Part shown: in pieces, positions 1 through 64,000 of the stretch
Position numbering within the stretch: position 1 is the first letter of the stretch
Layout of the letters: the number at the start of each line of letters is the position of its first letter
Virus record (IMG/VR): IMGVR_UViG_3300028048_000093
Strand: one strand, 5' to 3'
DNA from: a virus
Taxonomy: Duplodnaviria; Heunggongvirae; Uroviricota; Caudoviricetes; Crassvirales
Length of the DNA: 64,000 bases
Notes under the pieces: model-generated
What the model was told of the DNA's origin: nothing
Seen by the model: the letters and a program-made list of their open reading frames with translations, nothing else
Database searches by the model: none
Position numbers and translations under genes: made by a program

Positions 1-2579
1 GATTGACCATTGAAAGGCAGATACTTATACTTACCATTGGGCAGTTCATCAAGCAGACCCATCTTATGCCACTCTCTGTAGGTTTCCTCAAACTGTTGTT
101 CCATGAGGTCTCTTAGAGTGTCCTTGATAAAGGTCTTCAAGTCAGCACCACTGCCTGCTTCCTTCAGTGCAGAGATTCTCTGTTCAAAAGTCTCTCCACC
201 AAATCTCAAGTCATTGAGTGCTGGTATGAACTTAAACTGTGCTCCACCTAGGCTCTTAATGTCACCATTTGTCTTTCTGATGATGTCATAGTTTGCTATA
301 GGCTCAACACTAGTATTACCTGCCTGGTACTCTGCATCCCTTTGCCTTACCAGTTGTATTCTGTCATACTCCTGATTAACAAGGTCAACCATCTTGTCTA
401 GAAGGATGTCTTGATAGGACATTTTGTTGCCCTGCTCATCATACTCAGAGCCATCCTTGTATCTGACAAACCTGATGAACTCTGCTGATGGTGAATCTGA
501 AAGAATAGGTACATGATACCAAGCCATACCCTCCTTAGGCTCTGCCCAATACTCATTGAGCAATACTATGGTGTAGTCAAGGGCATCCCAATCCTGATAG
601 TCAATCTTATCATGGTTGAGCACAACCTTGTGGCTTAGTGCTTCCCTCATCTTGGAATCATTAGCAAGCTTCTCAATCCAGTCACTTCTCCAGTGACCAT
701 CCTTGAAGAACCACTCATAATCCTTGAACTCAGTCTGCATGAACCTCTCAAACCTTTCTTTGTCATTCATAACATTCTTCAGCTGCTTGATGAGCTTACC
801 AAGATAACTTGGAGTGACATGAGAATAATGGGACTTTCCATTCTCTCTTACACTACTCTCAATAGCATCCTCTGTTACATCTGCCATCATCTTGGCTATT
901 GCATTGTATGCAGCACCAAATGTATTGATGAGGTCTCCTCTCTTTACAGTACCATCCACTCTGGTCTCAGACTTTACTTCACCTTTCTTAATACCACTGA
1001 ATATCACATTAAGCTGTGGTAGAAGTAGCATGATTGGGTCAGTAAATGTGACACCTGGAGCCTCCTGTATGTTGGTAAGAGCATTTCTCAGTGTAGATGG
1101 GTTTGCATCAATACCAATCATGTGCAGGGCCTTCATAATGTTATTCCATACCTTCTGGTCATTGAGTAACTCAAGCCTCTGCTCAGTAGAAAGGTTGATG
1201 AACTGGTTATTCAATGCCTCTACAAGACTCAGTCCAATAGCAGCATTGTCCTTGTTTATCTCACCATTCTTCTCATATACACTATGCTTATCCAAGATAC
1301 TGCCAGCTTCATAGTTGTCTCTCCAAGAATCAAGCAGATAATAGACACCCTCAGGCTTATTAAGTGCAATGGTCTCTATCTTGAAAGTACCATCAGGAGC
1401 TTGTCTCTTCTTCTGAATCCAATAGGGCATAAAGTCCTTTCTGAAATCCTGATAGAACTGTGAGAACAGCTTCTCATCACCTTCAAGTAGTTCCCTTACT
1501 TGACCAACCCAAGGTCTGTTTCTCTCCAAGTCACTAAGGAGTGGAATCATATCACCTGAGTCAATCATATTCCTTAACTTATCAAGTAATGTAGCATGGA
1601 CATAATCTGCATCCAAGTACCTCTTGAAGCCTAGGTCATCCTCTTCTTCATATCCTTCATAGTCAAGTTTGGGCACTTCTCTTATAGCCTTCCTGACCTC
1701 CTGTGACAAACTCTCATAGACACTCACCTGTCTGACATTCTGCATCCAGCCATCCTTGTAGGACTCTTCCTTTGAGTAATCATCTGCATTTTCATCACCT
1801 TGGCTACCTCCTTCAGGGTCATCCTCATTGAGATTGACATCACTGGGAGCCACATAGTCAGGGTCAAGCCTAATACCCTCTGTCATTCTAAGGTTTGAGC
1901 TTGCTTCTTGTGCCAGAGCATTGAAGTGGTCAACCACCTTCTGATACTCTTGTGCCTTATAAGCTGCTTTCTTCTGTGCAGCAGCAAGCTTCTCTTCCTC
2001 AGAATACTCTCCAGCCCACTCCAGTGCATTGATTCTATCAAGCTCTGCCTGTACTCTACCCTCAGGTGTATCACTGACATAGGACTCAAAGATGTTCTTA
2101 ATCCTGTCAAAGATACCTTTAGGAGTGTACTGCTTGATAACCTCAAATCTGGTTAGGCCAGCCAGTTGTTCCTGTTTCTGCTGTTTCTCAGCAGGGTCAG
2201 TAGTAGTCTCAATGTCTCTCTTAAGCTTTGCTGATACCTCAGCCATAGCCTTATCCACCTCATCACTGAAAAATCTGGTGATAAGAGACACTCTATCCCT
2301 TCTTTGAATAGGGTCAAACACTAGGTCTACCAGCCTCTGTTGCTCCTCCATAGATACAGTAGGAGTATCAAAAGCACTATCCACTGGGGTAGCCTCCTCA
2401 GGTGTTGCCCTAAGTTCAAATCTTAGGTCATTTAGTTCTTTTGCTGTGGGATATTCCTCTATAGACTTGTTATTACGCTCTTGCCATATTTGAACAAGAC
2501 CCTTTACAGACTCTTCAGTTTCACCCACTAAACTCTTTGTAAGTTCCCTTATTTCAGGGCTAGTAATTAAACAACTCAT
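1..2579 (-). CDS. large hypothetical protein, N-terminal part (ORF continues beyond window start)
   Basis: ATG at 2579 (minus), preceded by an intergenic gap with a terminator-like hairpin. Manual translation of the frame runs open to position 1, and no competing ORFs are listed in the region. Confidence 0.5.
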   Translation of the reverse strand, partial: MSCLITSPEIRELTKSLVGETEESVKGLVQIWQERNNKSIEEYPTAKELNDLRFELRATPEEATPVDSAFDTPTVSMEEQQRLVDLVFDPIQRRDRVSLITRFFSDEVDKAMAEVSAKLKRDIETTTDPAEKQQKQEQLAGLTRFEVIKQYTPKGIFDRIKNIFESYVSDTPEGRVQAELDRINALEWAGEYSEEEKLAAAQKKAAYKAQEYQKVVDHFNALAQEASSNLRMTEGIRLDPDYVAPSDVNLNEDDPEGGSQGDENADDYSKEESYKDGWMQNVRQVSVYESLSQEVRKAIREVPKLDYEGYEEEDDLGFKRYLDADYVHATLLDKLRNMIDSGDMIPLLSDLERNRPWVGQVRELLEGDEKLFSQFYQDFRKDFMPYWIQKKRQAPDGTFKIETIALNKPEGVYYLLDSWRDNYEAGSILDKHSVYEKNGEINKDNAAIGLSLVEALNNQFINLSTEQRLELLNDQKVWNNIMKALHMIGIDANPSTLRNALTNIQEAPGVTFTDPIMLLLPQLNVIFSGIKKGEVKSETRVDGTVKRGDLINTFGAAYNAIAKMMADVTEDAIESSVRENGKSHYSHVTPSYLGKLIKQLKNVMNDKERFERFMQTEFKDYEWFFKDGHWRSDWIEKLANDSKMREALSHKVVLNHDKIDYQDWDALDYTIVLLNEYWAEPKEGMAWYHVPILSDSPSAEFIRFVRYKDGSEYDEQGNKMSYQDILLDKMVDLVNQEYDRIQLVRQRDAEYQAGNTSVEPIANYDIIRKTNGDIKSLGGAQFKFIPALNDLRFGGETFEQRISALKEAGSGADLKTFIKDTLRDLMEQQFEETYREWHKMGLLDELPNGKYKYLPFNGQ

Positions 2580-2682
2580 ACGTTTTTAGTGTAATTATTT
2601 GTGCAAAGGTAGTAATTTTCCTTTGAATACACAAGGTATTAATAGTAAAATTTTGTTTATTTAACTTATTTAGTTATTTGTT

Positions 2683-2717
2683 TCAAGGAAAATAAGGGGA
2701 GAGTTGCCTCTCCCCTT
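2683..2717 (-). terminator. rho-independent terminator
   Basis: AAGGGGAGAGGCAACTCTCCCCTT followed by ATTTTCC on the minus strand. Confidence 0.5.
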
Positions 2718-2723
2718 ATAAAT

Positions 2724-3347
2724 CTACTTAACAATGTACTTCTTACCACCAAAGATAAGCCACTTGATAGTATTGATGTTGACAGGTCTGATACCTTCTT
2801 CCTTCTCAGTCTTGTCAATATCCATATCAATGCAGTTGTACCTGCCATCCCTTGACTCAAATTGAATCTTGTAGCCTCTGAGAACCCTGTCCTCACCTTC
2901 TTCTACCTTTGAGATAGGATTCTGCATGAGAGCATACATGGTCTTCTTGGCCCACTCAGCAACACCCTTCTTGGATGCCTTCACTTGGTCAATTTCCTGA
3001 CTAACCTTAGCGGCAAGCTCATCAACCTCAGCCTTAAACTGCTTTGCACTCTTGGGCTTGTCCTGCTTCTTAAAGCACACGGTGAACACCTGACCTGAGT
3101 GGATGCCCTCCCAAATACTTCTGATACCTGGAGTACCATCCCTCTTGTCTTCCTTGGTGACTTCTACTTCCTCATCATACTCATCACCACTGTTGGTGTA
3201 CCTCTCCAAGTAGGTCTTACCAATGGTAACTTGCTCACCACTTTCCTGGTGCCTGAGGATGACATTAGAGCCTACACTCTCCACTTTGTAGTGGGAACTC
3301 TCACTGAGAATGTCACCTACTTTCAATTCATCAATCTTCTTAATCAT
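2724..3347 (-). CDS. hypothetical protein (207 aa)
   Basis: ORF track entry. Followed by hairpin plus T-run terminator at 2683-2717. Confidence 0.5.
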   Translation of the reverse strand: MIKKIDELKVGDILSESSHYKVESVGSNVILRHQESGEQVTIGKTYLERYTNSGDEYDEEVEVTKEDKRDGTPGIRSIWEGIHSGQVFTVCFKKQDKPKSAKQFKAEVDELAAKVSQEIDQVKASKKGVAEWAKKTMYALMQNPISKVEEGEDRVLRGYKIQFESRDGRYNCIDMDIDKTEKEEGIRPVNINTIKWLIFGGKKYIVK

Positions 3348-3580
3348 TGTACGAGTTTTGTTAATGACTTAATAAAGGCACTTGTTTCAGTTCTCACATC
3401 TGCAAGCACATTGTTCCTCTCCTTCAATTCAGCAATCTTCTCATCATTCTTATGACCTTCTTGGTCAATCTTCTCAATGAGTTTCTCTGCCTTTCTTAGG
3501 GCTTTGTTGAACACTGCCTTTGCTTTGTTGAGACTCTTACCATAGTCCCTTCTCTTCCAAAATAAAAGTTTGTAAATCAT
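3344..3580 (-). CDS. hypothetical protein (78 aa), K/E-rich coiled-coil-like
   Basis: ORF track entry. A10 tract immediately upstream of ATG (plus 3581-3592 is T-run). Confidence 0.4.
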   Translation of the reverse strand: MIYKLLFWKRRDYGKSLNKAKAVFNKALRKAEKLIEKIDQEGHKNDEKIAELKERNNVLADVRTETSAFIKSLTKLVQ

Positions 3581-3599
3581 CTTTTTTTTTTGGTTATTA

Positions 3600-3944
3600 C
3601 TAATTGCCCCTCTCTATGGAGCACTGCTTGCTCTTTTCCCTCAGGTCTAGAAGAGATTTAAGATAGGACTGGGCTTTCTCAATTCTCTTCTCCAAGATAA
3701 GCTCCTCTGGATAGTTCAGATACACATCCCTATGCTCAAGGTCTGTGTAGTACCACCTTTGGGTCTCTATTCTGCCAAATGAATCAAGCACATAGATGTA
3801 CTTCCAGTACAAGTCACTGCTAGGATTAAGCTTGGGGTCTCTGGCTAAGACTTCCCAATACCTGACTCTACCCTCTCTTGTTACCTCAGTGAGCTTTTGT
3901 CCTACTTGTAGTTTTGCTACGTCTTCTGGTGTTAGCTTTTCCAT
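3600..3944 (-). CDS. hypothetical protein (114 aa)
   Basis: ORF track entry. Confidence 0.4.
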   Translation of the reverse strand: MEKLTPEDVAKLQVGQKLTEVTREGRVRYWEVLARDPKLNPSSDLYWKYIYVLDSFGRIETQRWYYTDLEHRDVYLNYPEELILEKRIEKAQSYLKSLLDLREKSKQCSIERGN

Positions 3945-4113
3945 TGCCTGTTAAATCCTCTAAGAGTTGGTCGGCAGCATGGAGTATCTCACTGACATAA
4001 GACCTGTGCCATGACATATCATAGTCATTGCCCTCTGCCTCTATCCTATGGGCTATGTTCCTCATAGTGTGAGCAAACTGTCCTGCCTTGATTAACTTTT
4101 CTTTCTGTGTCAT
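3886..4113 (-). CDS. hypothetical protein (75 aa)
   Basis: ORF track entry. Overlaps the previous gene by 59 nt, so the true start is uncertain. Confidence 0.3.
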   Translation of the reverse strand: MTQKEKLIKAGQFAHTMRNIAHRIEAEGNDYDMSWHRSYVSEILHAADQLLEDLTGNGKANTRRRSKTTSRTKAH

Positions 4114-4209
4114 AGTCCTAGCCTTTCTTTTTCCAACTTGAAGTATGCCAGTTGGTCCTGAGTAAGACCTTTAATCCACTCATGGACATACTTGGCATAC
4201 TTGCTGTGG

Positions 4210-5196
4210 TTATTCTTTATGAATCTCTGGAATAGATATGCTTTCATTGTTGAAACTGACTTGGTAGCTCATAATCTCATCCCATAGGCCAGCCTTCATA
4301 AACTCATTTCTAGCCTTGCTAGCCAGAAGTTCCATATCTGGGTGAGGCTTTCCAGTCTCTCCATAATATCTGAGGTCAAAGAAGAACCTCCAATCTGAAG
4401 CAAAACCTGTCATACATACCTCTGTCTTGACTGCATTGGGAAGAACCTGTCTAGCCTCTTGTGGAGTAGCCTCCGTTGCAAGCATATCAAAGTACTTCTT
4501 CTCTGTGTCATAACAGTTCTGCATGAAGGTGGACTCCTTAGGAGTTATCTCCAGTACACAATACTCAAGCACACCTTCTTGTAAAGTCTTAGCCCAAGAT
4601 GGTATGATATAGGTTACTTCACCACCGAACTTATCTTTGCTATAGTTGCAATATCTGGTGGACTCTTGTGCAAAGGAGAACACTCTGTGCCTTACAAGCT
4701 CATGTGATACACCCCTGTCAGTTATAAACCTCATGGTGTACCTCTTCTCATGGTACTTGGTAGGCTCACAGAGATACTGTAAGTCATCAATCCAGCCATT
4801 CTCCACTATCACCCTGAGGTTAGTGGTAACTGCTAGATAAGGAACTATATCACACCTCATTCCATCCTCAGTAGGCATTGTAGGCATGGGTGTATCTATG
4901 TACTCATAGAACTCCTGTACCTTACAATATGGATTGCTCACATACTTCTTGCACAAACCTACATGGGTGAGTCTGTGGAGCAGGTTATAAGGTATCTTAA
5001 GATACACTGTGCCCTGTTCCAACATGGCAGTATGCCTACTGGCAATCATCCTCTCTACAAAGGGTTTAGCACTGTCCTCTGTCATCTTGTCAGTGGACTT
5101 GTAGCAGGTTCTGCCACACAACTCAATCTGTTTGTAAACTCCTTCTAGACCTGAGGACTGTTGAAGAAGCTCTGCTTTTGATTCGATTATTCTCAT
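4210..5196 (-). CDS. thyX: flavin-dependent thymidylate synthase ThyX
   Basis: ThyX signature RHRxxSxxxxSxRY is present as LVRHRVFSFAQESTRY. Size of 328 aa fits. Confidence 0.75.
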   Translation of the reverse strand: MRIIESKAELLQQSSGLEGVYKQIELCGRTCYKSTDKMTEDSAKPFVERMIASRHTAMLEQGTVYLKIPYNLLHRLTHVGLCKKYVSNPYCKVQEFYEYIDTPMPTMPTEDGMRCDIVPYLAVTTNLRVIVENGWIDDLQYLCEPTKYHEKRYTMRFITDRGVSHELVRHRVFSFAQESTRYCNYSKDKFGGEVTYIIPSWAKTLQEGVLEYCVLEITPKESTFMQNCYDTEKKYFDMLATEATPQEARQVLPNAVKTEVCMTGFASDWRFFFDLRYYGETGKPHPDMELLASKARNEFMKAGLWDEIMSYQVSFNNESISIPEIHKE

Positions 5197-5200
5197 ATAA

Positions 5201-6202
5201 TTATTGGTCTATTACTGCTTCTGCAATATCATTTACTGTACTTTGTACATTAGTGAGAGTTTCCTGTTTAGCATAGTCTGTTGGGAAAGAAGAAGATTCA
5301 GGCATTTCTTCAATTATTTCATCCTTTGCATTTGTAACATGGGTTCTAAGCCCATCTATATCTTCTTGTGTAGCTAAAGGGTCTCCATCAATCACAACCT
5401 TAGGCATTTCCTTAATAGTGCTCTCAACAGCAACGGGCAATGCTTCCTCCTCTGGAGAGCCTACTATTGCAATACCTTTCTCTGCTGCATTTTTCCAGGT
5501 AGCTGTAAGGTCATCAACAGCTATAATCAGGTTCTGTAACAACTTTTCTGTAGTGGTGCCATCAGATACATCCACTGCTGTCCTAGTTTGTCCACTTGCA
5601 GGCTCGTCTTCTTCTCCAGGGTCATCACCTGATTCCTTAGCAACCAGTGCCCTAGCATCTGCTGAAGCTTGCATCATGCCTTGTGCCCATCTGTATGCAG
5701 CTGAACATACTACCATGATATTGGCATCATCAAAGTATTGTGGCTGGTCACAATGTTTAAGTAGCCCCTGTAACGCATACATAGCAAAGGTATCTCTTAT
5801 CTCTAAGGAACTAAGAACTGATACTTCATTATAAGCTGCTCCCGCACTCCTTGTAGTGGCTTGGCGAGTTCCCTTGGTTGATACTAGGTTCACAGTGCAT
5901 ATATACAGCTGTTTACCTATCATTGCAGGGTCATCACAATAGACAATTTCTCCACTCTCATTGGGCCAAAGCCTCTTACCATTAATTATGGTAGAATAGG
6001 GAGTATATCTTATGACTGCCTCAGTTTGCAACTTACCAGTCTTCTCACCTATATTCTCAGAGTCTGTTAAGTCAGGTGAACCATTTTCCATCTTAGGAAA
6101 TCCTATGACTGCGCCAGCTTTAGCTTCCTCTAAGTCAAAGGTTTTCCATTGATAGGTGGTCCTTAGAACTTCTTGTACTTCATCTGCCATATTATTCTTC
6201 AA
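5201..6202 (-). CDS. hypothetical protein (333 aa)
   Basis: ORF track entry. No recognisable motif. Confidence 0.5.
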   Translation of the reverse strand: MKNNMADEVQEVLRTTYQWKTFDLEEAKAGAVIGFPKMENGSPDLTDSENIGEKTGKLQTEAVIRYTPYSTIINGKRLWPNESGEIVYCDDPAMIGKQLYICTVNLVSTKGTRQATTRSAGAAYNEVSVLSSLEIRDTFAMYALQGLLKHCDQPQYFDDANIMVVCSAAYRWAQGMMQASADARALVAKESGDDPGEEDEPASGQTRTAVDVSDGTTTEKLLQNLIIAVDDLTATWKNAAEKGIAIVGSPEEEALPVAVESTIKEMPKVVIDGDPLATQEDIDGLRTHVTNAKDEIIEEMPESSSFPTDYAKQETLTNVQSTVNDIAEAVIDQ

Positions 6203-6575
6203 TTACTGTATATTCATCTTCTATCCAGCCATCACAAGCTGCCAGTAGTCTTTTAAGGTGTCTACCCTTACATGTATTTGGCCCTGTTCCTTCCATATCT
6301 TTAAGCACATACTGCTTAAGTTCAGAGAGTAAGTCCTGCAACTTGAAATCACAGTTCTCATACACCTTCTTCCAATCAGTGTTCTCTGTATTGGCGTAGG
6401 TATTACCGTCCTCTTCATCAAACTCAGGCTGATAGTCATCAGTAGTAACTGTGACAGTTCTGCTCATAGTCTGACTTATCATTACCTCGAAATCCCTTTC
6501 AGGAATTACTGGCTCATTGTAAGGTGCATTAGGGTCAAATTCAGCCCCAGGTGGGTAATATCCTGATTCTATCAT
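6192..6575 (-). CDS. hypothetical acidic protein (127 aa), possible partner of upstream HicA-like gene
   Basis: Start overlaps the stop of the HicA-like gene by 4 nt (ATGA). No recognisable motif. Confidence 0.4.
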   Translation of the reverse strand: MIESGYYPPGAEFDPNAPYNEPVIPERDFEVMISQTMSRTVTVTTDDYQPEFDEEDGNTYANTENTDWKKVYENCDFKLQDLLSELKQYVLKDMEGTGPNTCKGRHLKRLLAACDGWIEDEYTVIEE

Positions 6576-6784
6576 TTCTTCTTTTTCTTTAATAGGGTTA
6601 CATCTAAATTGTTCTCCTTAATAAGTCTTCTGGCAATAACACAGGCTAGCTTGTAAGGTATGCTCATGTGTCTCCCTAGGGAGTTCACATATATGGAATG
6701 GTCTCCATTATTTCTCATATAAAAGAAACCATTCCTTTCAGCCATCTTACAAAATTCCTTATGTGTCCATTGTCTCATTCTCAT
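6572..6784 (-). CDS. HicA/YcfA-like small protein (mRNA interferase toxin fold)
   Basis: THKEFCKMAERNGFFYMRNNGDHSIYVNSLGRHMSIP matches the HicA pattern of K-E-L-I-K-L-L-E-K-x-G-W-x-L-V-R-Q-K-G-S-H-R-x-F-x-H-P-x-G-x-R-V-T-V-P. Confidence 0.45.
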   Translation of the reverse strand: MRMRQWTHKEFCKMAERNGFFYMRNNGDHSIYVNSLGRHMSIPYKLACVIARRLIKENNLDVTLLKKKKK

Positions 6785-7347
6785 AAGTTGAGTTCCTTTG
6801 TAATCTCTTGAAGTAGGCGGTAGTGGTCTTTGCTATCAATAACACCTCTCTGAACTAACTGTATGGTTACAGCTATCCAGTCCACAAATGGGTTTATCCT
6901 CATACCATCAAGAACATCCTTCATTGGGCATCCCAGTGCTCTGTCATCTATGAATAAATCACAGCCACACTTAGGACTTGCAGTCCATTCTTCCTGGTTT
7001 GGGAATTTGTTTACTGAGAACAAAGGGATGTCATGGTCTTTGAACCAATCTATTGCATCCTGCAACACATCCCTACCTAAGTCCACTCTGGAGAAGTCAC
7101 CTCTGTCAGGGTCTTTTGCACCCTTCATCATGTGGCTTCTCATGGTATAGAGTATGATTCTGTGACCTCTACTTGCCAAATACCTGAGTACTGGAGCTGC
7201 TCCTATCTCCCTGCCTACAAGAGGAAATGCCTCAGTTACACAAGTTCCGTCAAAATCTACTGCTATTACCATATCATTCCTCTGTGAAATGAGCAATCCT
7301 TCTGAAGTCTTCTCCCTGAGGTACTGGACAGTCCTTAACCCACTCAA
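6781..7347 (-). CDS. HAD-superfamily phosphatase (DxDGT)
   Basis: VIAVDFDGT is HAD motif I. The likely true start is M at 7272 (MVIAVDFDGT), 1 nt after the upstream gene stop. Could be the phosphatase counterpart of the separate Pnk-like kinase. Confidence 0.55.
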   Translation of the reverse strand: MSGLRTVQYLREKTSEGLLISQRNDMVIAVDFDGTCVTEAFPLVGREIGAAPVLRYLASRGHRIILYTMRSHMMKGAKDPDRGDFSRVDLGRDVLQDAIDWFKDHDIPLFSVNKFPNQEEWTASPKCGCDLFIDDRALGCPMKDVLDGMRINPFVDWIAVTIQLVQRGVIDSKDHYRLLQEITKELNL

Positions 7348-7864
7348 TATCCTTTATCTGCCAGAGTGACAGATTAGTCTTCTGAGGGATGAGTTTCTTC
7401 ATATCCTCAAACAAATTGAGCCTGAGAGACTTATCCTTGGTCATTTCAGGGTTAGCAAGCAATACCTTATTGAGGTCAAGGAACTGCTTGATGTCTGACT
7501 TCTTATGAGGTGTAAAGACAATGCCATCTACCTTATCAAGAACTGGCAGGAATACCTTTCTGTCAGCTATTGCAGTATAGACATACATCTTGGAGTTCTC
7601 AATACCCTGAAGGATTTGTATGTTCTGGATTGTTCTGATGATTGCTTCAGTGCTTCTTGGGAACATAAGAGGTTCACCACCTGTAAGCATAATCTCATCA
7701 TAGTCCCATCTGTCAACTACTGGCAGTTCCTCAAAGCCTCTGCCATTGTTACAGCATAATGGACACTTATTGGGACACTTAAGTGTCAATAAAAGTCTTA
7801 GTTTCTTATTCATAATACCGATACATTGATTTAACGAACTCTTGGCTGTCCTTACTACCATCAT
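7274..7864 (-). CDS. radical-SAM protein, NrdG/QueE-like (second activase-type enzyme)
   Basis: CPNKCPLCC gives CxxxCxxC. LTGGEPLMF is a glycine-rich SAM motif. The likely start is M at 7813 (MNKKLRLLLTLKCPNKCP). Confidence 0.55.
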   Translation of the reverse strand: MMVVRTAKSSLNQCIGIMNKKLRLLLTLKCPNKCPLCCNNGRGFEELPVVDRWDYDEIMLTGGEPLMFPRSTEAIIRTIQNIQILQGIENSKMYVYTAIADRKVFLPVLDKVDGIVFTPHKKSDIKQFLDLNKVLLANPEMTKDKSLRLNLFEDMKKLIPQKTNLSLWQIKDIEWVKDCPVPQGEDFRRIAHFTEE

Positions 7865-8387
7865 ACACTACGAAGGTCTGTATAATAGCTGCATGGCGAT
7901 TAATCTTACCCAATGCCTCTGAAATAGACCTCATTGTTGTACCTGAGTAGTAGGAATCATCCAGTAGTATATAATGTGTAGCCTCAAGGTTGCTCTTGAA
8001 TATCTCAGGACTTTTGCCTTCCCTGATACCACCATTCACCACTATCACATCTTTGAAATTGTTAGCTAACTCCTTAGCAAAGTTTGACATAACATAATGC
8101 CCAAACCTGCCAGTTACTATAACTCCTAGGTCTGAGGAGTTCATTGATGTTTGTGAGCCGAATACCCCGTTGATGGCTATTGGTGAAATCATGTGATAGA
8201 AGTCATAGTTGCATACCCAGTCTATGAAAGTCTTTCCAATGTTTTGGTCAGACCTTATCATCAAATCCAAGGCATTGAAAAACTTCTCCCCACCTTCAGG
8301 GTGCTGCTTGAGGATGTCTATTATTTTCTCATTCAGTGTCATAGAACTTCTTGTACCTTTTGTATGTGTCTCTGATGACCTTCTCAC
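7806..8387 (-). CDS. type I phosphoribosyltransferase-fold protein
   Basis: PRPP-binding motif HYILLDDSYYSGTTM. Small size (about 180-190 aa). Confidence 0.55.
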   Translation of the reverse strand: MRRSSETHTKGTRSSMTLNEKIIDILKQHPEGGEKFFNALDLMIRSDQNIGKTFIDWVCNYDFYHMISPIAINGVFGSQTSMNSSDLGVIVTGRFGHYVMSNFAKELANNFKDVIVVNGGIREGKSPEIFKSNLEATHYILLDDSYYSGTTMRSISEALGKINRHAAIIQTFVVYDGSKDSQEFVKSMYRYYE

Positions 8388-8772
8388 TTATAGGACACTG
8401 CCTCTGCTTGTTCCTCTCCAGACATTCTTCCAATGGGGTCTTGAAGTCTCTGAACTCAAGTGTATATTGGATTGATGACCTTCTACCATTAAACTCCTTG
8501 ATGACCCCCTCATACCACTTGGCTTCATTGGGGTTGAGGTTCATGTTGTCCACAACAATGTCATAGCCATTTTCCATAGCCTCAGTGACAATAGCCATCC
8601 TTGCTCTTCTTACTATAGCTTCCCTTGAAGGAACCCAGTACTTTCCAAGCATATATCGGATGTCATCATTGTTGTATCTCACCCTGTGCTCAGGGTCTTC
8701 CTCTGCCCATGCCTTAGCCCATGTTGACTTACCTGAGGCTTGTATGCCTCTACAAAGTATAATCTTACTCAT
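8329..8772 (-). CDS. pnk: polynucleotide 5'-kinase (T4 Pnk kinase-domain-like, P-loop)
   Basis: Walker A GIQASGKST. Overall pattern resembles the T4 Pnk N-terminal kinase (KIILxxGxxGSGKSTWA...DxxR...DNxNL). No fused phosphatase domain. Confidence 0.65.
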   Translation of the reverse strand: MSKIILCRGIQASGKSTWAKAWAEEDPEHRVRYNNDDIRYMLGKYWVPSREAIVRRARMAIVTEAMENGYDIVVDNMNLNPNEAKWYEGVIKEFNGRRSSIQYTLEFRDFKTPLEECLERNKQRQCPISEKVIRDTYKRYKKFYDTE

Positions 8773-8954
8773 TTTGCTGTTCTGTTTGATGCTCTTATAA
8801 GTGCTTTACTAGCCTTCCGTAGGGCCTCTTTCTCACTATCCCTCATGTACTTGCACTCCATATACTCTTCCTCGAAGAGGTAAGAAGTAATAGCACTTGC
8901 TAGCTTCAATGCTCTAGGCATCTTGCTCTTTGGATTGCTAATCTTGATTCCCAT
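8769..8954 (-). CDS. hypothetical protein (61 aa)
   Basis: ORF track entry, 4-nt overlap with pnk. Confidence 0.3.
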   Translation of the reverse strand: MGIKISNPKSKMPRALKLASAITSYLFEEEYMECKYMRDSEKEALRKASKALIRASNRTAK

Positions 8955-9243
8955 GTGAAAAGTGTTTTTGAGCTTTCATCTTCTTCTCCAGCTCAAGGTA
9001 CTTGTTCTGATACCACTGGGCTTTCTGAATATCTTCAGCTCCATTCTTCTTATCAAATCTCCACTGATACTTGAAAGCATTACACTGACAGAAGTGCATA
9101 ACAGCCTCTGTACCATAGGCAGCCTCCATAGCATCAATACACTCTATGCCTCCACTTGTATAGTGGGAAGGGTGATTCACAGCATCATGCTGCTTGTCAA
9201 ACTCCTCTTGCATTGTACCTTCAGTTTGCATTGTATCTTCCAT
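8938..9243 (-). CDS. hypothetical protein (101 aa), His/Cys-containing
   Basis: ORF track entry. HPSHY...HFCQC could bind metal. Confidence 0.4.
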   Translation of the reverse strand: MEDTMQTEGTMQEEFDKQHDAVNHPSHYTSGGIECIDAMEAAYGTEAVMHFCQCNAFKYQWRFDKKNGAEDIQKAQWYQNKYLELEKKMKAQKHFSHGNQD

Positions 9244-9248
9244 AATTC

Positions 9249-9285
9249 AAATACAAGGGCACCCCAACCTAGTGAGGTGCCCCAG
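9249..9285 (-). terminator. rho-independent terminator
   Basis: Minus-strand GGGGCACCTCACTAGGTTGGGGTGCCC followed by TTGTATTTG. Confidence 0.45.
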
Positions 9286-9288
9286 CTA

Positions 9289-9483
9289 TTAGTTTTCTAC
9301 TGCCTGAAACTTGTTCAGGAAATCCTGTTTCTCTCTTACATACATACCATGATGCAGACCTTGGTCTGTTACTTGGGTGTAAAGGAAGGCATCCTTCCAT
9401 TCACCAGTGGTGGGGTCTTTCATCTTGACCTCATCCATTATCTCATAGGTATGATGGTTCTTGGGGTAAAAATACTTAGCCAT
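9289..9483 (-). CDS. hypothetical protein (64 aa)
   Basis: ORF track entry. Terminator hairpin at 9249-9285 downstream. Confidence 0.35.
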   Translation of the reverse strand: MAKYFYPKNHHTYEIMDEVKMKDPTTGEWKDAFLYTQVTDQGLHHGMYVREKQDFLNKFQAVEN

Positions 9484-9486
9484 AAC

Positions 9487-11802
9487 TTAATGAACCCAAT
9501 GGTCATAATATCCTCCATCAGCGGGCAATGGCAACTTAGTGCAGAAAAAGCTTCCAGCTCTAGCCATACAATCCTTAACTACCTCAGTCATTTCCTCTGC
9601 CATTTCCTCAGGAACCTCAATATTCCATTCATCATGTGCTGGAATACAAAGTTTCACCTTAAAGAGCAAATTATGCTCTAACAGATACTCCCAAAGAAAT
9701 ATAGATGCAGTCTTGAACATTACTGCTCCAGTACCCTGACAAGGATAATTAATAGACTGCTTTTCTGAGGCTGACTTTCTCTTGAAGAAATACTTTACAG
9801 GATAGACATAAGCATCTGCTAATGAGACATATATCTCTTTGGTCTCCTCCTTGTTAGCCTTCTTTACAGTGTAAGTATATACACCAGGAATAGACTCAAT
9901 AGGAGCACCATCAGCAAACTTCTTACATATCTGAACCCTTACTGCCTTAGGTACTAGGGGGTTTTCTTCTCCCTTATACCCTCTATAGGCATCCCAAAAC
10001 TCAGATGTGAACCTCTTCTTACAGCCCATCAGGATGTCAAAGTCATATATATAGGCTTTATGCTGTGATAGTGGATTAAGCAGGATGACACCATATTGCA
10101 TAACAAGCTTCTTCTGCCTTTCTTGATAGGCCGCAATACCCTTGAAGCCCTTCATATAGTTGTCATATATCTGCTTTGATTCCTTCTCACTCTTACCTGA
10201 GTGCTGCCTGATAGTGTTGGCATCCCCACCATAGTTGATAGGGAACTCTACCTGAGATTTCACATCATTCCTGATACCTGGGAACTTCTTCTTAACCTCC
10301 TCAACAGGACAGGTTACTATAGTAGGATAGGACATCTTTGCTACTAGGCTATGGACATCACCACATCCATGATTGAACAAGTCTAACATAGCCTTGTCAC
10401 CAGTCACATCTGCAATGATTCTTGATTCCTGACCTGAATAGTCACAAGATACCCATTTCATACCTGGGCCTGCAACAAAGCAGGCTCTAGTCTCTGTATC
10501 TCTTGGGAAGTTTTGGAAATTGAGATAGTCAATATTGTTGGATTTGTCCTTGCCTCCTGAGGATAGCCTGCCAGTATCTGCTCCTAACTGATTGAAGTTA
10601 GTGTGGATTCTGTGACTTACCTCATTTATCTGGTCAATGACATTCTGACCATAAGTTGATGTTACCTTTGAAGCTCCTTGATATTGGACATAGAGATAAA
10701 TGAGGGTGGATAGGTTAGACTGAGGTGCAATCACCTTTTCCTCTACACTATCCTTCCACTCACCTGTCTCCTTATCCTTTGTCTTTAGATTAAGACCCAA
10801 GGACTTGAAGAGAGGTATTACTTGCTTTGGACTGTTCCAGTTGATAACACAGGTAGGAGGTTGGAATCCAAGAAACAAATCCCCTTGTAGGTTTTCCTTG
10901 ATATACTTCCTATCCACCTGATGTTCCACCTCAACCTTGTAAGCCTCAGCATAGCCCCTCTTACTGCCCTTGATGTCTGCCTCAGGACACCTCTCACCTA
11001 CCATCTTTCTCCTTGCTTTAGCCAGAGCTTCTTCCTCCAAGCCTTCAATTTGGATATAATGATAGGCATACTTCTGTCCTGTGGCTGAAGCAACTACCCA
11101 ATCACCTAGTGCCTTAAGGAACACTTCCTCAGTAAAGTTGTCAAGTTCCATCTTCCATTTCCACTTAGGAATACTGAGGAGTACACCACAATACTCAGTG
11201 TAAGCAAGCCAAGGAACTGATTTCTGCTCATAGATGTTTGCAGTAAGCAACCCTCTCTTTTCAAGTTCAGGCTGTTGTGCATCCATAATCTTTTCCAGAT
11301 ACTTAACATCATTGGCAGCATACTCTATGACATCTTCACTAAGACCTGCCCACATAATCTTACCTCGAACAGTCTTATCAAGCTCAACTCCCAGATAGTT
11401 CTCACCCAAGGCTTTGAGAGCCATAGAATGAATACCACTTGGGAATCCCAGCCACATCAGCTTCTCAGCAATGAAAGTATCATATACATTCTTCAAGACC
11501 ACCCTTGCATGGAACAAGAACTTCATATCAAACTTGATATTGTGTCCAATGAATAGTCTGTCAGATTCAAGATACTCCTTGAAGAAATTGATGTCAACTG
11601 TTGTCAGGTCAATGACTATTTGAAAGTCAAAGCAACCAAGTTGCAGCATCAAACACTGTTTTGTATATGGGTCAAAACCCATAGTCTCAGTATCAAGACC
11701 AACTTTCTTAAGTTTTTCAAGAAGTGATAATGCTGCAACTGGGCTTATTATCTCAAACTTGTCACTTGGTGGCAGTATTTGAGTAGTTACTACATAAATC
11801 AT
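9487..11802 (-). CDS. polA: DNA polymerase, family A with 3'-5' exonuclease domain
   Basis: Exo motifs LDTETMG, IGHNIKFDMKFL and YAANDVKYL are present. Pol A motifs are DYSGQESR (motif A), LGADTGRLSS plus NFQNFP (O-helix region) and IPAHDE (motif C). Confidence 0.85.
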   Translation of the reverse strand: MIYVVTTQILPPSDKFEIISPVAALSLLEKLKKVGLDTETMGFDPYTKQCLMLQLGCFDFQIVIDLTTVDINFFKEYLESDRLFIGHNIKFDMKFLFHARVVLKNVYDTFIAEKLMWLGFPSGIHSMALKALGENYLGVELDKTVRGKIMWAGLSEDVIEYAANDVKYLEKIMDAQQPELEKRGLLTANIYEQKSVPWLAYTEYCGVLLSIPKWKWKMELDNFTEEVFLKALGDWVVASATGQKYAYHYIQIEGLEEEALAKARRKMVGERCPEADIKGSKRGYAEAYKVEVEHQVDRKYIKENLQGDLFLGFQPPTCVINWNSPKQVIPLFKSLGLNLKTKDKETGEWKDSVEEKVIAPQSNLSTLIYLYVQYQGASKVTSTYGQNVIDQINEVSHRIHTNFNQLGADTGRLSSGGKDKSNNIDYLNFQNFPRDTETRACFVAGPGMKWVSCDYSGQESRIIADVTGDKAMLDLFNHGCGDVHSLVAKMSYPTIVTCPVEEVKKKFPGIRNDVKSQVEFPINYGGDANTIRQHSGKSEKESKQIYDNYMKGFKGIAAYQERQKKLVMQYGVILLNPLSQHKAYIYDFDILMGCKKRFTSEFWDAYRGYKGEENPLVPKAVRVQICKKFADGAPIESIPGVYTYTVKKANKEETKEIYVSLADAYVYPVKYFFKRKSASEKQSINYPCQGTGAVMFKTASIFLWEYLLEHNLLFKVKLCIPAHDEWNIEVPEEMAEEMTEVVKDCMARAGSFFCTKLPLPADGGYYDHWVH

Positions 11803-12068
11803 ACAAAAGTAACTGTATAGCCAAATCCCTCAGACTTGTCAATAGACCTTACTACTGCATTGTCAGCCTCTTTGAGAGGTCTTCCAACTACAATCATGGG
11901 TCCTCCAGACAAATCAAGGAACACTTCTCCACTATTAAGTTTGCCCCTCCTTATTATAGTTGAGGAGGTTTTGATGGCATAGGTCTTTGACTCTGCACCA
12001 TCCTTCCTGTGGAGGAGTTCAAGGGAGTTCTTCACCCCATCTGAATGTAGGTTATATCTCTCTTTCAT
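11799..12068 (-). CDS. hypothetical protein (89 aa)
   Basis: ORF track entry. Confidence 0.4.
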   Translation of the reverse strand: MKERYNLHSDGVKNSLELLHRKDGAESKTYAIKTSSTIIRRGKLNSGEVFLDLSGGPMIVVGRPLKEADNAVVRSIDKSEGFGYTVTFV

Positions 12069-12574
12069 TTCTTTGAGTAGGCTGTCAAGTCCTCATAATT
12101 TATCTCATACTTATACTTGGAGAAGAATACACTTCCCAATACACCATGCACAGTGACTCCATAAGGACCAAATGCCCTCTCTAGGTGGTCTTTAAGGTCT
12201 TGGACAACAAAGGTTTCCTCAAACACATGGTCTAGATAGGAAATTTCCAATGTAGCCTTGCCCTCACTCTCTGTAGAACCACTGCCAGTTGTTACCTTAA
12301 TGGTGTCAGTACTGAGGTCTTTGACTTTTAGAACTGGCAGTACAGCCTTGTCGATGTATGAGTAATCTCCACCTGAATCAAGCAGGAAATGGAGCTTCAC
12401 CCCATTATTCATAAAGGTGACTACGGGAACATTAAGTAAATCCATAGACTCCTTGAATGGAATGGGAATCTTCTTGCCCTTATTGTAATCTTCAACTCCG
12501 TTTACAATCCAAGCAATCACACATACAGCGACCATGACTATTACTACCTTCAAAACTAGTGATAATGTAATCAT
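12065..12574 (-). CDS. membrane-anchored protein with retropepsin-like aspartic protease motif
   Basis: N-terminal transmembrane helix. FLLDSGGD resembles the hydrophobic-hydrophobic-D-S/T-G-A retropepsin active site. Confidence 0.35.
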   Translation of the reverse strand: MITLSLVLKVVIVMVAVCVIAWIVNGVEDYNKGKKIPIPFKESMDLLNVPVVTFMNNGVKLHFLLDSGGDYSYIDKAVLPVLKVKDLSTDTIKVTTGSGSTESEGKATLEISYLDHVFEETFVVQDLKDHLERAFGPYGVTVHGVLGSVFFSKYKYEINYEDLTAYSKK

Positions 12575-12585
12575 CAGCTCTTCAC

Positions 12586-13128
12586 TTATGCAGTACCTGA
12601 TGTACCATGACCACCTCTGTTGGGGTTGCCTAGGCTATCCACCAGTTCAATTTTCACTCCACCAGTAAACAGGTGCTTAACCCTCTGCCAGAATGTAGCT
12701 TTCTGGGAGAGTACAATCCTGAACTGGCATATTCTTTCACCTTTCTTGATGCTTGTGTCCCTGAGAGCAATCACATTAGCAAACCACTGGTCTCCATCAC
12801 CATTGTATGTGTTATCCACAATACCAATGTGGTTAGCCATAATGATACCAAAGTTCTTATAAGAACTGCTTCTCATGGCAATATGTGCCTCATAACCCTT
12901 AGGCAACTCCATAGCCACACCCAGTGGCACAAGATGACTCTCGAAGTTTACCTTCCTTGTTTCCTGCTCTCTTCTGTTAAGCAGGCCAGCCCAAGGTGCT
13001 TTGAGGTTCACGTCCTCTGCTGCTCTCAGGTCAATCCAATCTCCCTTGTCATTAATGACAGGAGTGCAGCCTTCGGTCAATACCTTTACTTTAATCTTTT
13101 TCATGTCTTCTAAACTTTTTGGTTTCAT
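12586..13128 (-). CDS. dut: dUTPase (trimeric type)
   Basis: AMRSSS (motif II-like), GIVDNTYNGDGDQW (motif III) and C-terminal RGGHGTSGT (motif V) are all present. Confidence 0.75.
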   Translation of the reverse strand: MKPKSLEDMKKIKVKVLTEGCTPVINDKGDWIDLRAAEDVNLKAPWAGLLNRREQETRKVNFESHLVPLGVAMELPKGYEAHIAMRSSSYKNFGIIMANHIGIVDNTYNGDGDQWFANVIALRDTSIKKGERICQFRIVLSQKATFWQRVKHLFTGGVKIELVDSLGNPNRGGHGTSGTA

Positions 13129-13579
13129 CCTTCAGGATATAATGTCTGTGAGGTATCTCTACTCTCTCTACCCTGAAGAACACTTGATTGGTGTTTGGGT
13201 TATCCAACCCACCTCTCTCCTTGATATATGGACCAAATTTCAGATAGTTAAAGTATTCCAAGTTCTCGTCATCAAAGGGAAACTTTTCTAACCCAGAGTA
13301 CCAAGCAACTTTGAACCCTCTCAACTTGGCTAGGTAAGCCAAATAAAGCAGGGATTGCACATCATTGTCTCCACCCATGAACAATATACATGAAACACCT
13401 TTATTCTCCTCCATCAAACCCATGAAAGTATCTTGGTCAAGAGGTTCTCCTTTATCTTCCCACAGCCAAGGAGAGTGGCAGCCCTCACATTTGTGGGGGC
13501 AGCCACTTATGTTGATTGCCAGTGAAATCTCATCTGGCACCTCAGCCATTACTATAGCTGTGTTTATATACTTTAGCAT
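13091..13579 (-). CDS. nrdG: anaerobic ribonucleotide reductase activating protein NrdG
   Basis: ISGCPHKCEGCHSP gives CxxxCxxC as in E. coli NrdG. Immediately downstream of nrdD. Confidence 0.75.
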   Translation of the reverse strand: MLKYINTAIVMAEVPDEISLAINISGCPHKCEGCHSPWLWEDKGEPLDQDTFMGLMEENKGVSCILFMGGDNDVQSLLYLAYLAKLRGFKVAWYSGLEKFPFDDENLEYFNYLKFGPYIKERGGLDNPNTNQVFFRVERVEIPHRHYILKDETKKFRRHEKD

Positions 13580-15804
13580 ACATCTTTACCATTTGCATAG
13601 TATCTTCTGTCTGCCTCAATCCTTCTTCCCTTTGAAAATCCCTTGATAGGTCTCAGATAGCCTATGATTCTAGTCCACCAGCTTATGTCCTCTGAGCCAC
13701 ACTTAGGACATTTCTTAATAGGATGCTTGCTGATATAGCCACACTTCTCACATTTGCTATTGGGAATATTGAAGGTATAATAGTTAGTACCATTCTCAAT
13801 AGCATACTTCATCAGTTTCAGATACTGCTCCTTGGTAAGATGCTCTTCCAAGTTACAGTGCAAAGCTACTCCTCCATCCAAGCTGTCAACATATCTCTTG
13901 CCATGCAGCCTGAATTTCTGAAGGATGTCAATGCTCTTATCCTCAGGCTTATAGAAGTATGAGTTGTAGAGGTTTCTATCTGTGGGAACCCAATAACCAT
14001 CCTGCTTATCCCAGTTATAGTTCTTGATAGCAAGATTCTCAGCAGGCACAAACTCAGTATTGAACTTAAGAATGTGCTTCTTGTTATATGGATTCCTCTC
14101 AGCAATCCTGTTCTGCTCACTGATTGTACTAGTGATTAAGTTACAGAACTCCTGATACTTAGGATTGTCACTTACAGTGATACCAAGGAACTCTGCTGCC
14201 TCATTCACACCATTGATTCCAATAGTGAGGAACTGCTGATTAAGACTGATGTAGCCCTCCTTATATACAGGCAACATATCATGGTCATACAAATCCCATA
14301 GGAGTTCATTGTAGGCAGCATGATACTTATAGACTCTCTTGAGAATATCTATCAGATAACTCTTAAAGTCGGGCCAATATACTCCCTCTACATCTACCTT
14401 AGGTCTACCAGATAGGTTCACAAAGTTCTGTGTAATCCTATTGAGATTGAGGGTAATGACTGACTTGGAGCCAGTAGCTACACCAGTAAGGCCATTGGTA
14501 AAGCTGAACTCATTCTTATCCAGCTTATTCTTTAGCCTACAGCAGGATGACAAGGCATCAGCATTGTCTGACATATACACAAAGAAACTATGACCAGCAG
14601 CCTGCATTTCAGCAGTAAAGTTTGCATAGTCTTGGTCTATAACTTCCTTACCATCAGTCAGTAAGGCCATAGTCTCTACAGGAAAGGTTAAGAGTGTCTT
14701 GGACCTCTCATTGTTAAACCACCTCATAAACTTCTTCTGTAGGTAGTCTATTCCCTCCCATTCAGGCTTTGTTCCATCAGGATATACGAAATCCTTGAAC
14801 AGTGCATCCCAGTAATTCTTGTCGTAGTAAGATATATTAGTAAACGGGGATTGATAACTTCTATTTCCAGCAGGTTGGTTTATTGTGTAAATAATGTTCT
14901 GAAATGCCTGCTCTATAGCCTGAGAGATAGTTTTCTTTGTATCAAATATGAATGGCTCTCCAAGCATCTTGAGTACTAGCTTCTGCCACCAAGAGGAATA
15001 TCTCTTTGGGTCTGCTGCCTCTACTTGGAAAGCATCTTGGTCTCTTTCCCAGAATCTCTTGCCCCACTGCATGACACAATAGTAATAGAAAGTATTGAAA
15101 AACTCTCCAAATGCTACTGCACCTTGGAACTGTGATGAAAGTAGGAAAGCCAAGTTGTTGAACTGACCAGTGAATGAGTTCATGTTATGAGGAGCCTCTG
15201 TGTCAAGCTTATCCAAAGTGGCAGTACCCTTGTTGAGGAATGGGTACATATTTACAGCCACACAATAAGGTTTGATTGCAGGAGCTGAACCCTCATCATG
15301 CTTATAGACCACATGGGACTCTAAGTCCTTTATATAGTCAGGAGCCTCCTCACCATACATTTCCTTAAGTTTCTTGGTTACTCTATACCTACTAAGGTCA
15401 GCGTTTGCACTCTTATAGAGTTCTGCTTCCAAAGTAGCTACATTCTTATTCTGAATGTTGGCATTGGCATCAATCTCTGAGGCAGTTGCAGCATTGTCAT
15501 TGCTATGAACATACTGCTCAATGTACTCTGCCCTCTGAGCTATGAACCTCAGTTCACTATGTCTTTGCCTATATAGGATAAATGCCTTGGCAACCTTGTG
15601 GTTGTTGTTCATCAGGATGTTCTCAACCTTATCCTGAATCTCCTCAACACCAATGGTATCACCCTTGACAAATGCTTTCCTCAAAGCAACCAACACTCTA
15701 GGAGTAGGAGTGTAACCTTGTGACCTATAGGCTTTGGTGACAGCATTTATCACCTTGTCTATATTGAACTCCTCACTTTTTCCGTCTCTTTTAATTACAA
15801 CCAT
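13573..15804 (-). CDS. nrdD: anaerobic ribonucleoside-triphosphate reductase NrdD (class III)
   Basis: N-terminal ATP-cone (VIKRDGKSEEFNIDKV). C-terminal Zn ribbon CEKCGY...CPKCG followed by the glycyl-radical motif RIIGY. Confidence 0.85.
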   Translation of the reverse strand: MVVIKRDGKSEEFNIDKVINAVTKAYRSQGYTPTPRVLVALRKAFVKGDTIGVEEIQDKVENILMNNNHKVAKAFILYRQRHSELRFIAQRAEYIEQYVHSNDNAATASEIDANANIQNKNVATLEAELYKSANADLSRYRVTKKLKEMYGEEAPDYIKDLESHVVYKHDEGSAPAIKPYCVAVNMYPFLNKGTATLDKLDTEAPHNMNSFTGQFNNLAFLLSSQFQGAVAFGEFFNTFYYYCVMQWGKRFWERDQDAFQVEAADPKRYSSWWQKLVLKMLGEPFIFDTKKTISQAIEQAFQNIIYTINQPAGNRSYQSPFTNISYYDKNYWDALFKDFVYPDGTKPEWEGIDYLQKKFMRWFNNERSKTLLTFPVETMALLTDGKEVIDQDYANFTAEMQAAGHSFFVYMSDNADALSSCCRLKNKLDKNEFSFTNGLTGVATGSKSVITLNLNRITQNFVNLSGRPKVDVEGVYWPDFKSYLIDILKRVYKYHAAYNELLWDLYDHDMLPVYKEGYISLNQQFLTIGINGVNEAAEFLGITVSDNPKYQEFCNLITSTISEQNRIAERNPYNKKHILKFNTEFVPAENLAIKNYNWDKQDGYWVPTDRNLYNSYFYKPEDKSIDILQKFRLHGKRYVDSLDGGVALHCNLEEHLTKEQYLKLMKYAIENGTNYYTFNIPNSKCEKCGYISKHPIKKCPKCGSEDISWWTRIIGYLRPIKGFSKGRRIEADRRYYANGKDVC

Positions 15805-15805
15805 A

Positions 15806-16852
15806 TTATTTAGAGTTTAACCAGTAAATCAAATCATTCTCTCCAGTCTCATTTATTCCACTTGGCACACGGGGTCTAGAAGAGAGATATTGATAGAGCT
15901 GGGTTCCGAGGACAAATGGATGCTCAAATTCTATCTGCTGGTTCTTCCCATAAATGAGAGTGCCCTCTTTCTGGGTGTCCTTGAACTCCCATACCAGAGG
16001 TGTCAATGTGTACTTGTTCACCACAATGAACTTGTAATCAGCTAACTGATAGTCCTTGAACACAGGGTCTCTGTCCATATTATCCCTGATAATCCTCCAA
16101 TAGAGCCTAGCCTGAATGTCATATCTCCACTGTACAAAGGACTCGAAGAAATCCCACTCAGTATGTGAGGAAGTCTTGAGGTCAATGGGATATACAATCT
16201 TGTTCTTATGGTCAACCAACAGGAGGTCAGCCATACATCTGTAGTTTATACCATTGAAAGTAGCCTTGAACTTCAACTGATATTCCCTTACAAATGTGTC
16301 ATCGAAGGCATTGTTAGGCTGGAAATAGAATCTGGTAGCATCTGAACCTCTGAGTACAGTTACTGCTGCATCTATCTGCTCTTTTGTTGCTGTATCAAGG
16401 ATGGTTCTACCCTGTGCAGAGTGCATGAGTGAATAATACTCTGAACCCTGCTCCTTGATAACTTTAGCCCTTGTCTCAGGCTTCCAGTTGAGCTGATATT
16501 TCAATGCCTCAGTTCTTCCTATAATCTCAATGTCAGGTATGGATGAAAGTGTCCTATGGGTCACACAGAACTCTCCAAACAATGCCTTTACCATCTTCTC
16601 AACAGACTCTGTGACAGGAGGAAAGTCTGCCACAAGAAACTCTTTATCAAACTCTTTTTGACCACCTGTGATAAGTGCATCAACTGCTCTTCCAAAGGTG
16701 AGAGAGGGAGTTTCCAGTTTGTCAAACAGGTTATCCAGCTTATTGAAACCCTCTCTGGCAAACCTTGCAATGGTGCTATAAGAGAGAGCTTCATCTGCCC
16801 TGTAGGTAGGCTCGTCTACTTGCCAACTAATATCTAATAATCTAGGATTCAT
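15806..16852 (-). CDS. PD-(D/E)xK family nuclease (RecB/lambda-exonuclease-like)
   Basis: CMADLLLVD...IDLKTS matches the D...(D/E)xK catalytic pattern. Confidence 0.5.
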   Translation of the reverse strand: MNPRLLDISWQVDEPTYRADEALSYSTIARFAREGFNKLDNLFDKLETPSLTFGRAVDALITGGQKEFDKEFLVADFPPVTESVEKMVKALFGEFCVTHRTLSSIPDIEIIGRTEALKYQLNWKPETRAKVIKEQGSEYYSLMHSAQGRTILDTATKEQIDAAVTVLRGSDATRFYFQPNNAFDDTFVREYQLKFKATFNGINYRCMADLLLVDHKNKIVYPIDLKTSSHTEWDFFESFVQWRYDIQARLYWRIIRDNMDRDPVFKDYQLADYKFIVVNKYTLTPLVWEFKDTQKEGTLIYGKNQQIEFEHPFVLGTQLYQYLSSRPRVPSGINETGENDLIYWLNSK

Positions 16853-17366
16853 TGTCGAGCAAACTTAATAGTAGATTAACATCTTTGATAGCATATACAA
16901 CAGCATAGCAACACTTGATATTAGTCTCAGACTGGTATTTATCCAGCCATTCCCTGAACATTCTTATCTTGTAGGGGGTCACATCATTCTTGAAGCCCTT
17001 GACCTCAAGGAACACTTTGGTTCCCTTATAGTCAAACACCATGTCAGGTGTGTAATGTACTGCAATGGGCTTGGATGTGATAAGACCAAATCCTTTCTTG
17101 CCATATCTGTCATAGTATGGAACAGAGAATCCATCCCTGTCCCATACTTTACATTTCTGTGGTTCATAGTCAACCTGTATGCCCTTGTCAATCAAGGACT
17201 TATAGATGCTCTTTTCAAGCTTTGACCTAAACTCTATGCCATCAAAGTTAGTTGGTGTAGCATTAATGATTTTCTTGTTCTCCATAAAGGAAGCTGTGCA
17301 ATTCAGGAAGGATTTCAAGAGCCTTCTGTGCATCCTCCTTGCTGGTGAATACTGGGAGATACTCAA
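16842..17366 (-). CDS. small nuclease-like protein (DUF1064/VRR-NUC-like pattern)
   Basis: FDGIEFRSKLE...YTPDMVF...FLEVKG resembles the FDSK...Y.PDF...E.KG pattern of phage endonucleases. The 5' end overlaps the next ORF, so the likely start is further in. Confidence 0.4.
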   Translation of the reverse strand: MSISQYSPARRMHRRLLKSFLNCTASFMENKKIINATPTNFDGIEFRSKLEKSIYKSLIDKGIQVDYEPQKCKVWDRDGFSVPYYDRYGKKGFGLITSKPIAVHYTPDMVFDYKGTKVFLEVKGFKNDVTPYKIRMFREWLDKYQSETNIKCCYAVVYAIKDVNLLLSLLDNES

Positions 17367-17784
17367 GGTTGAGATTAATGTTCTCTACTTGGGTAATCTT
17401 TCCTGTGCATCCAATGACCCACAGTTTGCTGTACCTCTTAAGGTCTTTGCCTCTGTTCAGTTTCTTGGAAATCTGAAAGAGCAAGATGTTAAAGGTAGCA
17501 AGTGCAGTCACATCAGAAATCACTTGCAGGAAAGCTGCTGCCCCGAAGAATGGAGCACCAATCTGTCTGGCCACCATCCTTACATAGGGATGCAAGGCAT
17601 CACCCTCATCTTCCTTGACTTCTACATAGCCAAGTTCAATGAGTTTGACAAGGTTCTCCTCAGTGATGGGGACTTCCTTCTTGGCCTCTACCTTCCCAAA
17701 GGGAGTCTCAACAGGCTGGATTAACTCTATGGTATCTCCTACCTTTACTTCCTTCTTGGACTGTTTCAAAAAATACTTTGCCAT
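17263..17784 (-). CDS. hypothetical protein (173 aa)
   Basis: ORF track entry. Confidence 0.45.
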   Translation of the reverse strand: MAKYFLKQSKKEVKVGDTIELIQPVETPFGKVEAKKEVPITEENLVKLIELGYVEVKEDEGDALHPYVRMVARQIGAPFFGAAAFLQVISDVTALATFNILLFQISKKLNRGKDLKRYSKLWVIGCTGKITQVENINLNLEYLPVFTSKEDAQKALEILPELHSFLYGEQENH

Positions 17785-17797
17785 TTTGTTTTATTAA

Positions 17798-18475
17798 TTA
17801 AGTTAATAACTCGTCATACCATTTGATTGGTATGCCATAATTGTCAATCAAGAGTTGGTTTATCTGGCGGAATATGTGGTATGGCATCTTAGTGTGTGTC
17901 CTTGCATAGAATGAAGGATGATGCACTTTGATGATACTATTAGTCCTTTTGTCAATGTATGGCTCAAATGTTTGAGCTTGACTGCCAAATAAAACATAAA
18001 TCAGACCTGGTTCCCTATGACTTAGGTTGTCTATGAGTTTAGATATAAAGGGTCTCCATAGCATGACATGGCTTCCTATCCTGTTCATTTCACAGGTAAG
18101 GGCTGAGTTAATCATAAGTATGCCTTGCTTTGCCCATGATTCAAGGGTCACGTCAAACTTGATGGGAGGATGTGGTATCTCATAGTTTATACAAGCTTCC
18201 TTGACCACTTCAAGGGAAGGAGAAAGAGGGCATGACCCCTCTTTATTGCCAAACAATACTCCAGTTGCAACTCCCTTCTGTGGATATGGGTCTTGACCTA
18301 GGAATATGACTTTGCAGTCATGCTCACTACATAGGGTAAATGCCTTGAATATGTCAGTGAACTCAGGCACTATTGGCCTCCTCTGATAAAGAGGGGCCAA
18401 TATGCTGACTACTCTATCCAAGGATGGTCGGTCTATCACTTTAAGCCAATCTCCGAAATATTCTTCAATAGTCAT
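17798..18475 (-). CDS. ung: uracil-DNA glycosylase (family 1)
   Basis: VIFLGQDPYP is the water-activating loop. GILMINSALT and HHPS complete the UDG motifs. Confidence 0.8.
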   Translation of the reverse strand: MTIEEYFGDWLKVIDRPSLDRVVSILAPLYQRRPIVPEFTDIFKAFTLCSEHDCKVIFLGQDPYPQKGVATGVLFGNKEGSCPLSPSLEVVKEACINYEIPHPPIKFDVTLESWAKQGILMINSALTCEMNRIGSHVMLWRPFISKLIDNLSHREPGLIYVLFGSQAQTFEPYIDKRTNSIIKVHHPSFYARTHTKMPYHIFRQINQLLIDNYGIPIKWYDELLT

Positions 18476-19208
18476 CTTCGTTCAATGTTACCAAGTTATC
18501 CACATAGTCACTCAATATCCTGTCAAATGTCTCATCAGTAGCCTGCTCAGGTCTTGGTAGTATTGGGGACACTATTATACTGGGGCTAGAGTCAAGGATT
18601 ACCTCAACTTTCTTGCCTGATACTAGTGACTGAGCACTACCGTTGAGTCTTACAACTCTAGCTGGTGTAGTACAATACAGGGGAATGAGTTTCTTGTAGA
18701 TTGTCTTTGGAATAAGCTCCTCCTGACGGGATAAGACTGACTGAGGAACCCTACAGATGCACTTAAGCACCTGTATGGCTCTTGTCTCAGGGTCATATTG
18801 TAATCTGAAGGTAAGCATGAACAATGGCTCAAAGTTCTCATCTAGGATGAGACCAGGGCAACCATAGTATATGTTGCCACTGTTTGACTTGACACCTGTG
18901 AGTCTCTGATTGAACCTTGTTCTCATAAAGTCTTGGAGTATGGTTCCAGCCATCTTCCTATTTGTGAGACCATAGGTGTAGTTGTTGAACATAGGAACCA
19001 CAATCTCAGTTACACCCTTTATCTTTGCTTCCCTTGCAAGGTCTGCTAAGAATACAGGTATCTCAAAGGTGTTCCCACTTATGTCAACTGACAGGAGGTG
19101 AGAGAATAACCTTCCATTCTCTAGGTTACTCCACTCTACATCATCTATGTGATAGTAACTCCTAGTCATACTCAGGGACTCAAAGGCATATTGTTCTACT
19201 TTGTCCAT
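18465..19208 (-). CDS. hypothetical protein (247 aa)
   Basis: ORF track entry. Same operon as the E1-like and JAB genes. Confidence 0.5.
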   Translation of the reverse strand: MDKVEQYAFESLSMTRSYYHIDDVEWSNLENGRLFSHLLSVDISGNTFEIPVFLADLAREAKIKGVTEIVVPMFNNYTYGLTNRKMAGTILQDFMRTRFNQRLTGVKSNSGNIYYGCPGLILDENFEPLFMLTFRLQYDPETRAIQVLKCICRVPQSVLSRQEELIPKTIYKKLIPLYCTTPARVVRLNGSAQSLVSGKKVEVILDSSPSIIVSPILPRPEQATDETFDRILSDYVDNLVTLNEDDY

Positions 19209-19209
19209 A

Positions 19210-20469
19210 TTACTCGTTCTTTATTCTCATTGATATACCATCATAGGCAGTGAAGAAAGGCAAACTCCTGATAGGGGCATTTACCAATTCATTGGCTACG
19301 AAGTTAGTGAAGAGATTGACCATGATACTACCTATCATATTAGCCATGTAGGTAGTCTGCTTGTAGGAGCATACAGTCTCATCAGCCTCCTCATCTGAGA
19401 AGAGAAACTCCTCTGAATACTTCTTCAGTGCAGGAGCATTGTCACCAGTGATACAGATGACCTGCAAATCCTCTGCTGCCAGTCTGCCATCAATGAACAG
19501 GCAATGTCTTCTCTCCTCAACTGGCTTATTGATTACATGAGTCATCCACTTATTGAAGAAGAGCTTTCTTGCTGACATATTGTCAAAGCCACATATCATA
19601 ATGTCAGATGCAGAAGACTCCATTGTAAATCTCTGATTCACAGAGAATACACTGTTATAGTCTGCATAGTTCTGTACAGCTCTTGCAAGTGCATCCACCT
19701 TATAGTTGCCTATATCAGACTTACCATAGAACTGACCTGACATATTGACAGCTTCAACTCTATCATCATCATAGATATAGACAGCCTTAGGATTCATCCT
19801 AGCAAGCAGGAAACCAACATAGGAACCTATACCTCCTACTCCAGCCAATGTAACCACCTTCTCCTGAATGGCATTATACCACATAGCTCCACTAAACCTT
19901 GCAGTATTCTCCTTCACTTCTATGGAACCAGAGTTCTCACTCAGCAATTCTGAGAGATTTGCCATGATACCCAATGCTGTAAGGTACTCCATTTCCTCAT
20001 CTGAGAAATTGGTCTCAGGATATGGGTCAGGATTGTTGAAATGTGCAGTATAGAAACTGCCCACTTGGGTCTCATCAGCATCATTCTCCATCAGATTCAT
20101 AAACTCCTCAATCTCAAAGAGCTGTTCGTCTGTGACAAACACCCTGTGGGTATTACCATCATAAGTCCACTGGAATACCTTGATAGGTTCAGCACTGAAA
20201 GGAACTCTTATAGACTCATGGTCAATGACTGCCTCATCATCATTATAATAGTTGCTGTTAATGAACCTGAATAGCAATATCATCATGTCCCTAGTGAGAG
20301 GTACAGCACTGGCTGGTGTGCCTCTGAGTTCGTACACCATACTTACTACATGGTTGGTTACAAAGTTCCTAGTATAGAAACCTCTGCCATCAAATATTTC
20401 CTGTGATGCAGCATACTCATGGAGTTCCACATCACCTATTGTCCTGAGTTCAGATATACTCTTTAACAT
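19210..20469 (-). CDS. E1/ThiF/MoeB-like adenylyltransferase-fold protein with ~190-aa N-terminal extension
   Basis: Rossmann motif VVTLAGVGGIGSYVGFLLARMNPKAVYIYDDDRVEAVNMSGQFY matches the ThiF/E1 nucleotide-binding block. No CxxC zinc motifs and no Cys in the N-terminal domain. Confidence 0.7.
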   Translation of the reverse strand: MLKSISELRTIGDVELHEYAASQEIFDGRGFYTRNFVTNHVVSMVYELRGTPASAVPLTRDMMILLFRFINSNYYNDDEAVIDHESIRVPFSAEPIKVFQWTYDGNTHRVFVTDEQLFEIEEFMNLMENDADETQVGSFYTAHFNNPDPYPETNFSDEEMEYLTALGIMANLSELLSENSGSIEVKENTARFSGAMWYNAIQEKVVTLAGVGGIGSYVGFLLARMNPKAVYIYDDDRVEAVNMSGQFYGKSDIGNYKVDALARAVQNYADYNSVFSVNQRFTMESSASDIMICGFDNMSARKLFFNKWMTHVINKPVEERRHCLFIDGRLAAEDLQVICITGDNAPALKKYSEEFLFSDEEADETVCSYKQTTYMANMIGSIMVNLFTNFVANELVNAPIRSLPFFTAYDGISMRIKNE

Positions 20470-21769
20470 TGCTCATATAGGTATAAAGTTCTTCAATCAT
20501 CATTTCCTTAACAAGGCTGTCAGGCAAGTCCTCAAGGAATCTTACCATGTCATAGGCACATACTTCCACAATGTCTGATTCATCATAGTCAGTGCCATGC
20601 AGGTTAAATACCCTTTCTTCAAGGGCTTCATCCCTAGTCCATACAAGCAGCTCCACAAACTGTTCAAGCCAGCTTTCAAGAGCTTCATAGTTCTCTTTCT
20701 CCTTCAAGTCTCCAAACCTCTTCTCATAGAGTCCGTCCATCTTCTTAACCCACTCTTCAAGGTCGATATTGTTGTTCTCATCAACGAGAATACAGCCTGT
20801 GAGCAACTGGGTACATAAAGACTTAATGAGGTTCTCATCAAAGGATTCTGTGAGTGCCAAGGGATAGGGGAGTTGTTCTTTTCCCTCCATTTCGGGAAAT
20901 AAGTTGCCTTGAACAGGCTCCTTCTCCTGTTTGACAAGGTTCTTCTCTGGTGTCTTTTCCTCATGTGAGAAAGCAACACCTGACCTTACATTAGCAGGCT
21001 CATGTATTTCCTGCCTTGTAGGGACTATCACAGCAGGTCTGTAGCCTCCTCCATTATAACTGGTGACTACTGGCTTCTTCTTGTTTCTGATAGCACTCAA
21101 CCTTGCATCCACATCCTTGAATTTCTCCTCTACTGTAGCCTTGACTATCTCAAGTGGGAACCATTCAATTATTGTGGTCTCCTTCTCATCACTGGTGTCC
21201 TTTGTGGTGACTTTACCCTGTGACAAAGGCACAACGGTGTTCTCGAATGAATTGTAGAATGAGTCCTCTGTGTAGACAATATGAGCCTCTGCTTTCACCT
21301 TCCTGACCAACTTTCTTGTGATTCTGGCAGTATATGTGCCAGCATTATTCACAATGAGTGATACAAAGTGAGTGACATCACTGCCCTCTTGTTTCAGGGT
21401 ATTGAGGTCTGTTCCACTGAAGAATGTAGCCATATTGTTGTGAGAGTGGATAAGACCCTCATAGACACCAGGCTGTAACAATAGACCCCTGTTAGCTACC
21501 CTATAGGCAATAATCTCAGGGCTATCATCATAGTCTGTGAATCCAGCAGAGCCAATGTCCATTACAAAGATGTCAAGGCAAATAACCTTGAATGTACCAT
21601 CTTCCATAGAACCTTCAACCTTATAGAACAGAGTACCTGACCATTCTACATCATGTACTCGGCTGCAAAGATGCCTGATTTTAGCCTCTACAGGCTCAGG
21701 AATCTCAATCTTAAAGGTAGAGGCACCTTGAGCCATTTCCACCTTCTCTTGTTTCTTTTTCTCTTCCAT
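20450..21769 (-). CDS. JAB/MPN (JAMM) metalloprotease-domain protein with long acidic C-terminal region
   Basis: HSHNNMATFFSGTD gives a perfect JAMM motif (HxHx7Sx2D). Confidence 0.7.
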   Translation of the reverse strand: MEEKKKQEKVEMAQGASTFKIEIPEPVEAKIRHLCSRVHDVEWSGTLFYKVEGSMEDGTFKVICLDIFVMDIGSAGFTDYDDSPEIIAYRVANRGLLLQPGVYEGLIHSHNNMATFFSGTDLNTLKQEGSDVTHFVSLIVNNAGTYTARITRKLVRKVKAEAHIVYTEDSFYNSFENTVVPLSQGKVTTKDTSDEKETTIIEWFPLEIVKATVEEKFKDVDARLSAIRNKKKPVVTSYNGGGYRPAVIVPTRQEIHEPANVRSGVAFSHEEKTPEKNLVKQEKEPVQGNLFPEMEGKEQLPYPLALTESFDENLIKSLCTQLLTGCILVDENNNIDLEEWVKKMDGLYEKRFGDLKEKENYEALESWLEQFVELLVWTRDEALEERVFNLHGTDYDESDIVEVCAYDMVRFLEDLPDSLVKEMMIEELYTYMSNVKEYI

Positions 21770-23027
21770 ATCTGTAATTGATTACTTCAATAGCTTTTGT
21801 TAATATGTAATGGAGCAAGTTAATATCAACCAATATGGTGGTGTTACTTGCAGTCGCAGCTGTTCTGTCAAGGAAATGTAATCTCTGCATTTCTCCCTTG
21901 AACATGAACATTTCTTTACCTTCAAGCCTCTCAATATCCTGAATCCTGTTACCTATGGCAGCATTATAGACCATTCCATTGGCAATATAGTACTCATTGA
22001 TAAGACCTGAACTGAATAACCTGTCCTTGTGTATTGCTACTCTTTGTTCCCTTATGTTCTTGTTGTGCCACTTAATGAACTCATTGCTCACTCTTATCCA
22101 AAGACCAAGCAAATCCTCACCAAGTGTATATCCTCCATTCCTATAAGTGAACTTGATGTGTCCATTCTTCAAGAAATCAAGAACAAATGGCTGTAGCATA
22201 TCAGCATAATAACAGTCATAGTAGTCCTTAAGTGAACCTTTCCATTTAGGAGCTTCCAATTTAATGAGATTGTCTTGGTTGCTTCCTATATTCTCCAGCC
22301 TTCTGTAGGGAGTGCCAGCTATGGATTCAACTGTAACATACTTGGCTATCTCAAATGAGTATAAGCCCCACACATTGATGTCATACCTGCCACTTAGTGT
22401 TCTTATGGTGTTATTAATTGGTCCACTACCTGTGCATGGCCTGTAGAAACCTTCAGTATTGATACCAGGCAAATGTGAATGTGCATAGCCACTCAGCCAC
22501 TGGTCTGATGGGTAGGTAGTCCTTGCCATGTTGAACCTTTCATAGGTCTTTCCCTCTAGGGTAACAGGGACTCTTACAAACAGGTCATAGATTACTGTAC
22601 TCTTATCATACTCATTGGTGACTGTCACCTCTGGGAACCTTATGGTAATAAGGAAAGCCTTTTTGTCAATATTAGGGCTGTGCATCTGAACAACCTCTAG
22701 GATATGGTCTCTAATTACTGGTGTCAGATAGTCTATGATGCCTAAATCAGGAAGATATTCAAAGAAAGTCTTTCCTCTTCCATGAGCCTCATAGTCTTCC
22801 CTATTAAGGGTATAACTACCATACTCATTACTGTCTGCCCACCTTCTGATGCCCAGATTTCCAAGTGTCTTTTCAGACAACCAGTTTATCAGTTCATCAA
22901 ATGTATATAGAGAGTTATCCACAAGAGGCTCAGTGAACTGGTGCTCAAATACTTCTATGATTGCTTGTGCTCTTACAGTCACATTATCATAGATTCTCCG
23001 AACTCTTTCTCTTGCTTCTTCCGTCAT
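21711..23027 (-). CDS. hypothetical protein (438 aa)
   Basis: ORF track entry. Contains HSHLPGINTEGFYRPC, which could be a Cys active site. Terminator at 23028-23075 upstream. Confidence 0.5.
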   Translation of the reverse strand: MTEEARERVRRIYDNVTVRAQAIIEVFEHQFTEPLVDNSLYTFDELINWLSEKTLGNLGIRRWADSNEYGSYTLNREDYEAHGRGKTFFEYLPDLGIIDYLTPVIRDHILEVVQMHSPNIDKKAFLITIRFPEVTVTNEYDKSTVIYDLFVRVPVTLEGKTYERFNMARTTYPSDQWLSGYAHSHLPGINTEGFYRPCTGSGPINNTIRTLSGRYDINVWGLYSFEIAKYVTVESIAGTPYRRLENIGSNQDNLIKLEAPKWKGSLKDYYDCYYADMLQPFVLDFLKNGHIKFTYRNGGYTLGEDLLGLWIRVSNEFIKWHNKNIREQRVAIHKDRLFSSGLINEYYIANGMVYNAAIGNRIQDIERLEGKEMFMFKGEMQRLHFLDRTAATASNTTILVDINLLHYILTKAIEVINYRYGREKETREGGNGSRCLYL

Positions 23028-23075
23028 TTTCTATACATAAAAAAAAAGAAGGGGCAGGGCATTTCTGTCCTACCC
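23028..23075 (-). terminator. rho-independent terminator abutting next start codon
   Basis: Minus-strand AAGGGGTAGGACAGAAATGCCCTGCCCCTT followed by T9. Confidence 0.5.
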
Positions 23076-23094
23076 CTTCTAGTCTGTTGGATTC

Positions 23095-23811
23095 TTATTT
23101 CATACCTCTGAACATATTGTCCAGCTCTGCCTTAGAGTAGATACCTCCCTTAGGAGCAGGCAGTTCAGCACCAACAATGTCAGCAATCTTCTTGCCATCA
23201 GCAAGAGACAGATGACCATTGTTAATCAGGCAGCCAACCAGCTCAACAAGACCAGCGATGGCCTTGCACTTCTCCTCTTCTCCCTTCTTGCAGCCAGGAG
23301 CAGCAGGCTGTTCAACCTTCTTCTCTGTCTTGGGAGCAGGCTTTTCAGCCTCAGCCTTAGGAGCAGGAGCAGCGGCCTTCTTCTCGGCCTTCTCAACCTC
23401 AGCAATCAGGTCAGCGGTCTTACACATAGTAAAGTTCTTACCATACTTCTTGGCAATGACCTCCTGCAAGCCCAGCTTCTTTACAGCTGCATAAGCCTCA
23501 GGTCTTGACATAGCACCTGAGTTGATGTGCTTCTGAGCCTTGGTCAGTCTGAACACAAGGTCATTGGTGATAGTTCCATTATAAGGAACATCGTGAGGCA
23601 GGATAGCATCATCAGTCTTGAACTCAATACCTGACACACCTTCCTGAATGGTCTTGTTCTCTACGTTGAAACCAGCAGCACGAAGGTCTCTCTTCAATTC
23701 TGCTACTGTGGTTGCTGTGGACTCAATTACCTTAGTCACCTGACTGTCGGTGTCCATAATTGTAAAACTTCTTGGATTCATTGTTTTTTTTTTTTCGTTA
23801 ATGGAAATCAA
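23095..23811 (-). CDS. hypothetical protein with K/A/P-rich low-complexity linker
   Basis: APAPKAEAEKPAPKTEKK linker. The likely start is the second M (MNPRSF, 23780), just after an A13 tract. Confidence 0.5.
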   Translation of the reverse strand: MISINEKKKTMNPRSFTIMDTDSQVTKVIESTATTVAELKRDLRAAGFNVENKTIQEGVSGIEFKTDDAILPHDVPYNGTITNDLVFRLTKAQKHINSGAMSRPEAYAAVKKLGLQEVIAKKYGKNFTMCKTADLIAEVEKAEKKAAAPAPKAEAEKPAPKTEKKVEQPAAPGCKKGEEEKCKAIAGLVELVGCLINNGHLSLADGKKIADIVGAELPAPKGGIYSKAELDNMFRGMK

Positions 23812-23829
23812 AACTTTTCTCTCTTTGGT

Positions 23830-24855
23830 CTAGAAGGGTAAAGCATAAGGGTCATTGTCTCTGTCAGCCTCGTCAAAAAGACTTAACAGGGTAACACGGA
23901 ATTTATTTTGGCCCAGAGACTTATACATATCTGACACATCTTTGCCCCCTTCAAAGGGTGGTAGAGTGATGTTGGTGAAGCCAGTCTGTTCTGACAGCTT
24001 CTTACCATCTGTTAGTCCAGCCTCATCATTGTCAAAGAGAATATACACATTAGTGAACCTTCTCTTCAACTCTGATATGGCAGTATCACTCATTCCATAA
24101 CCTTCACCTTGGACAGCAACAGCAGGAATACCTGTGTTTGCCCATAAGCATAAGGCATCTTTAAGTGATGAGCAGATGACCACTCTCTCACCACTTTCAG
24201 GAATTTTGGTCCACAGGCTTATGACACTCCTGTCATGCTTATTAGACCACTTATAACCAGCCTTGTTATATGGCTGGTAAATCTTCAAAGTAACTTTCCC
24301 CTCCTTATGCTCAACATAAGCATAGGCAAGTTTGTCAGCACCAAGTACATACCTATTGCCACCTGATACAATAATCTTGTGGGATATAGGATAGACCTCT
24401 GCATACTTAAGCCACTCCAAAGGAACACCATAGGATGCCCAATAGTCAATATCATACTGCCTCCACTCTCTGACTTTGCACTCCATTTCACTATCATTCC
24501 TATGGGAAGTAATGTCCTGAATTGCACAAGGCACATAATCTTTGACTGTTGCTCCTGCTGTAAACTTTTTCATGTCTTGTTGTATTCTATTGAGAACTTG
24601 CCTGTAGTTGCAATGCCACAATTTAGAGAGGAGGTCAAATATGCCCCCTCTCTCTTTTGTAGCAAGGTCAACCCAGTAAATCCTCGTACCATTATTTGAG
24701 TAAAGCCCAAATGAAGGTCTCCTATCTTGTCTCAATGGACTTGAAATAATACAGGGAACCTCACTTACTCCTAGGTAATAGGACACTAAATCTGCATCCG
24801 AAACCTTAGCCTTAATCTCATCAAATGTAACAGAGTTATTACCAGTGCTGAACAT
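23830..24855 (-). CDS. DnaG-like DNA primase (Toprim domain)
   Basis: Toprim acidic motif ILFDNDEAGLTDGKK. The N-terminus (PSFGLY) resembles a degenerate DnaG zinc-finger region. Confidence 0.6.
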   Translation of the reverse strand: MFSTGNNSVTFDEIKAKVSDADLVSYYLGVSEVPCIISSPLRQDRRPSFGLYSNNGTRIYWVDLATKERGGIFDLLSKLWHCNYRQVLNRIQQDMKKFTAGATVKDYVPCAIQDITSHRNDSEMECKVREWRQYDIDYWASYGVPLEWLKYAEVYPISHKIIVSGGNRYVLGADKLAYAYVEHKEGKVTLKIYQPYNKAGYKWSNKHDRSVISLWTKIPESGERVVICSSLKDALCLWANTGIPAVAVQGEGYGMSDTAISELKRRFTNVYILFDNDEAGLTDGKKLSEQTGFTNITLPPFEGGKDVSDMYKSLGQNKFRVTLLSLFDEADRDNDPYALPF

Positions 24856-24877
24856 AATTTATATCTTTAAGAGTTAG

Positions 24878-25819
24878 TTACTTCTGTTGACCCCAAGGTG
24901 TCTGTCCCTGACTAGCAGGAGGGAATGGCATTGCACCAGCAGCAGGCTGTGCAAAGTTAGTACCCTCTACCACATACTCATGCAGGTCTGTGCAATCAAA
25001 CTCAGAGTTGGTCATAGCACCAGCCTCCTGTGTCTGCTTTACATCAGCATCAAGCTTGCTGTAGTCAGTTACATTGTTCTTCAAGAACATCCTTGTATAG
25101 GCAGTCTGGTACTGTTTGTTGTCATCAGTTGTCCTGATACCAAACAGAATCTTCAGCTTGTTGTTAGGCTGATAGCCCAGGATAGTGGAAATCTCAGTGA
25201 AGTCACCCTTGAAGTAATCTTCAATGTGCTCCAGTGTAGCCTCACTATCAGGCAGCTTAGTAGCATCCTGCCATACATACTTGTTCTCGTCCTTCACAAA
25301 CTTGAGAGGAGAAGGGATATTCAGGTAGGCAATCAGGAACTTGATAAGGTCTTCCTCACCATAATAGGCAGGTCTGTAGTCCTTGTCAATGTTAGCAGGG
25401 CCATTGCTATACATAGGAATGACATGGTTCTTTGCATCTTCCACACCAACCCAAGCAGTGTTACCATACTTGTCAATCACCTGTACCTTAGTCTGGTCTC
25501 TGTTATACCTGTACTCCTTCCTGATGAACAAAGATACCTTACTGATGAAGTCCAAAGGCTCACCAGCACCATCCTTGTACTTTTCAGGGTCTGCCTTGGT
25601 GATGAAATCAAGCCTTACCTGAGGAACTTTCCTCTTGTTGCCCTCTTCACCAACCTCAGCCTCACCTACATACTCAGGTGCGCTTTCCAGTTCACGACCA
25701 TACAGCTTCTCCAGCTCTTCCTTGGTTGGGTTCACACCAATAATGAATACACTGGCTACACCAATGAATCTTTTGATTGAACCACCTTCCGTACTTACTT
25801 GACCTTTACCAAATGCCAT
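24878..25819 (-). CDS. hypothetical protein (313 aa), possibly ssDNA-binding
   Basis: Sits between the primase and the Sak4-like ATPase. No motif seen, so the function is only a positional guess. Confidence 0.4.
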   Translation of the reverse strand: MAFGKGQVSTEGGSIKRFIGVASVFIIGVNPTKEELEKLYGRELESAPEYVGEAEVGEEGNKRKVPQVRLDFITKADPEKYKDGAGEPLDFISKVSLFIRKEYRYNRDQTKVQVIDKYGNTAWVGVEDAKNHVIPMYSNGPANIDKDYRPAYYGEEDLIKFLIAYLNIPSPLKFVKDENKYVWQDATKLPDSEATLEHIEDYFKGDFTEISTILGYQPNNKLKILFGIRTTDDNKQYQTAYTRMFLKNNVTDYSKLDADVKQTQEAGAMTNSEFDCTDLHEYVVEGTNFAQPAAGAMPFPPASQGQTPWGQQK

Positions 25820-25838
25820 AGTATTACAGCTTTATTGG

Positions 25839-26252
25839 TTAGTCAATAGGAGCTTCTTCACCAGGAGCTTCTGTACCTGCACCCTCTGTACCCTCAGGTG
25901 CCTCTGTGCTCTCAGGAGCAGCCTCTTCTGCGGGAGGAACAAGTGTGTCAGGAACAAGTGTGTCAGGGTACTTAAGTGCCCACTTGGTCAGCTTGATGGG
26001 CTTGCCATCCTTGTCAACCTTACCAGTGTCCTCCACAGTTCTCACTACCAAGTCTTCAGTGGTGTAACCACCAGTAGCCTCCTTGATAGGAGCCTCATAG
26101 GTGTCCAACTGAATCTGGATTGAAGCCAACTCCTTCTGTCTCTCTTCGATTTCCTCGTTGAGCTTCTGTTTTCTCCTTACAAGGGGAGATACATTCTGAG
26201 CAGTCCTCTTGATTGAAGCTGCCAGAAACTTGTTGATTTTCTTTTCTGCCAT
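25839..26252 (-). CDS. hypothetical protein (137 aa), acidic P/E/A-rich tail
   Basis: ORF track entry. Confidence 0.45.
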   Translation of the reverse strand: MAEKKINKFLAASIKRTAQNVSPLVRRKQKLNEEIEERQKELASIQIQLDTYEAPIKEATGGYTTEDLVVRTVEDTGKVDKDGKPIKLTKWALKYPDTLVPDTLVPPAEEAAPESTEAPEGTEGAGTEAPGEEAPID

Positions 26253-26264
26253 AATGTTAATGAT

Positions 26265-26561
26265 TTAATATATTAAAACTACTACCCTCTTGTTGGCATC
26301 AAGGGGGCTTGGATTCTTGTAGATGTAATTGATGCTGTGCTCTCTCCTATACTCTTCAAAGATGTGGGACAGACAGTGAGGAATAGCACCCCTCTCTTGT
26401 TCATACAGATGTATAGTGAACTTCCCTATTCTAGTGGCATCTATACCTCTTTCATTGAGATAGTTCATTATCAGGTTGCTTGATTCATCATCTGTCAGTC
26501 CAGCACCCCAGAATTTGTAAAGGAGTTCTATCACCTTACCTCTATCCATTGTAGTAGGCAT
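26265..26561 (-). CDS. hypothetical protein (98 aa)
   Basis: ORF track entry. Confidence 0.4.
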   Translation of the reverse strand: MPTTMDRGKVIELLYKFWGAGLTDDESSNLIMNYLNERGIDATRIGKFTIHLYEQERGAIPHCLSHIFEEYRREHSINYIYKNPSPLDANKRVVVLIY

Positions 26562-27255
26562 TTACCTTTGCTACCACATAGCCAAGGTCATTGGGGATAT
26601 ACAGCTCCTCGAACATTCCATAAGGAGACTTTGGTGATGCAGTGAACTCATCCTCATTGGTGATGAACTCCTTCACAATCTTCTTTGTGCCTGCATCAAA
26701 CCTGGACCTACCTACAAGGGTGACATCAAACTTGCCCTCAGGTGTGACATATTCATCCACCATCTTGCCAGTTGTCTTCATCTTAAGGTAAACCCTACCA
26801 TCCTGCTGAGGAACTTCCTCACCATGAGCAAGCACTATGATGTTCTTGTCTGAGTCACCATATTTCTCAATGGCAGCAAAGATTTTACCCATGAAGTAAC
26901 CAATCTTCTTGGGAGTGTCCCATCCACCTTTGAGTGCGTTGTCCATGTAGTAGTCCTGCATAAGATAGTTAAAGTCATCCACCACAATATTCTTGAAGGG
27001 ACTCTGCAACAGCTGCTCAATAGCATAGGCTACCTGCTCAGGATTATTGGTGATAACCCTATTGCCATTCTGCATGGCACTAACTTCAGTAACCTTGTAG
27101 AGTTCCCTACTCTTGGGGAATGTAAGAGGCTTGGAAGTGACACTGATTACATAGGTCTCTTCAGGATTCAAACCAATGTGGTTCAAATCAGGAATCTGCC
27201 CAATGCTGAATGTCTTTCCAAATCCACTTTTTGCTAAGACTAAAATTCTACTCAT
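26542..27255 (-). CDS. Sak4-like RecA-fold ATPase (AAA_24-like)
   Basis: Walker A AKSGFGKT and Walker B IVVDDF. Size of about 230 aa is typical of the phage Sak4 family. Confidence 0.5.
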   Translation of the reverse strand: MSRILVLAKSGFGKTFSIGQIPDLNHIGLNPEETYVISVTSKPLTFPKSRELYKVTEVSAMQNGNRVITNNPEQVAYAIEQLLQSPFKNIVVDDFNYLMQDYYMDNALKGGWDTPKKIGYFMGKIFAAIEKYGDSDKNIIVLAHGEEVPQQDGRVYLKMKTTGKMVDEYVTPEGKFDVTLVGRSRFDAGTKKIVKEFITNEDEFTASPKSPYGMFEELYIPNDLGYVVAKVNAYYNG

Positions 27256-27293
27256 GTTTTCTTTTTCTCTTTTTGACCTGCAAAGGTAAGTGT

Positions 27294-28463
27294 TTATTTC
27301 TTCCTGCGCAAGCCATTAACAAATTCCCTTAACCTAAGTATAAAGAATTGCTTTGCTGGCTGTTGCTGTAAACTCTTGAGATAAGCATAGACCTTTCCCA
27401 TTTCAGCTGTGTTGTCAGGCTTTGGGAGTTCAGCCCAGTTACAAGTGGCACCATCAAAGAACAAACCTACTATGCCTCCTAGCTCTCCATCCCTGTTGAC
27501 TAATACTTCCAGTGTCCTGAAATGGTCTTTGAACTTGTCTATGGGATAACCCAGATACTCCTTAAGCCCAAATCTGAATGGACTATAGATACCTAGGACT
27601 ATATTGGCATCATGTGCAGTGTACTTTGTATCACCCAATCCAGCAGTAGTAGGTCTTGTTCTGTTCAACTTGACACTATCCACTGACTCATTATCAGTAT
27701 TCTGCTGCTGAATATTCACAGGAGACTGCATATAGTTGTCTCTGAGTAGGATGCAATATTCACTCCATTTGTCTATGGTCTGTTTCTTTGTGAAACCCCT
27801 TTCAGTATCAATGAGGTTTACAGTATCACCGATGACAAGCACATACTCATCAGGGTCATCAGGCTCATAGTGGTCAAACTTCTGTACCTCTTTCTCAAAG
27901 CCTAGTTCATCCTTGATTTTGATGGTCTTATAAATAACCTTGCCATGCTCCTCGGCATACTTCTTACACTCCTTATACATACCTGTAGGGTTCCTCTCCT
28001 CTGAGAAGATAATGTGGTTTTCCACATACTCGATGATGTCTCTCAGTTCATCTGATTCCAAAAGGTCAAGAATATCCTGAGGGACTGGCTTCTCATTATC
28101 TGAACTTCTGAGGTCTGCTGGACTTATCCTGATGTTACAGTGTCTCAACAACAGCCAAGAATAGAACCTAGTCATAATTCTCTCCTTTGTCTCCTCCAAT
28201 GGGAAATAGATAGCCTTGATTGATACCTTGGTCTTCTTCTCATTGTAGTAGCAATAGAGTAGAGCATCAAAGAGCAAATGAGACATCAACTGAGTCTTAC
28301 CACCTTTTGTAAAGCTGGTTATCAGGTAGTAGGTTGCCTGCTCCCATCCAAGGAAGTCTTGTGCAAACCTTCTGAATGGTGATGGTATGGTATTAATACC
28401 TCCATCTATCAGTCTTTGTCTCCTTTTTCTCAATATTTCCAGTGTTCTGCTTCTCAGACTCAT
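27294..28463 (-). CDS. DnaB-like replicative helicase
   Basis: Walker A TKGGKTQLMSHL and Walker B VLVIGD in a RecA-like C-terminal domain of about 390 aa. Confidence 0.65.
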   Translation of the reverse strand: MSLRSRTLEILRKRRQRLIDGGINTIPSPFRRFAQDFLGWEQATYYLITSFTKGGKTQLMSHLLFDALLYCYYNEKKTKVSIKAIYFPLEETKERIMTRFYSWLLLRHCNIRISPADLRSSDNEKPVPQDILDLLESDELRDIIEYVENHIIFSEERNPTGMYKECKKYAEEHGKVIYKTIKIKDELGFEKEVQKFDHYEPDDPDEYVLVIGDTVNLIDTERGFTKKQTIDKWSEYCILLRDNYMQSPVNIQQQNTDNESVDSVKLNRTRPTTAGLGDTKYTAHDANIVLGIYSPFRFGLKEYLGYPIDKFKDHFRTLEVLVNRDGELGGIVGLFFDGATCNWAELPKPDNTAEMGKVYAYLKSLQQQPAKQFFILRLREFVNGLRRKK

Positions 28464-29098
28464 CTTACACTATCCCTCCAGTTGTCGTTGTCCTCATCCT
28501 GTTGGTCTATGTTGGTCAAATAGTTGTAGAGGTCAGAGGATGGTTCAGCTACTCCATTCCTAGTATCTTCCTTCCAAAGGAAATACTTGAGAACTCTCAT
28601 AAACTGATACTCTCCATTAAAGGACTGGACATACCTCTTAGCAGCATCTACTATTTGGTCATCTGTCCATCTGTTTCCATCCTTATCCTTTCCATACTTC
28701 TCGAAGAACTTATCCAACCTCTTGGCTATGAGGATTGGTCCTTCAGACCATTGCTGGGTTGTACCACGTTTCTTACCCTCAGGGAATACAGCCTTTAGCC
28801 TTTCAGCTAAGGCAAGAAAACCAGCATACTCCTTCTTTCTTTCTGCTTTTGTCTTGGTCATTGACTTTGAGGACTCATGTAGCACATCCTCTAGGATTTG
28901 ACTACCTGTCCTAGTGATTCTCCATCCAGTAACTTTGAACAACTCATCCCTAGTTGCAGTAATGAATCCCTTCTGAACCAATAGGTCTTCTGCCTTAGCT
29001 AAATCCACTTCATTGTGGATAGCTAGCAATAGTAATGCTTCCCCAAGACTAACCCCACTAGACTGACAGGCTTCCTTGTTTAAGCACACTGTAGCCAT
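28460..29098 (-). CDS. hypothetical protein (212 aa)
   Basis: ORF track entry. Confidence 0.45.
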   Translation of the reverse strand: MATVCLNKEACQSSGVSLGEALLLLAIHNEVDLAKAEDLLVQKGFITATRDELFKVTGWRITRTGSQILEDVLHESSKSMTKTKAERKKEYAGFLALAERLKAVFPEGKKRGTTQQWSEGPILIAKRLDKFFEKYGKDKDGNRWTDDQIVDAAKRYVQSFNGEYQFMRVLKYFLWKEDTRNGVAEPSSDLYNYLTNIDQQDEDNDNWRDSVR

Positions 29099-29100
29099 AT

Positions 29101-29619
29101 TTACTCTTCTTGCTTAGATTCTTCCTTGGGCAGGTACAAGGCTTTGCTCACATAAGCCTTCTCCTTCTCAATCTGGGCCTCGAAGAACTGCTGCATATCA
29201 GACATCTGAGCAGACCACTCATCATAGTTTGCCTTAAATGCCTCTGCCATCTTCTTCGCAATCCTGAGGGCAATGGCCTGAATCTTGCTATCAACAATCT
29301 TCTTGCCAATCTCCTCACTGTAGGTGTCATCAGCCCTGCACTCTGTCTTGGCAGTGATAACAGCAATGTATGCCTCTGCCTGAGTGTTGAAGTTGAACTT
29401 GAGGTCCACATCAGGGAATCCCTGAATCACCTTCTGCATAGCTTTGAACATAGGCTTAGACAGGTTAGGTGCAAAGTTCTTCACAGGGATTGCAATGGTA
29501 GCAATACCAATAGTCACCTCACCAACCCTTCGACCTTTCTTCTCTTTAGCTTCCTGACAAATGTACTTTGTGGGAGCTGCCTGCACGAAGATGTCATCTT
29601 TCTTCAGTTTTCCATTCAT
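29101..29619 (-). CDS. hypothetical protein (172 aa)
   Basis: ORF track entry. Confidence 0.45.
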   Translation of the reverse strand: MNGKLKKDDIFVQAAPTKYICQEAKEKKGRRVGEVTIGIATIAIPVKNFAPNLSKPMFKAMQKVIQGFPDVDLKFNFNTQAEAYIAVITAKTECRADDTYSEEIGKKIVDSKIQAIALRIAKKMAEAFKANYDEWSAQMSDMQQFFEAQIEKEKAYVSKALYLPKEESKQEE

Positions 29620-30806
29620 AATGTTAATTCTGTTAAATTTGTTATTGTTGTTACCAACTCTGGGTTATAGTTCTCCATCATTTTGTTCACAATCTCCTCT
29701 TCCCTAGTACCTTTATAGTAAGGGATGATGATAACAGGGTCAGGATGCCTCAGCAATCTTCCTAACTTCTGTGTAATCATCCTGTCAGAGCTATTGAGAA
29801 CAGCATAGATGCCTACTCTGCAATTTACAAGGTTCATGCCCTCATCCAGCATATTGCAGGCTGTGATATGGTCTATGAACCCATCATTGAACTGCTCCAG
29901 ATTCTCTTTGGACTGCTTGGTATTCTTACTATTCACACAGCAAGTTCCAAGTTCCTCAGTCTGAGCTATTCCATTACAGAATGTGAGCGTCCTCTGTTTC
30001 CCTAGGAGGTCTAGAAGAGTTTTAACATAGGCTGATTTCTGCTCAGACAACCATTTCAACCTCTCTCCTGATTTCCTCAGGAACAGATTCTTGAATGTCT
30101 CATTGAACATCTTCTTCCTATACCACTCTATGATTGAAGACAAGTCATCATAGTACTGCCCTTGTGTGCAGGTGATGACTATTCTTCGGTTCTTGATTCC
30201 CTTATACTTCCACCTATCTACATAGGGGATAGTGATTTCTATCTTCTGGGAGGGGTTCTTGACTATCCTGTGGGTCACATAGGTTCTATCAAGAGAGAGG
30301 GGAATGAGATACACACGGGGGTCAGGTAAAACCTCATCCTCAATGGCCTTTCTTGCTGATACCTTATATGTATATAGGTCAGGGAAGAGAGCCTTGAGTT
30401 CTCTTTTGAGGTCTCTGCCTACAGTTGCCGACAACAATATTACATTCTTGGCTATCTGGCTGCTTGCATCACTCCAAGCATCCCTACACCTCTCAGACAG
30501 GTGATGACACTCATCAAATATGATGGCATCCCACCAAGCTGTGTACAGCTTCTTAGGGAATGAGACATAGGTCACAAACTCTACACCCTTGAACCTTTCA
30601 GTATATCCCCATTGCTCTATCTCTTTCTTCCAGTTGTTTATAAGAACCAGCCTGGGAATTACAATGAGGACTCTGGGGTTCTCAGGCACTCGCTTGTTCA
30701 ATAAGTCAAGTGCAATCTTGGACTTGCCAAATGATGTGGGCAACTCACACAATATGTTGGAATTTGATACCTCCAGTATCTCCTCCCTTACTTCTTCTCT
30801 TGTCAT
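29616..30806 (-). CDS. SF2 helicase (DEAD/DEAH-like)
   Basis: Motif I LPTSFGKSKIAL and motif II IFDECHHL. Confidence 0.7.
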   Translation of the reverse strand: MTREEVREEILEVSNSNILCELPTSFGKSKIALDLLNKRVPENPRVLIVIPRLVLINNWKKEIEQWGYTERFKGVEFVTYVSFPKKLYTAWWDAIIFDECHHLSERCRDAWSDASSQIAKNVILLSATVGRDLKRELKALFPDLYTYKVSARKAIEDEVLPDPRVYLIPLSLDRTYVTHRIVKNPSQKIEITIPYVDRWKYKGIKNRRIVITCTQGQYYDDLSSIIEWYRKKMFNETFKNLFLRKSGERLKWLSEQKSAYVKTLLDLLGKQRTLTFCNGIAQTEELGTCCVNSKNTKQSKENLEQFNDGFIDHITACNMLDEGMNLVNCRVGIYAVLNSSDRMITQKLGRLLRHPDPVIIIPYYKGTREEEIVNKMMENYNPELVTTITNLTELTL

Positions 30807-31273
30807 TTCTTTTGGTTTACTATTTGTTTCACTTTTGCTACATAGGAACTATCCTCTGCGTAGCCTAGCCTATTGAGATAATCATAGTAGTCACTCGGAG
30901 GATGTTTCCATTTCTGAATGAACTTCTTATAGGCAGCTACTGCATCAGTCCAGTGCTCAAAAGACATATAGGTGCTATCCTTCTTCCTGAGTCCAAAGAG
31001 GTTATTCCTCTTCAAACAGGCATAGGATTTGAAATTTCCTGTCTCTAGTATAGCCTGAGCCATAACTATTTCAGGGAACTCTATACCTTGGGCTACAAGC
31101 TCATCCATGAGATTACTCTCATTGAGCTTGAAATGGTTGTGTCTCCATTGTACACTAGCCACTTCACCCTGTTTCTCTTCTGCACTTTTCTGAATGGCTT
31201 GCCACCATAATGTGAAGCCCACTCCTAAAATCGCTCCTACAATAAGTAGGGCTGCTATTGTTTTAACCTTCAT
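30803..31273 (-). CDS. endolysin, N-acetylglucosaminidase (FlgJ/PF01832-like) with N-terminal membrane anchor
   Basis: AQAILETGNFKS...NNLFGLR matches the glucosaminidase signature. N-terminal transmembrane helix present. A11 tract upstream of ATG. Confidence 0.65.
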   Translation of the reverse strand: MKVKTIAALLIVGAILGVGFTLWWQAIQKSAEEKQGEVASVQWRHNHFKLNESNLMDELVAQGIEFPEIVMAQAILETGNFKSYACLKRNNLFGLRKKDSTYMSFEHWTDAVAAYKKFIQKWKHPPSDYYDYLNRLGYAEDSSYVAKVKQIVNQKK

Positions 31274-31292
31274 AGGCTTTTTTTTTTTGTGA

Positions 31293-31589
31293 TTAAACCT
31301 CTCTTGTTAAGAATCCTGTAAAGGATTTCCACCACCTTGATTCACAATGGAACAGTATTCCATCCCACTCATCGTATTGCAGACCATATACTACTGCTCC
31401 AACAATAAATGCAAGTATGTTTACTACTGGTACAGCAGCAAGCACTGCAAAAGAGAGCATCATCCACATTGGGAACGGCAACTTATCACCTAGTTCGCCT
31501 CCACACCCTCTTTCATAAGTGTGCTTGTGAACAAAGATGGTGATGGTGAGCAATATGATACCCACCATCAACCAAATCAACGTACACAT
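31293..31589 (-). CDS. small membrane protein, holin candidate (2 TM)
   Basis: Two hydrophobic helices. Adjacent to the endolysin. Confidence 0.4.
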   Translation of the reverse strand: MCTLIWLMVGIILLTITIFVHKHTYERGCGGELGDKLPFPMWMMLSFAVLAAVPVVNILAFIVGAVVYGLQYDEWDGILFHCESRWWKSFTGFLTREV

Positions 31590-31591
31590 GG

Positions 31592-32389
31592 CTACTTGCT
31601 GAATTTGCTGATGTCCATGAATGTGGACTGATTACCTCCAGTGACAACAGAAGGTACTGAACCATCCCATTTGTCAATCCATGCTTTCTGCAATACAGCA
31701 GGTGTCAGTGCCTGAGTCCTCAGCCTATTGGCCTCAGCTTCAGCTTCAGCAGCAACTACCAGTTTCCTAGCCTGTGCTTCTGCTACCTTGACCTCATTCT
31801 CAGCCTTCTGAGCATCCTGTACTGCCTTGTTCTTAGCATTGACTGCCTCTACAATAGTGGAAGGATATTTCAAGCCTGATGTCAGCTGCTCCAACTGGAA
31901 GCCTTCTCTGTTAAGTGTGGCTACCAACTGTCTTTCTACAGCTTTCTCCAGACTGTCCCTCATAGACACAATCTCATCAGTGGTGAATTTATTGAGCTGA
32001 ATCCTAAAGGCATCCCTTACATGGTTGAACAGCGGGCCACCTATAATATCGGGCACATCTTTCCTGTACTTTCTAAAGATAGGAGCAGCCTGTCCATCAA
32101 TAATCTTGAGGGAGATAGTAGGGTCAACTGTAAACTCAGAACCATCCTTTGCATTGATGGTAAAGGCAGGGTAGTCAACTGTCTGCACAAAGGTAGGGTA
32201 CTCATACACATTCTGAGTGAATGGGTTGTACCACACCATACCTGTGACCAGACTCACATCATTGACTCCCTTGTCTGAGCCATACAGATTCACTAAGATG
32301 CCTTCATGTCCAGCATCAACTCTTTCACATGAGCTAAAGCTCAACAATGCCATCAGTGCGATGGCCATTGTGCAAATAAATTTCTTCAT
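31592..32389 (-). CDS. SPFH/band-7 domain lipoprotein
   Basis: Signal peptide with lipobox-like LSFSSC. AEAEAEANRLR region typical of stomatin/HflK-like SPFH proteins. A12 leader. Confidence 0.5.
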   Translation of the reverse strand: MKKFICTMAIALMALLSFSSCERVDAGHEGILVNLYGSDKGVNDVSLVTGMVWYNPFTQNVYEYPTFVQTVDYPAFTINAKDGSEFTVDPTISLKIIDGQAAPIFRKYRKDVPDIIGGPLFNHVRDAFRIQLNKFTTDEIVSMRDSLEKAVERQLVATLNREGFQLEQLTSGLKYPSTIVEAVNAKNKAVQDAQKAENEVKVAEAQARKLVVAAEAEAEANRLRTQALTPAVLQKAWIDKWDGSVPSVVTGGNQSTFMDISKFSK

Positions 32390-32407
32390 TGCTTTTTTTT
32401 TTGTTAA

Positions 32408-32602
32408 TTACTTATGCCTCCATGTGAGCTTTGGTAAGTCAGTCAGGCACTTTGTCTTGTAAGTTAGGACGATGAACACAACCCAGATAATCATTCCCAG
32501 TGCTACTAGGATGTCATTGGGGGCTGATACCATTTGTCCTGCGAAGGTCCACACCAGCATAAGCAGGATGAACCAGAGAAAAATACTTAACGCCTTTTTC
32601 AT
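32408..32602 (-). CDS. small membrane protein (2 TM)
   Basis: ORF track entry. Hydrophobic. Confidence 0.35.
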   Translation of the reverse strand: MKKALSIFLWFILLMLVWTFAGQMVSAPNDILVALGMIIWVVFIVLTYKTKCLTDLPKLTWRHK

Positions 32603-32603
32603 A

Positions 32604-33365
32604 TTATTGTAAGTCAGAGAGTTTTGCTATAAACTTATATGCCATACCTGTGAGGTAGTCAGGGCTATACATAGGCACCTTGGTCATCCATTCACAACCA
32701 TACCCTTCTACAGATACAGGAGTGAATTGTTTCAGGTACTCCTTGGTGCTTGCAGATGTCTCTTTGTTCCTAAGTAGTCCTGTATATCCTTCCCACTTAT
32801 CCCGTGAGATTATCCACACATTCACTATCTTAGTGACACCCTTGCCTTTTGCCCAGACTTTGCCCAAATACTTTGGACCATACTCAGTCATCCCCATCTT
32901 AATATCCTTCAAGACCTCCTTGTTAAAGTCTACATGGGCTTTCACTGGCTTGCGTCTTCTGTTGAAGGTAGTGTAAGGAAGCTTCTTGTCATTGTACTTG
33001 GAGTATCTGCAAAGGAAACCTGAGGAGGACACATAGAACTTGTTATGATGCCATGTAGTTGCATCCTTCTCCTTATCCACATGGTTGTAGAATAACTCAT
33101 GCGGAGGCTGTTCTCCCTTATAGGTTTTCTTCACTTCCTTAACAAAGTCTGAGAACACCTTATCTATAGGTCTGTCCACCTGTGAATACAACCATCTTTC
33201 AATGGGTGCTCTCACATAATTGTACCAATCACCTATGTAGTGATTCCCCATCAGTTTCCTCACAGGAAGATGTCTGCCCTTATAGGCTTTGTATGCCTTA
33301 TCATGTCTGGGCTGACTTTTCTTTCCATGACTTTTCTTTGACGTTTGTTTGAAATCTAAGGCCAT
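32604..33365 (-). CDS. hypothetical basic protein (253 aa)
   Basis: ORF track entry. Confidence 0.45.
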   Translation of the reverse strand: MALDFKQTSKKSHGKKSQPRHDKAYKAYKGRHLPVRKLMGNHYIGDWYNYVRAPIERWLYSQVDRPIDKVFSDFVKEVKKTYKGEQPPHELFYNHVDKEKDATTWHHNKFYVSSSGFLCRYSKYNDKKLPYTTFNRRRKPVKAHVDFNKEVLKDIKMGMTEYGPKYLGKVWAKGKGVTKIVNVWIISRDKWEGYTGLLRNKETSASTKEYLKQFTPVSVEGYGCEWMTKVPMYSPDYLTGMAYKFIAKLSDLQ

Positions 33366-33541
33366 ATTACAATGTAGCTTCGTCTGCTGAAATCATACAA
33401 CCTGTAGTCATTGTACCACATGATGAGGGTATGTTTACCATTCAACCATATTGTATCAAACCTTGGTTCCCATACTACATATATGAAACCATACAGGATT
33501 CCCAACAGAGCTAGTGTTGATAATATTAAAAGCATACTCAT
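33356..33541 (-). CDS. small membrane protein (61 aa)
   Basis: ORF track entry. One transmembrane helix. Confidence 0.3.
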   Translation of the reverse strand: MSMLLILSTLALLGILYGFIYVVWEPRFDTIWLNGKHTLIMWYNDYRLYDFSRRSYIVIWP

Positions 33542-34062
33542 ATCTCAGGGTTGCAAGCTATTACATAATCGAAGTTTGAGAGAACCTCCCTTATTTTCTT
33601 GGTCTCTATCTGCTCCATTTCTTCAACCTTGCCATAGAGGTTTGTAATACAAGCTGCATCAAAGTGTATGAGGTTAGGCTCTACTTCATGGTGTACATCA
33701 TCTATGATAGCTTCCATAGTGAAACCTTCACAGACAAAATCATCCACTATGATGAGGGCATCACCATTCAATAGGAACCTTGATATTCCTGACAGTGAAT
33801 GAGAATGACTATTCTCACCCTCTTTTCTTGACATACAGATATGTACCTCTACCCCTTCTGCTATCAGTGTATGAGCTATAGCTCCTGCCATCATAGCACC
33901 TGATGTTCCTCTTCCTACCAAACATATACTCCTGTTAGGATATAGTTGCATCAGAGTTTCAGCTGCATTAGTGGCAAAAGTTATGAATCCCTTTACTGAA
34001 CTTCCCATTGGGTACTCTACATAACTGTAGTCCACCCCTATAAACTTTGTTTGCTTCTCCAT
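33538..34062 (-). CDS. type I phosphoribosyltransferase-fold protein (second copy, divergent)
   Basis: PRPP-binding-like motif ALIIVDDFVCEGFTM. Confidence 0.5.
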   Translation of the reverse strand: MEKQTKFIGVDYSYVEYPMGSSVKGFITFATNAAETLMQLYPNRSICLVGRGTSGAMMAGAIAHTLIAEGVEVHICMSRKEGENSHSHSLSGISRFLLNGDALIIVDDFVCEGFTMEAIIDDVHHEVEPNLIHFDAACITNLYGKVEEMEQIETKKIREVLSNFDYVIACNPEI

Positions 34063-34091
34063 AAAAAAAAAAAAAAGGAGGCAGAGCCTCC
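34063..34091 (-). terminator. rho-independent terminator abutting next start codon
   Basis: Minus-strand GGAGGCTCTGCCTCC followed by T14, then ATG of the PRTase gene. Confidence 0.55.
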
Positions 34092-34238
34092 CATTCCCTA
34101 CAGAGGGTTACTTGTTTATGCTGCCTGGCTTCTTGTGGAGGTGGCCTGACTCATTGTTCTTACCACCTCTAGCCTCCCAAGCCTTCTGGCGGGCAATCAG
34201 GTTCTGTAATTTCTTCTTGTACTTCATAGCGTGGATAA

Positions 34239-34763
34239 TTAATCGTTGAACACTGTGTAATCAGCTAATCTGCCTCCCCTGCTTTCGCAAATACGGCGAA
34301 GATGCCACTCCAGCTTCTCCTTCTGACTCTGAGAGTTCCATGCCTGAGAAGATATGGATATTCCCTTCTTCAGGAGAGCCTTGTTGGGCTTGAACTCCTT
34401 AGGGAACCTGTAACCATCAGGCACTTCATTGCCAATGAAATAGTCATAGGCTTCCTCAGAAATGTTGAGGCTCTGCTTGGCAGTCTTGTAACCGCGAGTG
34501 TTGAAATGAAGGAACTCAGTGACCATCTTCTTGGTCTTGTCATCCCTGTAGGAGACCTTGATACTGTGATGGTTACACTTCTCAGGGTCAGGTACAAGGG
34601 CAGTCTCAAAGACTAACTCACCTTTCTTGTTCCTCTTCTGTTTGCCTGCATACTTGCCTTTCTTGTTAATGACAGGTCTTTTGACTTCTTTTGAGCAGTC
34701 ACGCTCACTCATCATTGTACTACCTGGTAGTAGAATGGTGAGATTCACTTTTGTGTTACTCAT
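34239..34763 (-). CDS. hypothetical basic protein (174 aa)
   Basis: ORF track entry. A10 leader. Terminator at 34063-34091 downstream. Confidence 0.45.
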   Translation of the reverse strand: MSNTKVNLTILLPGSTMMSERDCSKEVKRPVINKKGKYAGKQKRNKKGELVFETALVPDPEKCNHHSIKVSYRDDKTKKMVTEFLHFNTRGYKTAKQSLNISEEAYDYFIGNEVPDGYRFPKEFKPNKALLKKGISISSQAWNSQSQKEKLEWHLRRICESRGGRLADYTVFND

Positions 34764-34782
34764 CTTTTTTTTTTAGTCACTA

Positions 34783-34859
34783 TGGCGAATTAGACAGGAT
34801 TTGAACCTATTACACTTTGTATGACAAACAAATGCTCTATCCAAATGAGCTACAAATTC
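34783..34859 (-). tRNA. tRNA-Asp(GTC), CCA encoded
   Basis: Manual fold: acceptor GAATTTG/CTAATTC, D arm GCTC...GAGC, anticodon loop TTGTCAT, T arm with GGTTCAAATCC. Confidence 0.7.
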
Positions 34860-34866
34860 TTTACCA

Positions 34867-34879
34867 TATTGTAAGTGAC
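34867..34879 (-). repeat. recurring motif GTCACTTACAATA (minus orientation) 7 nt upstream of tRNA-Asp
   Basis: Variants of the same motif also occur at 35181-35191, 35273-35285, 35563-35575, 39745, 39896 and 39927, mostly 7-15 nt 5' of tRNA or tRNA-like starts. Confidence 0.4.
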
Positions 34880-35089
34880 TCTATCTTTTGTTGTTAATAA
34901 TCAATAAAAGCAGCTTCTTATTCTCGGCTAATGCTGCAAAGCCTCAACCCAACATAGGTATGTCAAGTGCTGGGATTTAGCTCTCTTGGTTCCTGAAAAG
35001 GACGGGTAAGCAGCCTTGATATGTAGCTGGCTGCTTGTACAGATTGCGTTGTGGAACTACTAGAGAGTGTAGGATAGTCACTAAGTTGT

Positions 35090-35135
35090 GTCAACATTAA
35101 AAGTGTTGTGCTCTAACCACTGAGCTAATCTGCCG
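35090..35135 (-). pseudogene. tRNA-Lys(TTT)-like 5' fragment (acceptor, D arm and anticodon arm only)
   Basis: Reads CGGCAGATTAGCTCAGTGGTTAGAGCACAACACTTTTAATGTTG. No T arm or 3' acceptor follows within 250 nt. Confidence 0.4.
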
Positions 35136-35139
35136 ATAA

Positions 35140-35167
35140 TGGAGGCGGATATAGGAGTCGAACCTAT
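35140..35167 (-). pseudogene. orphan tRNA 3' fragment (T arm, acceptor 3' strand and CCA)
   Basis: Reads ATAGGTTCGACTCCTATATCCGCCTCCA. No matching 5' half is present upstream. Confidence 0.35.
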
Positions 35168-35198
35168 GCTTGATGTGGTCTTGTAAGTGACTATGTAG

Positions 35199-35323
35199 TG
35201 GGGGAGCCTGGACTCGAACCAGGAATTTCAAAAACCTCAATTTTGCGTGTTTACCTGAATTTTAATGATAGTATTGTATGTGACTAATAGTCACACGAAA
35301 ATTACTAATTTCACTACTCCCCC
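35199..35323 (-). ncRNA. tRNA-like RNA gene (~125 nt) with ~75-nt insertion in place of the anticodon arm
   Basis: Perfect acceptor pairing GGGGGAG/CTCCCCC. T arm CCTGGTTCGAGTCCAGG. Internal 8-bp palindrome TGTGACTA-T-TAGTCACA and a copy of the upstream motif lie inside. Confidence 0.4.
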
Positions 35324-35327
35324 ATAA

Positions 35328-35460
35328 TGGGCGGGGAATGAGAGAATCGAACTCCCATTTCTGGATTGTGTCCCAGAAAAATTGTATAAGATGCTGTTGT
35401 ATGTATCAAATAGGACACGGAGATACACAATACAATCGGCAACCATTGCCAAATTCCCCA
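35328..35460 (-). ncRNA. tRNA-like RNA gene (~133 nt) with extended anticodon-region hairpins, CCA encoded
   Basis: Acceptor TGGGGAA/TTCCCCG. D arm TGGC-AATGGTT-GCCG. T arm GGGAGTTCGATTCTCTC. About 57 extra nt between the D and T arms form hairpins. Confidence 0.4.
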
Positions 35461-35477
35461 TTGAAAGACACTAATAA

Positions 35478-35550
35478 ACTTACATATTGGAATCGAACCA
35501 ATTATACTCTGATTACCAATCGGATGCTCTACCTAATGAGCTAATGTTAA
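35478..35550 (-). tRNA. tRNA-Thr(GGT)
   Basis: Manual fold: D arm GCTC-ATTAGGTA-GAGC, anticodon loop TTGGTAA, T arm TTGGTTCGATTCCAA. The acceptor has one mismatch. Confidence 0.5.
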
Positions 35551-35562
35551 TTTTTACTATAG

Positions 35563-35575
35563 TATTGTAAGTGTC
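35563..35575 (-). repeat. motif copy (GACACTTACAATA) 13 nt upstream of tRNA-Thr
   Basis: Same motif family as 34867-34879. Confidence 0.35.
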
Positions 35576-35633
35576 TTAATTGTGGATGAGTGAGGTATCA
35601 CCCTCACCCACCCTAGAATCTGTAAAAAAGGTC

Positions 35634-37517
35634 TTACAGAGTATTTGCTCTCACAAGCTCATACCTGTTTGACCTGTGGATTGACTGCAAGGGAGTATAG
35701 ACATCGAAGACATCCATATCCTTGAAGTTAGTCAGGAACTGCTCAATTTGTGCAGGATTTGAAGGAATGTACATCAGGTTGTCTATACCTGAGAACTTCT
35801 CTACAGCCCTCTCCATATACCTGTCATCATAGCCATTGGTTACATCCATAGCCACAATGAAAGGCTTGAAGCCTAGGTGTATCTCGCACTGTCTGAGTAA
35901 ATCAGCCACTGAGGACTCAGGGCTGGGCAGATTGTTCCACTCTCCATCTGAAATGATAGTCCATACAGGGAAATCCTTGAGGGCATCCTTCAGCTGAGGG
36001 AAGTCAGTCATAATGACTTTGAGGCTCTTAATGAGAGTAGAAATGTCAGTCCAACCACCACCAAACATACCTCTAAGATAAGAACTGATGTTCTTGTAGT
36101 TATCCATAAAGGATTTGGTGGGGTCAACAAAGGGTTTGTTCACAGACTTTACACCTGAGTTCCTTCTCATAATAGAGTTAGGAGTCTCTGCTGCTTCCCT
36201 ATCAATGTGGCTGAACCATCTACAGCTTCTTCCAAAGAGGCCAACTAGGTTCCTACCATCATCATCGGGGTTCTTGCACAGACATACAGATGCAATGAAG
36301 GATGCAAAGGAGAAGGGCATACCACTCATAGACCCTGAGTCATCAATAATGACGAGGGTATTGTAAGGCAGGTTTACCTTATTCTGAATGAAAGCTTCAA
36401 GTTTGGCACCATCCACTCTACCAGAGATAATCTGCTGATACAACTCCTTGAAGTTTGTTGCACCAACATTAACCTTAGCCTCCTTCTTGACCTTCTGCAA
36501 CTTCACCTTATCCTCCTCTGAAGCCTGACCTTGTCTGACTTTCTCCTCAAGCACTCTCTGCTCTGTCTGCTTCTGCTCTTTGTATGCCTCCCACTTGGCT
36601 ACCCAAGGCTGGAACTTGGCCCACTTAGCTACCTCCTGTGTAGCAGTTACAGACTTTCCATCCATACCTGCTGTCTCACAGTCAGTGTCTATGACCTTAG
36701 AATAAAGAATCCTGTTCTTTACCCTGAACCTAGCCTGAGAAGGCAGCTTGTCAAACCAATCCAAGAACTGACTCTCGTCAAATTCATTGATTTTGCCTGT
36801 GGAGAAGAGTACACTTTCAAGTGAGCCATTGAACTCCTTGCGCCACTCTCTGTAGCCCTTGAAATTCACATAGGTTCCCTTGACCTCATACTCCCAACCC
36901 ATAAGCTTAGATAGTTCAACAAGGAACTTAGCCTTATTCTCCATTACCTGTTTGGTCTGAGGGAGCATCTTCTTGTGGCCTGCTCTCTTGGAGAATCTGG
37001 GTATAGTGAGGAATTTAGCAATCAGCAGCTTGTTGAAGGGGTTCTTACCATTGATGACTGCATATACATACTTTAAGAGTTCCTCTCTGTACCAATCATC
37101 AGCAAAGATGTCATAGACCTTGAGAACCTTAGAACCCTTGGTCTGTACTCTGCTTCTGAATAAGGTATCAAAGCACTGATACTCATTGAACAAACCAGCA
37201 TTGAGGAACTTCACAAACTGTTGCTTGTGATTGGTTCTCAGCCAGTTAAATATGGTATAGAAGCCTTCACGGTTGGCATTACCACCACTGTCCTTCTTAA
37301 CACCACCAAAGATGTTGTGCTGCCTAGCTGTGATGTCACCTACTGAGAACAGAATGGAGAAGAACAGCTCACGATGTTCCTTATTCTCCTTGACCTCATT
37401 CCAGCAGGTATTGAGCATGGACTCAGAGATAGTGCTGCCTACAGCCTGTGTGAGGTTGAGGCAGTTCCTTAATCCGTAAAAGGGATTGTTACTAGTTTGG
37501 TTTAACTTCACTTCCAT
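35634..37517 (-). CDS. von Willebrand factor A (vWA) domain protein, 627 aa
   Basis: MIDAS motif LVIIDDSGSMSG, then GGWTD, then ISDGE. The C-terminal segment KPFIVAMDVTNGYD resembles the Ro60 vWA segment KLIVCGMTSNGF. The N-terminal ~380 aa are uncharacterised. Confidence 0.6.
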   Translation of the reverse strand: MEVKLNQTSNNPFYGLRNCLNLTQAVGSTISESMLNTCWNEVKENKEHRELFFSILFSVGDITARQHNIFGGVKKDSGGNANREGFYTIFNWLRTNHKQQFVKFLNAGLFNEYQCFDTLFRSRVQTKGSKVLKVYDIFADDWYREELLKYVYAVINGKNPFNKLLIAKFLTIPRFSKRAGHKKMLPQTKQVMENKAKFLVELSKLMGWEYEVKGTYVNFKGYREWRKEFNGSLESVLFSTGKINEFDESQFLDWFDKLPSQARFRVKNRILYSKVIDTDCETAGMDGKSVTATQEVAKWAKFQPWVAKWEAYKEQKQTEQRVLEEKVRQGQASEEDKVKLQKVKKEAKVNVGATNFKELYQQIISGRVDGAKLEAFIQNKVNLPYNTLVIIDDSGSMSGMPFSFASFIASVCLCKNPDDDGRNLVGLFGRSCRWFSHIDREAAETPNSIMRRNSGVKSVNKPFVDPTKSFMDNYKNISSYLRGMFGGGWTDISTLIKSLKVIMTDFPQLKDALKDFPVWTIISDGEWNNLPSPESSVADLLRQCEIHLGFKPFIVAMDVTNGYDDRYMERAVEKFSGIDNLMYIPSNPAQIEQFLTNFKDMDVFDVYTPLQSIHRSNRYELVRANTL

Positions 37518-37566
37518 AATGATGCAACGTTAGATAAGTAAAAACTTGTAAGTAACACTAAATGTT

Positions 37567-38010
37567 CTAGAAATCTTCCTCAGCATCCAAGCCAGCAAGC
37601 TGTGCCTCCAGTTCCTTGATTCTGTCCTCAGGAGTCTTGGTAGATTCCTTCAGATTCTTCAACTGTTCTGTGAGTTCAGCCTTCTTTCTCTTGGTCTCCT
37701 CAGCTTCCAGCTTATATCTCTTCCAACCTATGATGAGGTTGACAAGCTCTTTCTGCTTCTTGAGAGACTCCAGCTTTTCCTGAGTGTAGTCTGAAGCTAC
37801 CCACTCATCCTGAGACTCCAGCTTCTCAATCTGCTTTGCAAGACCAAGACGGATGTCATTCAGAGTACCAATGGTGGTAGTGTGCAACAGGTCAACAATA
37901 TTCAAGGGCTGACCCATCTTAGTGGAGATAGTCTCATTTGCAATGAGCATGGCAAATGCCAAAGAGGACATCTTCACATAATGTTCTTTAGTAAAACGTA
38001 CTTTAGCCAT
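37567..38010 (-). CDS. hypothetical coiled-coil protein (147 aa)
   Basis: ORF track entry. Heptad-like K/E-rich C-terminus. Confidence 0.45.
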   Translation of the reverse strand: MAKVRFTKEHYVKMSSLAFAMLIANETISTKMGQPLNIVDLLHTTTIGTLNDIRLGLAKQIEKLESQDEWVASDYTQEKLESLKKQKELVNLIIGWKRYKLEAEETKRKKAELTEQLKNLKESTKTPEDRIKELEAQLAGLDAEEDF

Positions 38011-38205
38011 AATGTATTAATGAATTAAAAGTGAATAATCAAGCGAGGTCAATGTTAATGTATCAGCATACACATTAGGATATATGCCTTTCCCCCATTC
38101 AGGTTATCTGACACACACCCAGTTGTCCATTAGAGCATTGACCATTTTGTGATACTATGAGTACCAAATTTCGGGGATTTCAACATAGTCCATCATTGTC
38201 TCTTA

Positions 38206-38757
38206 TTAGCTTTTTTTTTGCAGTTCGTGATAATCTAAGTCTGGATGACCTGTAATCAGCCATCTGCAAGCTGATGCTACGATGAGGTGTTGAACACCTG
38301 AAGCAAAGACCACACCCAACACTATATCCTGCCATTGTGGGAGACATTCCCAAGCACTGAGATACAGGAAACAAAGTATGAATGTAATCCATGTAGTACT
38401 GCAATAGATACAGTAACCGAGAGGATAAGTAATAAACCTAAGAATAGGATTATTACCTTTAGCCCAAGGTCTGAAGACCTTCATATACAAAGGGAAGAAT
38501 ATCATATCTTCCACTTTGAGGCAGTTCCTGTAGAATATACCTAACAGACCACCAATTAGTCCTACAATGCCGAACTCAAGCATCAGCTGTGTAAACATAG
38601 AATATTGTATTAAAAGTGAATAGTCATAGATATGATGTCTTTCCATCAGCCAGCCTCCTTGTGTTCTCTCGGTACTGAGACATACCAAATTACACCTGTA
38701 CACTCGGTGGTTGCAGTTTCTCAGACAGAATCCTGCAACGTCCCTATACCCAGCCAA
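38206..38757 (-). CDS. integral membrane protein (183 aa)
   Basis: Multiple hydrophobic segments. Confidence 0.4.
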   Translation of the reverse strand: MAGYRDVAGFCLRNCNHRVYRCNLVCLSTERTQGGWLMERHHIYDYSLLIQYSMFTQLMLEFGIVGLIGGLLGIFYRNCLKVEDMIFFPLYMKVFRPWAKGNNPILRFITYPLGYCIYCSTTWITFILCFLYLSAWECLPQWQDIVLGVVFASGVQHLIVASACRWLITGHPDLDYHELQKKS

Positions 38758-38932
38758 TCAGTTGTAACATAAATTTTCTGCAATGAGGTGCATCCCATGT
38801 CACCTGAGAAAAGGATGCCAACCTTACTTGACTTTGTTTGGCAGTCTTTCTGGGATAAAGGATTGAGGTATTCTACTGTAGTCCTCACACACTTTCATGC
38901 TGAACAGATACCCAGTTACTTCTACCTCATAG

Positions 38933-39435
38933 TGGAGCTAGAGGGAGTCGAACCCTCGTCCAAACAGTTCAGCCATAGGAAACTAAATACACGCTTTTGC
39001 CATTACTGGCACTTGGGGCTGACTGGAAGTCAACCAATCCACCACTCCATTTTGAGAAAACGGAGAAAACACTCTCTCACATATTGCATCTGATGTTATC
39101 TCTGCCCCAGTTATTGAGAGTTGTGACAGTCTATCTTCAGGTATAATAGTGGCTTACCTCCTCCGTGCATCAGAGCAAATTAAGCACTGGGACTTCGGAC
39201 TACCAATCTTAGTTTCCCCTCAGATTTAGCTACACACCCTTTCAGATTATCTGTCTCTTGGTGAGTTTCTGTTTCAGGCACTCACCTTGCCTAGCACTTA
39301 CGCAGCAATCCTGAGGACTGTTTTGCTGGCAGGAGTCATTACAACTACCTTAGCATTTATTGGTTTACCATTTCAAGGCATGGATGCCTGCGTGATTTCC
39401 TACCACATTCCTGCTGTCAAAACCGTGATAACCCC
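38933..39435 (-). ncRNA. ssrA: tmRNA (ssrA)-like gene, ~500 nt
   Basis: 3' end GGACGAGGGTTCGACTCCCTCTAGCTCCA closely matches the tmRNA T arm/acceptor (E. coli GGACGCGGGTTCAACTCCCGCCAGCTCCA). 5' end GGGGTTATCACGGTTTTGACAG resembles GGGGCTGATTCTGGATTCGAC and gives a G3-U70 acceptor. A candidate tag ORF GCC AGC AAA ACA GTC CTC AGG ATT GCT GCG TAA (ASKTVLRIAA*) starts about nt 106. Confidence 0.45.
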
Positions 39436-39548
39436 ATTGAGTGACCCTTAGCCACTCATATGCTGACAGGTCTAGAAGATGTAAATGATGGGCCTTGGTA
39501 GGCAGGGAAAGTCCAATCATAAACTCTTCTTGACCCGCTAGTTTTCAA

Positions 39549-39586
39549 AAAACCCTACTCTGTTTCACAACAGTGTAGGGCCAAAC
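39549..39586 (-). terminator. rho-independent terminator
   Basis: Minus-strand CCCTACACTGTTGTGAAACAGAGTAGGG followed by TTTTTTG. Confidence 0.55.
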
Positions 39587-39641
39587 AATAACTAAAAACC
39601 TAAAACTATAAATATTACTACTAACCTAAAACAAATCGGAG

Positions 39642-39714
39642 TACTCCCTGTAGGACTCGAACCTACAACCCACAGATTAGAAATCTGTTGCTCTATCCAT
39701 TGAGCTAAGGGAGC
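39642..39714 (-). tRNA. tRNA-Arg(TCT)
   Basis: Acceptor GCTCCCT/AGGGAGT, anticodon loop TTTCTAA, T arm GTAGGTTCGAGTCCTAC. Confidence 0.7.
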
Positions 39715-39782
39715 ATATACCTCTATATTCACATACTGAGGTATTGTTCTGTTTACACATAAACAGCGTAAGTAGTACATTG

Positions 39783-39856
39783 TACTGCCTAGGAGACTCG
39801 AACTCCTAATAGCCACATCGAAAGTGTGGTGACTTAACCAATTTGTCCAAGGCAGC
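39783..39856 (-). tRNA. tRNA-Glu(TTC)
   Basis: Acceptor GCTGCCT/AGGCAGT, anticodon stem CCACA/TGTGG, loop CTTTCGA, T arm AGGAGTTCGAGTCTCCT. Confidence 0.7.
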
Positions 39857-39970
39857 AAGTGAGTGTGTATAGTGTTTCACACATGGTAATTCATACCATT
39901 ATTGTTCGTGGTACTAGCACGCTACATATTGTTTGCACAAACTCCCACACTCATCAATCACATGGTGATG

Positions 39971-40042
39971 TACCCCCAATAGGAATCGAACCTATATCTA
40001 CGGTTTAGGAAACCGTTGCTCTGTCCGTTGAGCTATGGGGGC
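39971..40042 (-). tRNA. tRNA-Arg(CCT)
   Basis: Acceptor GCCCCCA/TGGGGGT, anticodon stem ACGGT/ACCGT, loop TTCCTAA, T arm ATAGGTTCGATTCCTAT. Confidence 0.7.
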
Positions 40043-40070
40043 AGGAGTGGCATAAGCCACTCAGGTAGTA

Positions 40071-40496
40071 TCAGAGGATGTCAGCCTGCTCATCTTCTAA
40101 GCCCATAGATTGCAGCATATCCTTTACTGCACTCTCTGCATCTACTCTTTCCTCAGGGTGGTCAAGCATATAGATGAGAACCTCTGAGTTCATGTCATTG
40201 AGACCATCCATAAGGTTGAGGATGTCTACCTGCTTCAAACTGCCAAATGCTACAGTCTTCAAGACGAGCATCTTCTGCTTGGTAGACAGTGGAGCAAGTG
40301 CATTGGCACAAGTAATGAGGGCATCTTGTGTTTCCTCTTCCCTGTTACACTCATCCACTAAGGGCTGTTGAATACTTGCAGGAGCTACGACGTTGCTACC
40401 TGTCATTGTTAGCATAAAATGAGCCATTCTTCTTTTTGGCTCACTTTCTTTCCTGCGCATTGCTAACTGGTTACGCAGTGCTTCACTGTTGTTCAT
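40071..40496 (-). CDS. hypothetical acidic protein (141 aa)
   Basis: ORF track entry. A15 leader upstream of ATG. Confidence 0.45.
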   Translation of the reverse strand: MNNSEALRNQLAMRRKESEPKRRMAHFMLTMTGSNVVAPASIQQPLVDECNREEETQDALITCANALAPLSTKQKMLVLKTVAFGSLKQVDILNLMDGLNDMNSEVLIYMLDHPEERVDAESAVKDMLQSMGLEDEQADIL

Positions 40497-40526
40497 CTTT
40501 TTTTTTTTTTTAGGTGATACATATCA

Positions 40527-40694
40527 TGTAAGCTCATGTGCCTCCATTGTTGCAAGGTAGGCATCAGCTTCCATTTCTTCTATAGTAGTTTCCATTTCCT
40601 TCTTATATAGGTTCATCACCTCATCAAAAGGCAAATGGCCGAGATTGTTCTGCTTTACAAAAGCTTCCAGGTCTTCAAGGGTAAACATAGTGAA
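40527..40694 (-). CDS. small hypothetical protein (~55 aa, below ORF-track cutoff)
   Basis: Manual translation gives MFTLEDLEAFVKQNNLGHLPFDEVMNLYKKEMETTIEEMEADAYLATMEAHELT. Coordinates are approximate. Confidence 0.25.
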
Positions 40695-40696
40695 CT

Positions 40697-40851
40697 ATTG
40701 ATTTGTTTCACAAGTTGCCTTCAACTCACAAGGAATAAATGTGGACATGACAAGTATTACCTCATCATTCTTTACTCCACATTTCCTTGCTATATCAGGT
40801 ATGCACCTTTGGATATATCCTTCAATGCACTCTTTCTGTTCCTTCGTCATA
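40697..40851 (-). CDS. small Cys-rich hypothetical protein (~51 aa)
   Basis: Manual translation gives MTKEQKECIEGYIQRCIPDIARKCGVKNDEVILVMSTFIPCELKATCETNQ. Coordinates are approximate. Confidence 0.25.
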
Positions 40852-40911
40852 AATTCCTAGAGATAAAGTAACATAGTATTCCTGATGCTATAACTCCTAA
40901 TACAAACCAGA

Positions 40912-41127
40912 TTAATGCACCCATGCGTATTCTCCTATATCTAAAGCAGCTTCAGCATAGTGTAAATCATCCCAATCCTCTTCCCAGCTTGAACCACCTT
41001 CTGAGGCTTTGGTACATTTTACTCTACACCAATCCTTGCTTCTGTCTATCTCCAACACCTCAAACTGGAGAGGTGTGGAAGTAGCAAAGTTTTGTCTAAA
41101 CTTGCTACCCACACTCAATGTTGCCAT
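40912..41127 (-). CDS. hypothetical protein (71 aa)
   Basis: ORF track entry. Confidence 0.35.
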   Translation of the reverse strand: MATLSVGSKFRQNFATSTPLQFEVLEIDRSKDWCRVKCTKASEGGSSWEEDWDDLHYAEAALDIGEYAWVH

Positions 41128-41128
41128 A

Positions 41129-41446
41129 TTACTCTTCCTTATATGCTTGAGGGTTGATTTGCTTACCTATTTCAGGCATATACTGCTTATACTCTTTTCC
41201 AGTCTTTTTCGAGACCTTAATAATAAAAGCTTTGCCTTTAGCTGAGAGATACACTGGATATGAATTACCCTTGTTGTCCTTATATACATAGGAAGTCTTG
41301 GTGGCAGACTTTGTCTGCCCCTCTGACTTCTTCTGCACAAATGTGTTGCCCTGTCTTTCAACATTCTGAGCTGCTGCATCTATCAAGCAACCCAAGGCTA
41401 GCAACATTAGCACAATAGCAATAAAGCGTCTCATTGTTATGCTCAT
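41129..41446 (-). CDS. small secreted protein (signal peptide, 105 aa)
   Basis: N-terminal hydrophobic signal IAIVLMLLALGCLIDAAAQ. Confidence 0.4.
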   Translation of the reverse strand: MSITMRRFIAIVLMLLALGCLIDAAAQNVERQGNTFVQKKSEGQTKSATKTSYVYKDNKGNSYPVYLSAKGKAFIIKVSKKTGKEYKQYMPEIGKQINPQAYKEE

Positions 41447-41673
41447 TTTAGTGACTTTTCAATGTAATATGTACCTGATAGCTTATAGAGGTCTCTAATT
41501 GTGAGAATGTTCCTGCACATCCAGTAGAATAGTATATTGATAACTAACCAAACTACTATGAGTGACCAACGATGCTCCTCAATCATAGACTCAAGACCTA
41601 AGATAAATAGGAGGATGGATAATGCACTCACCCAGAGTAGCATACCCTTGTAGATTCTAATAAATGTCTTCAT
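41443..41673 (-). CDS. small membrane protein (76 aa)
   Basis: Two hydrophobic helices. Confidence 0.35.
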   Translation of the reverse strand: MKTFIRIYKGMLLWVSALSILLFILGLESMIEEHRWSLIVVWLVINILFYWMCRNILTIRDLYKLSGTYYIEKSLK

Positions 41674-41842
41674 TGTTTTATGTTTTTAGACTGTTATTGT
41701 TCTATACTCATTTAATAAATGGTTGCCTCTGAAGCCCTTGAGCTGTATTGGGTCTTCATCACCATGATGGTCAAACCAATCAGACCACTCCTTGCCGTTT
41801 CTACCCCAAAATTGGAATCTTTTCTGTCTCTTTTCCATAATC

Positions 41843-42097
41843 TTAAAGTTTAATGACTAGTTGCGGAGGTAATTTCTTTGCCTCATGCTCACTCAACCTA
41901 ATAGTCTTGCCAAAGCATTTAGCAGAATAGCGTGGTTTAACACTAATAGTAATAGTCACTTCTATGATGTCCTTAATACTAGCTATGATACCTCTCTTAG
42001 CTAAATTCTCTTGCACAAATAATAGATGTGACTTGCGTACATAGGAGCCTCTGCTACTAGCAAGGCAATTCCTACTGAATCTGTTTCTTTTGTCCAT
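41843..42097 (-). CDS. hypothetical basic protein (84 aa from internal Met)
   Basis: The ORF-track start at 42181 lies inside the tRNA at 42125-42196, so the start was moved to MDKRNRF at 42097. Confidence 0.35.
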   Translation of the reverse strand: MDKRNRFSRNCLASSRGSYVRKSHLLFVQENLAKRGIIASIKDIIEVTITISVKPRYSAKCFGKTIRLSEHEAKKLPPQLVIKL

Positions 42098-42124
42098 TGG
42101 TTTTTTATTTATTGTTTGTACTTG

Positions 42125-42196
42125 GAGGCATGGATGGAATCGAACCACCAACACACAGGTTAGTCCCTGCTGCTCTGCCATTAAAGCTACATACCT
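42125..42196 (-). tRNA. tRNA with atypical anticodon arm (loop GACTAA, contains CTA); possible amber-suppressor-like or degenerate tRNA
   Basis: Acceptor AGGTATG/CATGCCT, D arm GCTT-TAATGGCA-GAGC, T arm GGTGGTTCGATTCCATC. The only good anticodon stem (GCAGG/CCTGT) leaves a 6-nt loop. A11 tract immediately 5' of the gene. Confidence 0.45.
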
Positions 42197-42617
42197 CTTT
42201 TTTTTTTTATGCCTACCTTACCTTATATTGGGTACCTCGCAACTCACAGTAACGGAAATCAACTCTGTTGGTCATACCATATGGTCATACCTCAAGTATC
42301 TAGTTCTGGTCTTGTTCTTCACACCTCACAGGAATTACCCTCTGTATTCTACTTGAACTCACTATCTTTGCAAATCTTCTCACTACTTAGTCATCCTCGA
42401 TACCTAGTCGCAGTCAATCAGCCTGAAATAAGTCCAACTAGGTGTAGAGATAAAATACTCATTACCTGTTCCTAATATTTGCTCCTGGATTACCCTTCTA
42501 GAGAGAATTTACCTGTTCATAAAGCGTAGATTTTGCTCTTATATCCTACGACTTGTGATAAAAGCATAAAAATATGTCTTGGTCTTAATGACCTTTTCTG
42601 CTCTGTATTACACATCA

Positions 42618-42690
42618 GGGTGTGGTTGGTAGGCTAATTCTCTACCCCTAAATGTAGGGAAGGATGATAAGACCAACCAACCACACACCA
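42618..42690. repeat. long imperfect hairpin (GGGTGTGGTTGGT ... ACCAACCAACCACACACC) with nested CCCTA/TAGGG hairpin
   Basis: The inverted repeat is seen directly. The 13-mer GGGTGTGGTTGGT recurs as a direct repeat at 43228-43240. Confidence 0.45.
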
Positions 42691-42878
42691 ACAGACAGTC
42701 CTGTAACTCATTGAACCTCAATGTATTAATGCTCAAGGGATAAAGAAAAGGTAAAAGGCTTTCCACACTCAGTTTGTCAGACAAATGAATGATTGAAGCC
42801 TTGAACCTATTAATGTCCAAAGGCAATACTATTAATGTTCAAAGGACAAATAAGGAAGCGGGCATAGCCCGCTGTCCT

Positions 42879-43154
42879 CTAGAATGTAGCCAGTACAGGA
42901 GCACCACCTGTGCCTTCCTCATGCAGCATCCAGAACTTGCCATCTGGATTACGCTCAGTGGCTTCACCTTGTACCAGTGAAATCATTGGACGCTGTGGAA
43001 TACCTTTGGCGGCAACTGCACCTGTCTTTGCACCGAAGGTCATAAAGAGCTTACCTGTGTTGGGGTTCTGCTTGACCTCAATGCGTTCTACACCCTGAGC
43101 ACGCTTAAACTGCTCAACTGTCAAAGTCTCAAGAAATGCTAAATTGTTCATAAA
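42879..43154 (-). CDS. hypothetical protein (~91 aa from internal Met MNNLAF)
   Basis: The ORF-track ORF 42879..43313 begins with an implausible low-complexity leader. It lies between the 13-bp direct repeats. Confidence 0.35.
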   Translation of the reverse strand, partial: FMNNLAFLETLTVEQFKRAQGVERIEVKQNPNTGKLFMTFGAKTGAVAAKGIPQRPMISLVQGEATERNPDGKFWMLHEEGTGGAPVLATF

Positions 43155-43227
43155 GCTTGATGTTTGTGGATTATGCGACAATATTGTCTGACCACGGGGT
43201 ACAACCCCACTGGCTAAGGGATGGGGA

Positions 43228-43240
43228 GGGTGTGGTTGGT
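43228..43240. repeat. second copy of 13-bp direct repeat GGGTGTGGTTGGT
   Basis: Identical to 42618-42630. Confidence 0.45.
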
Positions 43241-43333
43241 GTATATCCTGCACCCGACTATAAATCAAAGTTTCAAAAAAAAAAAAAATTTCTATTAAAA
43301 ATCTATAATACACCTAAGGATTTTACTTAACCT

Positions 43334-43366
43334 CTTGCATATATCAAAATAATGTATTATCTTTGC
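43334..43366 (+). promoter_or_regulatory. Bacteroidota-type promoter (TTGC ... TATCTTTG)
   Basis: The -7 element TAtcTTTG is at 43358-43365 with TTG about 20 nt upstream. No ORF for more than 300 nt downstream. Confidence 0.5.
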
Positions 43367-43799
43367 ACCCTGATAGAACATCAGGTGTGGATGTTACCAC
43401 CCTAGAGGAGTCATTAGTATAGGGTCAGAAGTCGGGTTAATACCTTAATATAAAGGGAAGTTGTCCCCGATACTATCACAAAATGCTGTCATATAAAACA
43501 CCTTGCTAGAGCCAACACATCTGAGAAAAGGCACAGGGAAATCTAGCCTAGGGGGATAACCAAGAACGGGGGTGCTGAAGTTGACAGTTAAAAGGAGAGG
43601 TATATCACACCTCTTTGCTGAGGTCAGGGATATATTATATCCTTTCGAGATTACATTAAGGGGACAAGCCCCAAATTCAATCTTCAAGACCAACTATGAA
43701 AAGGTTAGTGATTACAGAGAGTGAAGAGGTAATATGTATAGACACAGGTATCAATGATGATTGTGGTAGTACTATTACTGAGGAGAAGTTACTAAATAT

Positions 43800-44201
43800 G
43801 TGTATGTAATGGCAAAAGTAAAGTGGATAGATGTGGACATCTACAAATGTCAGTTAGCTGTCTTTATAGGTGGTCACGAAGAGTTTAAGAAGTGGGTGAA
43901 GAAGGAGTACACTGACCCAAGTGAAGAAGGGTTCGTGGAATTAGTAATGGAAAGTACAGATGAGGCTCAGGCTTCACTATGGTGGAATGGTGATAGGAGC
44001 TGCATTATAGAACTACCATACTGGCCTAGGAAACCTAAAGAACTTGGTTGGGCAAACCATGAACTGCTCCATTCTACTTTCCATATACTAGATGGTGCTA
44101 GAGTAGAGTATCATAAGGGTGAGAGCAATGAGTCTTTTACTTATCTGCTTGAGTACTTGACTAGGAATTTATATGATAAGGAAGGATATGAAACTGTTTA
44201 A
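43800..44201 (+). CDS. small HExxH zinc-metallopeptidase-like protein (133 aa)
   Basis: HELLH motif in HELLHSTFHIL. Confidence 0.45.
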   Translation: MYVMAKVKWIDVDIYKCQLAVFIGGHEEFKKWVKKEYTDPSEEGFVELVMESTDEAQASLWWNGDRSCIIELPYWPRKPKELGWANHELLHSTFHILDGARVEYHKGESNESFTYLLEYLTRNLYDKEGYETV

Positions 44202-44589
44202 GACTATAGGTAATTTCCTTATGGATTGGGTATGGCAGCTGCCACAGAACCTCATAGGTCTGATATACTACCTATTCATTTGGGAGGACATAACAAAGAA
44301 GTTCTTTGATGAGGAAGGACACTACCATATTTTATTAAAGGAAACCAATGGTGGTGTTACTCTTGGAAAGTATGTCTTTGTATATAAAAGGTTCAATGAC
44401 CTTGCAAAGGTCATCAAGCATGAGTCAGGTCATGTGAAACAGAGTAGGATTCTAGGACCACTCTACCTGCTAGTGATTGGTTTGCCCTCTATTATATGGG
44501 CAGCTACACATAGGACTATAGCCCCAGATAAGGACTATTATTGGTTCTATACAGAGGCTTGGGCTAATAAATTGGCAGGAATTAGTTAA
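44173..44589 (+). CDS. membrane-associated HExxH protein (138 aa)
   Basis: HESGH motif followed by a hydrophobic stretch GPLYLLVIGLPSIIWAA. Confidence 0.45.
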   Translation: MIRKDMKLFKTIGNFLMDWVWQLPQNLIGLIYYLFIWEDITKKFFDEEGHYHILLKETNGGVTLGKYVFVYKRFNDLAKVIKHESGHVKQSRILGPLYLLVIGLPSIIWAATHRTIAPDKDYYWFYTEAWANKLAGIS

Positions 44590-44599
44590 ATATTGCAAA

Positions 44600-44640
44600 A
44601 ATATTTGGTGGTTTCAAGAAAAAGTTGTATCTTTGCACCT
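44600..44640 (+). promoter_or_regulatory. Bacteroidota-type promoter driving plus-strand tRNA array
   Basis: TTTG at 44604-44607. TAtcTTTG at 44628-44635, spacing 20 nt. Near-identical to the promoters at 46990 and 63753. Confidence 0.6.
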
Positions 44641-44734
44641 GAATTGAGAGAGATACTCCTCCAATAAATATATGTGAGGAAGTCGGGCACCTCACTTAGA
44701 ACTCCTTTTGGAGGTTCATAAGGGGTTCTAAAAT

Positions 44735-44806
44735 TGGGTTATAGCGCAATGGTAACGCACAGGATTTTGGTCCCTGATATTCTAGGTTCGACTCCTAGTG
44801 ACCCAA
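44735..44806 (+). tRNA. tRNA-Gln(TTG)
   Basis: Acceptor TGGGTTA/TGACCCA, anticodon loop TTTTGGT, T arm CTAGGTTCGACTCCTAG. Confidence 0.6.
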
Positions 44807-44812
44807 CAAAAT

Positions 44813-44887
44813 GCAGCCATCCCTGCTAACAGGTTAGGCAACTACACTCTCAATGTAGAAATCAGGGTTCGAGTCCCTGTGGCTGTA
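44813..44887 (+). tRNA. tRNA-Glu(CTC) (D arm irregular)
   Basis: Acceptor GCAGCCA/TGGCTGT, anticodon stem CTACA/TGTAG with loop CTCTCAA, T arm CAGGGTTCGAGTCCCTG. The D arm does not fold canonically by eye. Confidence 0.5.
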
Positions 44888-44922
44888 CTAGGAGTTCTTT
44901 GACATACTGACACACTATTATA

Positions 44923-44993
44923 GGATATGTGGTGTAATAGGTAACATACCACCCTGTCACGGTGAAGTTAGGGGTTCGAGTCCCCCATATCCT
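44923..44993 (+). tRNA. tRNA-Asp(GTC)
   Basis: Acceptor GGATATG/CATATCC, anticodon loop CTGTCAC, T arm GGGGTTCGAGTCCCC. Confidence 0.6.
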
Positions 44994-45048
44994 GCAAGAT
45001 ACCACACCTATCTAGTCCACATAGGCACAGCGGTGTAATGTGGCAGTT

Positions 45049-45139
45049 GGAGAGTTAAGCCTAATTGGTAAGGCAGTAGTCCTGAAAACTACTAGTAGTC
45101 GTGAATAGCGGTGTGTGGGTTCAAGTCCCACACTCTCCT
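45049..45139 (+). tRNA. tRNA-Ser(TGA), class II with long variable arm
   Basis: Acceptor GGAGAGT/ACTCTCC, anticodon stem GTAGT/ACTAC, loop CCTGAAA, T arm GTGGGTTCAAGTCCCAC. Confidence 0.6.
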
Positions 45140-45150
45140 CTCTTTATTAT

Positions 45151-45223
45151 ATAGGTGTAGCTCAGTAGGTAGAGTTCTTGCTTTGGGAGCAAGATGTCGC
45201 AGGTTCGAGTCCTGTCACCTATA
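45151..45223 (+). tRNA. tRNA-Pro(TGG)
   Basis: Acceptor ATAGGTG/CACCTAT, anticodon stem CTTGC/GCAAG, loop TTTGGGA, T arm GCAGGTTCGAGTCCTGT. Confidence 0.7.
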
Positions 45224-45228
45224 CTATT

Positions 45229-45314
45229 GGAGGTGAGAAGCCTAGAGGTAAGGTCTTGGTTTGCTAAACCAAAGGTTCAATAAAATGGATGAGTTTCGAT
45301 TACTCCTGCCTCCG
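45229..45314 (+). tRNA. tRNA-Ser(GCT), class II
   Basis: Acceptor GGAGGTG/TGCCTCC, anticodon stem TTGGT/ACCAA, loop TTGCTAA, T loop TTCGATT. Confidence 0.55.
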
Positions 45315-45322
45315 CTTAAATT

Positions 45323-45396
45323 GGGGTTGTAGCTCAGATGGCTAGAGCATCTGCTTTGCAAGCAGAGGGTCGAGGGTTCGAGTCCCTTCTTCTCCA
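45323..45396 (+). tRNA. tRNA-Ala(TGC)
   Basis: 5' half almost identical to canonical tRNA-Ala (GGGGTTGTAGCTCAG...CTGCTTTGCAAGCAG). G3-U70 pair present. Two mismatches in the acceptor. Confidence 0.6.
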
Positions 45397-45456
45397 CACA
45401 CGGATTCTTGTTCATAATGTTAATGGAGCCTAGCTAGAGGGTAAAATCTAGCAATC

Positions 45457-45528
45457 GGGGATATAGCTCAATGGCAGAGCAACTGGCTGTTAACCAGTAG
45501 GTTGTGGGTTCGACTCCCTCTATGCCCG
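45457..45528 (+). tRNA. tRNA-Asn(GTT)
   Basis: Acceptor GGGGATA/TATGCCC, anticodon stem ACTGG/CCAGT, loop CTGTTAA, T loop TTCGACT. Confidence 0.6.
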
Positions 45529-45688
45529 CAAGGTTGTGATGCAAGCACTCCGAGGTCAGCATGACTTGCAAATGACTGACTGCCTCTACTCTGAAAGACT
45601 CCTGAGTGCAATAAGGGAGTGTAATCAATGAGAAGGGATGACGAAAGCAGGACACAGGGATTTCACTGCCCACAGAGCCTGCTTACCT

Positions 45689-45760
45689 TGGTCTTTAGTG
45701 GAATGGTAACACGTCAGATTCTGGCTCTGAAGATTGGGAGTTCGACCCTCTCAAGACCAA
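45689..45760 (+). tRNA. tRNA-Gln(CTG)
   Basis: Acceptor TGGTCTT/AAGACCA, anticodon stem TCAGA/TCTGA, loop TTCTGGC, T arm GGGAGTTCGACCCTCTC. Confidence 0.6.
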
Positions 45761-45765
45761 CATAC

Positions 45766-45842
45766 AGGGGCATAGTTTTAATGGTAAAACACTGGTCTCC
45801 AAAACCAGATTTGGGGGTTCGATTCCTTCTGTCTCTGCCCTA
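45766..45842 (+). tRNA. tRNA-Trp(CCA)-like with aberrant T-arm/acceptor 3' region
   Basis: 5' two-thirds align with E. coli tRNA-Trp (AGGGGCATAGTT...CTGGTCTCCAAAACCAG). The 3' region carries about 6 extra nt (CCTTCTGTCTCTGCCCT). Possibly a pseudogene or a non-canonical T arm. Confidence 0.45.
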
Positions 45843-45861
45843 ACTTTTAACAAGTTTACAT

Positions 45862-46038
45862 TATGATTACAGGTTTGATTATTGCAGGTGTTTGGCTGGC
45901 AGGTAGTGTTGCAGCTTGGCATCTAGGTGTTAAGGATTGGGATAATCCTAAGTGGGAGAATGTTGCATTGAGCCTTGCATGGCCTTGCATCCTACCTTTG
46001 TGGTGCATCCATAGGATTCACAATGGTCATTGGTAATG
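45862..46038 (+). CDS. small membrane protein (58 aa) embedded in tRNA array
   Basis: Manual translation gives MITGLIIAGVWLAGSVAAWHLGVKDWDNPKWENVALSLAWPCILPLWCIHRIHNGHW. Below the ORF-track cutoff. Confidence 0.3.
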
Positions 46039-46045
46039 ACCATAT

Positions 46046-46119
46046 TGGGATATAGCTTAGAAGGTTAAAGCGTTTGACTGATAATCAAGAGACCACAGGT
46101 TCAAGTCCTGTTATCCCAA
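46046..46119 (+). tRNA. tRNA-Ile(GAT)
   Basis: Acceptor TGGGATA/TATCCCA, anticodon stem TTTGA/TCAAG, loop CTGATAA, T arm ACAGGTTCAAGTCCTGT. Confidence 0.6.
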
Positions 46120-46121
46120 CT

Positions 46122-46193
46122 GTACTAGTAGCTTAATGGTAAAGCCCCTGATTGTGAGTCAGGTGTATGTGAGTTCGAGCCTCACCTAGCACC
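46122..46193 (+). tRNA. tRNA-His(GTG)
   Basis: Anticodon stem CCTGA/TCAGG, loop TTGTGAG, T arm GTGAGTTCGAGCCTCAC. Acceptor has one mismatch. Confidence 0.6.
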
Positions 46194-46270
46194 CTTCTCG
46201 GTTGTCGTGAGACAAGTCCTTTCACACGCGGTTTTTCGTTTACTTTTTTCATGTTTTCGTTTTGTTTTTC

Positions 46271-46300
46271 CTCCTGCCTGTGAAGGTCGGAGGTTTTTGT
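46271..46300 (+). terminator. rho-independent terminator inside tRNA array
   Basis: CCTCCTGCC ... GGTCGGAGG followed by TTTTTGTT. Confidence 0.45.
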
Positions 46301-46370
46301 TCTCTTAGCTCAGCGGTAGAGCAATACACTTTTAATGTATGGGTCCAGGGTTCGAGTCTCTGAGGGAACA
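46299..46370 (+). tRNA. tRNA-Lys(TTT)
   Basis: Acceptor GTTCTCT/AGGGAAC, D arm GCTC-AGCGGTA-GAGC, anticodon loop CTTTTAA, T arm CAGGGTTCGAGTCTCTG. Confidence 0.7.
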
Positions 46371-46398
46371 CACTTTTAGTTATTAACCCTTAAAAGTG
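46369..46398 (+). other. perfect hairpin immediately after tRNA-Lys
   Basis: ACACTTTTAG ... CTTAAAAGTGT forms an 11-bp stem. Confidence 0.4.
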
Positions 46399-46547
46399 TA
46401 TTGAATATGAAAAAGATTAAGAACATTTGCAAGAGGGTACTGAAGGCTTATTGTAAGGGAGCTGTTATGATGTACCCAACTGGTACTATTCCAGTAAGGA
46501 TTGACCTATAGGAGGTCAACCCTTTCACTTGAGGGTAATAATTACAT

Positions 46548-46629
46548 TGGAGTATAGATAGCTGGAAAAATCCGCAGACTGTAAATCTGTCGTCTTTTGA
46601 CTGTGGGGGTTCGAGTCCCTCTGCTCCAA
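46548..46629 (+). tRNA. tRNA-Tyr(GTA), long variable arm
   Basis: Acceptor TGGAGTA/TGCTCCA, anticodon loop CTGTAAA, T arm GGGGGTTCGAGTCCCTC. Confidence 0.55.
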
Positions 46630-46638
46630 CTAATATAA

Positions 46639-46713
46639 TGGACACTTGGCAGACTTGGTGTATGCGCTGGACTGAAAATCCAGAGAACGAGGTTCAACTC
46701 CTTGAGTGCCCAC
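46639..46713 (+). tRNA. tRNA-Phe(GAA)
   Basis: Anticodon stem CTGGA/TCCAG, loop CTGAAAA, T arm CGAGGTTCAACTCCTTG. Acceptor has one mismatch. Confidence 0.55.
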
Positions 46714-46867
46714 ACTATGTATTGCAGAATCAAGAATCAAGAATGTCCTCATGCAGGAGAATTGAAGATGAAGGGCTGTGAGGAAATAGGTGAGAAACCA
46801 GGTGTATATGCTTACACTATATGCTATAAAGAAGGTGGCAGGTTGGCTTGTACCCTAGGTATTTAGT

Positions 46868-46948
46868 GGGAAGATGGTGGAATGGTAGACACGCTAGTCT
46901 TAGGAACTAGTGCAGAAATGTGTAAGGGTTCGAGTCCCTTTCTTCCTA
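46868..46948 (+). tRNA. tRNA-Leu(TAG), class II
   Basis: Acceptor GGGAAGA/TCTTCCT, anticodon stem CTAGT/ACTAG, loop CTTAGGA, 13-nt variable arm, T arm AAGGGTTCGAGTCCCTT. Confidence 0.6.
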
Positions 46949-46989
46949 CTTTAGTTAAACAATGTTAAGGTATTGCACTTTTTGACCAA

Positions 46990-47030
46990 AACATTTGGTA
47001 GTTTCAAATAAAATGCTTACCTTTGCAGCA
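46990..47030 (+). promoter_or_regulatory. Bacteroidota-type promoter
   Basis: TTTG at 46994-46997 and TAccTTTG at 47018-47025, spacing 20 nt. Upstream of ORF 47045 and further tRNAs. Confidence 0.6.
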
Positions 47031-47044
47031 TCAAATTAATAATT

Positions 47045-47251
47045 ATGGCAGAGACAAGGAAATTAACAGAGGATGAACTCAGGTGGAGAGCAGAAGAAGA
47101 TGCAAGAACACTTGAGAGATACCAAGAGATTATCAATGATAAGGCAAGGCTTGACAGAGCCTTGAAGGTAGCTGAGAAGCAAGTTGATAATCTACAGGAG
47201 AGGGCTAAGGCACTGAGCAAGTCCATCACTGGTATCAAGAAGAAGAAATAA
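47045..47251 (+). CDS. hypothetical coiled-coil protein (68 aa)
   Basis: ORF track entry. Promoter immediately upstream. Confidence 0.45.
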   Translation: MAETRKLTEDELRWRAEEDARTLERYQEIINDKARLDRALKVAEKQVDNLQERAKALSKSITGIKKKK

Positions 47252-47252
47252 G

Positions 47253-47324
47253 CCTCTTTAGCTCAGTTGATAGAGCAACTGATTTGTACTCAGTGGGTCG
47301 AGGGTTTGAATCCTTCAAGAGGCT
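47253..47324 (+). tRNA. tRNA-Thr(TGT)
   Basis: Perfect acceptor GCCTCTT/AAGAGGC. D arm GCTC-AGTTGATA-GAGC. Anticodon loop TTTGTAC. T arm GAGGGTTTGAATCCTTC. Confidence 0.7.
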
Positions 47325-47480
47325 CTCTAACGAAGAGGATAATACTAGAATAAGACTCAACGTAACTTACAGGCTGTTGCCCTTAACACCAGTTTCTATA
47401 GAGGGGTACAACATAAGATTAGCCCTGTCAGGTGTCGTATTACCTGCCCTAGTTGTCGGGGATGAGCAATGACAACAAAT

Positions 47481-47552
47481 GTAGGTATAGCACAATGGTT
47501 AGTGTGCCAGACCACCACTCTGGATATGAGAGTTCGATTCTCTTTACCTACT
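47481..47552 (+). tRNA. tRNA with non-canonical anticodon loop CCACCAC (C33; anticodon ACC?)
   Basis: Perfect acceptor GTAGGTA/TACCTAC and anticodon stem CCAGA/TCTGG. T arm GAGAGTTCGATTCTCTT. The loop lacks the universal U33. Confidence 0.5.
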
Positions 47553-47559
47553 CAACATC

Positions 47560-47632
47560 GCGGTATAGACTGGAGGAGGTTCCAGCTCAGTCTCATAAGC
47601 TGAATAACGTGGGTTCGAGTCCCACTACCGCA
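47560..47632 (+). tRNA. tRNA-Met/Ile2-type (CAT)
   Basis: Anticodon stem TCAGT/GCTGA, loop CTCATAA, T arm GTGGGTTCGAGTCCCAC. Confidence 0.6.
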
Positions 47633-47646
47633 ACTAAATTTTAGGA

Positions 47647-47790
47647 AGATGAAGAAGAAAATTGATGCACTTATTTCAAAAACTCTGGCTGATTTGCTTG
47701 ATGCACTCAACAAAGAAGCCGTACCTAGGGAAGATGTAGTCAACATACTACAGGACACTCAGGGTCAGTGGACAGCAATTTATTACCATT
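47647..47790 (+). CDS. small hypothetical protein (47 aa)
   Basis: Manual translation gives MKKKIDALISKTLADLLDALNKEAVPREDVVNILQDTQGQWTAIYYH. Below the ORF-track cutoff. Confidence 0.3.
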
Positions 47791-47802
47791 AACAATTAAA
47801 TT

Positions 47803-48147
47803 ATGGAAGACAAGGAGAAGCAGTTACAGGAACCTATCTCCCTTGAGGAGTTCAAGAAAAGGGTTCACGAAATGGCAGCAGCCAATCACCAGCAAGTAGT
47901 TGATGACTTTGAGAAGGGAATCCTTCACTTGAGAGACTACAGTGGTGTAAGAAAGTTCAAGTCCATCAGAAGGGCTATTAGAAGAGGTCATGTTTCACTT
48001 TATGGTGAAGTCTATCCAAAGAGACCATTCAAGAACATTTCAACCAAGCATAACAGAGGAGGTCATGTTATTGAGGTCAAGACTAACACCTACATGAAGA
48101 AGAGGTATTATGAGCAACTTAGTCACAAAAACAGAAAAGTCGCCTGA
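47803..48147 (+). CDS. hypothetical basic protein (114 aa)
   Basis: ORF track entry. Confidence 0.45.
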   Translation: MEDKEKQLQEPISLEEFKKRVHEMAAANHQQVVDDFEKGILHLRDYSGVRKFKSIRRAIRRGHVSLYGEVYPKRPFKNISTKHNRGGHVIEVKTNTYMKKRYYEQLSHKNRKVA

Positions 48148-48340
48148 GGATTATAATCAGGAACCAGTGTACTACTGTAAGCACTGCCTCTCTCTCAGGA
48201 TAATGGGAGTAGCTGGCATGGATGATGCAGAGTACTGTGATGAATGTGGCTCTACCAATATAGAGCAGACCACCATTGAAGAATGGGAAAGAATGTATAA
48301 GGAGAAGCACGGAATCAGTTATTTAGATAACAAATATTAA
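48110..48340 (+). CDS. zinc-ribbon protein (76 aa)
   Basis: CKHC ... CDEC gives two CxxC pairs. Confidence 0.4.
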   Translation: MSNLVTKTEKSPEDYNQEPVYYCKHCLSLRIMGVAGMDDAEYCDECGSTNIEQTTIEEWERMYKEKHGISYLDNKY

Positions 48341-48344
48341 TATT

Positions 48345-48659
48345 ATGGCAGAGAAGAAAGACATTAAGGAAAAGGCTGAGGGTCAGAAGCTGACTTATGA
48401 ACAGCTGGCAGCTTATGCACAGCAGACATCAGCACAGGCAAAGAAGATTTGGGAAGAGAACCAGATGCTTAAGCAGGCCCTCAATGAGGCTAATATGACT
48501 AACAACTTTAAGGAAGTTGAGCTTGCTCTCAGATGCCTTGACCATGCTGAAATGTTCTCACCTGAGTTCATTGAAGCAGTAGTAAAGAGACTAGAGGAGG
48601 TACTTACTCCACAACCACAAGATACTCCTGAGAAGGAGGAAAAGAAGGAGGATAAGTAA
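48345..48659 (+). CDS. hypothetical protein (104 aa)
   Basis: ORF track entry. Confidence 0.45.
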   Translation: MAEKKDIKEKAEGQKLTYEQLAAYAQQTSAQAKKIWEENQMLKQALNEANMTNNFKEVELALRCLDHAEMFSPEFIEAVVKRLEEVLTPQPQDTPEKEEKKEDK

Positions 48660-48660
48660 T

Positions 48661-49068
48661 ATGGAAACCAAGAAGAGGGCTAACAATGTAATAAGAATAC
48701 CAACCTCCTTACAGGGCAAGTTCTTTAGGATTTGGTTTGAGTTCCTAGCCCCCTTGCATGGTCTGACAAATAGGGAAATGGATGTCATTGCATCCTTTGT
48801 CAAGCAGAGGTTTGAACTCAGCAAGGCTATCAAGGATGAGGAACTGCTAGACAAGGTGGTTATGAGTGACTCCACCAAGGCCAAAGTCAAAGAGGAATGT
48901 GGTGTGTCAGATGCCTTCTTCCATGTTATCATGGGGAAACTAAGGAAGAACAAGATTATTGTGGGTGATAGAATCAACCCCAAGCTTATTCCAAAGGACC
49001 TCAGTGACGGAGATACTTCATTCCAACTACTCTTACATTTTGACCTAGATGGAAACAGTAATAAGTGA
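48661..49068 (+). CDS. hypothetical protein (135 aa)
   Basis: ORF track entry. Confidence 0.45.
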   Translation: METKKRANNVIRIPTSLQGKFFRIWFEFLAPLHGLTNREMDVIASFVKQRFELSKAIKDEELLDKVVMSDSTKAKVKEECGVSDAFFHVIMGKLRKNKIIVGDRINPKLIPKDLSDGDTSFQLLLHFDLDGNSNK

Positions 49069-49327
49069 ACTGGCTAGGAGATTGAACTTACCTCCAGAGG
49101 TAATAGTAAAGACCTACAAAGCCTACTGGCTATACATAAGGGAGACCATACAAGGTCTCCCTCTAAAAGATGACTTAGGAGAGGATGAGTTCAAGAAGTT
49201 GAGACCCAACTTCAATATTCCTAAGCTAGGGAAACTTACTTGTACCTACAAGAGATACATAGGTGTTAAGAAGAAACAACAACATATAAAGAGAAGAAGC
49301 AATGGGAATCAATATCAAGAAGATTAG
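49049..49327 (+). CDS. HU/IHF-like DNA-binding protein candidate (92 aa)
   Basis: ISELARRLNLPPEVIVKTYKAYWLYIRETI ... FNIPKLGKL loosely matches the HU N-terminal helices and arm. Confidence 0.3.
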   Translation: METVISELARRLNLPPEVIVKTYKAYWLYIRETIQGLPLKDDLGEDEFKKLRPNFNIPKLGKLTCTYKRYIGVKKKQQHIKRRSNGNQYQED

Positions 49328-49727
49328 ACCAATGAATGTCTGTATTGTTACTACCAAAGAGGAGTATGAGGAAGATACAGGTAAGGGTGGTCTGATTACC
49401 AAGACAGCAGGTACTCTCAAGGAATATCAGAGAGTAGTAGCTGTTGGTCCAATGGTAAGAGGTATTAAAGAGGGAGACCTTGTAGCTATCAACCCCAAGA
49501 GGTATGCTAGATACAAGCATGAGAAAGGCTCACTCAAAGATGGTGTTATCACAGATAATCCTGTGCTATCATACAATTTCAATGTGATTGAGCTAGACCA
49601 TGTTCCTCATTTACTTCTTATAGACCAAGACATTGACTTTGTAATTGAGGACTATGAAGAGGAGCCAGACACCCCTGCAAAAACATCACCTATCATTGTT
49701 CCTCCAGCACCAAAGATTATTGTGTAA
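49302..49727 (+). CDS. GroES/Cpn10-like co-chaperonin candidate (141 aa)
   Basis: KIRPMNVCIVTTKEE...GKGGLITKTAG...RVVAVGP...EGDLV parallels the GroES pattern IRPLxDRVxVK...SxGGIVL...GxVxAVG...xGDxV. Terminator follows at 49735-49765. Confidence 0.4.
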   Translation: MGINIKKIRPMNVCIVTTKEEYEEDTGKGGLITKTAGTLKEYQRVVAVGPMVRGIKEGDLVAINPKRYARYKHEKGSLKDGVITDNPVLSYNFNVIELDHVPHLLLIDQDIDFVIEDYEEEPDTPAKTSPIIVPPAPKIIV

Positions 49728-49734
49728 CAATATA

Positions 49735-49765
49735 GCCTAGGGGTTATCCTCTAGGCTTTTTTCAT
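49735..49765 (+). terminator. rho-independent terminator
   Basis: AGCCTAGGGGTTATCCTCTAGGCT followed by TTTTTTC. Confidence 0.55.
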
Positions 49766-49771
49766 TTAAGT

Positions 49772-50320
49772 ATGATTAAGCTATTCAAATATGAAGGATA
49801 TGCAGTAACAGTGGAGCCTGAGGCTATCATGCTTGCTCCTTTCAAGGCATTATGGGATAGGGATGAAGACCCTGCAAAGTCTCTTGCACAGCAGGAACTT
49901 GCCTATATCTACTTCATGGGAGACCCTAGAAGTGACTATCAGTACTTGGTAGATGAAGAGGTAAGGTCTGAGGAGATTATCAAGGGTCTTGGTATGCCAG
50001 AGGGATGGGAGCCTGATGAGGCAGTTGACAGGGCATTGGTATTCTATGAGAGTTTCAAGCCCATGTCAGCAGGTCTGCTTGAAGACACAAAGTATGTGGT
50101 CAACAAGCTAAGAAAAGAGCTGAGGGAAATGGACTTCAATGAAAGGGATGACAAGGGTAAGCCAGTCCATACATTGCAGTCTATCACTGCTACACTAAAG
50201 CAGATTCCAAGTCTTGCCAAGGAGTTGGATGAAGCAGAGAGAACACTCGGCAAGGATATTGTTGCTGAGGCTAGGGCAAGAGGTTCACAAACTAAAGCAT
50301 TACTTGAAGATGAGGATTAA
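49772..50320 (+). CDS. hypothetical protein (182 aa), possible small terminase subunit by position
   Basis: Upstream of TerL. No motif, so the function is only a positional guess. Confidence 0.35.
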   Translation: MIKLFKYEGYAVTVEPEAIMLAPFKALWDRDEDPAKSLAQQELAYIYFMGDPRSDYQYLVDEEVRSEEIIKGLGMPEGWEPDEAVDRALVFYESFKPMSAGLLEDTKYVVNKLRKELREMDFNERDDKGKPVHTLQSITATLKQIPSLAKELDEAERTLGKDIVAEARARGSQTKALLEDED

Positions 50321-50645
50321 CGATATTTGTGAGTGTGCCAACACTCTGTTAGATAAGGAGAGAGCCATCAAGGGGATAACCAATAATACCTTCTTCACCT
50401 CTAGGAAGTTCATAGAGAAGAAGATGGGTGCTATCAAGGAGTTCTCCATCTTCATTGAGTTCAACAACAAGGGTGTATTTACTCTCAAGCACACAAGAAG
50501 AGCAGAAGTTGGTCAGGAAGATACAGTATGGCAGGAACTGGAAGTAGAGGCTACTGCTGGTTTCATGGGTATTCTCATAAATGGGAAAGGTGTCCTCTCT
50601 TGGGATAAATTCGTAACTGGGGAATACAATGGAATTGAAGGATGA
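50310..50645 (+). CDS. hypothetical protein (~111 aa from internal Met)
   Basis: The ORF-track ORF 50214..50645 overlaps the previous gene by 107 nt. Start moved to MRINDICE. Confidence 0.35.
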   Translation: MRINDICECANTLLDKERAIKGITNNTFFTSRKFIEKKMGAIKEFSIFIEFNNKGVFTLKHTRRAEVGQEDTVWQELEVEATAGFMGILINGKGVLSWDKFVTGEYNGIEG

Positions 50646-52881
50646 TTTTTACATACCTACCAATGAACTACAGACAGAGATAACCAAGGATTTCCTAGAG
50701 TCATTACCTGGTGAGGTTGCTGAACAGCTGCTTGATTGTGTGACAAACATTGAGTATGTCAGGAACCTTATCAGTCCTAATAGGAAGAGAGCAAGGGACT
50801 TGCCACAAGATGAGAAGGGCAGGATAATAGTGGACCTCACTAATCCCCACATACTTGAGGACATGGACTACTTCAGGCCCTCAGCTCTGCATTTTAAGAA
50901 GTGGAACTGTTTCACATTCCTCAGACCTAATCCCAACCCCAATAGTGAATACAAGAAGTGGATTAATGAGGAGAAGAGAAGATGCAGGGAAGGGTATGTC
51001 AGAGAGTCTGATGGTGAGTGGGTTACAGGGTATATGTATTGGTACATGAATTACTGCCCAATCATGCTTACCAAGATTACTGCTGGTAAGAAGAAGGCAG
51101 ACAGAATAGAGGACTTCCCAGAGACTTGGGAAGGTATCTATCTGAGGTTCCACTATATAGACCAAGCCAGGGAAAGTGGTAGTCATGCCATTGAGTTAGC
51201 CCGAAGAGGTTGCTCAAAGTCATATACCATTGCATCCATGATGGCTAAGAACCTTATCCTAGGTGAGAGTCAGGAGGTAAACAGGAGGGTGACTTCAATC
51301 CTTACTGCACATCAGAAGGAATACCTTGCTGACAAGGATGGTACTTTGTCTAAGTTTGAGCCTATGATTGACTTTGTCAAGGAGAACACTGAGTTCCCAA
51401 GACTAAGGCTCAGAAGTTCTGCTCAGGATATGTTCTGGCAGATGGGCTATATGGATGACAATGGAGTGAAGAAAGGCTCATTGAACACTGTAATGGGTGT
51501 GTCTTCAAAGGATGATAGTGGTAAGCTTAGAGGTAAGAGAGGTTACATATTCTTCGAGGAGATGGGTTCATTCCCTAACCTCATTGAAGTATTTGATATT
51601 GTCAGGCAGGGTATGGAGGAGGGTGATTACACCTATGGTCTTGCATATCTAGTGGGTACTGCTGCTGAAAAGGAGTCTAACTTTGAGTCAGCTAAGACAC
51701 TACTATATAACCCTGCTGGTAATAATATCTATGCTATCAAGAATGTGTATGATAAACCCAAGCAGGGTAAGCCTACCTTTGGCTACTTCTTCCCATCATA
51801 CCTTAATAGAAAGGGATGCTATAACCATGATGGTGTATCAGATGTGGTAGAGGCACTTAGGCAGATTCTGATGGCTAGGTACAATGCAAAGTACAATAGC
51901 AGTGACCCTAATCAGGTGCTCAGGCTTATTGCTGAAATGCCAATCACTCCAGCTGAGGCTATTATCAAGGTTAAGAATGCCTTCTTCCCAGTGACTGCAC
52001 TGACAGAAAGGCTGCAACAGCTAGACCTTGACCCCAAGGCTTATGATGATGTGTACATAGGTAGCCTAGTCCTTACTCAGAATGGTGTGGAGTTTGTAGA
52101 GACACAGGACACCCCAATCAGGAAATGGAATGTGGACAATAGCACTGTGGGTGCTATAGAGCTTTATGAACTGCCTCAGAAGGACAGCACTGGAAAAGTG
52201 TATGAGAACAGATATGTTATAGGGCATGACCCTGTGGATAATGACCAGGCTGAATCTAGCTCACTGTCCTCTACCTTTGTCTTGGACCTCTTCACTGACA
52301 GGATTGTAGCTGAGTACACTGGTAGACAGCCATTTGCTGATGACAACTTTGAGATAGTAAGGCTACTATGTATGTTCTACAATGCCAAGTGTCTATATGA
52401 GTCCAATAAGAAGGGTATCTATGCCTATTTCCAGAAAATGCACTGTACTCACCTGCTTGCAGATACACCTGAGTACCTCAGGGACAAGCAGATGATTAAG
52501 TATAGTTCATTCGGTAGTAATGCAAAGGGTGTAAATGCCACTGCTGCCATCAACAACTATGCCAATGGTCTTATCAGAGATTGGCTTCTCAAGCCAGTGC
52601 ATACCATTATTGTTGAGGATGGTCAAGAAAAGGAGGTTGTTGTACCTAATCTGTACTTCTTAAGGAACAGGGCTTTGATTGAGGAGCTTATTGCATTTGA
52701 CCCAGTGAGGAACTTTGACCGCATTAGAGCATTAGGTATGCTTATGCTGTACAGAGAAGAGAAGATAATCCTCTATGGAGGTGAACTAAATGCTGAGGCC
52801 CAGGAGAAAGTTGATAAATCCTACCTTGGAAACGATGACTTCTTTGAAAGGAACTACGATAAAAGGATAATGGATAACTAA
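50629..52881 (+). CDS. terL: terminase large subunit (ATPase plus RNaseH-like nuclease)
   Basis: Deviant Walker A LARRGCSKSYT. Walker B KRGYIFFEEMGSF. Nuclease aspartate in YVIGHDPVD. Confidence 0.6.
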   Translation: MELKDDFYIPTNELQTEITKDFLESLPGEVAEQLLDCVTNIEYVRNLISPNRKRARDLPQDEKGRIIVDLTNPHILEDMDYFRPSALHFKKWNCFTFLRPNPNPNSEYKKWINEEKRRCREGYVRESDGEWVTGYMYWYMNYCPIMLTKITAGKKKADRIEDFPETWEGIYLRFHYIDQARESGSHAIELARRGCSKSYTIASMMAKNLILGESQEVNRRVTSILTAHQKEYLADKDGTLSKFEPMIDFVKENTEFPRLRLRSSAQDMFWQMGYMDDNGVKKGSLNTVMGVSSKDDSGKLRGKRGYIFFEEMGSFPNLIEVFDIVRQGMEEGDYTYGLAYLVGTAAEKESNFESAKTLLYNPAGNNIYAIKNVYDKPKQGKPTFGYFFPSYLNRKGCYNHDGVSDVVEALRQILMARYNAKYNSSDPNQVLRLIAEMPITPAEAIIKVKNAFFPVTALTERLQQLDLDPKAYDDVYIGSLVLTQNGVEFVETQDTPIRKWNVDNSTVGAIELYELPQKDSTGKVYENRYVIGHDPVDNDQAESSSLSSTFVLDLFTDRIVAEYTGRQPFADDNFEIVRLLCMFYNAKCLYESNKKGIYAYFQKMHCTHLLADTPEYLRDKQMIKYSSFGSNAKGVNATAAINNYANGLIRDWLLKPVHTIIVEDGQEKEVVVPNLYFLRNRALIEELIAFDPVRNFDRIRALGMLMLYREEKIILYGGELNAEAQEKVDKSYLGNDDFFERNYDKRIMDN

Positions 52882-52885
52882 GTAA

Positions 52886-52926
52886 ACGGGTGTGCAGGCA
52901 TAAGTAATTTACTTTTATGCTTGCAC
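52886..52926 (+). terminator. hairpin terminator with AAGTAA-T-TTACTT core
   Basis: GTGTGCAGGCATAAGTAATTTACTTTTATGCTTGCACAC forms a ~17-bp imperfect inverted repeat. Confidence 0.45.
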
Positions 52927-52952
52927 ACCTGTAATTTTTTACTTACCTTTGC
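52914..52952 (+). promoter_or_regulatory. Bacteroidota-type promoter upstream of portal gene
   Basis: TAccTTTG at 52944-52951. The -33 element is a weaker TTTATG/TTGC. Confidence 0.45.
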
Positions 52953-52959
52953 ATAAAAT

Positions 52960-55395
52960 TTGAGTAATATGAGTTTCGGTAATATTAATTTGCCACAGCA
53001 GCAACTGCCAATGTCACAGAAAGGCAGAAAGTGGAGAAAACTCCATTTGGATTGGGCAGACAGCAGGACATTCTTCAATTATGCCCCTGTCAGGAACTCC
53101 ACAATCCACAAGAGAGTCAACTATGACCTCTTCAATGGCAAGTTGCATATGCAGGACTTGGAGGCAGTACTCAACCCTGAGGCTATCAAGGAAAAGGTCA
53201 CTCCATCAGCCATCCAGCATTACCCCATTATTAATAGCAAGTTGCAGGTACTTAGGGGTGAGGAGTCAAAGAGAGTCTTTGACTTCAGGGTTGTTGTGAC
53301 CAATCCTAACTCAATTTCAGAGATAGAGGAGAACAAGAAGCAAGCTCTGCTCCAGCAGCTTCAACAACTGGTTGCTGACCAGTCACATAGTGAGGATGAG
53401 TTCAATCAGAAGCTTGAAAAGCTGTCTGACTACTTCACTTATGAGTGGCAGGATATGAGAGAGGTAAGGGCTAACAACCTCCTTAACCATTACATTAAGG
53501 AGTATGATATGCCTCTTATGTTCAACTCAGGCTTCATGGATGCAGCCATTGTAGGTGAGGAAATCTACCAGTGTGATATTAGGGGTGGAGAACCTATCAT
53601 TGAAAGACTGAACCCACTCAAGGTAAGGGTATTCAAGTCAGGATTCAGCAATAAGATTGAGGATGCTGACATTATTATAATTGAAGACTACTGGTCCCCA
53701 GGTCAGGTTATTGATGCCTATTATGATGTCCTCAGTAAGAAGGACATTGCCTATATAGAGTCTGCTCCAGACATTATCCCACAAGCCAATGAAATGGGTG
53801 AGAGGGATGAAAGGGCAGAGTTTGTCAATCACCACATGATTGATGATGTAATTGCAGGCACTGATGAGTATGGCATGGGATTCTACTTTGACCCATTTGG
53901 TCTTTTCAGTGATGGTGCTGGTGAACTTCTCCCATTTGATACCAATGGTAATGTGAGGGTACTCAGAATGTATTGGAAGTCAAGGAGGAGGATAAAGAAG
54001 GTAAAGAAGTATGACCCTGAGACAGGTGAAGAGTACTTTGACTTCTACACTGAGGACTATGTACTGGATGAGGCTATGGGTGAAGAGGAAGAGATTCACT
54101 ATATCAATGAAGCCTGGGAGGGCACTAAGATAGGTCAGGAAATCTATGTGAACATGAGACCTAGGGTAGTGCAGTACAACAGGCTTACCAACCCCTCAAG
54201 ATGCCACTTTGGAATTGTGGGTTCAATCTACAATATCAATGAGAGCAAGCCATATAGCCTTGTTGACATGATGAAGCCATACAACTATCTGTATGATGTC
54301 ATCCATGATAGGCTTAACAAGATAATGGCTAAGAACTGGGGTAAGATTATACATCTTGACCTTGCTAAAGTACCAAAGGGATGGAACATTGACAAGTGGA
54401 TGTACTATGCAAAGCATAACAATGTTGCAGTCATTGACTCATTCAAGGAAGGTAACATTGGTGCAGCCACTGGAAAGCTTGCTGGAGCATTGAACAATGC
54501 AAGCAATGGTGTCATTGATGCAGAGCTTGGCAATATCATACAGCAGTACATTAACCTGCTTGAGTTCATCAAGATGGAAATGTCTGAGGTAGTGGGTGTA
54601 ACAAGACAAAGAGAGGGTCAGGTAGCCAACAGAGAAACTGTTGGTGGTGTAGAGAGGGCCACTCTTCAGTCATCACATATCACTGAATGGATTTTCACCA
54701 TCCATGATGATGTCAAGAAGAGAGCACTGGAGTGCTTCTTGGAGACTGCCAAGATTGCAATGAAAGGACAGAAGAAGAAGTTCCCATATCTGTTGTCTGA
54801 TGGTTCCATGAGGTTCACTGATATTGACGGGGATGAGTTTGCTGAGTCAGACTATGGACTAGTAGTTGACAATGGCAATGGCATCCAAGACCTCAATCAG
54901 AAGCTGGATATGCTTGCTCAGGCTGGTATTCAGAACCAGATGATTTCCTTCTCTACCATTATGAAACTGTATGGTAGCTCCTCACTTGCTGAGAAGCAGA
55001 GAATGGTTGAGAATGATGAGAAGAGGATTCAGGAGAGACAAGCACAGCAGGCTCAGGCAGAACAGCAGATTAAGCAGAGTGAGATTCAGCAGAAAGCTGC
55101 CCTTGAACAGGCTAAACTTGAACAGGAGAACCTACTCAACCAGAGGGATAATGAGACTAGGGTCATTGTTGCTCAGATTGGTGCTGCAAGCAGACAAGCC
55201 CAAGCCAATGATGGTATTCAGGAGCCTGAATATTCTCAGGAGGCTAAGGATAAGCTTGCAGAACAAATGAGGGAGTTTGATGCTAGGCTTGCCCTTGACA
55301 GAGACAGGCTTGCCTTTGACAAAGATAAGGCTGATGAAGACGCAAGTCTCAAGAGGGCTGCTCTAAAGAAAAAGACTGTAACATCTAACAAATAA
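52960..55395 (+). CDS. portal protein candidate (811 aa) with C-terminal Q/E-rich coiled coil
   Basis: Position immediately after terL and size. No diagnostic motif is visible by eye. Confidence 0.45.
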   Translation: MSNMSFGNINLPQQQLPMSQKGRKWRKLHLDWADSRTFFNYAPVRNSTIHKRVNYDLFNGKLHMQDLEAVLNPEAIKEKVTPSAIQHYPIINSKLQVLRGEESKRVFDFRVVVTNPNSISEIEENKKQALLQQLQQLVADQSHSEDEFNQKLEKLSDYFTYEWQDMREVRANNLLNHYIKEYDMPLMFNSGFMDAAIVGEEIYQCDIRGGEPIIERLNPLKVRVFKSGFSNKIEDADIIIIEDYWSPGQVIDAYYDVLSKKDIAYIESAPDIIPQANEMGERDERAEFVNHHMIDDVIAGTDEYGMGFYFDPFGLFSDGAGELLPFDTNGNVRVLRMYWKSRRRIKKVKKYDPETGEEYFDFYTEDYVLDEAMGEEEEIHYINEAWEGTKIGQEIYVNMRPRVVQYNRLTNPSRCHFGIVGSIYNINESKPYSLVDMMKPYNYLYDVIHDRLNKIMAKNWGKIIHLDLAKVPKGWNIDKWMYYAKHNNVAVIDSFKEGNIGAATGKLAGALNNASNGVIDAELGNIIQQYINLLEFIKMEMSEVVGVTRQREGQVANRETVGGVERATLQSSHITEWIFTIHDDVKKRALECFLETAKIAMKGQKKKFPYLLSDGSMRFTDIDGDEFAESDYGLVVDNGNGIQDLNQKLDMLAQAGIQNQMISFSTIMKLYGSSSLAEKQRMVENDEKRIQERQAQQAQAEQQIKQSEIQQKAALEQAKLEQENLLNQRDNETRVIVAQIGAASRQAQANDGIQEPEYSQEAKDKLAEQMREFDARLALDRDRLAFDKDKADEDASLKRAALKKKTVTSNK

Positions 55396-55400
55396 AAGAT

Positions 55401-56513
55401 ATGACTAATCTATTTACCCAGGAACAAATTGATGAGATAAGGTACAGACTATCCATCCAAAGTGGGTCAAAGGACACTCAGTTTGACTTGGCTGACCTTC
55501 CTCTTAAGGGTAATGAACAGATTGCCATTGTGCAGGATGGGGTCAACAAGAGGGTACAGGTTGATGAGTTCTTCCAGTCACTGAATGATTTCGGTCTTGT
55601 TGACTTCTTCAATGTGTCACATTATTATAATAGGATGACTGAGTCCTATGAGGAGTATAGGATGACACTTGAAGATGCTGTTAATTACTGTCCCCCTGAT
55701 GTTCACAGAGGTGGTCAGGTTATCACATTCATGGGCACTGACTATGAATGGCACATCTGGCAGTATCTGGGAGATACTCCTGAGAACTGGACTGATATTG
55801 AGAACTATTGGGTTGACCTTCTAGTTGCAAAGTCAGTTATTGAGGATAGTCCTCTTGTATCACCTGTACTTAGTGGTAGGTGGACTGTGGGAAATGCCTC
55901 TTACACTGACAAGGACATTGTTGCTGAAAGAGGATATACTGCTACTTGGGAAGGTAACTTCCAGTGGAATAAGGAAGATGGTCACAAGTCACCTGAGAGA
56001 ACAGATGGTGATTTCGGTGATTCACTGCCTGCAAGTGGACTGCCCTCCTCTACTCTTTCCCAATCCTTCACTGATAGTGGCAAGATTGAACAGTCACTAT
56101 TTGCAGAGAAGATTGGTATGATTGTAAAGGGTGAGAAAGTAGTCAATGCTACTGGTGAGGATGAAACCAAGGATAGTGTATCTGTTACCTTCAAGGACAG
56201 ACTATTCTACGGACTTACTGATGGTGTACCTACAGCTGCACAAATCAAGAATCTGACTTCAGAACTTGTAAGCAGCAGGGCTAAGACAATCAGGAACATC
56301 ACTGCTCCTAAGACCAAGTACTTTGTCTATGCCTATCCTAAGTCTCTTGGAGACCTTACAAACATCATTCAGGATGGTGCTACTCCAGTACTTACAGCCT
56401 TTAACAAGTATGAGGTTGACTATGTAGCTATTCCAGGCAATACTGTCAGACTCAATGTCTATGTATCAGCCAATGATGGTGCATTTACTAATGTTCAACT
56501 ACAATTCATTTAA
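55401..56513 (+). CDS. virion structural protein candidate (370 aa)
   Basis: ORF track entry in the structural block. Confidence 0.45.
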   Translation: MTNLFTQEQIDEIRYRLSIQSGSKDTQFDLADLPLKGNEQIAIVQDGVNKRVQVDEFFQSLNDFGLVDFFNVSHYYNRMTESYEEYRMTLEDAVNYCPPDVHRGGQVITFMGTDYEWHIWQYLGDTPENWTDIENYWVDLLVAKSVIEDSPLVSPVLSGRWTVGNASYTDKDIVAERGYTATWEGNFQWNKEDGHKSPERTDGDFGDSLPASGLPSSTLSQSFTDSGKIEQSLFAEKIGMIVKGEKVVNATGEDETKDSVSVTFKDRLFYGLTDGVPTAAQIKNLTSELVSSRAKTIRNITAPKTKYFVYAYPKSLGDLTNIIQDGATPVLTAFNKYEVDYVAIPGNTVRLNVYVSANDGAFTNVQLQFI

Positions 56514-56516
56514 GAT

Positions 56517-57293
56517 ATGGCAGAGAACAAACTATTCTATCCAGCCAAACTTGCATCCAATAACCCTGATACCTATGGTATTGTGGATGCAACTGAAGTC
56601 TCTGGCTTCAGGGCTATTGTATCACTAGACAAGCTGTTTGCCCTGCCTGATTCTATTCTTAGTATCACTAAGACAGGTGAGGATGCAGTAGGACAGTATT
56701 GGTGGGTCATTGCTGATGGTGCTTACTGGCAGCTGGTTAATTGGGCTGGCAGGAGAAGTGCAGCAGGATGGGTTAAGATTGTACCTAAAGTGATGTCAGA
56801 GGCAGCTAGTGAAGTTGACTATGAAGCTGAAAGAGTACAACTGAAAGGTGGTACTGAGAGTAACCCCAAGAATATTAACCCAATTACCACTACTACCAAT
56901 GTCTATGATGAGAATTTCAAGGAGAGAAACCTTGAGCTTCTGTCTGACATTCTGAAAGACTTTGACTATAGGATTGACTATGCTACTGAAGCAGCCCTTA
57001 CTGATGGTCTGCTACAAGGTATTGCTACTCCAACTACCAATCCTCTTGTAGAACCAGGCCAGAAAGTTGCCTATGTAGCTACTCAGGCTGGTGAATATAC
57101 TCACTTCGAGGATAGTGAAGGTCATCCTTTGTCACTTGACAGGTTTAGCATCGGTATTTTCTACTATGATGGAGAGTCTTGGCAATTAACAGTCCTTGAT
57201 GTGGAGCAAGACAGAGTCTTTGATGGTGGCAGGGCAGATACCTTCTATGGAGGTGCCAGAGAAATTGATTGTGGCAATGCCTCAAGAATATAA
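56517..57293 (+). CDS. virion structural protein candidate (258 aa)
   Basis: ORF track entry. Confidence 0.45.
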   Translation: MAENKLFYPAKLASNNPDTYGIVDATEVSGFRAIVSLDKLFALPDSILSITKTGEDAVGQYWWVIADGAYWQLVNWAGRRSAAGWVKIVPKVMSEAASEVDYEAERVQLKGGTESNPKNINPITTTTNVYDENFKERNLELLSDILKDFDYRIDYATEAALTDGLLQGIATPTTNPLVEPGQKVAYVATQAGEYTHFEDSEGHPLSLDRFSIGIFYYDGESWQLTVLDVEQDRVFDGGRADTFYGGAREIDCGNASRI

Positions 57294-57316
57294 ACTGACT
57301 TATTAAGAGAAAGCAA

Positions 57317-57353
57317 ATTACTTAAACCCTTGGTTATGTCCAAGAGTTTAAGT
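57317..57353 (+). terminator. long hairpin (15-bp stem) between structural genes
   Basis: GCAAATTACTTAAAC ... GTTTAAGTAATTTTGC, with a nested CCTTGG/CCAAG hairpin in the loop. Confidence 0.45.
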
Positions 57354-57395
57354 AATTTTGCAGTCAAAATGAATAAATCCAATAATTAACTGATT

Positions 57396-58607
57396 ATGGC
57401 AGACAGAATACAACTAAGGAGAGACACTCGTCTTAGGTGGGAACAGATTAATCCTATCCTACTTGAGGGTGAGGAAGGCTATGTCCTTGACAATCCCAAC
57501 CTATATAAGCTGGGTGATGGTATTCACACTTGGAATGATTTGCCTTGGAGAGGTTACAATGGTAATGTAATCAATGAGAACCTTGGGGCAGATGAGCAGG
57601 CTGTGGTATCAGAAGCAATGACTAGCAAGCTTGCCACTGAGATTAATGTCTCAATCCTTTATCCTACAGGTGGTCCTAATGGAACCAACCTCTATGATAT
57701 TGACACTGCCATCACCAAACTGCCTGAGTCAGTGCAGAGGAAAGGTATCAAGGTATCATTCCTTAATGCAGAAGCTGACTATGAGGTATGGCAATTTGTT
57801 GGTGAGGACATCACTATGGTCAGTGACTGGGAACAGTGTGGTTCTCCTACCAGGGGTCACATTATCCAAAATGACCAGTACATCTTTGCCATTGTTGATG
57901 ATGAGGGCAATCTGCTTCTAGGTATTGACTTCTCTGGTTCCATTGTTGCCTCAAAGGGTATGTCAGATGAGACTAGGGAAGAGTTCAGGAAGCTGGTAAG
58001 ATGGCAGGAGAAACAGGATGACAGGCTGCTTTTGCTTGAGCAGGGTCTGTGGCCACTTGAGGTTACTTACTCACTTAGTAAGAGTGCAGTAGAAGTAGGA
58101 CAGGAGTCCACAATCGTGGCTAATGTCAAGGTGATGAGAAAGGGTGTAGATGTTACTGCTGATGCAGACATCACTATTAATGGAGAACACACCACATCCT
58201 TTGTGGTTACTCCTGAAGAGACTGGCACTCTCAACTTTGCATTGGTTGTTGAGTATGAGGGTCTGTCCTATGCTGACACTAAGACAGTTGCTGTCACCTA
58301 TAAGACCTACTATGGTAGTGTATCTCCTTCATTCATTCCTGATGAAGAGGTTATCAAGGGTCTTTCCTCAGTGGTTATTCCTACTAATAAGTATAAGGTA
58401 AGCGGCATTAACCTTGCCTATGAGAAGTTTGTATATGCTTATCCTATTAGTAAAGGTGAGCTTACTACCATTACTGATGAGAATGGCTATGAACTCATTG
58501 ACTCATACTCAAGGTCTGTAGTTGCTATTGATGAGATAGAGTACTACTGCTATGTGCTGACTAACCCAATAACTATTTCAAACGGAGTTCAGAACTATGG
58601 AAATTAA
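57396..58607 (+). CDS. tail/fibre-associated protein with one copy of the ~38-aa repeat
   Basis: DQYIFAIVDDEGNLLLGIDFSGSIVASKGMSDETREEF matches the repeat family of the next gene. Confidence 0.5.
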   Translation: MADRIQLRRDTRLRWEQINPILLEGEEGYVLDNPNLYKLGDGIHTWNDLPWRGYNGNVINENLGADEQAVVSEAMTSKLATEINVSILYPTGGPNGTNLYDIDTAITKLPESVQRKGIKVSFLNAEADYEVWQFVGEDITMVSDWEQCGSPTRGHIIQNDQYIFAIVDDEGNLLLGIDFSGSIVASKGMSDETREEFRKLVRWQEKQDDRLLLLEQGLWPLEVTYSLSKSAVEVGQESTIVANVKVMRKGVDVTADADITINGEHTTSFVVTPEETGTLNFALVVEYEGLSYADTKTVAVTYKTYYGSVSPSFIPDEEVIKGLSSVVIPTNKYKVSGINLAYEKFVYAYPISKGELTTITDENGYELIDSYSRSVVAIDEIEYYCYVLTNPITISNGVQNYGN

Positions 58608-61600
58608 GGGTACAAAACTATTTGATGGATTTGTCTTTCTAGGTAAGGAGTTCCTAGACAAAAGGTCTAGTGTCCTTTCTCTTAATAACCTGAAAGACAT
58701 TGACCCCAATACCATACCTGAAGGTTTCAGAGTCTATGTCAAAGAGGTGAAGCAATGGTATCAGTATGATGCTGACTTCCACTCAGAAATGACTGGTCAC
58801 TGGAGGACTTCTGAAGGTATGGAGGAAATTGACTCTGAGGAGTTCATCTATGCCATTGTAGACTCTGAGGGAAAGATACTTTCAGGCATTAAGGTAGACG
58901 GCACTGTCTATAATCCTACCTTGGAGACAGGTAATGCTGTGTTCTCATCAATGAATGTTGATGAGTTCCTATGGGCAGTAGTTGACATGAACCAGCTTAT
59001 CCTCTTTGGTATTAAGAAGGATGGTTCACTATATGCTCCTAAGGGTGTACCTGATGAAGTTGAAGAAAGGTTCAATCAACTCTCAGCTCTCACAGTCCTG
59101 ACTAACACAGATAACTGGCTGTTTGCATTTGTTGACCCAACAGACACTGTTGTCTGGGGTATTCAACCAGATGGCACTATCTATCAGGGTAAGGGTATTC
59201 CTGATGATGTAAAGGCAGAGTTCAAGAAAGTATGGGGCAGACTCAGTGACTTTGATGAACTACAAGTGCTTGAGAATGATGGTGTTTGGCTATTTGCTAT
59301 CACTGACTCAGAGGGTAAGGTTCTATGGGGTATTGAAGCTAATGGTAACATTTACCAGGGCCTAGGTATTCCTGAGGAGACCAAGAAAGAACTCTCTGAT
59401 ATTAAATCAAGGATGAAAGAGTTGGCTGGTCTACAAGTGTTGGAGAACACAGATAACTGGCTATACGCTATCCAAGATACAGAAGGTTCTATCCTATGGG
59501 GCATTGAGCCTGATGGTACAATCTATCAAGGAAAGGGCATCCCTGAGGATGCTAAGGAGTGGCTACAACAGCTGACTGACCTAGGATATAAGGTGATGCA
59601 GAATGAGCAGTACCTGTATGCAATCTGTGATGAGGATGACAATGTACTCTTTGGTATTGACTATAAGGGTAGGTCTGTTGTCAATGCAATCACTGGTATT
59701 GGTACTGTAGAGGTTGTTGAGACTGACAAGTATGTCTATGCAATCTATGACAGCACAGGCAATATGCTCTTTGCAATCCTTAAAGATGGTACTTGCTGGA
59801 TGTCCAAGTTTGATGGAGAGTCTGCTTCTGACATTGCAAATGGTTATCTTTCAGGTCTTGATGATGAGGAGTTCATCCACATTGTAAGAGACTCTGAGGG
59901 CTACATTGTCCTAGGTGTAAGATGGGATGGTTCCATCTACATTCCTAAGGGTATGTCAGAGGATGCAAAGCTCTACTTCAAGCAGGTTGACAAGAGGTTT
60001 GCCAATGTTGAGGCAGACATTGACTACTTGAAGAAACATGGTAAGGACTGGTCTGATGAAGCTGACCTATGGCTACCTATTCCTAGAGTATGTGCAAGAG
60101 TTGAGATTGAGGGTACAATTCCTACTTCAAAATATATTCCTGTTGATGGCAGACTTACCTATAGTGACTTCGATGGTAACTCATTTACCAAGAAGATTCA
60201 GTGGAACATTCAAGGTAACATTTCAGCAGGCTTTGACAAGAAGAACTACTCTATTGACCTCCTTAGTGAGAATGATGAAGAGTTCACAGTCCAGTTTGGT
60301 ACTTGGGTTCCTCAGGATTCATTCCACTTGAAGGCTCACTACTCAGACTTCTGGAAGACAAGGGCTATGTGTGTGTATAGGCTTGCAGAGCTTATTTCAC
60401 AGTACAGACCTTATTATAACAGGAGACCTTGGGATAAAATCTTCGGTGCTGCTACTCAGCAGACAGCTGATGCACTCAAGGGTGGTATTGGTGAGGTTGA
60501 CCAAGATATGAGGGATGGTGCTCTAGGCAGACCTGATGGTTTCCCATTCATGCTCTATATCAATGGCAAGCCTTATGGTATCTACACTTGGAATATTAAG
60601 AAGAGCAAGGATAACTATCATATCACCAAGAATGATGATACTGGTGCTCAGATGTTCTTTGGAGACTACATGACAGGTGTATTCCAGAGACTCAACTATG
60701 ATTACTGGGCAATCGTTGACTGGGATGTTCAACTAGTCAGTGGTGCTGGTGATGCAAGGAGTGCTGTTATCACTTCATATAGCTCTAGCAATGGTGCTCA
60801 TGCGGTTATGGAGAGTGCTGGTGTTGAGGGTATGACACTCTCAATTACCAATAGCTCTACCACTTACACATATCCTGTTTACTACAATGGTGCTCCTGTG
60901 ACAGCAGAGAATACTTGGGCAGCAGGTGATTGTGTATATATCAAGAGAGAGGGTACTTCTCCTGACTACCACTTCAACCTTGTCAAGAGAGAGAGGTGGA
61001 CTGAGGACACACCTTATGCAGTCAATCAGATTGTGTATGACCCTGAGACCTTTGATTATGAGGTTAATGGTAATACATCTTCTGTAACTATCAGGAGAGT
61101 TTTCAGGCTTCAGGTTTCAAACAACACTACCTTCGCAGGTATTGAGTATGATGATGAGACAGGCTTTGCTTATCAGACAGTGTACTACATTGATGAAGAG
61201 ACTGGTCAGCAGATGACTAGGAGAGGTGGTAAGATTTCTCCTTATTACAACTCTTTGAGACCTTCTCAGATTTGCTGGAGACACCTTGAGGTAAGGAATC
61301 CTAAGAAGACTGTTGTGAGATACCCACTTGGTAAGCAAGATGGTGTCATGCAGTACCAGTATGAGTACTACAACTATGACAGCCCAGCAGACTTTGCATA
61401 TAGTGGTGTGTATGAGTACACACATGAGATTATCTCTTCTGATATGATTTCAGAGAAGAATCTCACAAAGCTCATTGCAACAGGTGAGACTAAGGCTTTC
61501 AGTAAGAAAGAGTACAACAGGTCAGTGAACACAAGAGCCAATCTTGAGAAGTATAGTAGGGTAATCCCAGTTCTCAGAACCACTCTTACTCCTAGAAACC

Positions 61601-62589
61601 TCTTTGATTGGGGCTTCATGGGTGATGAAGCAACTCTGGAGAACTATCAGGAGATTTGGGATGCTCTAACAACAAGTCAGCAGGCAACTCTGACCAACCA
61701 TGTGAAGAAACAAATCTTCACTGAGCACCATGATGTTGACCATGCTATTGACTTCTTCCTTGTGTACAATGCTACCAACTACTATGATAGTATCACTCAC
61801 AACACCCTTTACACTACCTATGATGGTAAGAAGGTTGTTCCTAACCTGTATGATACTGACATTGCACTTGGTATGTCATCTACCTACACTAACTCATTCC
61901 CTGCTGTTCCATCAGGTGTACTAAATGCAGGTGATGCCACATTTGTTGGCTGGCTCTACAGATACTACATTGATGAAATCAAACAGAGGTGGAAAGAGTA
62001 CAGGGATGCAGGTGTTATCAGTACTGCAAGCTTCTCTAAGCTTGTCTATGACCTTACTGACAACATTGGTGTTGAGAATTACAAGACTGAGCTTAAGCTG
62101 TGGACACAGCCTGGTTACAGAACCCCTGTTTACTGGAGGATGCCAGCAGGCTCTCTGACTGCAATTACTAACAAGAGTGGTGAGTTCAAGTCTTGGGGTT
62201 ACAATGAGGACAATAACAACTATGCTAGTATGCCTGCTGCACTCAAGGCTCTATATGATGCAGACCCAAGTTCTGTTGAGTATGACCCAGAGAGGCAGTA
62301 TGTAAGTGCAAATGGTACTACTGAGACTATGTACTGCACCATTACAGATGGTGATACAGTTCATTGGTATCAGTGTACTGCAAACTGTAAGGGTCAGAAT
62401 CCTACTGAGACTTACACTTGTGGTAGTCCTACTAGCGGTGGTGTTATTGACTCACCAAAGAGAACAATCAAGTGGTTTGAGCAGAGGCTTGCATACCTTG
62501 ATACTCTATGGGCTTATGAGCCTGCACCTGACCCAGGTGCTGATTCAAGCATCCCTTCGAGTGTTATTGATGACATTATTAATGGCTAA
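58597..62589 (+). CDS. large tail-fibre-like protein (1330 aa) with at least 8 tandem ~38-aa repeats
   Basis: Repeats of the form [DE]x[FWY]hhAhxDxxGxhLxGIxxDGThYxxKGhP[ED]x (for example DNWLFAFVDPTDTVVWGIQPDGTIYQGKGIPDDVKAEF) span aa 80-480. About 850 aa of non-repetitive C-terminal region follow. Confidence 0.55.
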   Translation: MEIKGTKLFDGFVFLGKEFLDKRSSVLSLNNLKDIDPNTIPEGFRVYVKEVKQWYQYDADFHSEMTGHWRTSEGMEEIDSEEFIYAIVDSEGKILSGIKVDGTVYNPTLETGNAVFSSMNVDEFLWAVVDMNQLILFGIKKDGSLYAPKGVPDEVEERFNQLSALTVLTNTDNWLFAFVDPTDTVVWGIQPDGTIYQGKGIPDDVKAEFKKVWGRLSDFDELQVLENDGVWLFAITDSEGKVLWGIEANGNIYQGLGIPEETKKELSDIKSRMKELAGLQVLENTDNWLYAIQDTEGSILWGIEPDGTIYQGKGIPEDAKEWLQQLTDLGYKVMQNEQYLYAICDEDDNVLFGIDYKGRSVVNAITGIGTVEVVETDKYVYAIYDSTGNMLFAILKDGTCWMSKFDGESASDIANGYLSGLDDEEFIHIVRDSEGYIVLGVRWDGSIYIPKGMSEDAKLYFKQVDKRFANVEADIDYLKKHGKDWSDEADLWLPIPRVCARVEIEGTIPTSKYIPVDGRLTYSDFDGNSFTKKIQWNIQGNISAGFDKKNYSIDLLSENDEEFTVQFGTWVPQDSFHLKAHYSDFWKTRAMCVYRLAELISQYRPYYNRRPWDKIFGAATQQTADALKGGIGEVDQDMRDGALGRPDGFPFMLYINGKPYGIYTWNIKKSKDNYHITKNDDTGAQMFFGDYMTGVFQRLNYDYWAIVDWDVQLVSGAGDARSAVITSYSSSNGAHAVMESAGVEGMTLSITNSSTTYTYPVYYNGAPVTAENTWAAGDCVYIKREGTSPDYHFNLVKRERWTEDTPYAVNQIVYDPETFDYEVNGNTSSVTIRRVFRLQVSNNTTFAGIEYDDETGFAYQTVYYIDEETGQQMTRRGGKISPYYNSLRPSQICWRHLEVRNPKKTVVRYPLGKQDGVMQYQYEYYNYDSPADFAYSGVYEYTHEIISSDMISEKNLTKLIATGETKAFSKKEYNRSVNTRANLEKYSRVIPVLRTTLTPRNLFDWGFMGDEATLENYQEIWDALTTSQQATLTNHVKKQIFTEHHDVDHAIDFFLVYNATNYYDSITHNTLYTTYDGKKVVPNLYDTDIALGMSSTYTNSFPAVPSGVLNAGDATFVGWLYRYYIDEIKQRWKEYRDAGVISTASFSKLVYDLTDNIGVENYKTELKLWTQPGYRTPVYWRMPAGSLTAITNKSGEFKSWGYNEDNNNYASMPAALKALYDADPSSVEYDPERQYVSANGTTETMYCTITDGDTVHWYQCTANCKGQNPTETYTCGSPTSGGVIDSPKRTIKWFEQRLAYLDTLWAYEPAPDPGADSSIPSSVIDDIING

Positions 62590-62598
62590 ATAAACAGC

Positions 62599-62632
62599 TC
62601 CCTCTCGAAAGGGAGGGAGCATTTTTCTAACT
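62599..62632 (+). terminator. rho-independent terminator
   Basis: GCTCCCTCTCGAAAGGGAGGGAGC followed by ATTTTTCT. Confidence 0.6.
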
Positions 62633-62652
62633 TCTAATTTTTTATAAGATTT

Positions 62653-63249
62653 ATGGCAAATTATCTTGACGCTGCTGGTCTTAACCAGTACACTACCGCC
62701 CTTAAGAATGGTACTCTTAAGGTGGGTGCAGCAGGTGCTGCTGATGAGGTTCCCGCATCTGGTATTCAGGGTGTGATTGACCTTGCTAATCTTCCTGCTG
62801 GTGCTCTTGAGAGGATGGTTGTAGTTGCTGATGAGACAGCAAGACTGGCTCTGACTACAGCTAGTGTTCAGAATGGTGATACCGTTAAGCAGAGTGACAC
62901 AGGTGTCCTTTACTTTGTGAAGGATGACACCAAGCTTGGTGGTGCTGATGCTGCTCAGGCATTTGAGGTTTACACCGCAGGTTCTGCTACATCTGCTCCT
63001 TGGAGTGGTATTACTGGCAAGCCTGAGAGCTACACTCCATCTGCACACAATCAGGATGGTAGCACAATCAATGCACTGACTGGCTATGCAAAGGCTTCAT
63101 CAAAGGCTGATGTTGCTCCTGCTGATTCCCTGATTGCTGCTATCGGTAAGCTGGAGAAGAAGGCTGATGATGCTGCTGCCGCTGCTGCTGACTATGCAGC
63201 TATTGACAGCACGGACATTGCTGCTATTATTGCAGGTACTTGGAGCTAA
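62653..63249 (+). CDS. Ala-rich structural protein candidate (198 aa)
   Basis: ORF track entry. Low-complexity A/G/T-rich sequence. Confidence 0.45.
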   Translation: MANYLDAAGLNQYTTALKNGTLKVGAAGAADEVPASGIQGVIDLANLPAGALERMVVVADETARLALTTASVQNGDTVKQSDTGVLYFVKDDTKLGGADAAQAFEVYTAGSATSAPWSGITGKPESYTPSAHNQDGSTINALTGYAKASSKADVAPADSLIAAIGKLEKKADDAAAAAADYAAIDSTDIAAIIAGTWS

Positions 63250-63268
63250 ACCACTAAACCATTAGTGT

Positions 63269-63715
63269 ATGAATTTCCTAGATGCGTTTGGTCTCAATGA
63301 GTTCTTCAAAAGCATCAAAGGCATCTTTGTCAAAAAGGAGAATATCAAACCATATACTAATTCATATCAGATAGTGGATATGGGCAATTACCTTTCTGCT
63401 GTAGTAGATAAGGACAGCCATATTCTCTGTTTCATTGATAGTAATGGTAAGGTACATCATCCTATTGGCACTGTAACATCAGGACTCTCCGTAGAGGGTG
63501 ATGCTGCCATTAGTGGCAAAGCCCTCATCGGGGACTCCAAGTTACTAGAAGCAGATGAGGGTGGCATGGTCTTTACTCTCATTGACCCAGAGAATCGTAT
63601 GCTTCTATGGATAAATACTGATGGTACTGTGGATTTCCAAGGAATACCTACTGATGTTAAGGAAGAGATTGAGGCACTAAAGACTAGGGTTAAAGCATTG
63701 GAAGATGCTCAATAA
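63269..63715 (+). CDS. small protein with two copies of the ~38-aa repeat and C-terminal coiled coil
   Basis: GNYLSAVVDKDSHILCFIDSNGKVHHPIG and GGMVFTLIDPENRMLLWINTDGTVDFQGIPTDVKEEI. Confidence 0.45.
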   Translation: MNFLDAFGLNEFFKSIKGIFVKKENIKPYTNSYQIVDMGNYLSAVVDKDSHILCFIDSNGKVHHPIGTVTSGLSVEGDAAISGKALIGDSKLLEADEGGMVFTLIDPENRMLLWINTDGTVDFQGIPTDVKEEIEALKTRVKALEDAQ

Positions 63716-63728
63716 CCCTCTAAAGCCT

Positions 63729-63750
63729 AAGCTAAGTAATTTACTTAGGT
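63729..63750 (+). terminator. hairpin with AAGTAA-T-TTACTT core
   Basis: CTAAGTAATTTACTTAG. Confidence 0.4.
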
Positions 63751-63752
63751 CA

Positions 63753-63790
63753 AAAATTTGGTAGTTTGGAAAAATTTGCTTACCTTTGCA
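63753..63790 (+). promoter_or_regulatory. Bacteroidota-type promoter
   Basis: TTTG at 63757-63760 and TAccTTTG at 63781-63788, spacing 20 nt. Confidence 0.6.
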
Positions 63791-63852
63791 CTCGAATTTG
63801 CGAAGTAAAAGCAACAAGAGATAATTAACATTAACAATCAATCATTTCAACT

Positions 63853-64000
63853 ATGAGTAAAGGTTTGAAATTGGTTCTACCTTCAGCAGTCTCTGACCCT
63901 GAGGGCAAGCTAAGAAAACTGGAGCACTACTATGGCATTGAGTTCGTAAGAGGTGCATCTAATGGTGGTAGTGATAAGGGCTATTATAGGCTGATTGGTG
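63853..64000 (+). CDS. hypothetical protein, N-terminal part (continues beyond window end)
   Basis: ATG at 63853 and open to the end of the window. Consensus promoter upstream. Confidence 0.4.
   Translation, partial: MSKGLKLVLPSAVSDPEGKLRKLEHYYGIEFVRGASNGGSDKGYYRLIG

What the first reader, a model, noticed from the sequence alone, without database searches (positions are those of the whole stretch)
34860..37517. vWA-domain protein (Ro60/TROVE-like?) next to two tRNA-like RNAs with expanded anticodon regions
The gene 35634-37517 encodes a 627-aa protein whose C-terminal third is a complete vWA/MIDAS domain (DDSGSMSG, GGWTD, ISDGE). Its closing strand KPFIVAMDVTNGYD resembles Ro60 KLIVCGMTSNGF.

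Directly downstream on the same strand lie two genes (35328-35460 and 35199-35323) that have perfect tRNA acceptor stems, D arms and GGTTCGANTCC T arms. One has an encoded CCA. In both, 57-75 extra nucleotides of hairpins replace the anticodon arm.

Ro60/Rsr proteins (vWA plus TROVE) partner with tRNA-mimicking Y RNAs (YrlA), and Rsr/Y RNA pairs have been reported in phages. A Ro-like RNP in this phage would be new. Even if the protein is not TROVE, a vWA protein co-located with tRNA-like ncRNAs is unexplained.
Basis: partly seen in the sequence, partly recalled or inferred. Interest (0 to 1): 0.7.

Follow-up and report, generated by a model that had tools for sequence, protein, structure and literature searches.

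The report
Ro60-like protein with handle-tagged tRNAs
A crAss-like gut phage encodes a very divergent relative of the RNA-binding protein Ro60 next to a row of tRNA-derived RNAs (interrupted, circularly permuted or normal) that all carry one conserved RNA "handle", which also brackets the protein's own start codon and so probably marks a new phage Ro/Y-RNA-type particle.

Summary

RNA A (35332-35459) is a type-II tRNA-like RNA. It keeps a 6-bp anticodon stem but has 44 nt in place of the loop, and no anticodon is conserved among orthologues. RNA B (35199-35323) is a tRNA-Leu(GAG)-type gene with an intact anticodon arm and a 52-nt insertion in the D loop.

All these, plus two normal tRNAs, carry one conserved module: a covarying helix next to ACUUACAAUA. 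The same module encloses the start codon of the Ro60-like gene. It clusters at this gene in about 140 related loci and is absent from two related phages that lack the gene.

My best reading is that the module is the protein's binding site, giving a Ro/Y-RNA-like particle with autoregulation. This is inferred, not shown. The main rival is a processing or splicing signal. I rate it a new variant of a known kind, with high interest.

The parts
35634..37517 (-). Gene for the 627-aa Ro60-like protein: helical N-terminal region plus a C-terminal vWA/MIDAS domain.
37546..37559 (-). Handle 5' strand and motif (AGUGUUAC-UUACAA) in the 5' leader of the Ro60-like gene.
   Evidence: The motif is present upstream of the gene in most related loci.
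37488..37493 (-). Handle 3' strand (AGUAAC, codons 9-10, Ser-Asn). It pairs with 37552-37557, so the start codon lies inside the enclosed loop.
   Evidence: Of 33 loci with the upstream motif, 30 have AGT AAC here, always with these codons. Only 1 of 8 loci without the motif has it. The helix appears in the minimum-free-energy fold.
35584..35614 (-). Conserved hairpin just after the stop codon. In relatives it is terminator-like or resembles a T arm.
   Evidence: Sequence and comparison with L001-L008.
35465..35577 (-). Unit 1: a normal tRNA-Thr(GGU) (35477-35551) flanked by the handle (AAGACAC-UUACAAUACUAU ... UUA-GUGUCUU).
   Evidence: ARAGORN and Rfam. Flanking complement.
35332..35459 (-). 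RNA A: a type-II tRNA-like RNA with G73 and a long variable arm. Its anticodon loop is replaced by a 44-nt handle (35387-35430; motif ACAUACAA at 35397-35404).
   Evidence: Fold z -3.2. 21 orthologues with all arms covarying. No consistent anticodon among orthologues.
35199..35323 (-). RNA B: a tRNA with anticodon GAG (Leu by anticodon). The 52-nt handle sits in the D loop (35256-35307; motif at 35274-35281). The anticodon loop is at 35234-35240.
   Evidence: Fold z -4.1. Local Rfam tRNA hit on the anticodon and T arms. Family of D-loop-interrupted tRNAs. ARAGORN calls tRNA-Leu(gag) after in-silico deletion.
35074..35194 (-). Circularly permuted tRNA-Lys(UUU) gene closed by the handle. Order: T arm, acceptor 3' strand and UCCA (35140-35167); 5-nt linker; acceptor 5' strand, D arm and anticodon arm (35092-35134). 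Handle strands at 35187-35194 and 35074-35081.
   Evidence: Local YrlA-type match with the order T arm, closed acceptor, D arm. 46 such units in relatives with 37 acceptor-pair types. Re-permuted sequence is called as a 73-nt tRNA-Lys(ttt).
34775..34882 (-). Unit 5: a normal tRNA-Asp(GUC) (34783-34859) flanked by the handle (AGAGUCAC-UUACAA ... UA-GUGACU).
37567..38010 (-). 147-aa helical or coiled-coil ORF immediately upstream. It is co-conserved with the Ro60-like gene and may be a partner.
   Evidence: tblastn finds it in 76 of 78 loci. No informative family hit.

Best explanation
The 627-aa protein is a highly divergent member of the Ro60/Rsr superfamily of ring-shaped RNA-binding proteins. 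The RNAs encoded just downstream are tRNAs and tRNA derivatives that each carry the same stem-bulge-stem 'handle'. The handle is a 6-10-bp helix (5'-AAG-W-Y-ACUUA / UAAGU-R-W-CUU-3') whose two middle pairs covary. It is joined to a conserved single strand, CAAUAYYAU...

The handle projects from different places in different RNAs:
- the acceptor end (normal tRNA-Thr and tRNA-Asp);
- the variable-loop position (permuted tRNA-Lys);
- the D loop (RNA B);
- the anticodon loop (RNA A).

I propose that the handle is the binding site of the Ro60-like protein. The locus would then make a set of Y-RNA-like particles: a conserved protein-binding stem plus a tRNA-type module, as in bacterial Rsr/YrlA. A sixth copy of the handle encloses the start codon of the protein's own mRNA, which would give translational autoregulation.

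Shown: the fold and profile relationship of the protein, the RNA structures and their covariation, and the shared motif and its restriction to this gene's neighbourhood. Inferred: that this protein binds the handle, and what the particles do. Candidate roles are protection, controlled maturation or sequestration of a special tRNA set, or recruitment of host exonucleases as in RYPER.
For: Protein:
- hhalign gives 95% probability, E 2.8e-8.
- 62 of 72 relatives hit phrog_850, the phage Ro60 family.
- 5 of 11 weak PDB profile hits are Ro60/TROVE proteins.

Motif:
- ACTTACAA occurs 840 times on the gene strand and 29 times on the other strand in 1.18 Mb of related loci.
- The consensus is TAAG-W-Y-ACTTACAATA.
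- 456 of 616 sites have a complementary partner with at most one non-Watson-Crick pair in 7, against 169 of 1848 random control sites.
- At the variable helix positions there are 20 G.U-type and 1 A.C-type pairs, against 16 and 19 in controls. This places the pairing on the sense-strand RNA.

Link to the gene:
- Motif copies peak just upstream of the gene start and within about 700 nt after its end.
- The window's other 18-tRNA array (44.7-47.6 kb, + strand) has no copy.
- Related Crassvirales without the gene (cr128_1; crAss001, first 50 kb including its 23-tRNA array) have the motif only at chance level and none at tRNAs.
- The helix around the start codon co-occurs with fixed AGT AAC codons in 30 of 33 loci with the motif, against 1 of 8 without it.

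Precedent:
- Y RNAs are encoded next to Ro60 and contain tRNA-like modules, and M. smegmatis YrlA is cut by RNase P and receives CCA (PMC4201824).
- Phage phiLo Ro60 binds stem-bulge-stem Yrl RNAs (PMC12135203).
- The Ro-like gene of Streptomyces phage Alone3 also sits inside a tRNA array.
- Permuted units in relatives score up to 39 bits on the YrlA model.
- RNA A has no conserved anticodon, as expected for a non-decoding scaffold.
Against: - No binding or expression data exist; the protein-handle link rests on co-location and the start-codon helix.
- The handle lacks the CGAA/GNCGAA motif of known bacterial and phage Y RNAs. Its conserved strand lies on the 5' side of the stem, not the 3' side.
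- Pfam TROVE is not hit (0 of 72), and residues 1-287 are not matched directly to TROVE.
- RNA B-type and permuted units look like genuine decoding tRNAs. Base 37 follows the anticodon's third base, and many have N73-CCA encoded. This fits a maturation signal at least as well as a permanent protein handle.
- Distant relatives of the protein (about 20-25% identity) lack the motif. One sits between AAA ATPase genes.
- The loci are phylogenetically related, so counts overstate independence.
Confidence: 0.45

Rival explanations
1. The handle is an RNA processing or splicing signal, playing the role of the archaeal bulge-helix-bulge motif. An endonuclease (host or phage, possibly recruited by or identical to the Ro60-like protein) cuts at the helix-loop junction. 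A ligase such as host RtcB then joins the ends. This would remove the insertions from RNA A and RNA B, circularise the permuted precursors before RNase P and 3' trimming, and release the normal tRNAs. The copy on the Ro60-like mRNA would be a feedback cleavage site. This reading is compatible with the protein being the recognition factor.
For: - The geometry matches bulge-helix-bulge logic. The conserved bases always face the tRNA body, and the far end of the helix is either a loop or the transcript ends.
- Interrupted, permuted and possibly split tRNA pieces occur together, as in Archaea and Cyanidioschyzon (PMC3978253, PMC4090602).
- RNA B-type genes become canonical tRNAs once the insertion is deleted, with anticodon loops that follow the base-36/base-37 rule.
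- Permuted units encode N73-CCA and re-permute to 72-75-nt tRNAs.
- No insertion-free copies exist.
Against: - There is no bulge-helix-bulge geometry (sequence inspection).
- No splicing endonuclease or RNA ligase was found among 30 neighbouring ORFs scanned; only a kinase-like ORF is present.
- The distance from the motif to the exon borders varies from 11 to 23 nt in the RNA B family.
- No junction choice gives RNA A a consistent 7-nt anticodon loop with U33.
- The handle matches no Rfam ribozyme or intron family.
- Permuted tRNAs could work as two pieces held together by the helix, as two-piece tmRNA does, without any ligation.
Confidence: 0.3
2. TAAG-W-Y-ACTTACAATA is a phage-specific promoter, and the downstream inverted copy is a stop or roadblock element. 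Each tRNA or tRNA fragment would then be its own transcription unit, so RNA A and RNA B would be split genes transcribed in two pieces.
For: - The motif is about 16-20 nt long, strongly conserved and strand-specific. It lies upstream of RNA units and of protein genes (37546-37553; 32607-32614).
- It contains a -10-like TACAAT.
- Middle promoters of crAss-like phages are often found upstream of tRNA genes (bioRxiv 10.1101/2020.03.07.982082).
- An unrelated GC-rich phage contig has TAAGYYACTTACAAGGAG in front of several genes.
Against: - The variable bases upstream of ACTTACAA covary with a partner 30-200 nt downstream. G.U pairs are tolerated but A.C pairs are not (20:1 against 16:19 in controls). 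So this segment is transcribed and paired as RNA.
- There is no -35-like conservation.
- The partner of the copy at the Ro60-like gene lies inside the coding region.
- There is no room for a separate promoter between the upstream ORF or hairpin and the helix.
Confidence: 0.12
3. The handle is a selfish small insertion element (like a miniature transposon) that spread in this region, and the vWA protein is an unrelated phage protein (for example a partner of an AAA ATPase). The co-location would be coincidental.
For: - Inverted-repeat ends of about 10 bp flank the units.
- Some distant homologues of the protein sit between AAA ATPase genes and have no motif.
Against: - The cargo differs in every copy while the ends match within a copy.
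- The insertions in RNA A and RNA B are fixed at the same position in all orthologues, with compensatory changes.
- G.U pairs are tolerated.
- The motif is confined to the neighbourhood of this gene.
Confidence: 0.05

Closest known systems
Ro60/Rsr with Y RNAs (bacterial Rsr-YrlA; Thermus phage phiLo Ro60 with Yrl1/Yrl2)
   Same: - The protein combines a helical region with a vWA/MIDAS domain, and Ro60 proteins are its best structural matches.
- The RNA genes lie next to the protein gene.
- The RNAs combine a conserved stem-bulge-stem with a tRNA-like module.
- The permuted units have the YrlA order: T arm, closed acceptor stem, D arm.
- As in M. smegmatis YrlA, they have a 7-bp acceptor stem that is a likely RNase P substrate, here with CCA already encoded.
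   Different: - Sequence similarity is marginal: Pfam TROVE is not hit and the N-terminal 287 residues are unmatched.
- The conserved RNA motif is ACUUACAAUA on the 5' strand, not CGAA/GNCGAA.
- There are five or more handle-bearing RNAs per locus.
- Many have full anticodon arms and look like decoding tRNAs.
- The handle can sit in the D loop or the anticodon loop of an RNA with open acceptor ends.
- A copy encloses the protein's own start codon.
Circularly permuted, intron-containing and split tRNA genes of Archaea and the red alga Cyanidioschyzon merolae
   Same: - The 3' half is encoded upstream of the 5' half.
- Interruptions occur at non-canonical positions (D loop, anticodon stem, variable region).
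- One shared RNA motif marks all the interruption points.
   Different: - There is no bulge-helix-bulge motif.
- No splicing endonuclease was found.
- The host domain is Bacteria (a phage of Bacteroidota).
- CCA is encoded in many units.
- Whether ligation occurs at all is unknown.
Two-piece (circularly permuted) tmRNA of alpha-proteobacteria and cyanobacteria
   Same: A permuted gene in bacteria whose acceptor-closing loop is cut out. This leaves a functional two-piece, tRNA-like molecule held together by base pairing, with no ligation.
   Different: That case concerns tmRNA, not tRNAs. No conserved protein-binding handle is involved.
Phage T7 and rRNA-operon RNase III processing stems
   Same: Stem, asymmetric internal loop, stem elements that flank each functional RNA in a polycistronic precursor.
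   Different: The helix here is short (6-10 bp) and has a strongly conserved sequence, which is unlike RNase III sites. It also occurs inside tRNA bodies.

Membership tests
Ro60/Rsr (TROVE + vWA) proteins | C-terminal vWA domain with a complete MIDAS site (DxSxS...T...D). | tested here: met
   D392, S394, S396, T490 and D524 are invariant in 72 relatives. vWA fold confirmed. The vWA start aligns with that of Ro60 proteins.
Ro60/Rsr (TROVE + vWA) proteins | N-terminal TROVE module: HEAT-like helices forming a closed ring with the vWA domain. | tested here: inconclusive
Ro60/Rsr (TROVE + vWA) proteins | Curated sequence-family membership (Pfam TROVE PF05731 above its cut-off). | tested here: not met
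   The window protein has no Pfam hit. TROVE is hit by 0 of 72 relatives, and vWA_Ro60 by 2 of 72 at E 0.015. The window protein's own hit to phrog_850 is only E 0.009.
Ro60/Rsr (TROVE + vWA) proteins | Binds Y RNA or misfolded RNA. | not testable with these tools
   Needs EMSA, RIP or a structure.
YrlA / bacterial Y RNA (Rfam RF02553) | Score at or above the Rfam gathering threshold (69 bits). | tested here: not met
   The window's permuted unit scores 19.8 bits as a local match. The best related units score 39 and 29.7 bits. RNA A and RNA B give no hit.
YrlA / bacterial Y RNA (Rfam RF02553) | tRNA-like module in the order T arm, loop-closed acceptor stem, D arm, with the RNA ends forming the protein-binding stem. 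| tested here: met
   Met by the permuted unit 35074-35194 and by 46 related units. Not met by RNA A or RNA B, which have open acceptor ends and an internal hairpin.
YrlA / bacterial Y RNA (Rfam RF02553) | Ro-binding stem with the GNCGAA(N)G / CGAA motif. | tested here: not met
   The conserved sequence is TAAG-W-Y-ACTTACAATA. The CGAA requirement is taken from PMC4201824 and PMC12135203.
YrlA / bacterial Y RNA (Rfam RF02553) | Encoded next to a Ro60 orthologue. | tested here: met
   All the handle RNAs lie within about 900 nt downstream of the gene. Motif density peaks there in related loci.
Canonical tRNA (Rfam RF00005 / ARAGORN) | Uninterrupted cloverleaf scoring above threshold. | tested here: not met
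   RNA A gives no tRNA hit. RNA B gives an 18.2-bit local hit against a cut-off of 29. ARAGORN finds neither without its intron option. After in-silico deletion RNA B is called tRNA-Leu(gag).
Circularly permuted tRNA genes (Cyanidioschyzon / Thermofilum type) | 3' half upstream of 5' half, with complementary acceptor strands; re-permutation gives a canonical tRNA. | tested here: met
   Window unit: 6 of 7 acceptor pairs, and a 73-nt tRNA-Lys(ttt) after re-permutation. 46 units with 37 acceptor-pair types.
Circularly permuted tRNA genes (Cyanidioschyzon / Thermofilum type) | Bulge-helix-bulge motif formed by leader and trailer; circular intermediate. | tested here: not met
   Leader and trailer form a continuous 6-10-bp helix without 3-nt bulges around a 4-bp helix (sequence). 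Circular intermediates are not testable here.
Group I intron in a tRNA gene | Ribozyme core of at least about 200 nt, recognisable by Rfam. | tested here: not met
   The insertions are 44 and 52 nt. There is no intron family hit even at E up to 10.

The most novel reading that the evidence does not exclude
Bacteriophages of Bacteroidota carry a system of disrupted tRNA genes: circularly permuted, interrupted in the D loop or anticodon loop, and possibly split into separate anticodon stem-loops. A single conserved RNA handle marks every interruption. The handle is recognised by a Ro60-derived protein that directs excision and ligation, or holds two-piece tRNAs together. This would be the first permuted tRNA genes and the first protein-dependent tRNA 'introns' outside Archaea and eukaryotes, and a new enzymatic or chaperone role for a Ro60 relative.
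Probability: 0.22. Interest if true: 0.95.

Novelty: new variant of a known kind. Interest (0 to 1): 0.8.

Why it matters
Ro60/Y-RNA particles are still poorly understood. It is not known why their RNAs mimic tRNA or what they act on.

This locus offers a natural, repeated and covarying candidate binding site. It is attached to real tRNA bodies at four different structural positions and also to the protein's own mRNA. That makes RNA recognition, autoregulation and the function of the tRNA module directly testable with a handful of constructs.

Independently of the protein, the locus contains circularly permuted tRNA genes with encoded CCA, and tRNAs with large D-loop insertions, in abundant gut and rumen phages. 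I found no report of permuted tRNA genes in phages or bacteria and none of Ro60 in Crassvirales.

Standard annotation misses all of these genes: ARAGORN and Rfam skip them. The tRNA repertoires of such phages are therefore under-counted.

Tried and rejected
- **Anticodon-loop introns in both RNAs.** ARAGORN with its intron option calls them His(gtg) and Leu(taa) and gives different, inconsistent anticodons for orthologues. I rejected this. RNA B's insertion is in the D loop, and RNA A has no consistent anticodon.
- **Known RNA families.** Rfam was searched at E up to 10. Only sub-threshold YrlA and tRNA hits appeared, with no ribozyme or intron family.
- **Bulge-helix-bulge motif.** I tried to fit the flanks to this geometry by hand and they did not fit.
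- **Alternative pairing in RNA A.** RNAalifold pairs the 5' strand of the anticodon stem with the motif's UACAA. I rejected this as the main structure. The downstream partner is compensated in 21 of 21 sequences, while the motif partner is broken in 4.
- **Direct homology searches.** A PDB sequence search with the close alignment gave only a weak alpha2-delta vWA hit. Foldseek on the first, low-confidence model gave only vWA domains. tblastn against 50,697 GenBank phages gave nothing.
- **RNA repair or splicing enzymes.** Pfam and PHROG scans of 30 neighbouring ORFs found none except a kinase-like ORF.
- **Loose helix census.** This test was uninformative because random sites also find partners. 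I replaced it with stricter tests.
- **Motif scan of IMG/VR.** Most hits were single chance matches. Dense clusters came only from contigs with the Ro60-like gene.
- **Metagenome scan with the diverse alignment.** It failed because no block was conserved enough, so I repeated it with the close alignment.


Full report
**1. What is at the coordinates**

The window comes from a crAss-like phage. Its portal protein is 66-71% identical to those of crAss001, Kehishuvirus and cr128_1 (Steigviridae).

On the minus strand, ORF 35634-37517 encodes 627 aa. Downstream lie, in order:
- a hairpin (35584-35614);
- tRNA-Thr(GGU) (35477-35551);
- RNA A (35332-35459);
- RNA B (35199-35323);
- a 190-nt spacer;
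- tRNA-Asp(GUC) (34783-34859).

ARAGORN and Rfam in standard mode see only the two normal tRNAs.

**2. The protein**

Neither Pfam nor a close-homologue profile identifies the protein. The family is narrow. A full HMMER scan of 1.84 billion representatives finds only 183 clusters, nearly all 590-690 aa. None of 50,697 GenBank phages encodes it.

In a 72-sequence alignment reaching about 20% identity, the MIDAS residues D392, S394, S396, T490 and D524 are invariant. So are R65 and G79 in an N-terminal loop.

- all other top hits: isolated vWA domains with 150-190 aligned residues.

An earlier, poorer model gave the same ranking.

hhalign of the family against an alignment of phage TROVE proteins gives 95% probability and E 2.8e-8. 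The match covers residues 288-590, that is, the vWA domain plus about 85 residues of the preceding helices.

PHROG family 850 ('RNA-binding protein') is the phage Ro60 family. Streptomyces phage Alone3 Ro-like protein hits it at 9e-58 and the crystallised phiLo Ro60 at 5e-38, both over their full length. Of 72 relatives of the window protein, 62 hit it, the best at 2.6e-20. Three relatives align over profile positions 75-474 of 476.

Against this, Pfam TROVE is hit by none, and the first 287 residues of the window protein are not matched directly. I therefore file the protein as a distant Ro60-superfamily relative, not as a curated TROVE member.

**3. RNA A**

Twenty-one distinct orthologues were collected from about 140 related loci.

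All cloverleaf elements covary: the acceptor stem, D stem, long variable arm and T stem. Fourteen of 33 RNAalifold pairs show double changes. The 6-bp anticodon-type stem is intact in 21 of 21 sequences, in seven sequence variants.

Between its strands lies a 40-60-nt module with three parts:
- 2-5 nt on the 5' side;
- a 5-7-bp covarying hairpin;
- the strand (A/U)UACAA followed by about 10 nt (consensus UAUCAUCUUU).

No choice of junction gives a conserved 7-nt loop with U33. ARAGORN's intron mode assigns a different 'anticodon' to each orthologue. RNA A is therefore a tRNA-shaped scaffold (type II, mostly G73) that probably does not decode.

**4. RNA B**

The insertion is in the D loop, between GUGAAAU and GGUAAACAC. 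The anticodon arm (CAAAA-UUGAGGU-UUUUG), the 5-nt variable loop, the T arm and A73 are all normal.

Deleting the insertion makes ARAGORN call standard 71-76-nt tRNAs. These are Leu(gag) in the window and Leu(tag), Tyr(gta), Pro(tgg), Gln(ttg) and Pro(cgg) in five orthologues.

Across the wider family of D-loop-interrupted genes, base 37 is G when the anticodon ends in G and A otherwise. Real decoding tRNAs follow the same rule.

No insertion-free copy of either RNA body exists in the loci.

**5. The permuted gene**

The order on the RNA is:
- handle strand and motif;
- 13 nt;
- T arm;
- acceptor 3' strand;
- U-CCA;
- 5-nt linker;
- acceptor 5' strand;
- D arm;
- anticodon arm (CUUUUAA);
- 7 nt;
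- UUAGU and the second handle strand.

Rfam's YrlA model matches its core locally (19.8 bits). Related units reach 39 bits. All are below the 69-bit threshold.

I found 46 distinct such units with 37 different acceptor-pair combinations, and many have N73-CCA encoded ahead of the linker. Re-permuting them in silico gives 72-75-nt tRNAs. These include Lys(ttt) in the window and, elsewhere, Thr(tgt), Phe(gaa), Ile, Asn, Cys and Tyr.

In a second class, the break lies inside the 5' strand of the anticodon stem.

**6. The shared handle**

All five RNAs, and the 5' end of the Ro60-like gene, carry TAAG-W-Y-ACTTACAATA.

- In 1.18 Mb of related loci the core octamer occurs 840 times on the gene strand and 29 times on the other strand.
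- The bases just 5' of and overlapping ACUUA pair with a partner (U/A)(U/A)AGU-R-W-C.
- That partner lies either 30-200 nt downstream, flanking a tRNA, a permuted tRNA or a small unit, or just upstream, forming the hairpin inside RNA A or RNA B.
- With symmetric scoring, 456 of 616 sites have a partner with at most one non-Watson-Crick pair in seven. Only 169 of 1848 random sites do.
- At the four variable positions there are 20 G.U-type and 1 A.C-type pairs, against 16 and 19 in controls (a smaller set gave 24:0).

The pairing therefore acts on the sense-strand RNA, which must include the helix strand upstream of the motif.

The conserved bases always face the tRNA body, and the far end of the helix is either a loop or the RNA ends. 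The module is a stem, an asymmetric internal loop and a second stem. This is the same general architecture as the Ro-binding part of Y RNAs (PMC12135203), but with a different sequence.

**7. Link between the handle and the gene**

- Handle copies peak just before the gene start and in the first 700 nt after its stop.
- The window's large tRNA array on the other strand (44735-47634) and the three tRNAs and the tmRNA upstream (38930-40042) have none.
- cr128_1 and crAss001 lack the gene. They have the octamer only at chance level, on both strands, inside coding regions and not at tRNAs.
- In an IMG/VR scan, dense clusters came only from contigs that carry the gene.
- The copy at the gene start pairs GUUAC (37552-37556) with GUAAC in codons 9-10, enclosing the AUG.
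- Of 33 loci with the upstream motif, 30 have Ser-Asn encoded as AGT AAC, never with other codons. Only 1 of 8 loci without the motif has it.

An RNA element that traps a gene's own start codon is the classic signature of autoregulation by that gene's RNA-binding or RNA-cleaving product.

**8. Interpretation**

The best-supported reading is a phage Ro/Y-RNA-like system in which the handle is the protein's binding site (confidence 0.45). The protein-RNA contact and the biological role are inferred, not shown.

The main rival is that the handle is a processing or splicing signal (0.30). It explains why decoding-type tRNAs carry the handle and why CCA is encoded. It lacks a nuclease, a ligase and a consistent cut-site geometry, and it cannot restore an anticodon loop to RNA A. 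The two readings are compatible if the Ro60-like protein is the recognition subunit.

A promoter reading (0.12) is weakened by the RNA-level covariation. A selfish-element reading (0.05) is weakened by the fixed, compensated insertions.

**9. Comparison with what is known**

Ro60/Y-RNA pairs are known in bacteria and phages, and Y RNAs there mimic tRNA (PMC4201824, PMC12135203). The Ro-like gene of Streptomyces phage Alone3 also sits among tRNA genes.

What is new here:
- the lineage (Crassvirales);
- the extreme divergence of the protein;
- a different conserved RNA motif;
- several handle-bearing RNAs per locus, including apparently functional tRNAs;
- circularly permuted tRNA genes;
- the autoregulatory copy.

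I found no paper on Ro60 in crAss-like phages or on permuted tRNA genes in phages.

**Limits**

There are no expression or binding data. The loci are related to each other, so counts are not independent. Distant homologues of the protein lack the motif.

Noticed in passing
window 38930-39435 (-): Phage-encoded tmRNA: Rfam scores 62 bits (gathering score 47) with a 158-nt insertion. ARAGORN instead calls a permuted tmRNA at about 38932-39233 with tag peptide ASNGKSVYLVSYG*. tmRNA genes also lie upstream of the Ro60-like gene in L002 and L004 (73 and 69.5 bits).
   Followed up: partly
window 44735-47634 (+) and 39641-40042 (-): An array of 18 ordinary tRNA genes, plus three more tRNAs, carry no handle motif. 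Lys(UUU), Thr, Leu and Asp are thus encoded twice, once plain and once with the handle.
   Followed up: partly
window 34979-35073 and 34906-34937 (-): The spacer between the permuted tRNA and tRNA-Asp folds into a long-range stem (CUCUCU...AGAGAG, GUUCC...GGAAC) around a GCAGCC hairpin. It is followed by a GC hairpin plus UUUU that looks like a terminator. It contains GCACUUGAC, reminiscent of the Ro-binding strand of animal Y RNAs. It is not conserved in L001 or L002.
   Followed up: partly
window 32607-32614, 32457-32464, 2537-2544 (-): Three further ACTTACAA copies have no complementary partner. One lies 5 nt before the ATG of a 64-aa ORF.
   Followed up: partly
L003, L005, L006, L008 (e.g. 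L006 about 8180-8340): A conserved structured RNA of about 150 nt, closed by AAUCCAAACU...AGUUUGGAUU with an internal GUACAGAG, follows RNA A in several relatives. It is absent from the window and has no Rfam hit.
   Followed up: no
L003 about 8080-8150; L008 7884; L027 5845; L040 7039; L007 10067; L033 6083: Handle-flanked 'mini-units' of 40-58 nt contain only an anticodon stem-loop of tRNA-Lys(UUU) (CUUUUAA) or tRNA-Thr(UGU) (CUUGUAA). They may be pieces of split tRNAs or decoys for anticodon nucleases. The UGU loop is fully complementary to the motif UUACAAG.
   Followed up: no
L003, L007, L008, directly after the gene's stop codon: In these relatives the hairpin after the gene is a 10-bp stem capped by a T-loop sequence (GGAGG-UUCGAUU-CCUCC). 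This is a tRNA minihelix mimic.
   Followed up: no
RNA B orthologues (window, L002, L068, L115, L104, L070): Nearly the same tRNA body (A73, same D and T arms) carries different anticodons in different phages: GAG, UAG, GUA, UGG, UUG and CGG. This suggests anticodon switching.
   Followed up: partly
L167 (IMGVR_UViG_3300027573_000398) 2678, 4454, 7353, 8935: An unrelated GC-rich phage contig has TAAGYYACTTACAA followed by GGAG and a start codon in front of several genes. There the same sequence looks like a promoter or leader element.
   Followed up: no
L151 2601-8500; L149 4147-5451: A distant homologue (about 20-25% identity) of the protein sits between two AAA ATPase genes and has no tRNAs. 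Another is followed by ordinary tRNAs. Neither locus has the handle motif.
   Followed up: partly
L144 (Streptomyces phage Alone3, OR725492.1 9733-14855): The annotated Ro-like RNA-binding protein gene is embedded in a tRNA array, with four tRNAs before it and three after.
   Followed up: no
window 8329-8772 (-): A 147-aa ORF with a polynucleotide-kinase-type P-loop domain (AAA_33, E 1e-15). It corresponds to the kinase/phosphatase annotated in crAss001-type phages. No RNA ligase was seen among the ORFs scanned.
   Followed up: no

What the first reader, a model, noticed from the sequence alone, without database searches (positions are those of the whole stretch)
34860..35640. Cluster of tRNA fragments and chimeric tRNA-like genes sharing a recurring GTCACTTACAATA upstream motif
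Between tRNA-Asp and tRNA-Thr the minus strand carries four pieces that are not ordinary tRNAs:
- a tRNA-Lys(TTT) 5' portion (acceptor, D arm, anticodon arm) with no 3' half (35090-35135);
- an orphan T-arm/acceptor/CCA 3' portion (35140-35167);
- two full-length tRNA-like genes with inserts (35199-35323 and 35328-35460).

A 13-nt motif, [T/G]AGTCACTTACAATA[C/T] in minus orientation, sits 7-15 nt upstream of tRNA-Asp, tRNA-Thr and the orphan 3' half. It also sits inside both insert-bearing genes, which carry a duplicated ACAATACTAT..AAAATT segment from the tRNA-Thr leader. Related copies occur between the minus-strand tRNAs at 39715-39970 (CAGAACAATACC, CCACGAACAATAATGG, GTGCAAACAATATGTAG).

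A TACAAT hexamer 7-8 nt before the mature 5' end looks like a -10 element that would start transcripts exactly at or inside the tRNA. It does not match the host TAnnTTTG consensus, so it may be recognised by a phage-encoded or phage-modified RNA polymerase. The sequence following the Lys 5' fragment (TTAGTGACTAT) is complementary to the sequence preceding the orphan 3' half (ATAGTCACTTA), reminiscent of split-tRNA leader/trailer pairing.
Basis: seen in the sequence. Interest (0 to 1): 0.6.

Follow-up and report, generated by a model that had tools for sequence, protein, structure and literature searches.

The report
Permuted tRNA genes beside Ro60-like gene
A crAss-like gut/rumen phage carries an array of tRNA genes that are whole, interrupted or circularly permuted, each tagged with one conserved "short helix + UUACAA" module. 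The array lies next to a gene for a Ro60-like RNA-binding protein, so it most resembles a Y-RNA/tRNA-mimic system, and it hides tRNAs that standard finders miss.

Summary
The pieces and the motif are real, but they are not debris.

- **Permuted tRNA.** The "orphan 3' half" and the "Lys 5' half" form one circularly permuted tRNA-Lys(UUU) gene. Re-joined in silico it scores 120 in ARAGORN, within the range of the 23 normal tRNAs in the window.
- **Interrupted tRNAs.** The two insert-bearing genes are tRNAs interrupted in the D loop and the anticodon loop.
- **Shared module.** Every unit has box X (AGNNACU) followed by UACAA, plus a complementary box X'. In 90 related sequences, 279 of 367 unique modules have a perfect 7-bp partner. 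The variable bases covary, the motif is 459:8 strand-biased, and 60 unique permuted tRNA genes occur.
- **Adjacent protein.** The module also brackets the start codon of the neighbouring 627-aa gene. Its predicted fold (helical domain + vWA) is closest to Ro60/Rsr.

My best reading (about 0.5) is a phage Ro60/Y-RNA-like system in which the module is the protein's binding site. The rivals are an RNA cut-and-join signal and a phage promoter. This looks like a new variant of a known kind. I found no report of permuted tRNA genes in phages.

The parts
35634..37517 (-). 627-aa protein with an all-alpha N-terminal domain and a C-terminal vWA domain (MIDAS motif DDSGSMSG). The fold is Ro60/Rsr-like (DUF2828-vWA type). 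It is always found immediately upstream of the RNA array.
37488..37557 (-). Module around the start codon of the 627-aa gene: box X TGTTACT (37557-37551) + TACAA (37550-37546), ATG at 37517, and box X' AGTAAC inside the ORF (37493-37488).
   Evidence: In 54 unique homologous leaders, 50 keep the cognate AGTAAC, against 0.13 on average for non-cognate variants. It is always in frame as Ser-Asn, at one of two alternative sites.
35466..35576 (-). Unit 1: box X AGACACT + TACAA (35576-35565), tRNA-Thr(GGT) 35551-35477, box X' AGTGTCT (35472-35466).
   Evidence: The MFE fold closes with the X/X' helix. Orthologous units in relatives carry other X/X' pairs.
35328..35460 (-). Unit 2: type II (long variable arm) tRNA-like gene with G73. 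It is interrupted in the anticodon loop by box X' (35427-35422), a loop, then box X TGATACA + TACAA (35408-35397).
   Evidence: ARAGORN intron mode. Deleting 37 nt gives a type II tRNA scoring 115.8, with the anticodon depending on the exact junction. MFE fold. Orthologues in L001-L008 show compensatory changes in the acceptor, D and T stems and in the hairpin, and U33 is kept.
35199..35323 (-). Unit 3: tRNA-Leu(GAG)-like gene with A73. It is interrupted in the D loop (between positions 17 and 18) by about 51 nt containing box X' (35295-35290), box X AGTCACA + TACAA (35285-35274) and a basal helix AAUUUU/AAAAUU.
   Evidence: Deleting 51 nt gives a 74-nt tRNA-Leu(gag) scoring 120.3. Rfam tRNA partial hit. 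Fold z-score -4.1. In the orthologue L002 8551 and related D-loop-interrupted genes L005 9360/9565 and L004 7943, the D stem covaries (GTGA/ACAC, GCTA/TAGC, ACTT/AAGT).
35076..35192 (-). Unit 4: circularly permuted tRNA-Lys(UUU) gene. In order: box X AGTCACT + TACAA (35192-35181), 13-nt leader, T arm 35167-35151, acceptor 3' strand 35150-35144, U73 + CCA 35143-35140, linker UUAUC 35139-35135, acceptor 5' strand 35134-35128, D arm 35125-35110, anticodon arm 35108-35092, trailer, box X' AGTGACT (35082-35076).
   Evidence: Sequence. Re-joined in silico it is called tRNA-Lys(ttt) with score 117-124, against 101.6-122.3 for the 23 ordinary tRNAs. Weak YrlA hit of 19.8 bits. Across 31 homologues, 93.6% of cells are paired and all 7 acceptor pairs covary. 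There are 60 unique permuted units in relatives.
34775..34880 (-). Unit 5: box X AGTCACT + TACAA (34880-34869), tRNA-Asp(GUC) with encoded CCA (34859-34783), box X' AGTGACT (34781-34775).
8329..8772 (-). T4 polynucleotide-kinase-like P-loop kinase (147 aa). It is a possible RNA end-healing enzyme. The link to the array is circumstantial.
   Evidence: AAA_33 E=1.2e-15. PDB 1ly1/1ltq T4 Pnk E=2e-6 over residues 1-143.
6781..7272 (-). HAD-type phosphatase (BT0820 family). It is a possible 3'-phosphatase partner of the kinase. The link to the array is circumstantial.
   Evidence: NCBIfam NF046079 E=1.6e-19.

Best explanation
The 34.8-37.6 kb stretch is the RNA-gene array of a phage Ro60/Y-RNA-like system.

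**The module.** Every RNA unit carries the same module. Box X (5'-AGNNACU) pairs with a complementary box X' to form a 7-9 bp helix. The single-stranded UACAA follows immediately on the 5' strand.

**Where the module joins the tRNA body.** The attachment point differs between units:
- at the two ends of an ordinary tRNA (Thr, Asp);
- inside the D loop (Leu-like gene 35323-35199);
- inside the anticodon loop (type II gene 35460-35328);
- at the variable loop, with the gene circularly permuted so that the T arm and 3' acceptor strand come first and the acceptor is closed by CCA plus a 5-nt linker (Lys, 35192-35076).

The same module also brackets the start codon of the adjacent 627-aa gene.

**Shown here:**
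- the anatomy of the units;
- the X/X' pairing and its covariation;
- the cloverleaf covariation of the permuted genes;
- the conservation of the arrangement across a large clade of crAss-like phages;
- the Ro60-like predicted fold of the protein.

**Inferred:**
1. The 627-aa protein binds the module, as Ro60 binds the conserved 5'-strand motif and stem of Y RNAs.
2. The tRNA-like bodies are processed by RNase P and 3' trimming or CCA addition, as shown for M. smegmatis YrlA. The permuted units would then become two-strand tRNA mimics held together by the acceptor stem and the X/X' helix. They may be chargeable, or serve as decoys or platforms for tRNA-directed enzymes.
3. Binding at its own mRNA leader autoregulates the protein.
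For: **Module pairing**
- In the window plus 9 relatives, 67 of 83 motifs have the cognate complement: 74 hits against 6.7 per non-cognate NN.
- The unseeded flanking position pairs in 86% of cases, with A-U, G-C and U-A all seen.
- In 90 sequences, 279 of 367 unique motifs have a perfect 7/7 partner and 68 have 6/7.
- Internal single mismatches are G.U 14 against A.C 1, about 7 against 1 independent events. This fits pairing in the sense-strand RNA.
- Strand bias is 459:8.
- The MFE folds of all five window units contain the helix.

**Permuted tRNA**
- The re-joined Lys gene scores 120 in ARAGORN.
- On 31 homologues, 93.6% of cells are paired (68.5% when shuffled, 36-44% when slid). 24 of 30 pairs change on both sides, including 7 of 7 acceptor pairs.
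- U33 is invariant.

**Protein**
- The MIDAS motif is present.

**Parallels with known Y RNA systems**
- YrlA genes lie within 4 kb of Ro60 on the same strand, often several per locus.
- They have a short conserved motif near the 5' end that Ro60 contacts on the 5' strand.
- They have a tRNA-like domain in the order T arm, acceptor hairpin, D arm, with 15:48 Levitt compensation.
- M. smegmatis YrlA has a 7-bp acceptor stem, is cut by RNase P and receives CCA (PMC4201824).
- Phage phiLo Ro60 binds two adjacent Y-like RNAs, each with a 5'-3' stem and a motif-bearing bulge (PMC12135203).
- Rfam's YrlA model is the only non-tRNA family that touches the permuted unit (19.8 bits).

**Own-mRNA module**
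- 50 of 54 unique leaders keep the cognate box inside the ORF.
Against: - No binding has been shown.
- The conserved motif (ACUUACAA) differs from the Ro-binding motifs GNCGAAN0-1G/CGAA.
- The YrlA covariance model scores far below its threshold (19.8 against 69).
- Unlike YrlA, many units have complete anticodon arms with U33, a purine at 37 and many different anticodons. This points to real decoding tRNAs and hence to a maturation function of the module.
- The motif also sits where a promoter would.
Confidence: 0.5

Rival explanations
1. The module is an RNA cut-and-join signal, a bacterial-virus analogue of the archaeal/algal bulge-helix-bulge system. The X/X' helix brings the ends together. 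An endonuclease cuts on both sides, and a ligase then joins exons (interrupted genes) or circularises the pre-tRNA (permuted genes). The ligase would be host RtcB, or a phage Rnl acting after Pnk/phosphatase healing. RNase P and 3' processing then open the acceptor end. The products are ordinary decoding tRNAs. The Ro-like protein could be the platform for this. This rival partly overlaps the best explanation.
For: - All three classes of disrupted tRNA genes known from archaea and algae are mirrored here, always with the same junction element. Permuted genes break at several positions, and interrupted genes are broken at the D loop, at 26/27 and in the anticodon loop.
- Anticodon loops keep U33 and R37 and carry many anticodons.
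- Anticodon-loop insertions must be removed for decoding. In the type II family, the 5' side of the loop keeps U33 in all 8 genes read and a purine at 37 in 6 of them; the anticodon triplet between them is not conserved across the family (my reading).
- In-silico removal restores high-scoring tRNAs.
- The window encodes a T4-Pnk-like kinase and a HAD phosphatase.
- Distant relatives encode an Rnl2-type RNA ligase directly upstream of the 627-aa homologue, and one relative encodes RlaP.
Against: - No splicing endonuclease and no ligase were found in the roughly 81 kb of this phage that could be inspected.
- The helix lacks the two 3-nt bulges of a BHB motif.
- The distances from the module to the inferred exon ends vary: 0-12 nt on the 5' side and about 9-17 nt on the 3' side. 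That is hard to reconcile with a ruler-type nuclease.
- In the type II family the 5' junction would fall inside the helix.
- The same module encloses the start codon of an mRNA, where cutting would destroy the message.
- Whole tRNAs and empty hairpins also carry the module.
Confidence: 0.22
2. The motif is a compact phage-specific promoter. The polymerase would be the crAss-type virion RNA polymerase or a modified host enzyme. Transcription would start a few nucleotides downstream of UUACAA. Box X' would mark the 3' end of each unit (termination or processing). tRNA pieces would be made as separate or permuted transcripts, and X/X' would pair only in read-through RNA or at the DNA level.
For: - The motif is sense-oriented and lies 10-36 nt (once 2 nt) upstream of the ATG of the 627-aa gene in 54 unique relatives.
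- It lies 9-14 nt upstream of whole tRNAs.
- Strand bias is extreme.
- The spacing to the first nucleotide of the downstream tRNA part is short and roughly constant, about 9-13 nt.
- The phage encodes a gp66-like RNA polymerase just outside the window (6VR4, E=2.7e-33). For that enzyme no promoter consensus was found in phi14:2 (bioRxiv 10.1101/2020.03.07.982082).
- In AT-rich relatives, box X' is often followed by a T run.
Against: - There is no -35 or any other conserved upstream block.
- The final T of 'TACAAT' is not conserved, and the positions equivalent to -11/-10 are the variable ones.
- The motif is absent from all other genes of the window, occurring only at 34.8-37.6 kb.
- A promoter alone does not predict partner-specific covariation with a box 50-120 nt away, G.U-biased mismatches, or a cognate box maintained inside the ORF.
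- The T run after X' is absent in the window's own clade.
Confidence: 0.2
3. The pieces are recombination debris or pseudogenes left by shuffling of tRNA cassettes between repeated promoter-like sequences, and have no function of their own.
For: - Tandem duplication of a module-interrupted gene followed by loss of the outer halves would generate exactly the permuted order.
- tRNA content differs between related phages.
- Orthologous tRNA bodies carry different anticodons.
Against: - The same permuted and interrupted genes persist in phages whose neighbouring protein is only 42-75% identical.
- Compensatory changes occur in every helix.
- U33 is invariant, the T loops are conserved, and CCA is often encoded.
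- There are 60 unique permuted units, and the permuted arrangement keeps full cloverleaf potential.
Confidence: 0.03

Closest known systems
Bacterial and phage Y RNAs of the YrlA type with Ro60/Rsr (Chen et al. 2014, PMC4201824; Thermus phage phiLo Ro60 with Yrl1/Yrl2, PMC12135203)
   Same: - Several small RNA genes lie next to, and on the same strand as, a helical-repeat + vWA protein.
- The 5' and 3' ends pair into a stem.
- A short conserved motif sits on the 5' strand next to the stem.
- The tRNA-like body is in permuted order: T arm, acceptor hairpin, D arm.
- The Levitt 15:48 pair covaries.
- The acceptor stem has 7 bp with CCA, as in M. smegmatis YrlA, which RNase P cuts.
   Different: - The protein is not detected by TROVE sequence models; only the fold is similar.
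- The motif is ACUUACAA rather than GNCGAAN0-1G/CGAA.
- Many units keep a full anticodon arm with a canonical loop and varied anticodons.
- The module is also attached to whole tRNAs, inserted into D and anticodon loops of otherwise normal tRNA genes, and placed around the protein's own start codon.
- Arrays hold up to a dozen units.
- The host phage is crAss-like.
Circularly permuted tRNA genes of Cyanidioschyzon merolae and other algae and of Thermofilum, and split tRNAs of Nanoarchaeum (from my own knowledge; reviewed in PMC4090602)
   Same: - The 3' half is encoded upstream of the 5' half on one strand, with a short linker joining the acceptor strands.
- Leader and trailer are complementary.
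- Permuted and interrupted genes coexist and share the same junction element.
- Break points occur in several loops, including 37/38.
   Different: - This is a bacterial virus. No BHB motif and no splicing endonuclease are detectable.
- The junction element is a 7-9 bp helix with a sequence-specific UACAA.
- The element also flanks intact tRNAs and an mRNA start.
Promoter-early stem-loop (PeSL) cassettes of T4-type phages, and single-subunit phage RNA polymerase promoters (from my own knowledge)
   Same: A short repeated sequence marks the start of each small gene cassette in a hyperplastic region. It could mediate cassette shuffling and permutation by recombination.
   Different: - There is no -35/-10 architecture.
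- The repeat pairs with a cognate box at the other end of the unit, and the two covary.
- The repeat occurs inside tRNA genes.

Membership tests
Circularly permuted tRNA gene | The 3' half (T arm, 3' acceptor strand) is encoded upstream of the 5' half (5' acceptor strand, D arm, anticodon arm) on the same strand and in one unit. | tested here: met
   Window 35167-35092 minus strand. 60 unique homologous units.
Circularly permuted tRNA gene | The re-joined halves form a canonical cloverleaf supported by covariation. | tested here: met
   ARAGORN calls tRNA-Lys(ttt) with score about 120. 93.6% of cells are paired, 24 of 30 pairs change on both sides, and 7 of 7 acceptor pairs covary.
Circularly permuted tRNA gene | A bulge-helix-bulge motif is formed by leader and trailer and cut by the tRNA splicing endonuclease. 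| tested here: not met
   Leader and trailer form a plain 7-9 bp helix followed by an asymmetric internal loop (19 nt against 7-9 nt), without two 3-nt bulges 4 bp apart. No EndA-like gene was found among the ORFs scanned.
Circularly permuted tRNA gene | Maturation proceeds through a circular RNA intermediate to a contiguous tRNA. | not testable with these tools
   This needs RNA sequencing or RT-PCR across the junction.
Y RNA / YrlA with Ro60 (Rsr) | The RNA is encoded within about 4 kb of a Ro60 orthologue (TROVE + vWA) and on the same strand. | tested here: inconclusive
Y RNA / YrlA with Ro60 (Rsr) | The 5' and 3' ends pair into a stem that carries the protein-binding site. | tested here: met
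   The X/X' helix is supported by covariation. Actual binding was not tested.
Y RNA / YrlA with Ro60 (Rsr) | A conserved GNCGAAN0-1G / CGAA motif lies near the 5' end. | tested here: not met
   The conserved motif at the equivalent place is ACUUACAA.
Y RNA / YrlA with Ro60 (Rsr) | The sequence matches the Rfam YrlA covariance model (RF02553) at its gathering score. | tested here: not met
   19.8 bits against a threshold of 69, covering model positions 30-81 only.
Y RNA / YrlA with Ro60 (Rsr) | A tRNA-like domain in the order T arm, acceptor hairpin, D arm, with Levitt 15:48 compensation. | tested here: met
   My reading of the five units gives G15 with C48 (three times), G15 with U48 and A15 with U48.
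Sigma-70-type or T7-type phage promoter | Two conserved hexamers at a fixed spacing, or a roughly 20-bp conserved block ending at the start site, with invariant recognition positions. | tested here: not met
   Only a 12-17 nt block is conserved. There is no upstream element, positions 2-3 of the block are variable, and the last position of 'TACAAT' is variable.
Sigma-70-type or T7-type phage promoter | Primary transcript 5' ends lie just downstream. | not testable with these tools
   This needs dRNA-seq or Cappable-seq.

The most novel reading that the evidence does not exclude
A clade of crAss-like phages uses genuinely disrupted tRNA genes, both circularly permuted and interrupted by a protein-recognised helix+UUACAA module. 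These would mature into working, aminoacylated tRNAs in one of two ways: as two-strand tRNAs held together by the module helix after RNase P cleavage, or by protein-assisted cutting and ligation. This would be the first disrupted-tRNA gene system outside archaea and eukaryotes. It would use machinery unrelated to the BHB endonuclease, possibly built around a Ro60-like protein. It would also mean that crAss-like phages carry many tRNAs, potentially including suppressors, that current tRNA finders cannot see.
Probability: 0.3. Interest if true: 0.92.

Novelty: new variant of a known kind. Interest (0 to 1): 0.78.

Why it matters
- **Permuted tRNA genes in a phage.** Permuted, split and non-canonically interrupted tRNA genes are textbook peculiarities of archaea and a few algae. 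Here a complete set of such arrangements sits in an abundant group of bacterial viruses. Four full-text searches found no report of this.
- **A link between two fields.** The system connects disrupted tRNA genes with Ro60/Y-RNA tRNA mimics. It suggests that YrlA-type Y RNAs and permuted tRNAs are ends of one continuum.
- **A testable RNA-protein pair.** A 12-nt motif plus helix and a 627-aa protein can be tested directly, in a phage lineage that dominates gut and rumen viromes.
- **A practical annotation problem.** Three tRNA-like genes in this window, and 60 permuted and about 27 interrupted genes in relatives, are invisible to default ARAGORN. That bears on the unexplained mismatch between stop-codon recoding and detectable suppressor tRNAs in crAss-like phages (PMC7886860).

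Tried and rejected
**Searches that found nothing useful**
- Nucleotide and protein searches against cultured phages gave no match.
- Three loose pattern scans of IMG/VR were swamped by chance hits and are ignored: ACTTACAA-N12-22-GGTTCGA and TAAGTTACTTACAAT. The search for intron-less copies of the type II gene found 0, but only 2 interrupted copies are in that collection, so the result is uninformative.
- The afdb50 fold library was unavailable.

**The hunt for an RNA ligase or endonuclease**
- None was found in the window or in 17 kb of flanks.
- One apparent 'KxDG' candidate proved to be the DnaB-like helicase, and another had no domain hit.
- A real Rnl2-type ligase exists only in the distant relatives L206 and L217.

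**Interpretations considered and dropped**
- The ARAGORN intron-mode labels 'tRNA-His(gtg)' and 'tRNA-Leu(taa)' are rejected. The stems they need are not conserved in orthologues. The D-loop parse (Leu GAG) is the supported one for 35323-35199, and the anticodon of 35460-35328 stays undetermined.
- A sigma-70 -10 reading, suggested by the resemblance to the T7 A1 promoter GATACTTACAGCC, is rejected because the key -11 and -7 equivalents are not conserved.
- IS200/IS605-type ends (TTAC target), MazF-type UACAU cleavage, DNA-hairpin promoters of the N4 type and small self-cleaving ribozymes were considered from memory. None could be supported.
- Rfam shows no ribozyme, ROOL or GOLLD family in the window.

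Full report
**1. What is in the window**

All features below are on the minus strand of 34775-37557.

ARAGORN and Rfam find two ordinary tRNAs: Thr(GGU) at 35551-35477 and Asp(GUC) at 34859-34783.

The 13-mer GTCACTTACAATA occurs with at most 1 mismatch four times in the window. All four copies are on this strand and within 710 bp. The proposed 'related copies' at 39715-39970 share only AACAATA and do not match at up to 3 mismatches.

**2. The two 'fragments' are one circularly permuted tRNA gene**

The order on the minus strand is:
- T arm, 35167-35151
- 3' acceptor strand AUCCGCC
- U73 and CCA
- 5-nt linker
- 5' acceptor strand GGCAGAU, 35134-35128
- D arm
- anticodon arm with loop CUUUUAA, 35108-35092

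Joining the 5' part to the 3' part in silico, with 3-9 leader nucleotides as the variable loop, gives tRNA-Lys(ttt) with ARAGORN scores of 117-124. The 23 ordinary tRNAs of the window score 101.6-122.3.

**3. The two insert-bearing genes are interrupted tRNAs**

- *35323-35199.* Deleting 51 nt from the D loop gives a 74-nt tRNA-Leu(gag) scoring 120.3. The orthologue and related D-loop-interrupted genes keep the insertion, and their D stems covary.
- *35460-35328.* This is a type II (long variable arm) tRNA-like gene with G73 and a 37-46 nt insertion in the anticodon loop. The anticodon cannot be fixed, because it depends on the exact junction.
- In a relative, Rfam's tRNA model scores one interrupted gene 51.4 bits with a 39-nt D-loop insertion; two other interrupted genes there score 41.5 and 40.7 bits with the insertion replacing the anticodon region.

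**4. One module is common to everything**

Each unit has three elements:
- box X, AGNNACU;
- UACAA immediately after box X;
- box X', complementary to box X, at the other side of the unit.

The pairs in the window are:

| Unit | Box X | Box X' |
|---|---|---|
| Thr | AGACACU | AGUGUCU |
| Asp | AGUCACU | AGUGACU |
| Permuted Lys | AGUCACU | AGUGACU |
| Type II gene (hairpin) | UGAUACA | UGUAUC |
| Leu-like gene (hairpin) | AGUCACA | UGUGAC |

The MFE folds of all five units contain this helix, with z-scores from -2.0 to -4.1.

**5. Relatives**

The neighbouring 627-aa ORF (35634-37517) retrieved 9 IMG/VR loci and 80 metagenome loci. The protein family has 1282 members, on contigs of about 100-145 kb.

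*Pairing statistics*
- In the window plus 9 loci, 67 of 83 motifs have the cognate complement: 74 hits against 6.7 per non-cognate dinucleotide.
- The unseeded flanking pair is Watson-Crick in 86% of cases, with three pair types.
- In 90 sequences (770 kb) there are 367 unique motif contexts. 279 have a perfect 7/7 partner, 68 have 6/7 and 20 have none.
- Motif copies number 459 on the gene strand against 8 on the other strand.
- Internal single mismatches are G.U 14 and A.C 1. After collapsing orthologues this is about 7 against 1 events. That is the pattern expected for pairing in the sense-strand RNA rather than for a DNA inverted repeat.
- Orthologous units carry different but matched X/X' pairs.

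*Classes of the 367 motif contexts*

| Class | Count |
|---|---|
| Whole tRNA enclosed | 55 |
| Permuted tRNA | 60 |
| Hairpin inside a tRNA gene (perfect partner only) | 26 |
| Short AT-rich hairpin of 50-85 nt | 82 |
| Other, longer than 85 nt | 20 |
| Enclosing the start of a long ORF | 36 |
| No perfect partner | 88 |

*Permuted units*
- The 60 unique permuted units fall into at least three break classes: the variable loop, the anticodon loop of a type II Leu(UAA)-like tRNA, and others. They carry many anticodons.
- On 31 variable-loop-class units the permuted cloverleaf plus the X/X' helix is strongly supported. 93.6% of cells are paired, against 68.5% when shuffled and 36-44% when slid. 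24 of 30 pairs change on both sides, including all 7 acceptor pairs. The covariation score is 0.652 against 0.174.
- Positions 4-9 of the X helix were seeded in selecting these units, so they pair by construction. Position 3 was not seeded and pairs in 31 of 31.
- U33 is invariant in these 31 units.

**6. The neighbouring protein**

- It has no Pfam, PHROG, NCBIfam or PDB sequence hit.
- The family consensus shows a MIDAS motif, IIDDSGSMSG.
- The AF2 model (pLDDT 73) has an all-alpha N-terminal two-thirds and a C-terminal vWA domain.
- Foldseek against the PDB sees only vWA domains.
- Full-length viral matches are DUF2828/VWFA proteins, and homologues give weak DUF2828 hits.

I therefore call the protein Ro60-like in architecture. 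Membership in the TROVE family is not established.

**7. The module on the protein's own mRNA**

- The motif lies 10-36 nt (once 2 nt) upstream of the ATG in all relatives.
- 50 of 54 unique leaders keep the cognate AGUAAC, against an average of 0.13 for non-cognate variants.
- The box is always read as Ser-Asn, at one of two alternative sites (+12 to +30, or +48/+51 from the ATG).
- This suggests selection on the RNA and fits autoregulation.

**8. Comparison with what is known**

YrlA-type Y RNAs have these features (PMC4201824):
- They are encoded within 4 kb of Ro60 and on the same strand, in 254 bacteria and 22 phages.
- They contain a tRNA-like domain in the same permuted order.
- They show 15:48 compensation.
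- In M. smegmatis the RNA has a 7-bp acceptor stem that RNase P cuts and that receives CCA.

Thermus phage phiLo Ro60 binds two adjacent Y-like RNAs, each with a 5'-3' stem and a motif-bearing bulge, and recruits host PNPase (PMC12135203). Some jumbo phages have a TROVE protein with a tRNA-like partner (PMC7824862). The only non-tRNA Rfam family touching the permuted unit is YrlA, at 19.8 bits and far below threshold.

The system here differs in four ways:
- the motif is different;
- complete anticodon arms are present;
- the module attaches to whole and interrupted tRNAs and to an mRNA;
- the protein is highly divergent.

**9. Context**

- The phage is crAss-like. A 2427-aa gene just beyond the left edge of the window matches phi14:2 gp66 RNA polymerase (6VR4, E=2.7e-33).
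- The contig is 105,660 bp.
- The window encodes a T4-Pnk-like kinase (8329-8772) and a HAD phosphatase (6781-7272).
- An Rnl2-type ligase lies directly upstream of the 627-aa homologue in two distant relatives, and RlaP occurs in one.
- No ligase or splicing endonuclease was found in this phage.

**10. Mechanism and rivals**

My best-supported reading, at about 0.5, is a Ro60/Y-RNA-like ribonucleoprotein system in which helix + UACAA is the protein's binding site and the tRNA bodies are tRNA mimics or two-strand tRNAs after RNase P cleavage.

The rivals are not fully exclusive of it:
- a cut-and-join maturation signal that yields ordinary tRNAs (0.22);
- a compact phage promoter with a unit-end box (0.2);
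- debris (0.03), which the covariation largely refutes.

The anatomy, the covariation and the protein fold are shown. Binding, processing, charging and autoregulation are inferred.

**11. Novelty**

Four full-text searches found no report of permuted or split tRNA genes in phages. Phage Ro60/Y RNA pairs are known. I therefore file this as a new variant of a known kind, with a substantial chance that it is more than that.

Noticed in passing
window 38930-39435 (-): A tmRNA gene (Rfam RF00023, 62.2 bits) that ARAGORN did not report in the window. Homologous tmRNAs lie upstream of the 627-aa gene in relatives (L002 4978-5465, L004 3846-4235).
   Followed up: partly
just left of the window: L137 10769-18052 and 18054 onwards (record ERZ27256887 k141_1120918): [quoted passage not shown] This identifies the phage as crAss-like (105.7-kb contig).
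   Followed up: partly
window 8329-8772 (-), 6781-7272 (-); L206 5316-6815: A T4-Pnk-like kinase and a separate HAD phosphatase are encoded in the window. In two distant relatives an Rnl2-type RNA ligase (motif KIHGTS, 499 aa) lies directly upstream of the Ro60-like gene, and a RlaP nucleotidyltransferase occurs in one relative. Together these are RNA end-healing and sealing enzymes scattered through the clade.
   Followed up: partly
window 44735-47634 (+): A second array of 18 ordinary tRNA genes on the other strand has no copy of the motif. It duplicates Asp(GUC) and Lys(UUU) from the module-bearing array, with unrelated sequences (47 of 74 identical positions for Lys).
   Followed up: partly
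window 35551-35477 and its orthologues: L001 5243-5318, L002 7890-7963, L004 7542-7617, L006 7949-8022, L008 8003-8079: The first tRNA after the Ro60-like gene has clearly the same body in different phages but different anticodons: Thr GGU, Asn GUU, Ile GAU, His AUG, and an 8-nt loop. The type II interrupted gene varies in the same way. This looks like anticodon switching among orthologues.
   Followed up: no
window 57396-58607 (+); L138 12987-14300: One ORF has an Mtd_N (major tropism determinant) N-terminal domain, and a reverse transcriptase gene (RVT_1) lies about 3 kb beyond the right edge of the window. This is probably a diversity-generating retroelement.
   Followed up: no
L005 11860-12000, L003 about 12430-12520, L006 about 12370, L007 about 10520: tRNA genes in AT-rich relatives appear to be interrupted after the anticodon by sequences resembling group I intron cores (...GGCGAGAAAUCCCAUAG...AAUCUCCCUAAAACGGUGGAAAUCC...). 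Rfam at gathering threshold did not report them.
   Followed up: no
window 35600-35632 (-): A conserved GC-rich hairpin (GGGUGGGUGAGGGUGAUACCUCACUCAUCC) lies directly after the stop codon of the Ro60-like gene and before the first module. It is also present in L001, L002 and L004, and has no U run.
   Followed up: no
window 31592-32389 (-), 33538-34062 (-), 29616-30806 (-): An SPFH/Band-7 protein, a phosphoribosyltransferase-domain protein and a DEAD-box helicase lie just downstream of the RNA array. Band-7 and DEAD/ResIII/Helicase_C helicase genes recur near the array in relatives (3 and 3-4 ORFs).
   Followed up: no
window 35082-34881 (-): About 200 nt lie between the permuted Lys unit and the Asp module. 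The stretch has two stem-loops (one terminator-like: GCAGC...GCUGC UUUUAUU) and no recognisable gene. In L001 and L002 the corresponding place holds a further interrupted tRNA-like gene with a variant motif, ACUUACCAA.
   Followed up: no

Follow-up and report, generated by a model that had tools for sequence, protein, structure and literature searches.

Does the DNA of a crAss-like phage carry a complete tmRNA gene with a tag reading frame of its own, or a fragment of a host gene left behind at an attachment site? The question is raised by positions 38,933 to 39,435 of a 64,000-nucleotide stretch of the Crassvirales record IMGVR_UViG_3300028048_000093 (the whole stretch is called the window here), which a preliminary description made from the sequence alone had taken for a phage-encoded tmRNA-like gene. 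Our analysis indicates that the locus is likely to be a functional ssrA (tmRNA) gene of a crAss-like, Steigviridae-like phage of Bacteroidales, situated in a tRNA-rich region.

A complete tmRNA gene and its phage relatives

The Rfam tmRNA model RF00023, by which the preliminary description had proposed to check the gene, matches the minus strand of the window (38930-39435) from end to end. The match covers positions 1-374 of the 374 in the model with no truncation and scores 62.2 bits, above the gathering score of 47, with E-values of 6.5e-22 in the search of the whole window and 9.6e-24 in a local search. The strand also follows from the sequences quoted in the preliminary description, which are the reverse complement of the plus strand. 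The predicted mature RNA runs from G1 at 39435 to the discriminator A503 at 38933, exactly the two ends that had been claimed. CCA would be added later: it is not encoded in this gene, where the tail after the discriminator A reads CUA, and it is encoded by only 10 of about 120 sampled tmRNA genes with the same 3' end (mostly from Bacteroidota). Folded alone, the RNA adopts a minimum free energy (MFE) structure in which P1 (the acceptor stem) and the T arm form and a single long helix, P2, encloses the central domain (dG -160.7 kcal/mol, z -2.66). The open reading frames overlapping the gene are 49-101 aa long and none has a Pfam or PHROG family match, in keeping with the earlier remark that the region holds no credible ORF.

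The terminator that had been noted upstream on the minus strand was recovered by folding as a hairpin followed by U6, about 110 nt upstream of the tmRNA (Table 1). A simple sigma-70/terminator scanner missed this folded hairpin and was uninformative. No convincing promoter of the tmRNA emerged from a sigma-70 scan, from a search for the Bacteroides-type TAnnTTTG motif or from upstream conservation among the window and the related contigs L004 and L003, whose sole similarity in this part is a block of about 24 nt, CCCATCATTTACATCTTCTAGACC. Two other tmRNA forms were considered and rejected. The model of the permuted two-piece tmRNA (RF04321) reached 15.3 bits against a gathering score of 47, and the gene order is the standard one. 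As for the intron-containing form, the T loop UUCGACU is contiguous in this gene and the window has no Intron_gpI match.

Searches with the 3'-end pattern and with a 627-aa ORF near the gene brought up related IMG/VR contigs; the exact 5'-end pattern had zero matches in IMG/VR. Full-length Rfam tmRNAs were found in L004 (488 nt, 69.5 bits), L006 (73.1 bits), L007 (76.5 bits) and L015 (85.1 bits). A family HMM added members in L019, L078, L065, L038, L032, L077, L021, L127, L069 and L094, and a tag-based pattern led to two metagenomic sequences, L257 and L258, with a gene of 306 nt. Four GenBank genomes also hold family members: cr106_1, cr128_1, Kehishuvirus tikkala and MT835492. In cr128_1 a group I intron interrupts the gene and no tmRNA is annotated in GenBank; in Kehishuvirus tikkala, which was cultured on B. 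cellulosilyticus, the 3' acceptor strand is damaged and the locus is overlaid by 'hypothetical protein' CDSs; the record of MT835492 is unannotated. Wherever the flanks were seen in relatives, the gene follows a tRNA-Arg gene. As a side observation, the group I introns of L003/L259 and cr128_1 lie after the UU of the T loop.

The family HMM gives 217-375 bits to the phage members and 35-42 bits to sampled bacterial tmRNA genes (mostly from Bacteroidota), in the latter mostly over the last ~70 nt. This score gap, together with gene ends that are nearly identical to those of hosts, shows that the tRNA-like domain is host-like and that the remainder belongs to a separate phage lineage. HMM bit scores were used for the comparison because global pairwise identity does not separate the two groups (62-80% for phage relatives versus 64-66% for host tmRNAs, calculated on the shorter sequence of each pair). 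Likewise, the family was selected with nhmmer because a pattern joining TGGTGGA to the T arm was too general, matching more than 119 unrelated tmRNAs on viral contigs.

ARAGORN, another of the programs proposed for checking the gene, called no tmRNA, either on the window or on the sub-region. Deletion of RNA positions 181-202 (22 nt) alone was sufficient for the program to call the gene with its correct ends, whereas an appended CCA had no effect. Since so short a deletion restores the call, it is the length of this gene that exceeds what the program accepts, and no feature is missing. ARAGORN also misses L004, L069, L078, L077 and the intron-containing relatives. The program is the tmRNA finder of Pharokka-style phage annotation and of the huge-phage study (PMC12291355, PMC7162821). 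Taking these misses together with the GenBank gaps at cr128_1 and Kehishuvirus tikkala, counts of phage tmRNAs are too low.

Structure of the tRNA-like domain and of the central region

The tRNA-Ala-like acceptor stem with G3-U70, as first described, is found throughout the family: P1 has 7/7 pairs in 14 of 14 members examined, with G3-U70 invariant and positions 4-7 covarying. This pairing was checked directly, because the MAFFT alignments stagger the 5' ends and so hide P1 from RNAalifold. From 12 'mini' sequences, in which the 5' part is joined to the 3' part, aligned with MAFFT and left unfitted, RNAalifold predicts P2 and the T arm, with compensatory changes at 18 of the 36 predicted pairs. 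The architecture of P2 is the same in all relatives, comprising a closing CAYGC/GCRUG helix, a bulge of 5-6 nt and an extended helix, while the sequences vary. The 3' end had been described as almost identical to the universal tmRNA end. Its 29 nt are found unchanged in a tmRNA gene of the Bacteroidaceae (L199), and once three positions are allowed to be degenerate, at least 120 genomes, mostly of Bacteroidota, contain the same end; the 5' end closely resembles that of the B. cellulosilyticus tmRNA.

Table 1. Features of the tmRNA locus, in window coordinates
Feature	Position	Strand	Basis or remark
Intrinsic-terminator-like hairpin + U6	39545..39582	-	Between tRNA-Arg(tct) and tmRNA; dG -17.5 kcal/mol, z -3.5 (folding)
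One-piece tmRNA (ssrA) gene, complete	38930..39435	-	506 nt; full-length RF00023 match; MFE fold
Acceptor stem 5' strand GGGGUUA	39429..39435	-	Pairs 7/7 with UAGCUCC, including G3-U70
D-loop-like GGUUUUGAC, then P2 5' strand	39390..39424	-	Helix architecture common to 14 relatives; RNAalifold
Pseudoknot 1 (PK1) GGCA-UCCA-UGCC-UUGAAA-UGG	39368..39388	-	Covariation
Resume-codon context AAUAAAU, U-A-A at -5 to -3	39355..39361	-	Rfam consensus AAUAAuU/GCa aligned to AAUAAAU/GCU (slash before the resume codon)
Tag frame: GCU resume codon, 18 codons AKVVVMTPASKTVLRIAA, UAA stop at 39298-39300	39298..39354	-	Rfam alignment, relatives, ARAGORN
Pseudoknot 2 (PK2) AGGCA-A-GGUGAG-UGCCU-GAAACAGAAA-CUCACC	39260..39292	-	Both stems covary among relatives
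Window-specific insertion, ~22 nt	39233..39254	-	Repeats the beginning of the next module imperfectly, in tandem; not in L004, L003 (alignment)
Pseudoknot-like module D AUCU..GGGA..AGAU..UCCC	39189..39225	-	Covariation
Module E GUGC..CUCUG..GCAC-GGAG (tentative)	39161..39187	-	Sequence conserved in L004, L077, L006
Hairpin module F, stem ACUCUC/GAGAGU around CAAUAACUGGGGCA...AUGCAAUAUGUGA	39071..39121	-	Stem covaries
Terminal module (G), PK4-like: hairpin G1, UGGUGGA, hairpin G2, small hairpin G3	38998..39065	-	G1 and G2 covary
P2 3' strand	38963..38994	-	Duplex prediction and RNAalifold
T arm GAGGG-UUCGACU-CCCUC + acceptor 3' strand UAGCUCC + discriminator A	38933..38957	-	RF00023 alignment, pairing check

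The hairpin GGCAUCCAUGCC, which had been described as pseudoknot-like, is PK1, both stems of which change on both strands in relatives: S1 is GGCA/UGCC in the window and GGUA/UACC in L257, and S2 is CCA/UGG in the window, GUCA/UGGC in L004 and GUUG/CAGC in L257. The stems of PK2 are equally variable, with versions that include GGUGAG/CUCACC, GCCCAU/GUGGGC, GCACUU/AGGUGC and UCACCU/AGGUGA, while its loop GAAACAGAAA is conserved. A typical tmRNA has four pseudoknots, one before the tag and three after it (PMC11915505). Here, at least four structured modules (D, E, F and G) lie downstream of PK2, against the usual two pseudoknots, the topology of D and G being deduced from short helices only. In module D, S1 alternates between AUCU/AGAU and GUCU/AGAC, and S2 takes the forms GGGA/UCCC, AGGA/UCCU and GUGGA/UCCAC. 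Four complementary versions of the module F stem were seen in all, those of relatives being CCUUCC/GGAAGG (L004), CUCCCC/GGGGAG (L003) and UUCUAC/GUAGAA (L019, L094). Module E is tentative: no covariation was found in it among relatives, and one relative breaks a pair. In the terminal module UGGUGGA is invariant in all relatives, and RNAalifold pairs its UGG with the CCA of the G2 loop.

An unusually long copy might be a decaying one, still recognisable as a tmRNA that the phage lineage once acquired but no longer used. Lengths in the family span 303-506 nt according to the modules present, and the window copy is the longest (303-488 nt in the 16 phage relatives compared), with a 22-nt duplication of its own; such lineage-specific insertions could mark relaxed constraint. 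Moreover, the gene is distributed patchily, several related phages being without a tmRNA, and damaged relatives exist, among them Kehishuvirus tikkala and also L016, which looks decayed and is without P2, PK1 and tag. We nevertheless consider decay unlikely for the window copy, in which P1 with its seven pairs and G3-U70, the T arm, P2, the open tag frame and the stop codon are all intact. The insertions are confined to the stretch between pseudoknot 2 and the terminal module, and in the E. coli tmRNA the region between PK2 and the last pseudoknot-like module tolerates replacement. Furthermore, the window gene and that of L004 are ~80% identical overall, and every helix has been kept between them by compensatory changes, as has the tag frame. 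A working tmRNA gene thus remains the preferred reading.

The tag reading frame and the proposed function

The tag had been read as ten residues, ASKTVLRIAA, beginning at a GCC codon. The frame from GCC to GCG UAA exists (39298-39330, from RNA position 106) and its AA-stop end stands, but the start does not: these are the last ten codons, in frame, of an 18-codon frame that begins eight codons upstream at a GCU resume codon (RNA position 82; window 39354-39352) and ends in IAA. The predicted tag is accordingly the 18-residue AKVVVMTPASKTVLRIAA.

Homologous tags are AKVVVMTPASSTVIRLAA in L004 and L003, AKVVVMTPASSIVRIAA in L257 and ARVINMTPAYQAAA in L069, and those of L006, L015 and L077 follow AEVD[YE]TPVRMAA. 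The last eight codons of the window and L004 frames differ at eight nucleotides, with three codons synonymous and three residues changed; the L257 frame stays open because its difference is a 3-nt deletion. Most tags of the phage lineage have Arg at -4 (RIAA, RLAA, RMAA, RVAA, RAAA), which sampled host tags lack. A second class of tags in the family (GNTYRIAA, GNTYRAAA, DNTYRVAA) is nearer to the host GENNYALAA, which fits descent from a Bacteroidota tmRNA.

We infer that the RNA is expressed and charged, that it depends on host SmpB, that the chains it tags undergo proteolysis and that the phage benefits. The transcript would be trimmed by RNase P at the 5' end and by host enzymes at the 3' end, and CCA would be added. 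Host AlaRS would then charge the tmRNA with alanine through G3-U70, and host SmpB and EF-Tu would bring it to ribosomes stalled on truncated mRNAs. Translation would resume at GCU (window 39354), append (A)AKVVVMTPASKTVLRIAA and stop at UAA; in a non-stop reporter whose tag ended in IDD in place of IAA, the frame starting at GCU would give ...AAKVVVMTPASKTVLRIDD junctions. The tagged chains would probably be degraded by host proteases, since their hydrophobic end, ...IAA, is similar to the ...LAA degron in the GENNYALAA-type tags of hosts. A Pfam search of the 65 window ORFs found no SmpB (PF01668), which makes reliance on host factors probable. In this way, the capacity for ribosome rescue in infection would be maintained or increased by the phage copy, as phage tRNAs supplement those of the host. 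The preliminary description had suggested that such an RNA could redirect tagging during infection.

A different role would be that of a competitor, the RNA serving mainly to re-route host trans-translation by giving rescued chains another fate or by titrating SmpB. The tag of the window gene is indeed unlike the host GENNYALAA type in both length and composition, as had been pointed out, and the Arg at -4 described above points the same way. There is also a precedent in mycobacteriophage DS6A, whose tag-less tmRNA-like RNA inhibits the endogenous tmRNA (PMC11915505). However, the window tag keeps a C-terminal xAA as host tags do, suggesting the usual degradation route, and we hold a mainly competitive role to be quite unlikely. 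On a further and rather unlikely reading, crAss-like phages would keep a fast-evolving tmRNA lineage whose tags and expanded pseudoknot region had been selected to alter the outcome of rescue in infection; the tag traits that could, on the same doubtful footing, have been so selected are the long, hydrophobic N-terminal part, the Arg at -4 and the xAA end. Were this true, the benefit might lie in a different fate for rescued chains, in out-competing the host tmRNA for SmpB or in countering host defences that stall ribosomes by cleaving mRNA or tRNA, and the tmRNA would be an infection-specific tool and no spare part.

Ribosome rescue with the 18-residue tag, the reading that we prefer, depends on where translation resumes. 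GCC (window 39330) is also in frame and encodes alanine, and a start there would give a tag of 10 residues, the commonest (modal) length (PMC11915505). Even so, a real tmRNA carrying the short tag is very improbable. The Rfam alignment puts the resume codon at GCU, and the U-A-A that stands at -5 to -3 of this codon also precedes the resume codons of relatives; at GCC the preceding sequence is instead ACUCCU. This U-A-A sits where E. coli has U85-A86 ahead of its resume codon. The eight codons upstream of GCC encode AKVVVMTP, a peptide that is conserved in three relatives (L004, L003, L257) and partly so in three more (L069, L006, L015). Finally, ARAGORN picks the frame starting at GCU in the unmodified L257 gene and, when the window gene is shortened to 415 nt or less, reports exactly AKVVVMTPASKTVLRIAA.

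Genomic setting and comparison with known tmRNAs

The window is phage DNA. Genes for the large terminase, the portal, a family-A DNA polymerase and NrdD, recognised by PHROG and Pfam, lie on both sides of the tmRNA, and the large terminase (TerL) has ~70% protein identity to those of the Bacteroides phages crAss001, PhiCrAssBcn and Kehishuvirus (Steigviridae). When 20 kb of the window were compared with GenBank phages by Megablast, only tRNA-sized matches came back, so that these phages include no close nucleotide relative. Genes run on the minus strand to ~42 kb and on the plus strand beyond. ARAGORN finds 23 tRNA genes in the window, and the tmRNA lies inside a minus-strand tRNA cluster, with tRNA-Arg(tct) at 39641-39714, upstream of the terminator-like hairpin. 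This position, with phage genes on both sides, shows that the locus is not the flank of a prophage and is no attP fragment.

An attP-like fragment of a host ssrA gene, or host DNA misassembled onto the phage, could have been suspected from the 29-nt identity with the Bacteroidaceae gene and from the frequent use of tmRNA genes as integration sites (PMC11915505), but by the sequence evidence it is effectively refuted: the Rfam match extends far beyond the 3' 40 nt to full length, the sequence outside the tRNA-like domain is unlike that of the sampled bacterial tmRNA genes (mostly from Bacteroidota), homologues are syntenic in independent phage contigs, the flanking genes are those of a phage, and there is no integrase family among the 25 listed of the 29 Pfam families matched by window ORFs. 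The complete phage tmRNA of the preliminary description is therefore upheld against the fragment that it had named as the alternative.

The novelty of the gene is lower than that description implied, because a tmRNA of the same lineage is already annotated in RefSeq and phage tmRNAs have been published (PMC7162821, PMC11915505). The annotated gene is that of cr106_1 (Mahstovirus faecalis, Steigviridae; NC_055871, KNV29_gs001), which blastn found with the phage relatives of the window. It is annotated as SsrA, because ARAGORN detects it, and scores 74.3 bits with Rfam. Like the window gene it is one-piece and follows a tRNA-Arg gene, and PK2 with its GAAACAGAAA loop, UGGUGGA and the T arm are common to both. 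Unlike the window gene it measures 305 nt, not 506, is without modules D, E and F, and encodes an 8-residue tag, DNTYRVAA, in place of the 18-residue AKVVVMTPASKTVLRIAA.

The tmRNAs of Bacteroidota hosts (Bacteroides cellulosilyticus, Segatella copri and the Bacteroidaceae MAG L199) have a tRNA-like domain almost identical to that of the window gene. They share G3-U70, the discriminator A, a CCA that is usually unencoded, the overall architecture and the xAA end of the tag. They differ in their 9-residue GENNYALAA-type tags and in gene length (~395 nt), and apart from the 3' ~70 nt their sequence is scarcely picked up by the family HMM (35-42 bits).

The tmRNAs of other phages, known from huge phages, mycobacteriophages and RefSeq viruses and from many more examples in IMG/VR, are likewise phage-borne and adjoin tRNA arrays (PMC7162821, PMC11915505), but they belong to different lineages and hosts, and the DS6A form is without a tag frame. 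A tmRNA database covers RefSeq viruses and the mycobacteriophage form (PMC11915505). Some huge phages encode SmpB as well as tmRNA (PMC7162821), whereas none was found among the 65 ORFs of the window. The intron-containing form also differs: in the closest relatives L003/L259 and cr128_1 the introns lie at T-loop subsite 3, a site reported only from Bacteroidia (PMC11915505), while the T loop of the window gene is uninterrupted. In the literature searched we found no paper on the tmRNAs of crAss-like phages, and in the searchable literature no functional study of phage tmRNAs, although these are often annotated.

Cultured relatives that infect Bacteroides might serve to test the role of a phage tmRNA; the one found in this analysis, Kehishuvirus tikkala, has a damaged copy. 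Against this background, the length of the window gene, its extra modules and its predicted 18-residue tag are distinctive and notable. The gene adds to a tmRNA lineage of Steigviridae-type crAss-like phages that combines a host-like tRNA domain with lineage-specific tags and a variable set of modules (303-506 nt).

Apparently damaged and reduced relatives, and matches to the permuted tmRNA model

A homologue of the window tmRNA is present in Kehishuvirus sp. 'tikkala', a cultured crAss-like phage whose host is Bacteroides cellulosilyticus. Damage is apparent in the T arm and in the 3' strand of the acceptor stem (...GACAAGGGUUCGAGUCCAACCAUCCCCA, lacking G3-U70), and the locus was called by neither Rfam nor ARAGORN. 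No tmRNA is annotated in the record (OQ198717), where two 'hypothetical protein' CDSs overlie the locus. In the L016 relative, the 5' strand of helix P2, the tag frame and pseudoknot PK1 are all missing, so that it represents either a copy in decay or a form without a tag.

The permuted two-piece tmRNA model was matched by the Suoliviridae crAss-like phages cr10_1 and cr125_1 and by three IMG/VR contigs (L013, L014 and L017), with scores of 49.6-58.3 bits (gathering score 47). The exact 29-nt 3' end of the window tmRNA is also found in these three contigs. In cr10_1 and cr125_1, a Hatchet ribozyme and a RAGATH-9 RNA accompany the tmRNA gene.

Coordinates of tmRNA relatives, tRNA genes and associated RNA features
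Feature	Locus	Strand	Remarks
'tikkala' tmRNA homologue	L254, OQ198717:1501-1825		tag DNTYRVAA
Reduced tmRNA relative	L016:255-511		5' GGGGCUA, PK2, terminal module and exact 3' end retained
Permuted tmRNA	L001 = cr10_1, 2947-3332		ARAGORN: permuted, tag GNNFVTDYTQLAVA
Permuted tmRNA	L002 = cr125_1, 2943-3392		ARAGORN: permuted, tag GNFYVTDYTRIAA
Hatchet ribozyme and RAGATH-9 RNA	L001 (cr10_1):651-777 and 1630-1808		101 and 97 bits; just upstream of tmRNA gene
Hatchet ribozyme and RAGATH-9 RNA	L002 (cr125_1):1429-1557 and 2788-2956		87 and 154 bits; just upstream of tmRNA gene
Two exact copies of 29-nt tmRNA 3' end	L209:250-278 and 2418-2446		Bacteroidaceae MAG contig
UGGUGGA	window 39038-39044	-	between two terminal hairpins; invariant in all family members
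tRNA cluster 1	window 34783-40042	-	
tRNA cluster 2	window 44735-47634	+	
Over-long tRNA matches	L004:10115-10233, 10683-10791, 10855-10996		
Over-long tRNA matches	L006:7634-7769, 8190-8308		
Over-long tRNA match	L007:11093-11214		
Over-long tRNA match	L016:3219-3346		
Intron-split tmRNA	L003:2073-2794 (same contig as L259/L260)		Rfam Intron_gpI, 99.9 bits
Intron-split tmRNA	L256 = cr128_1, NC_055885:1934-2810		Rfam Intron_gpI, 86.1 bits

Terminal motif and 3' ends elsewhere

UGGUGGA is exactly complementary to the mature tmRNA 3' end, UCCACCA. In the RNAalifold model, its UGG would pair with the loop of the next hairpin instead of UCCACCA.

The two 3' ends in L209 are separated by 2.1 kb, a doubling that may reflect att duplication by an element integrated in ssrA. 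ARAGORN reported ∼90 tmRNA genes among the fetched IMG/VR stretches (viral contigs L018-L133), which could be phage-encoded or belong to host flanks of prophages; in one recurrent family among them the tags are long and acidic (DEMSTMTFEDLMSFVGADYALAA and AEELSSFTFEDAMSFVGADYAVAA, for example).

tRNA genes and a tmRNA intron

The window carries 23 tRNA genes in two clusters of opposite orientation; none was seen to have a suppressor anticodon. At ∼42 kb, the genes change direction and the GC skew changes as well. In related phage contigs, Rfam tRNA matches of 109-142 nt, far above normal tRNA length, may correspond to intron-containing tRNA genes.

In the closest relatives of the window tmRNA (phage contig L003 and cr128_1), the T loop is split by a group I intron, inserted in both between GGGUU and CGAnUCCC (subsite 3). 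Within the cr128_1 intron, the opposite strand carries a CDS annotated as an endonuclease; the tmRNA itself is unannotated in that record. Subsite 3 tmRNA introns have been reported from Bacteroidia only (PMC11915505).
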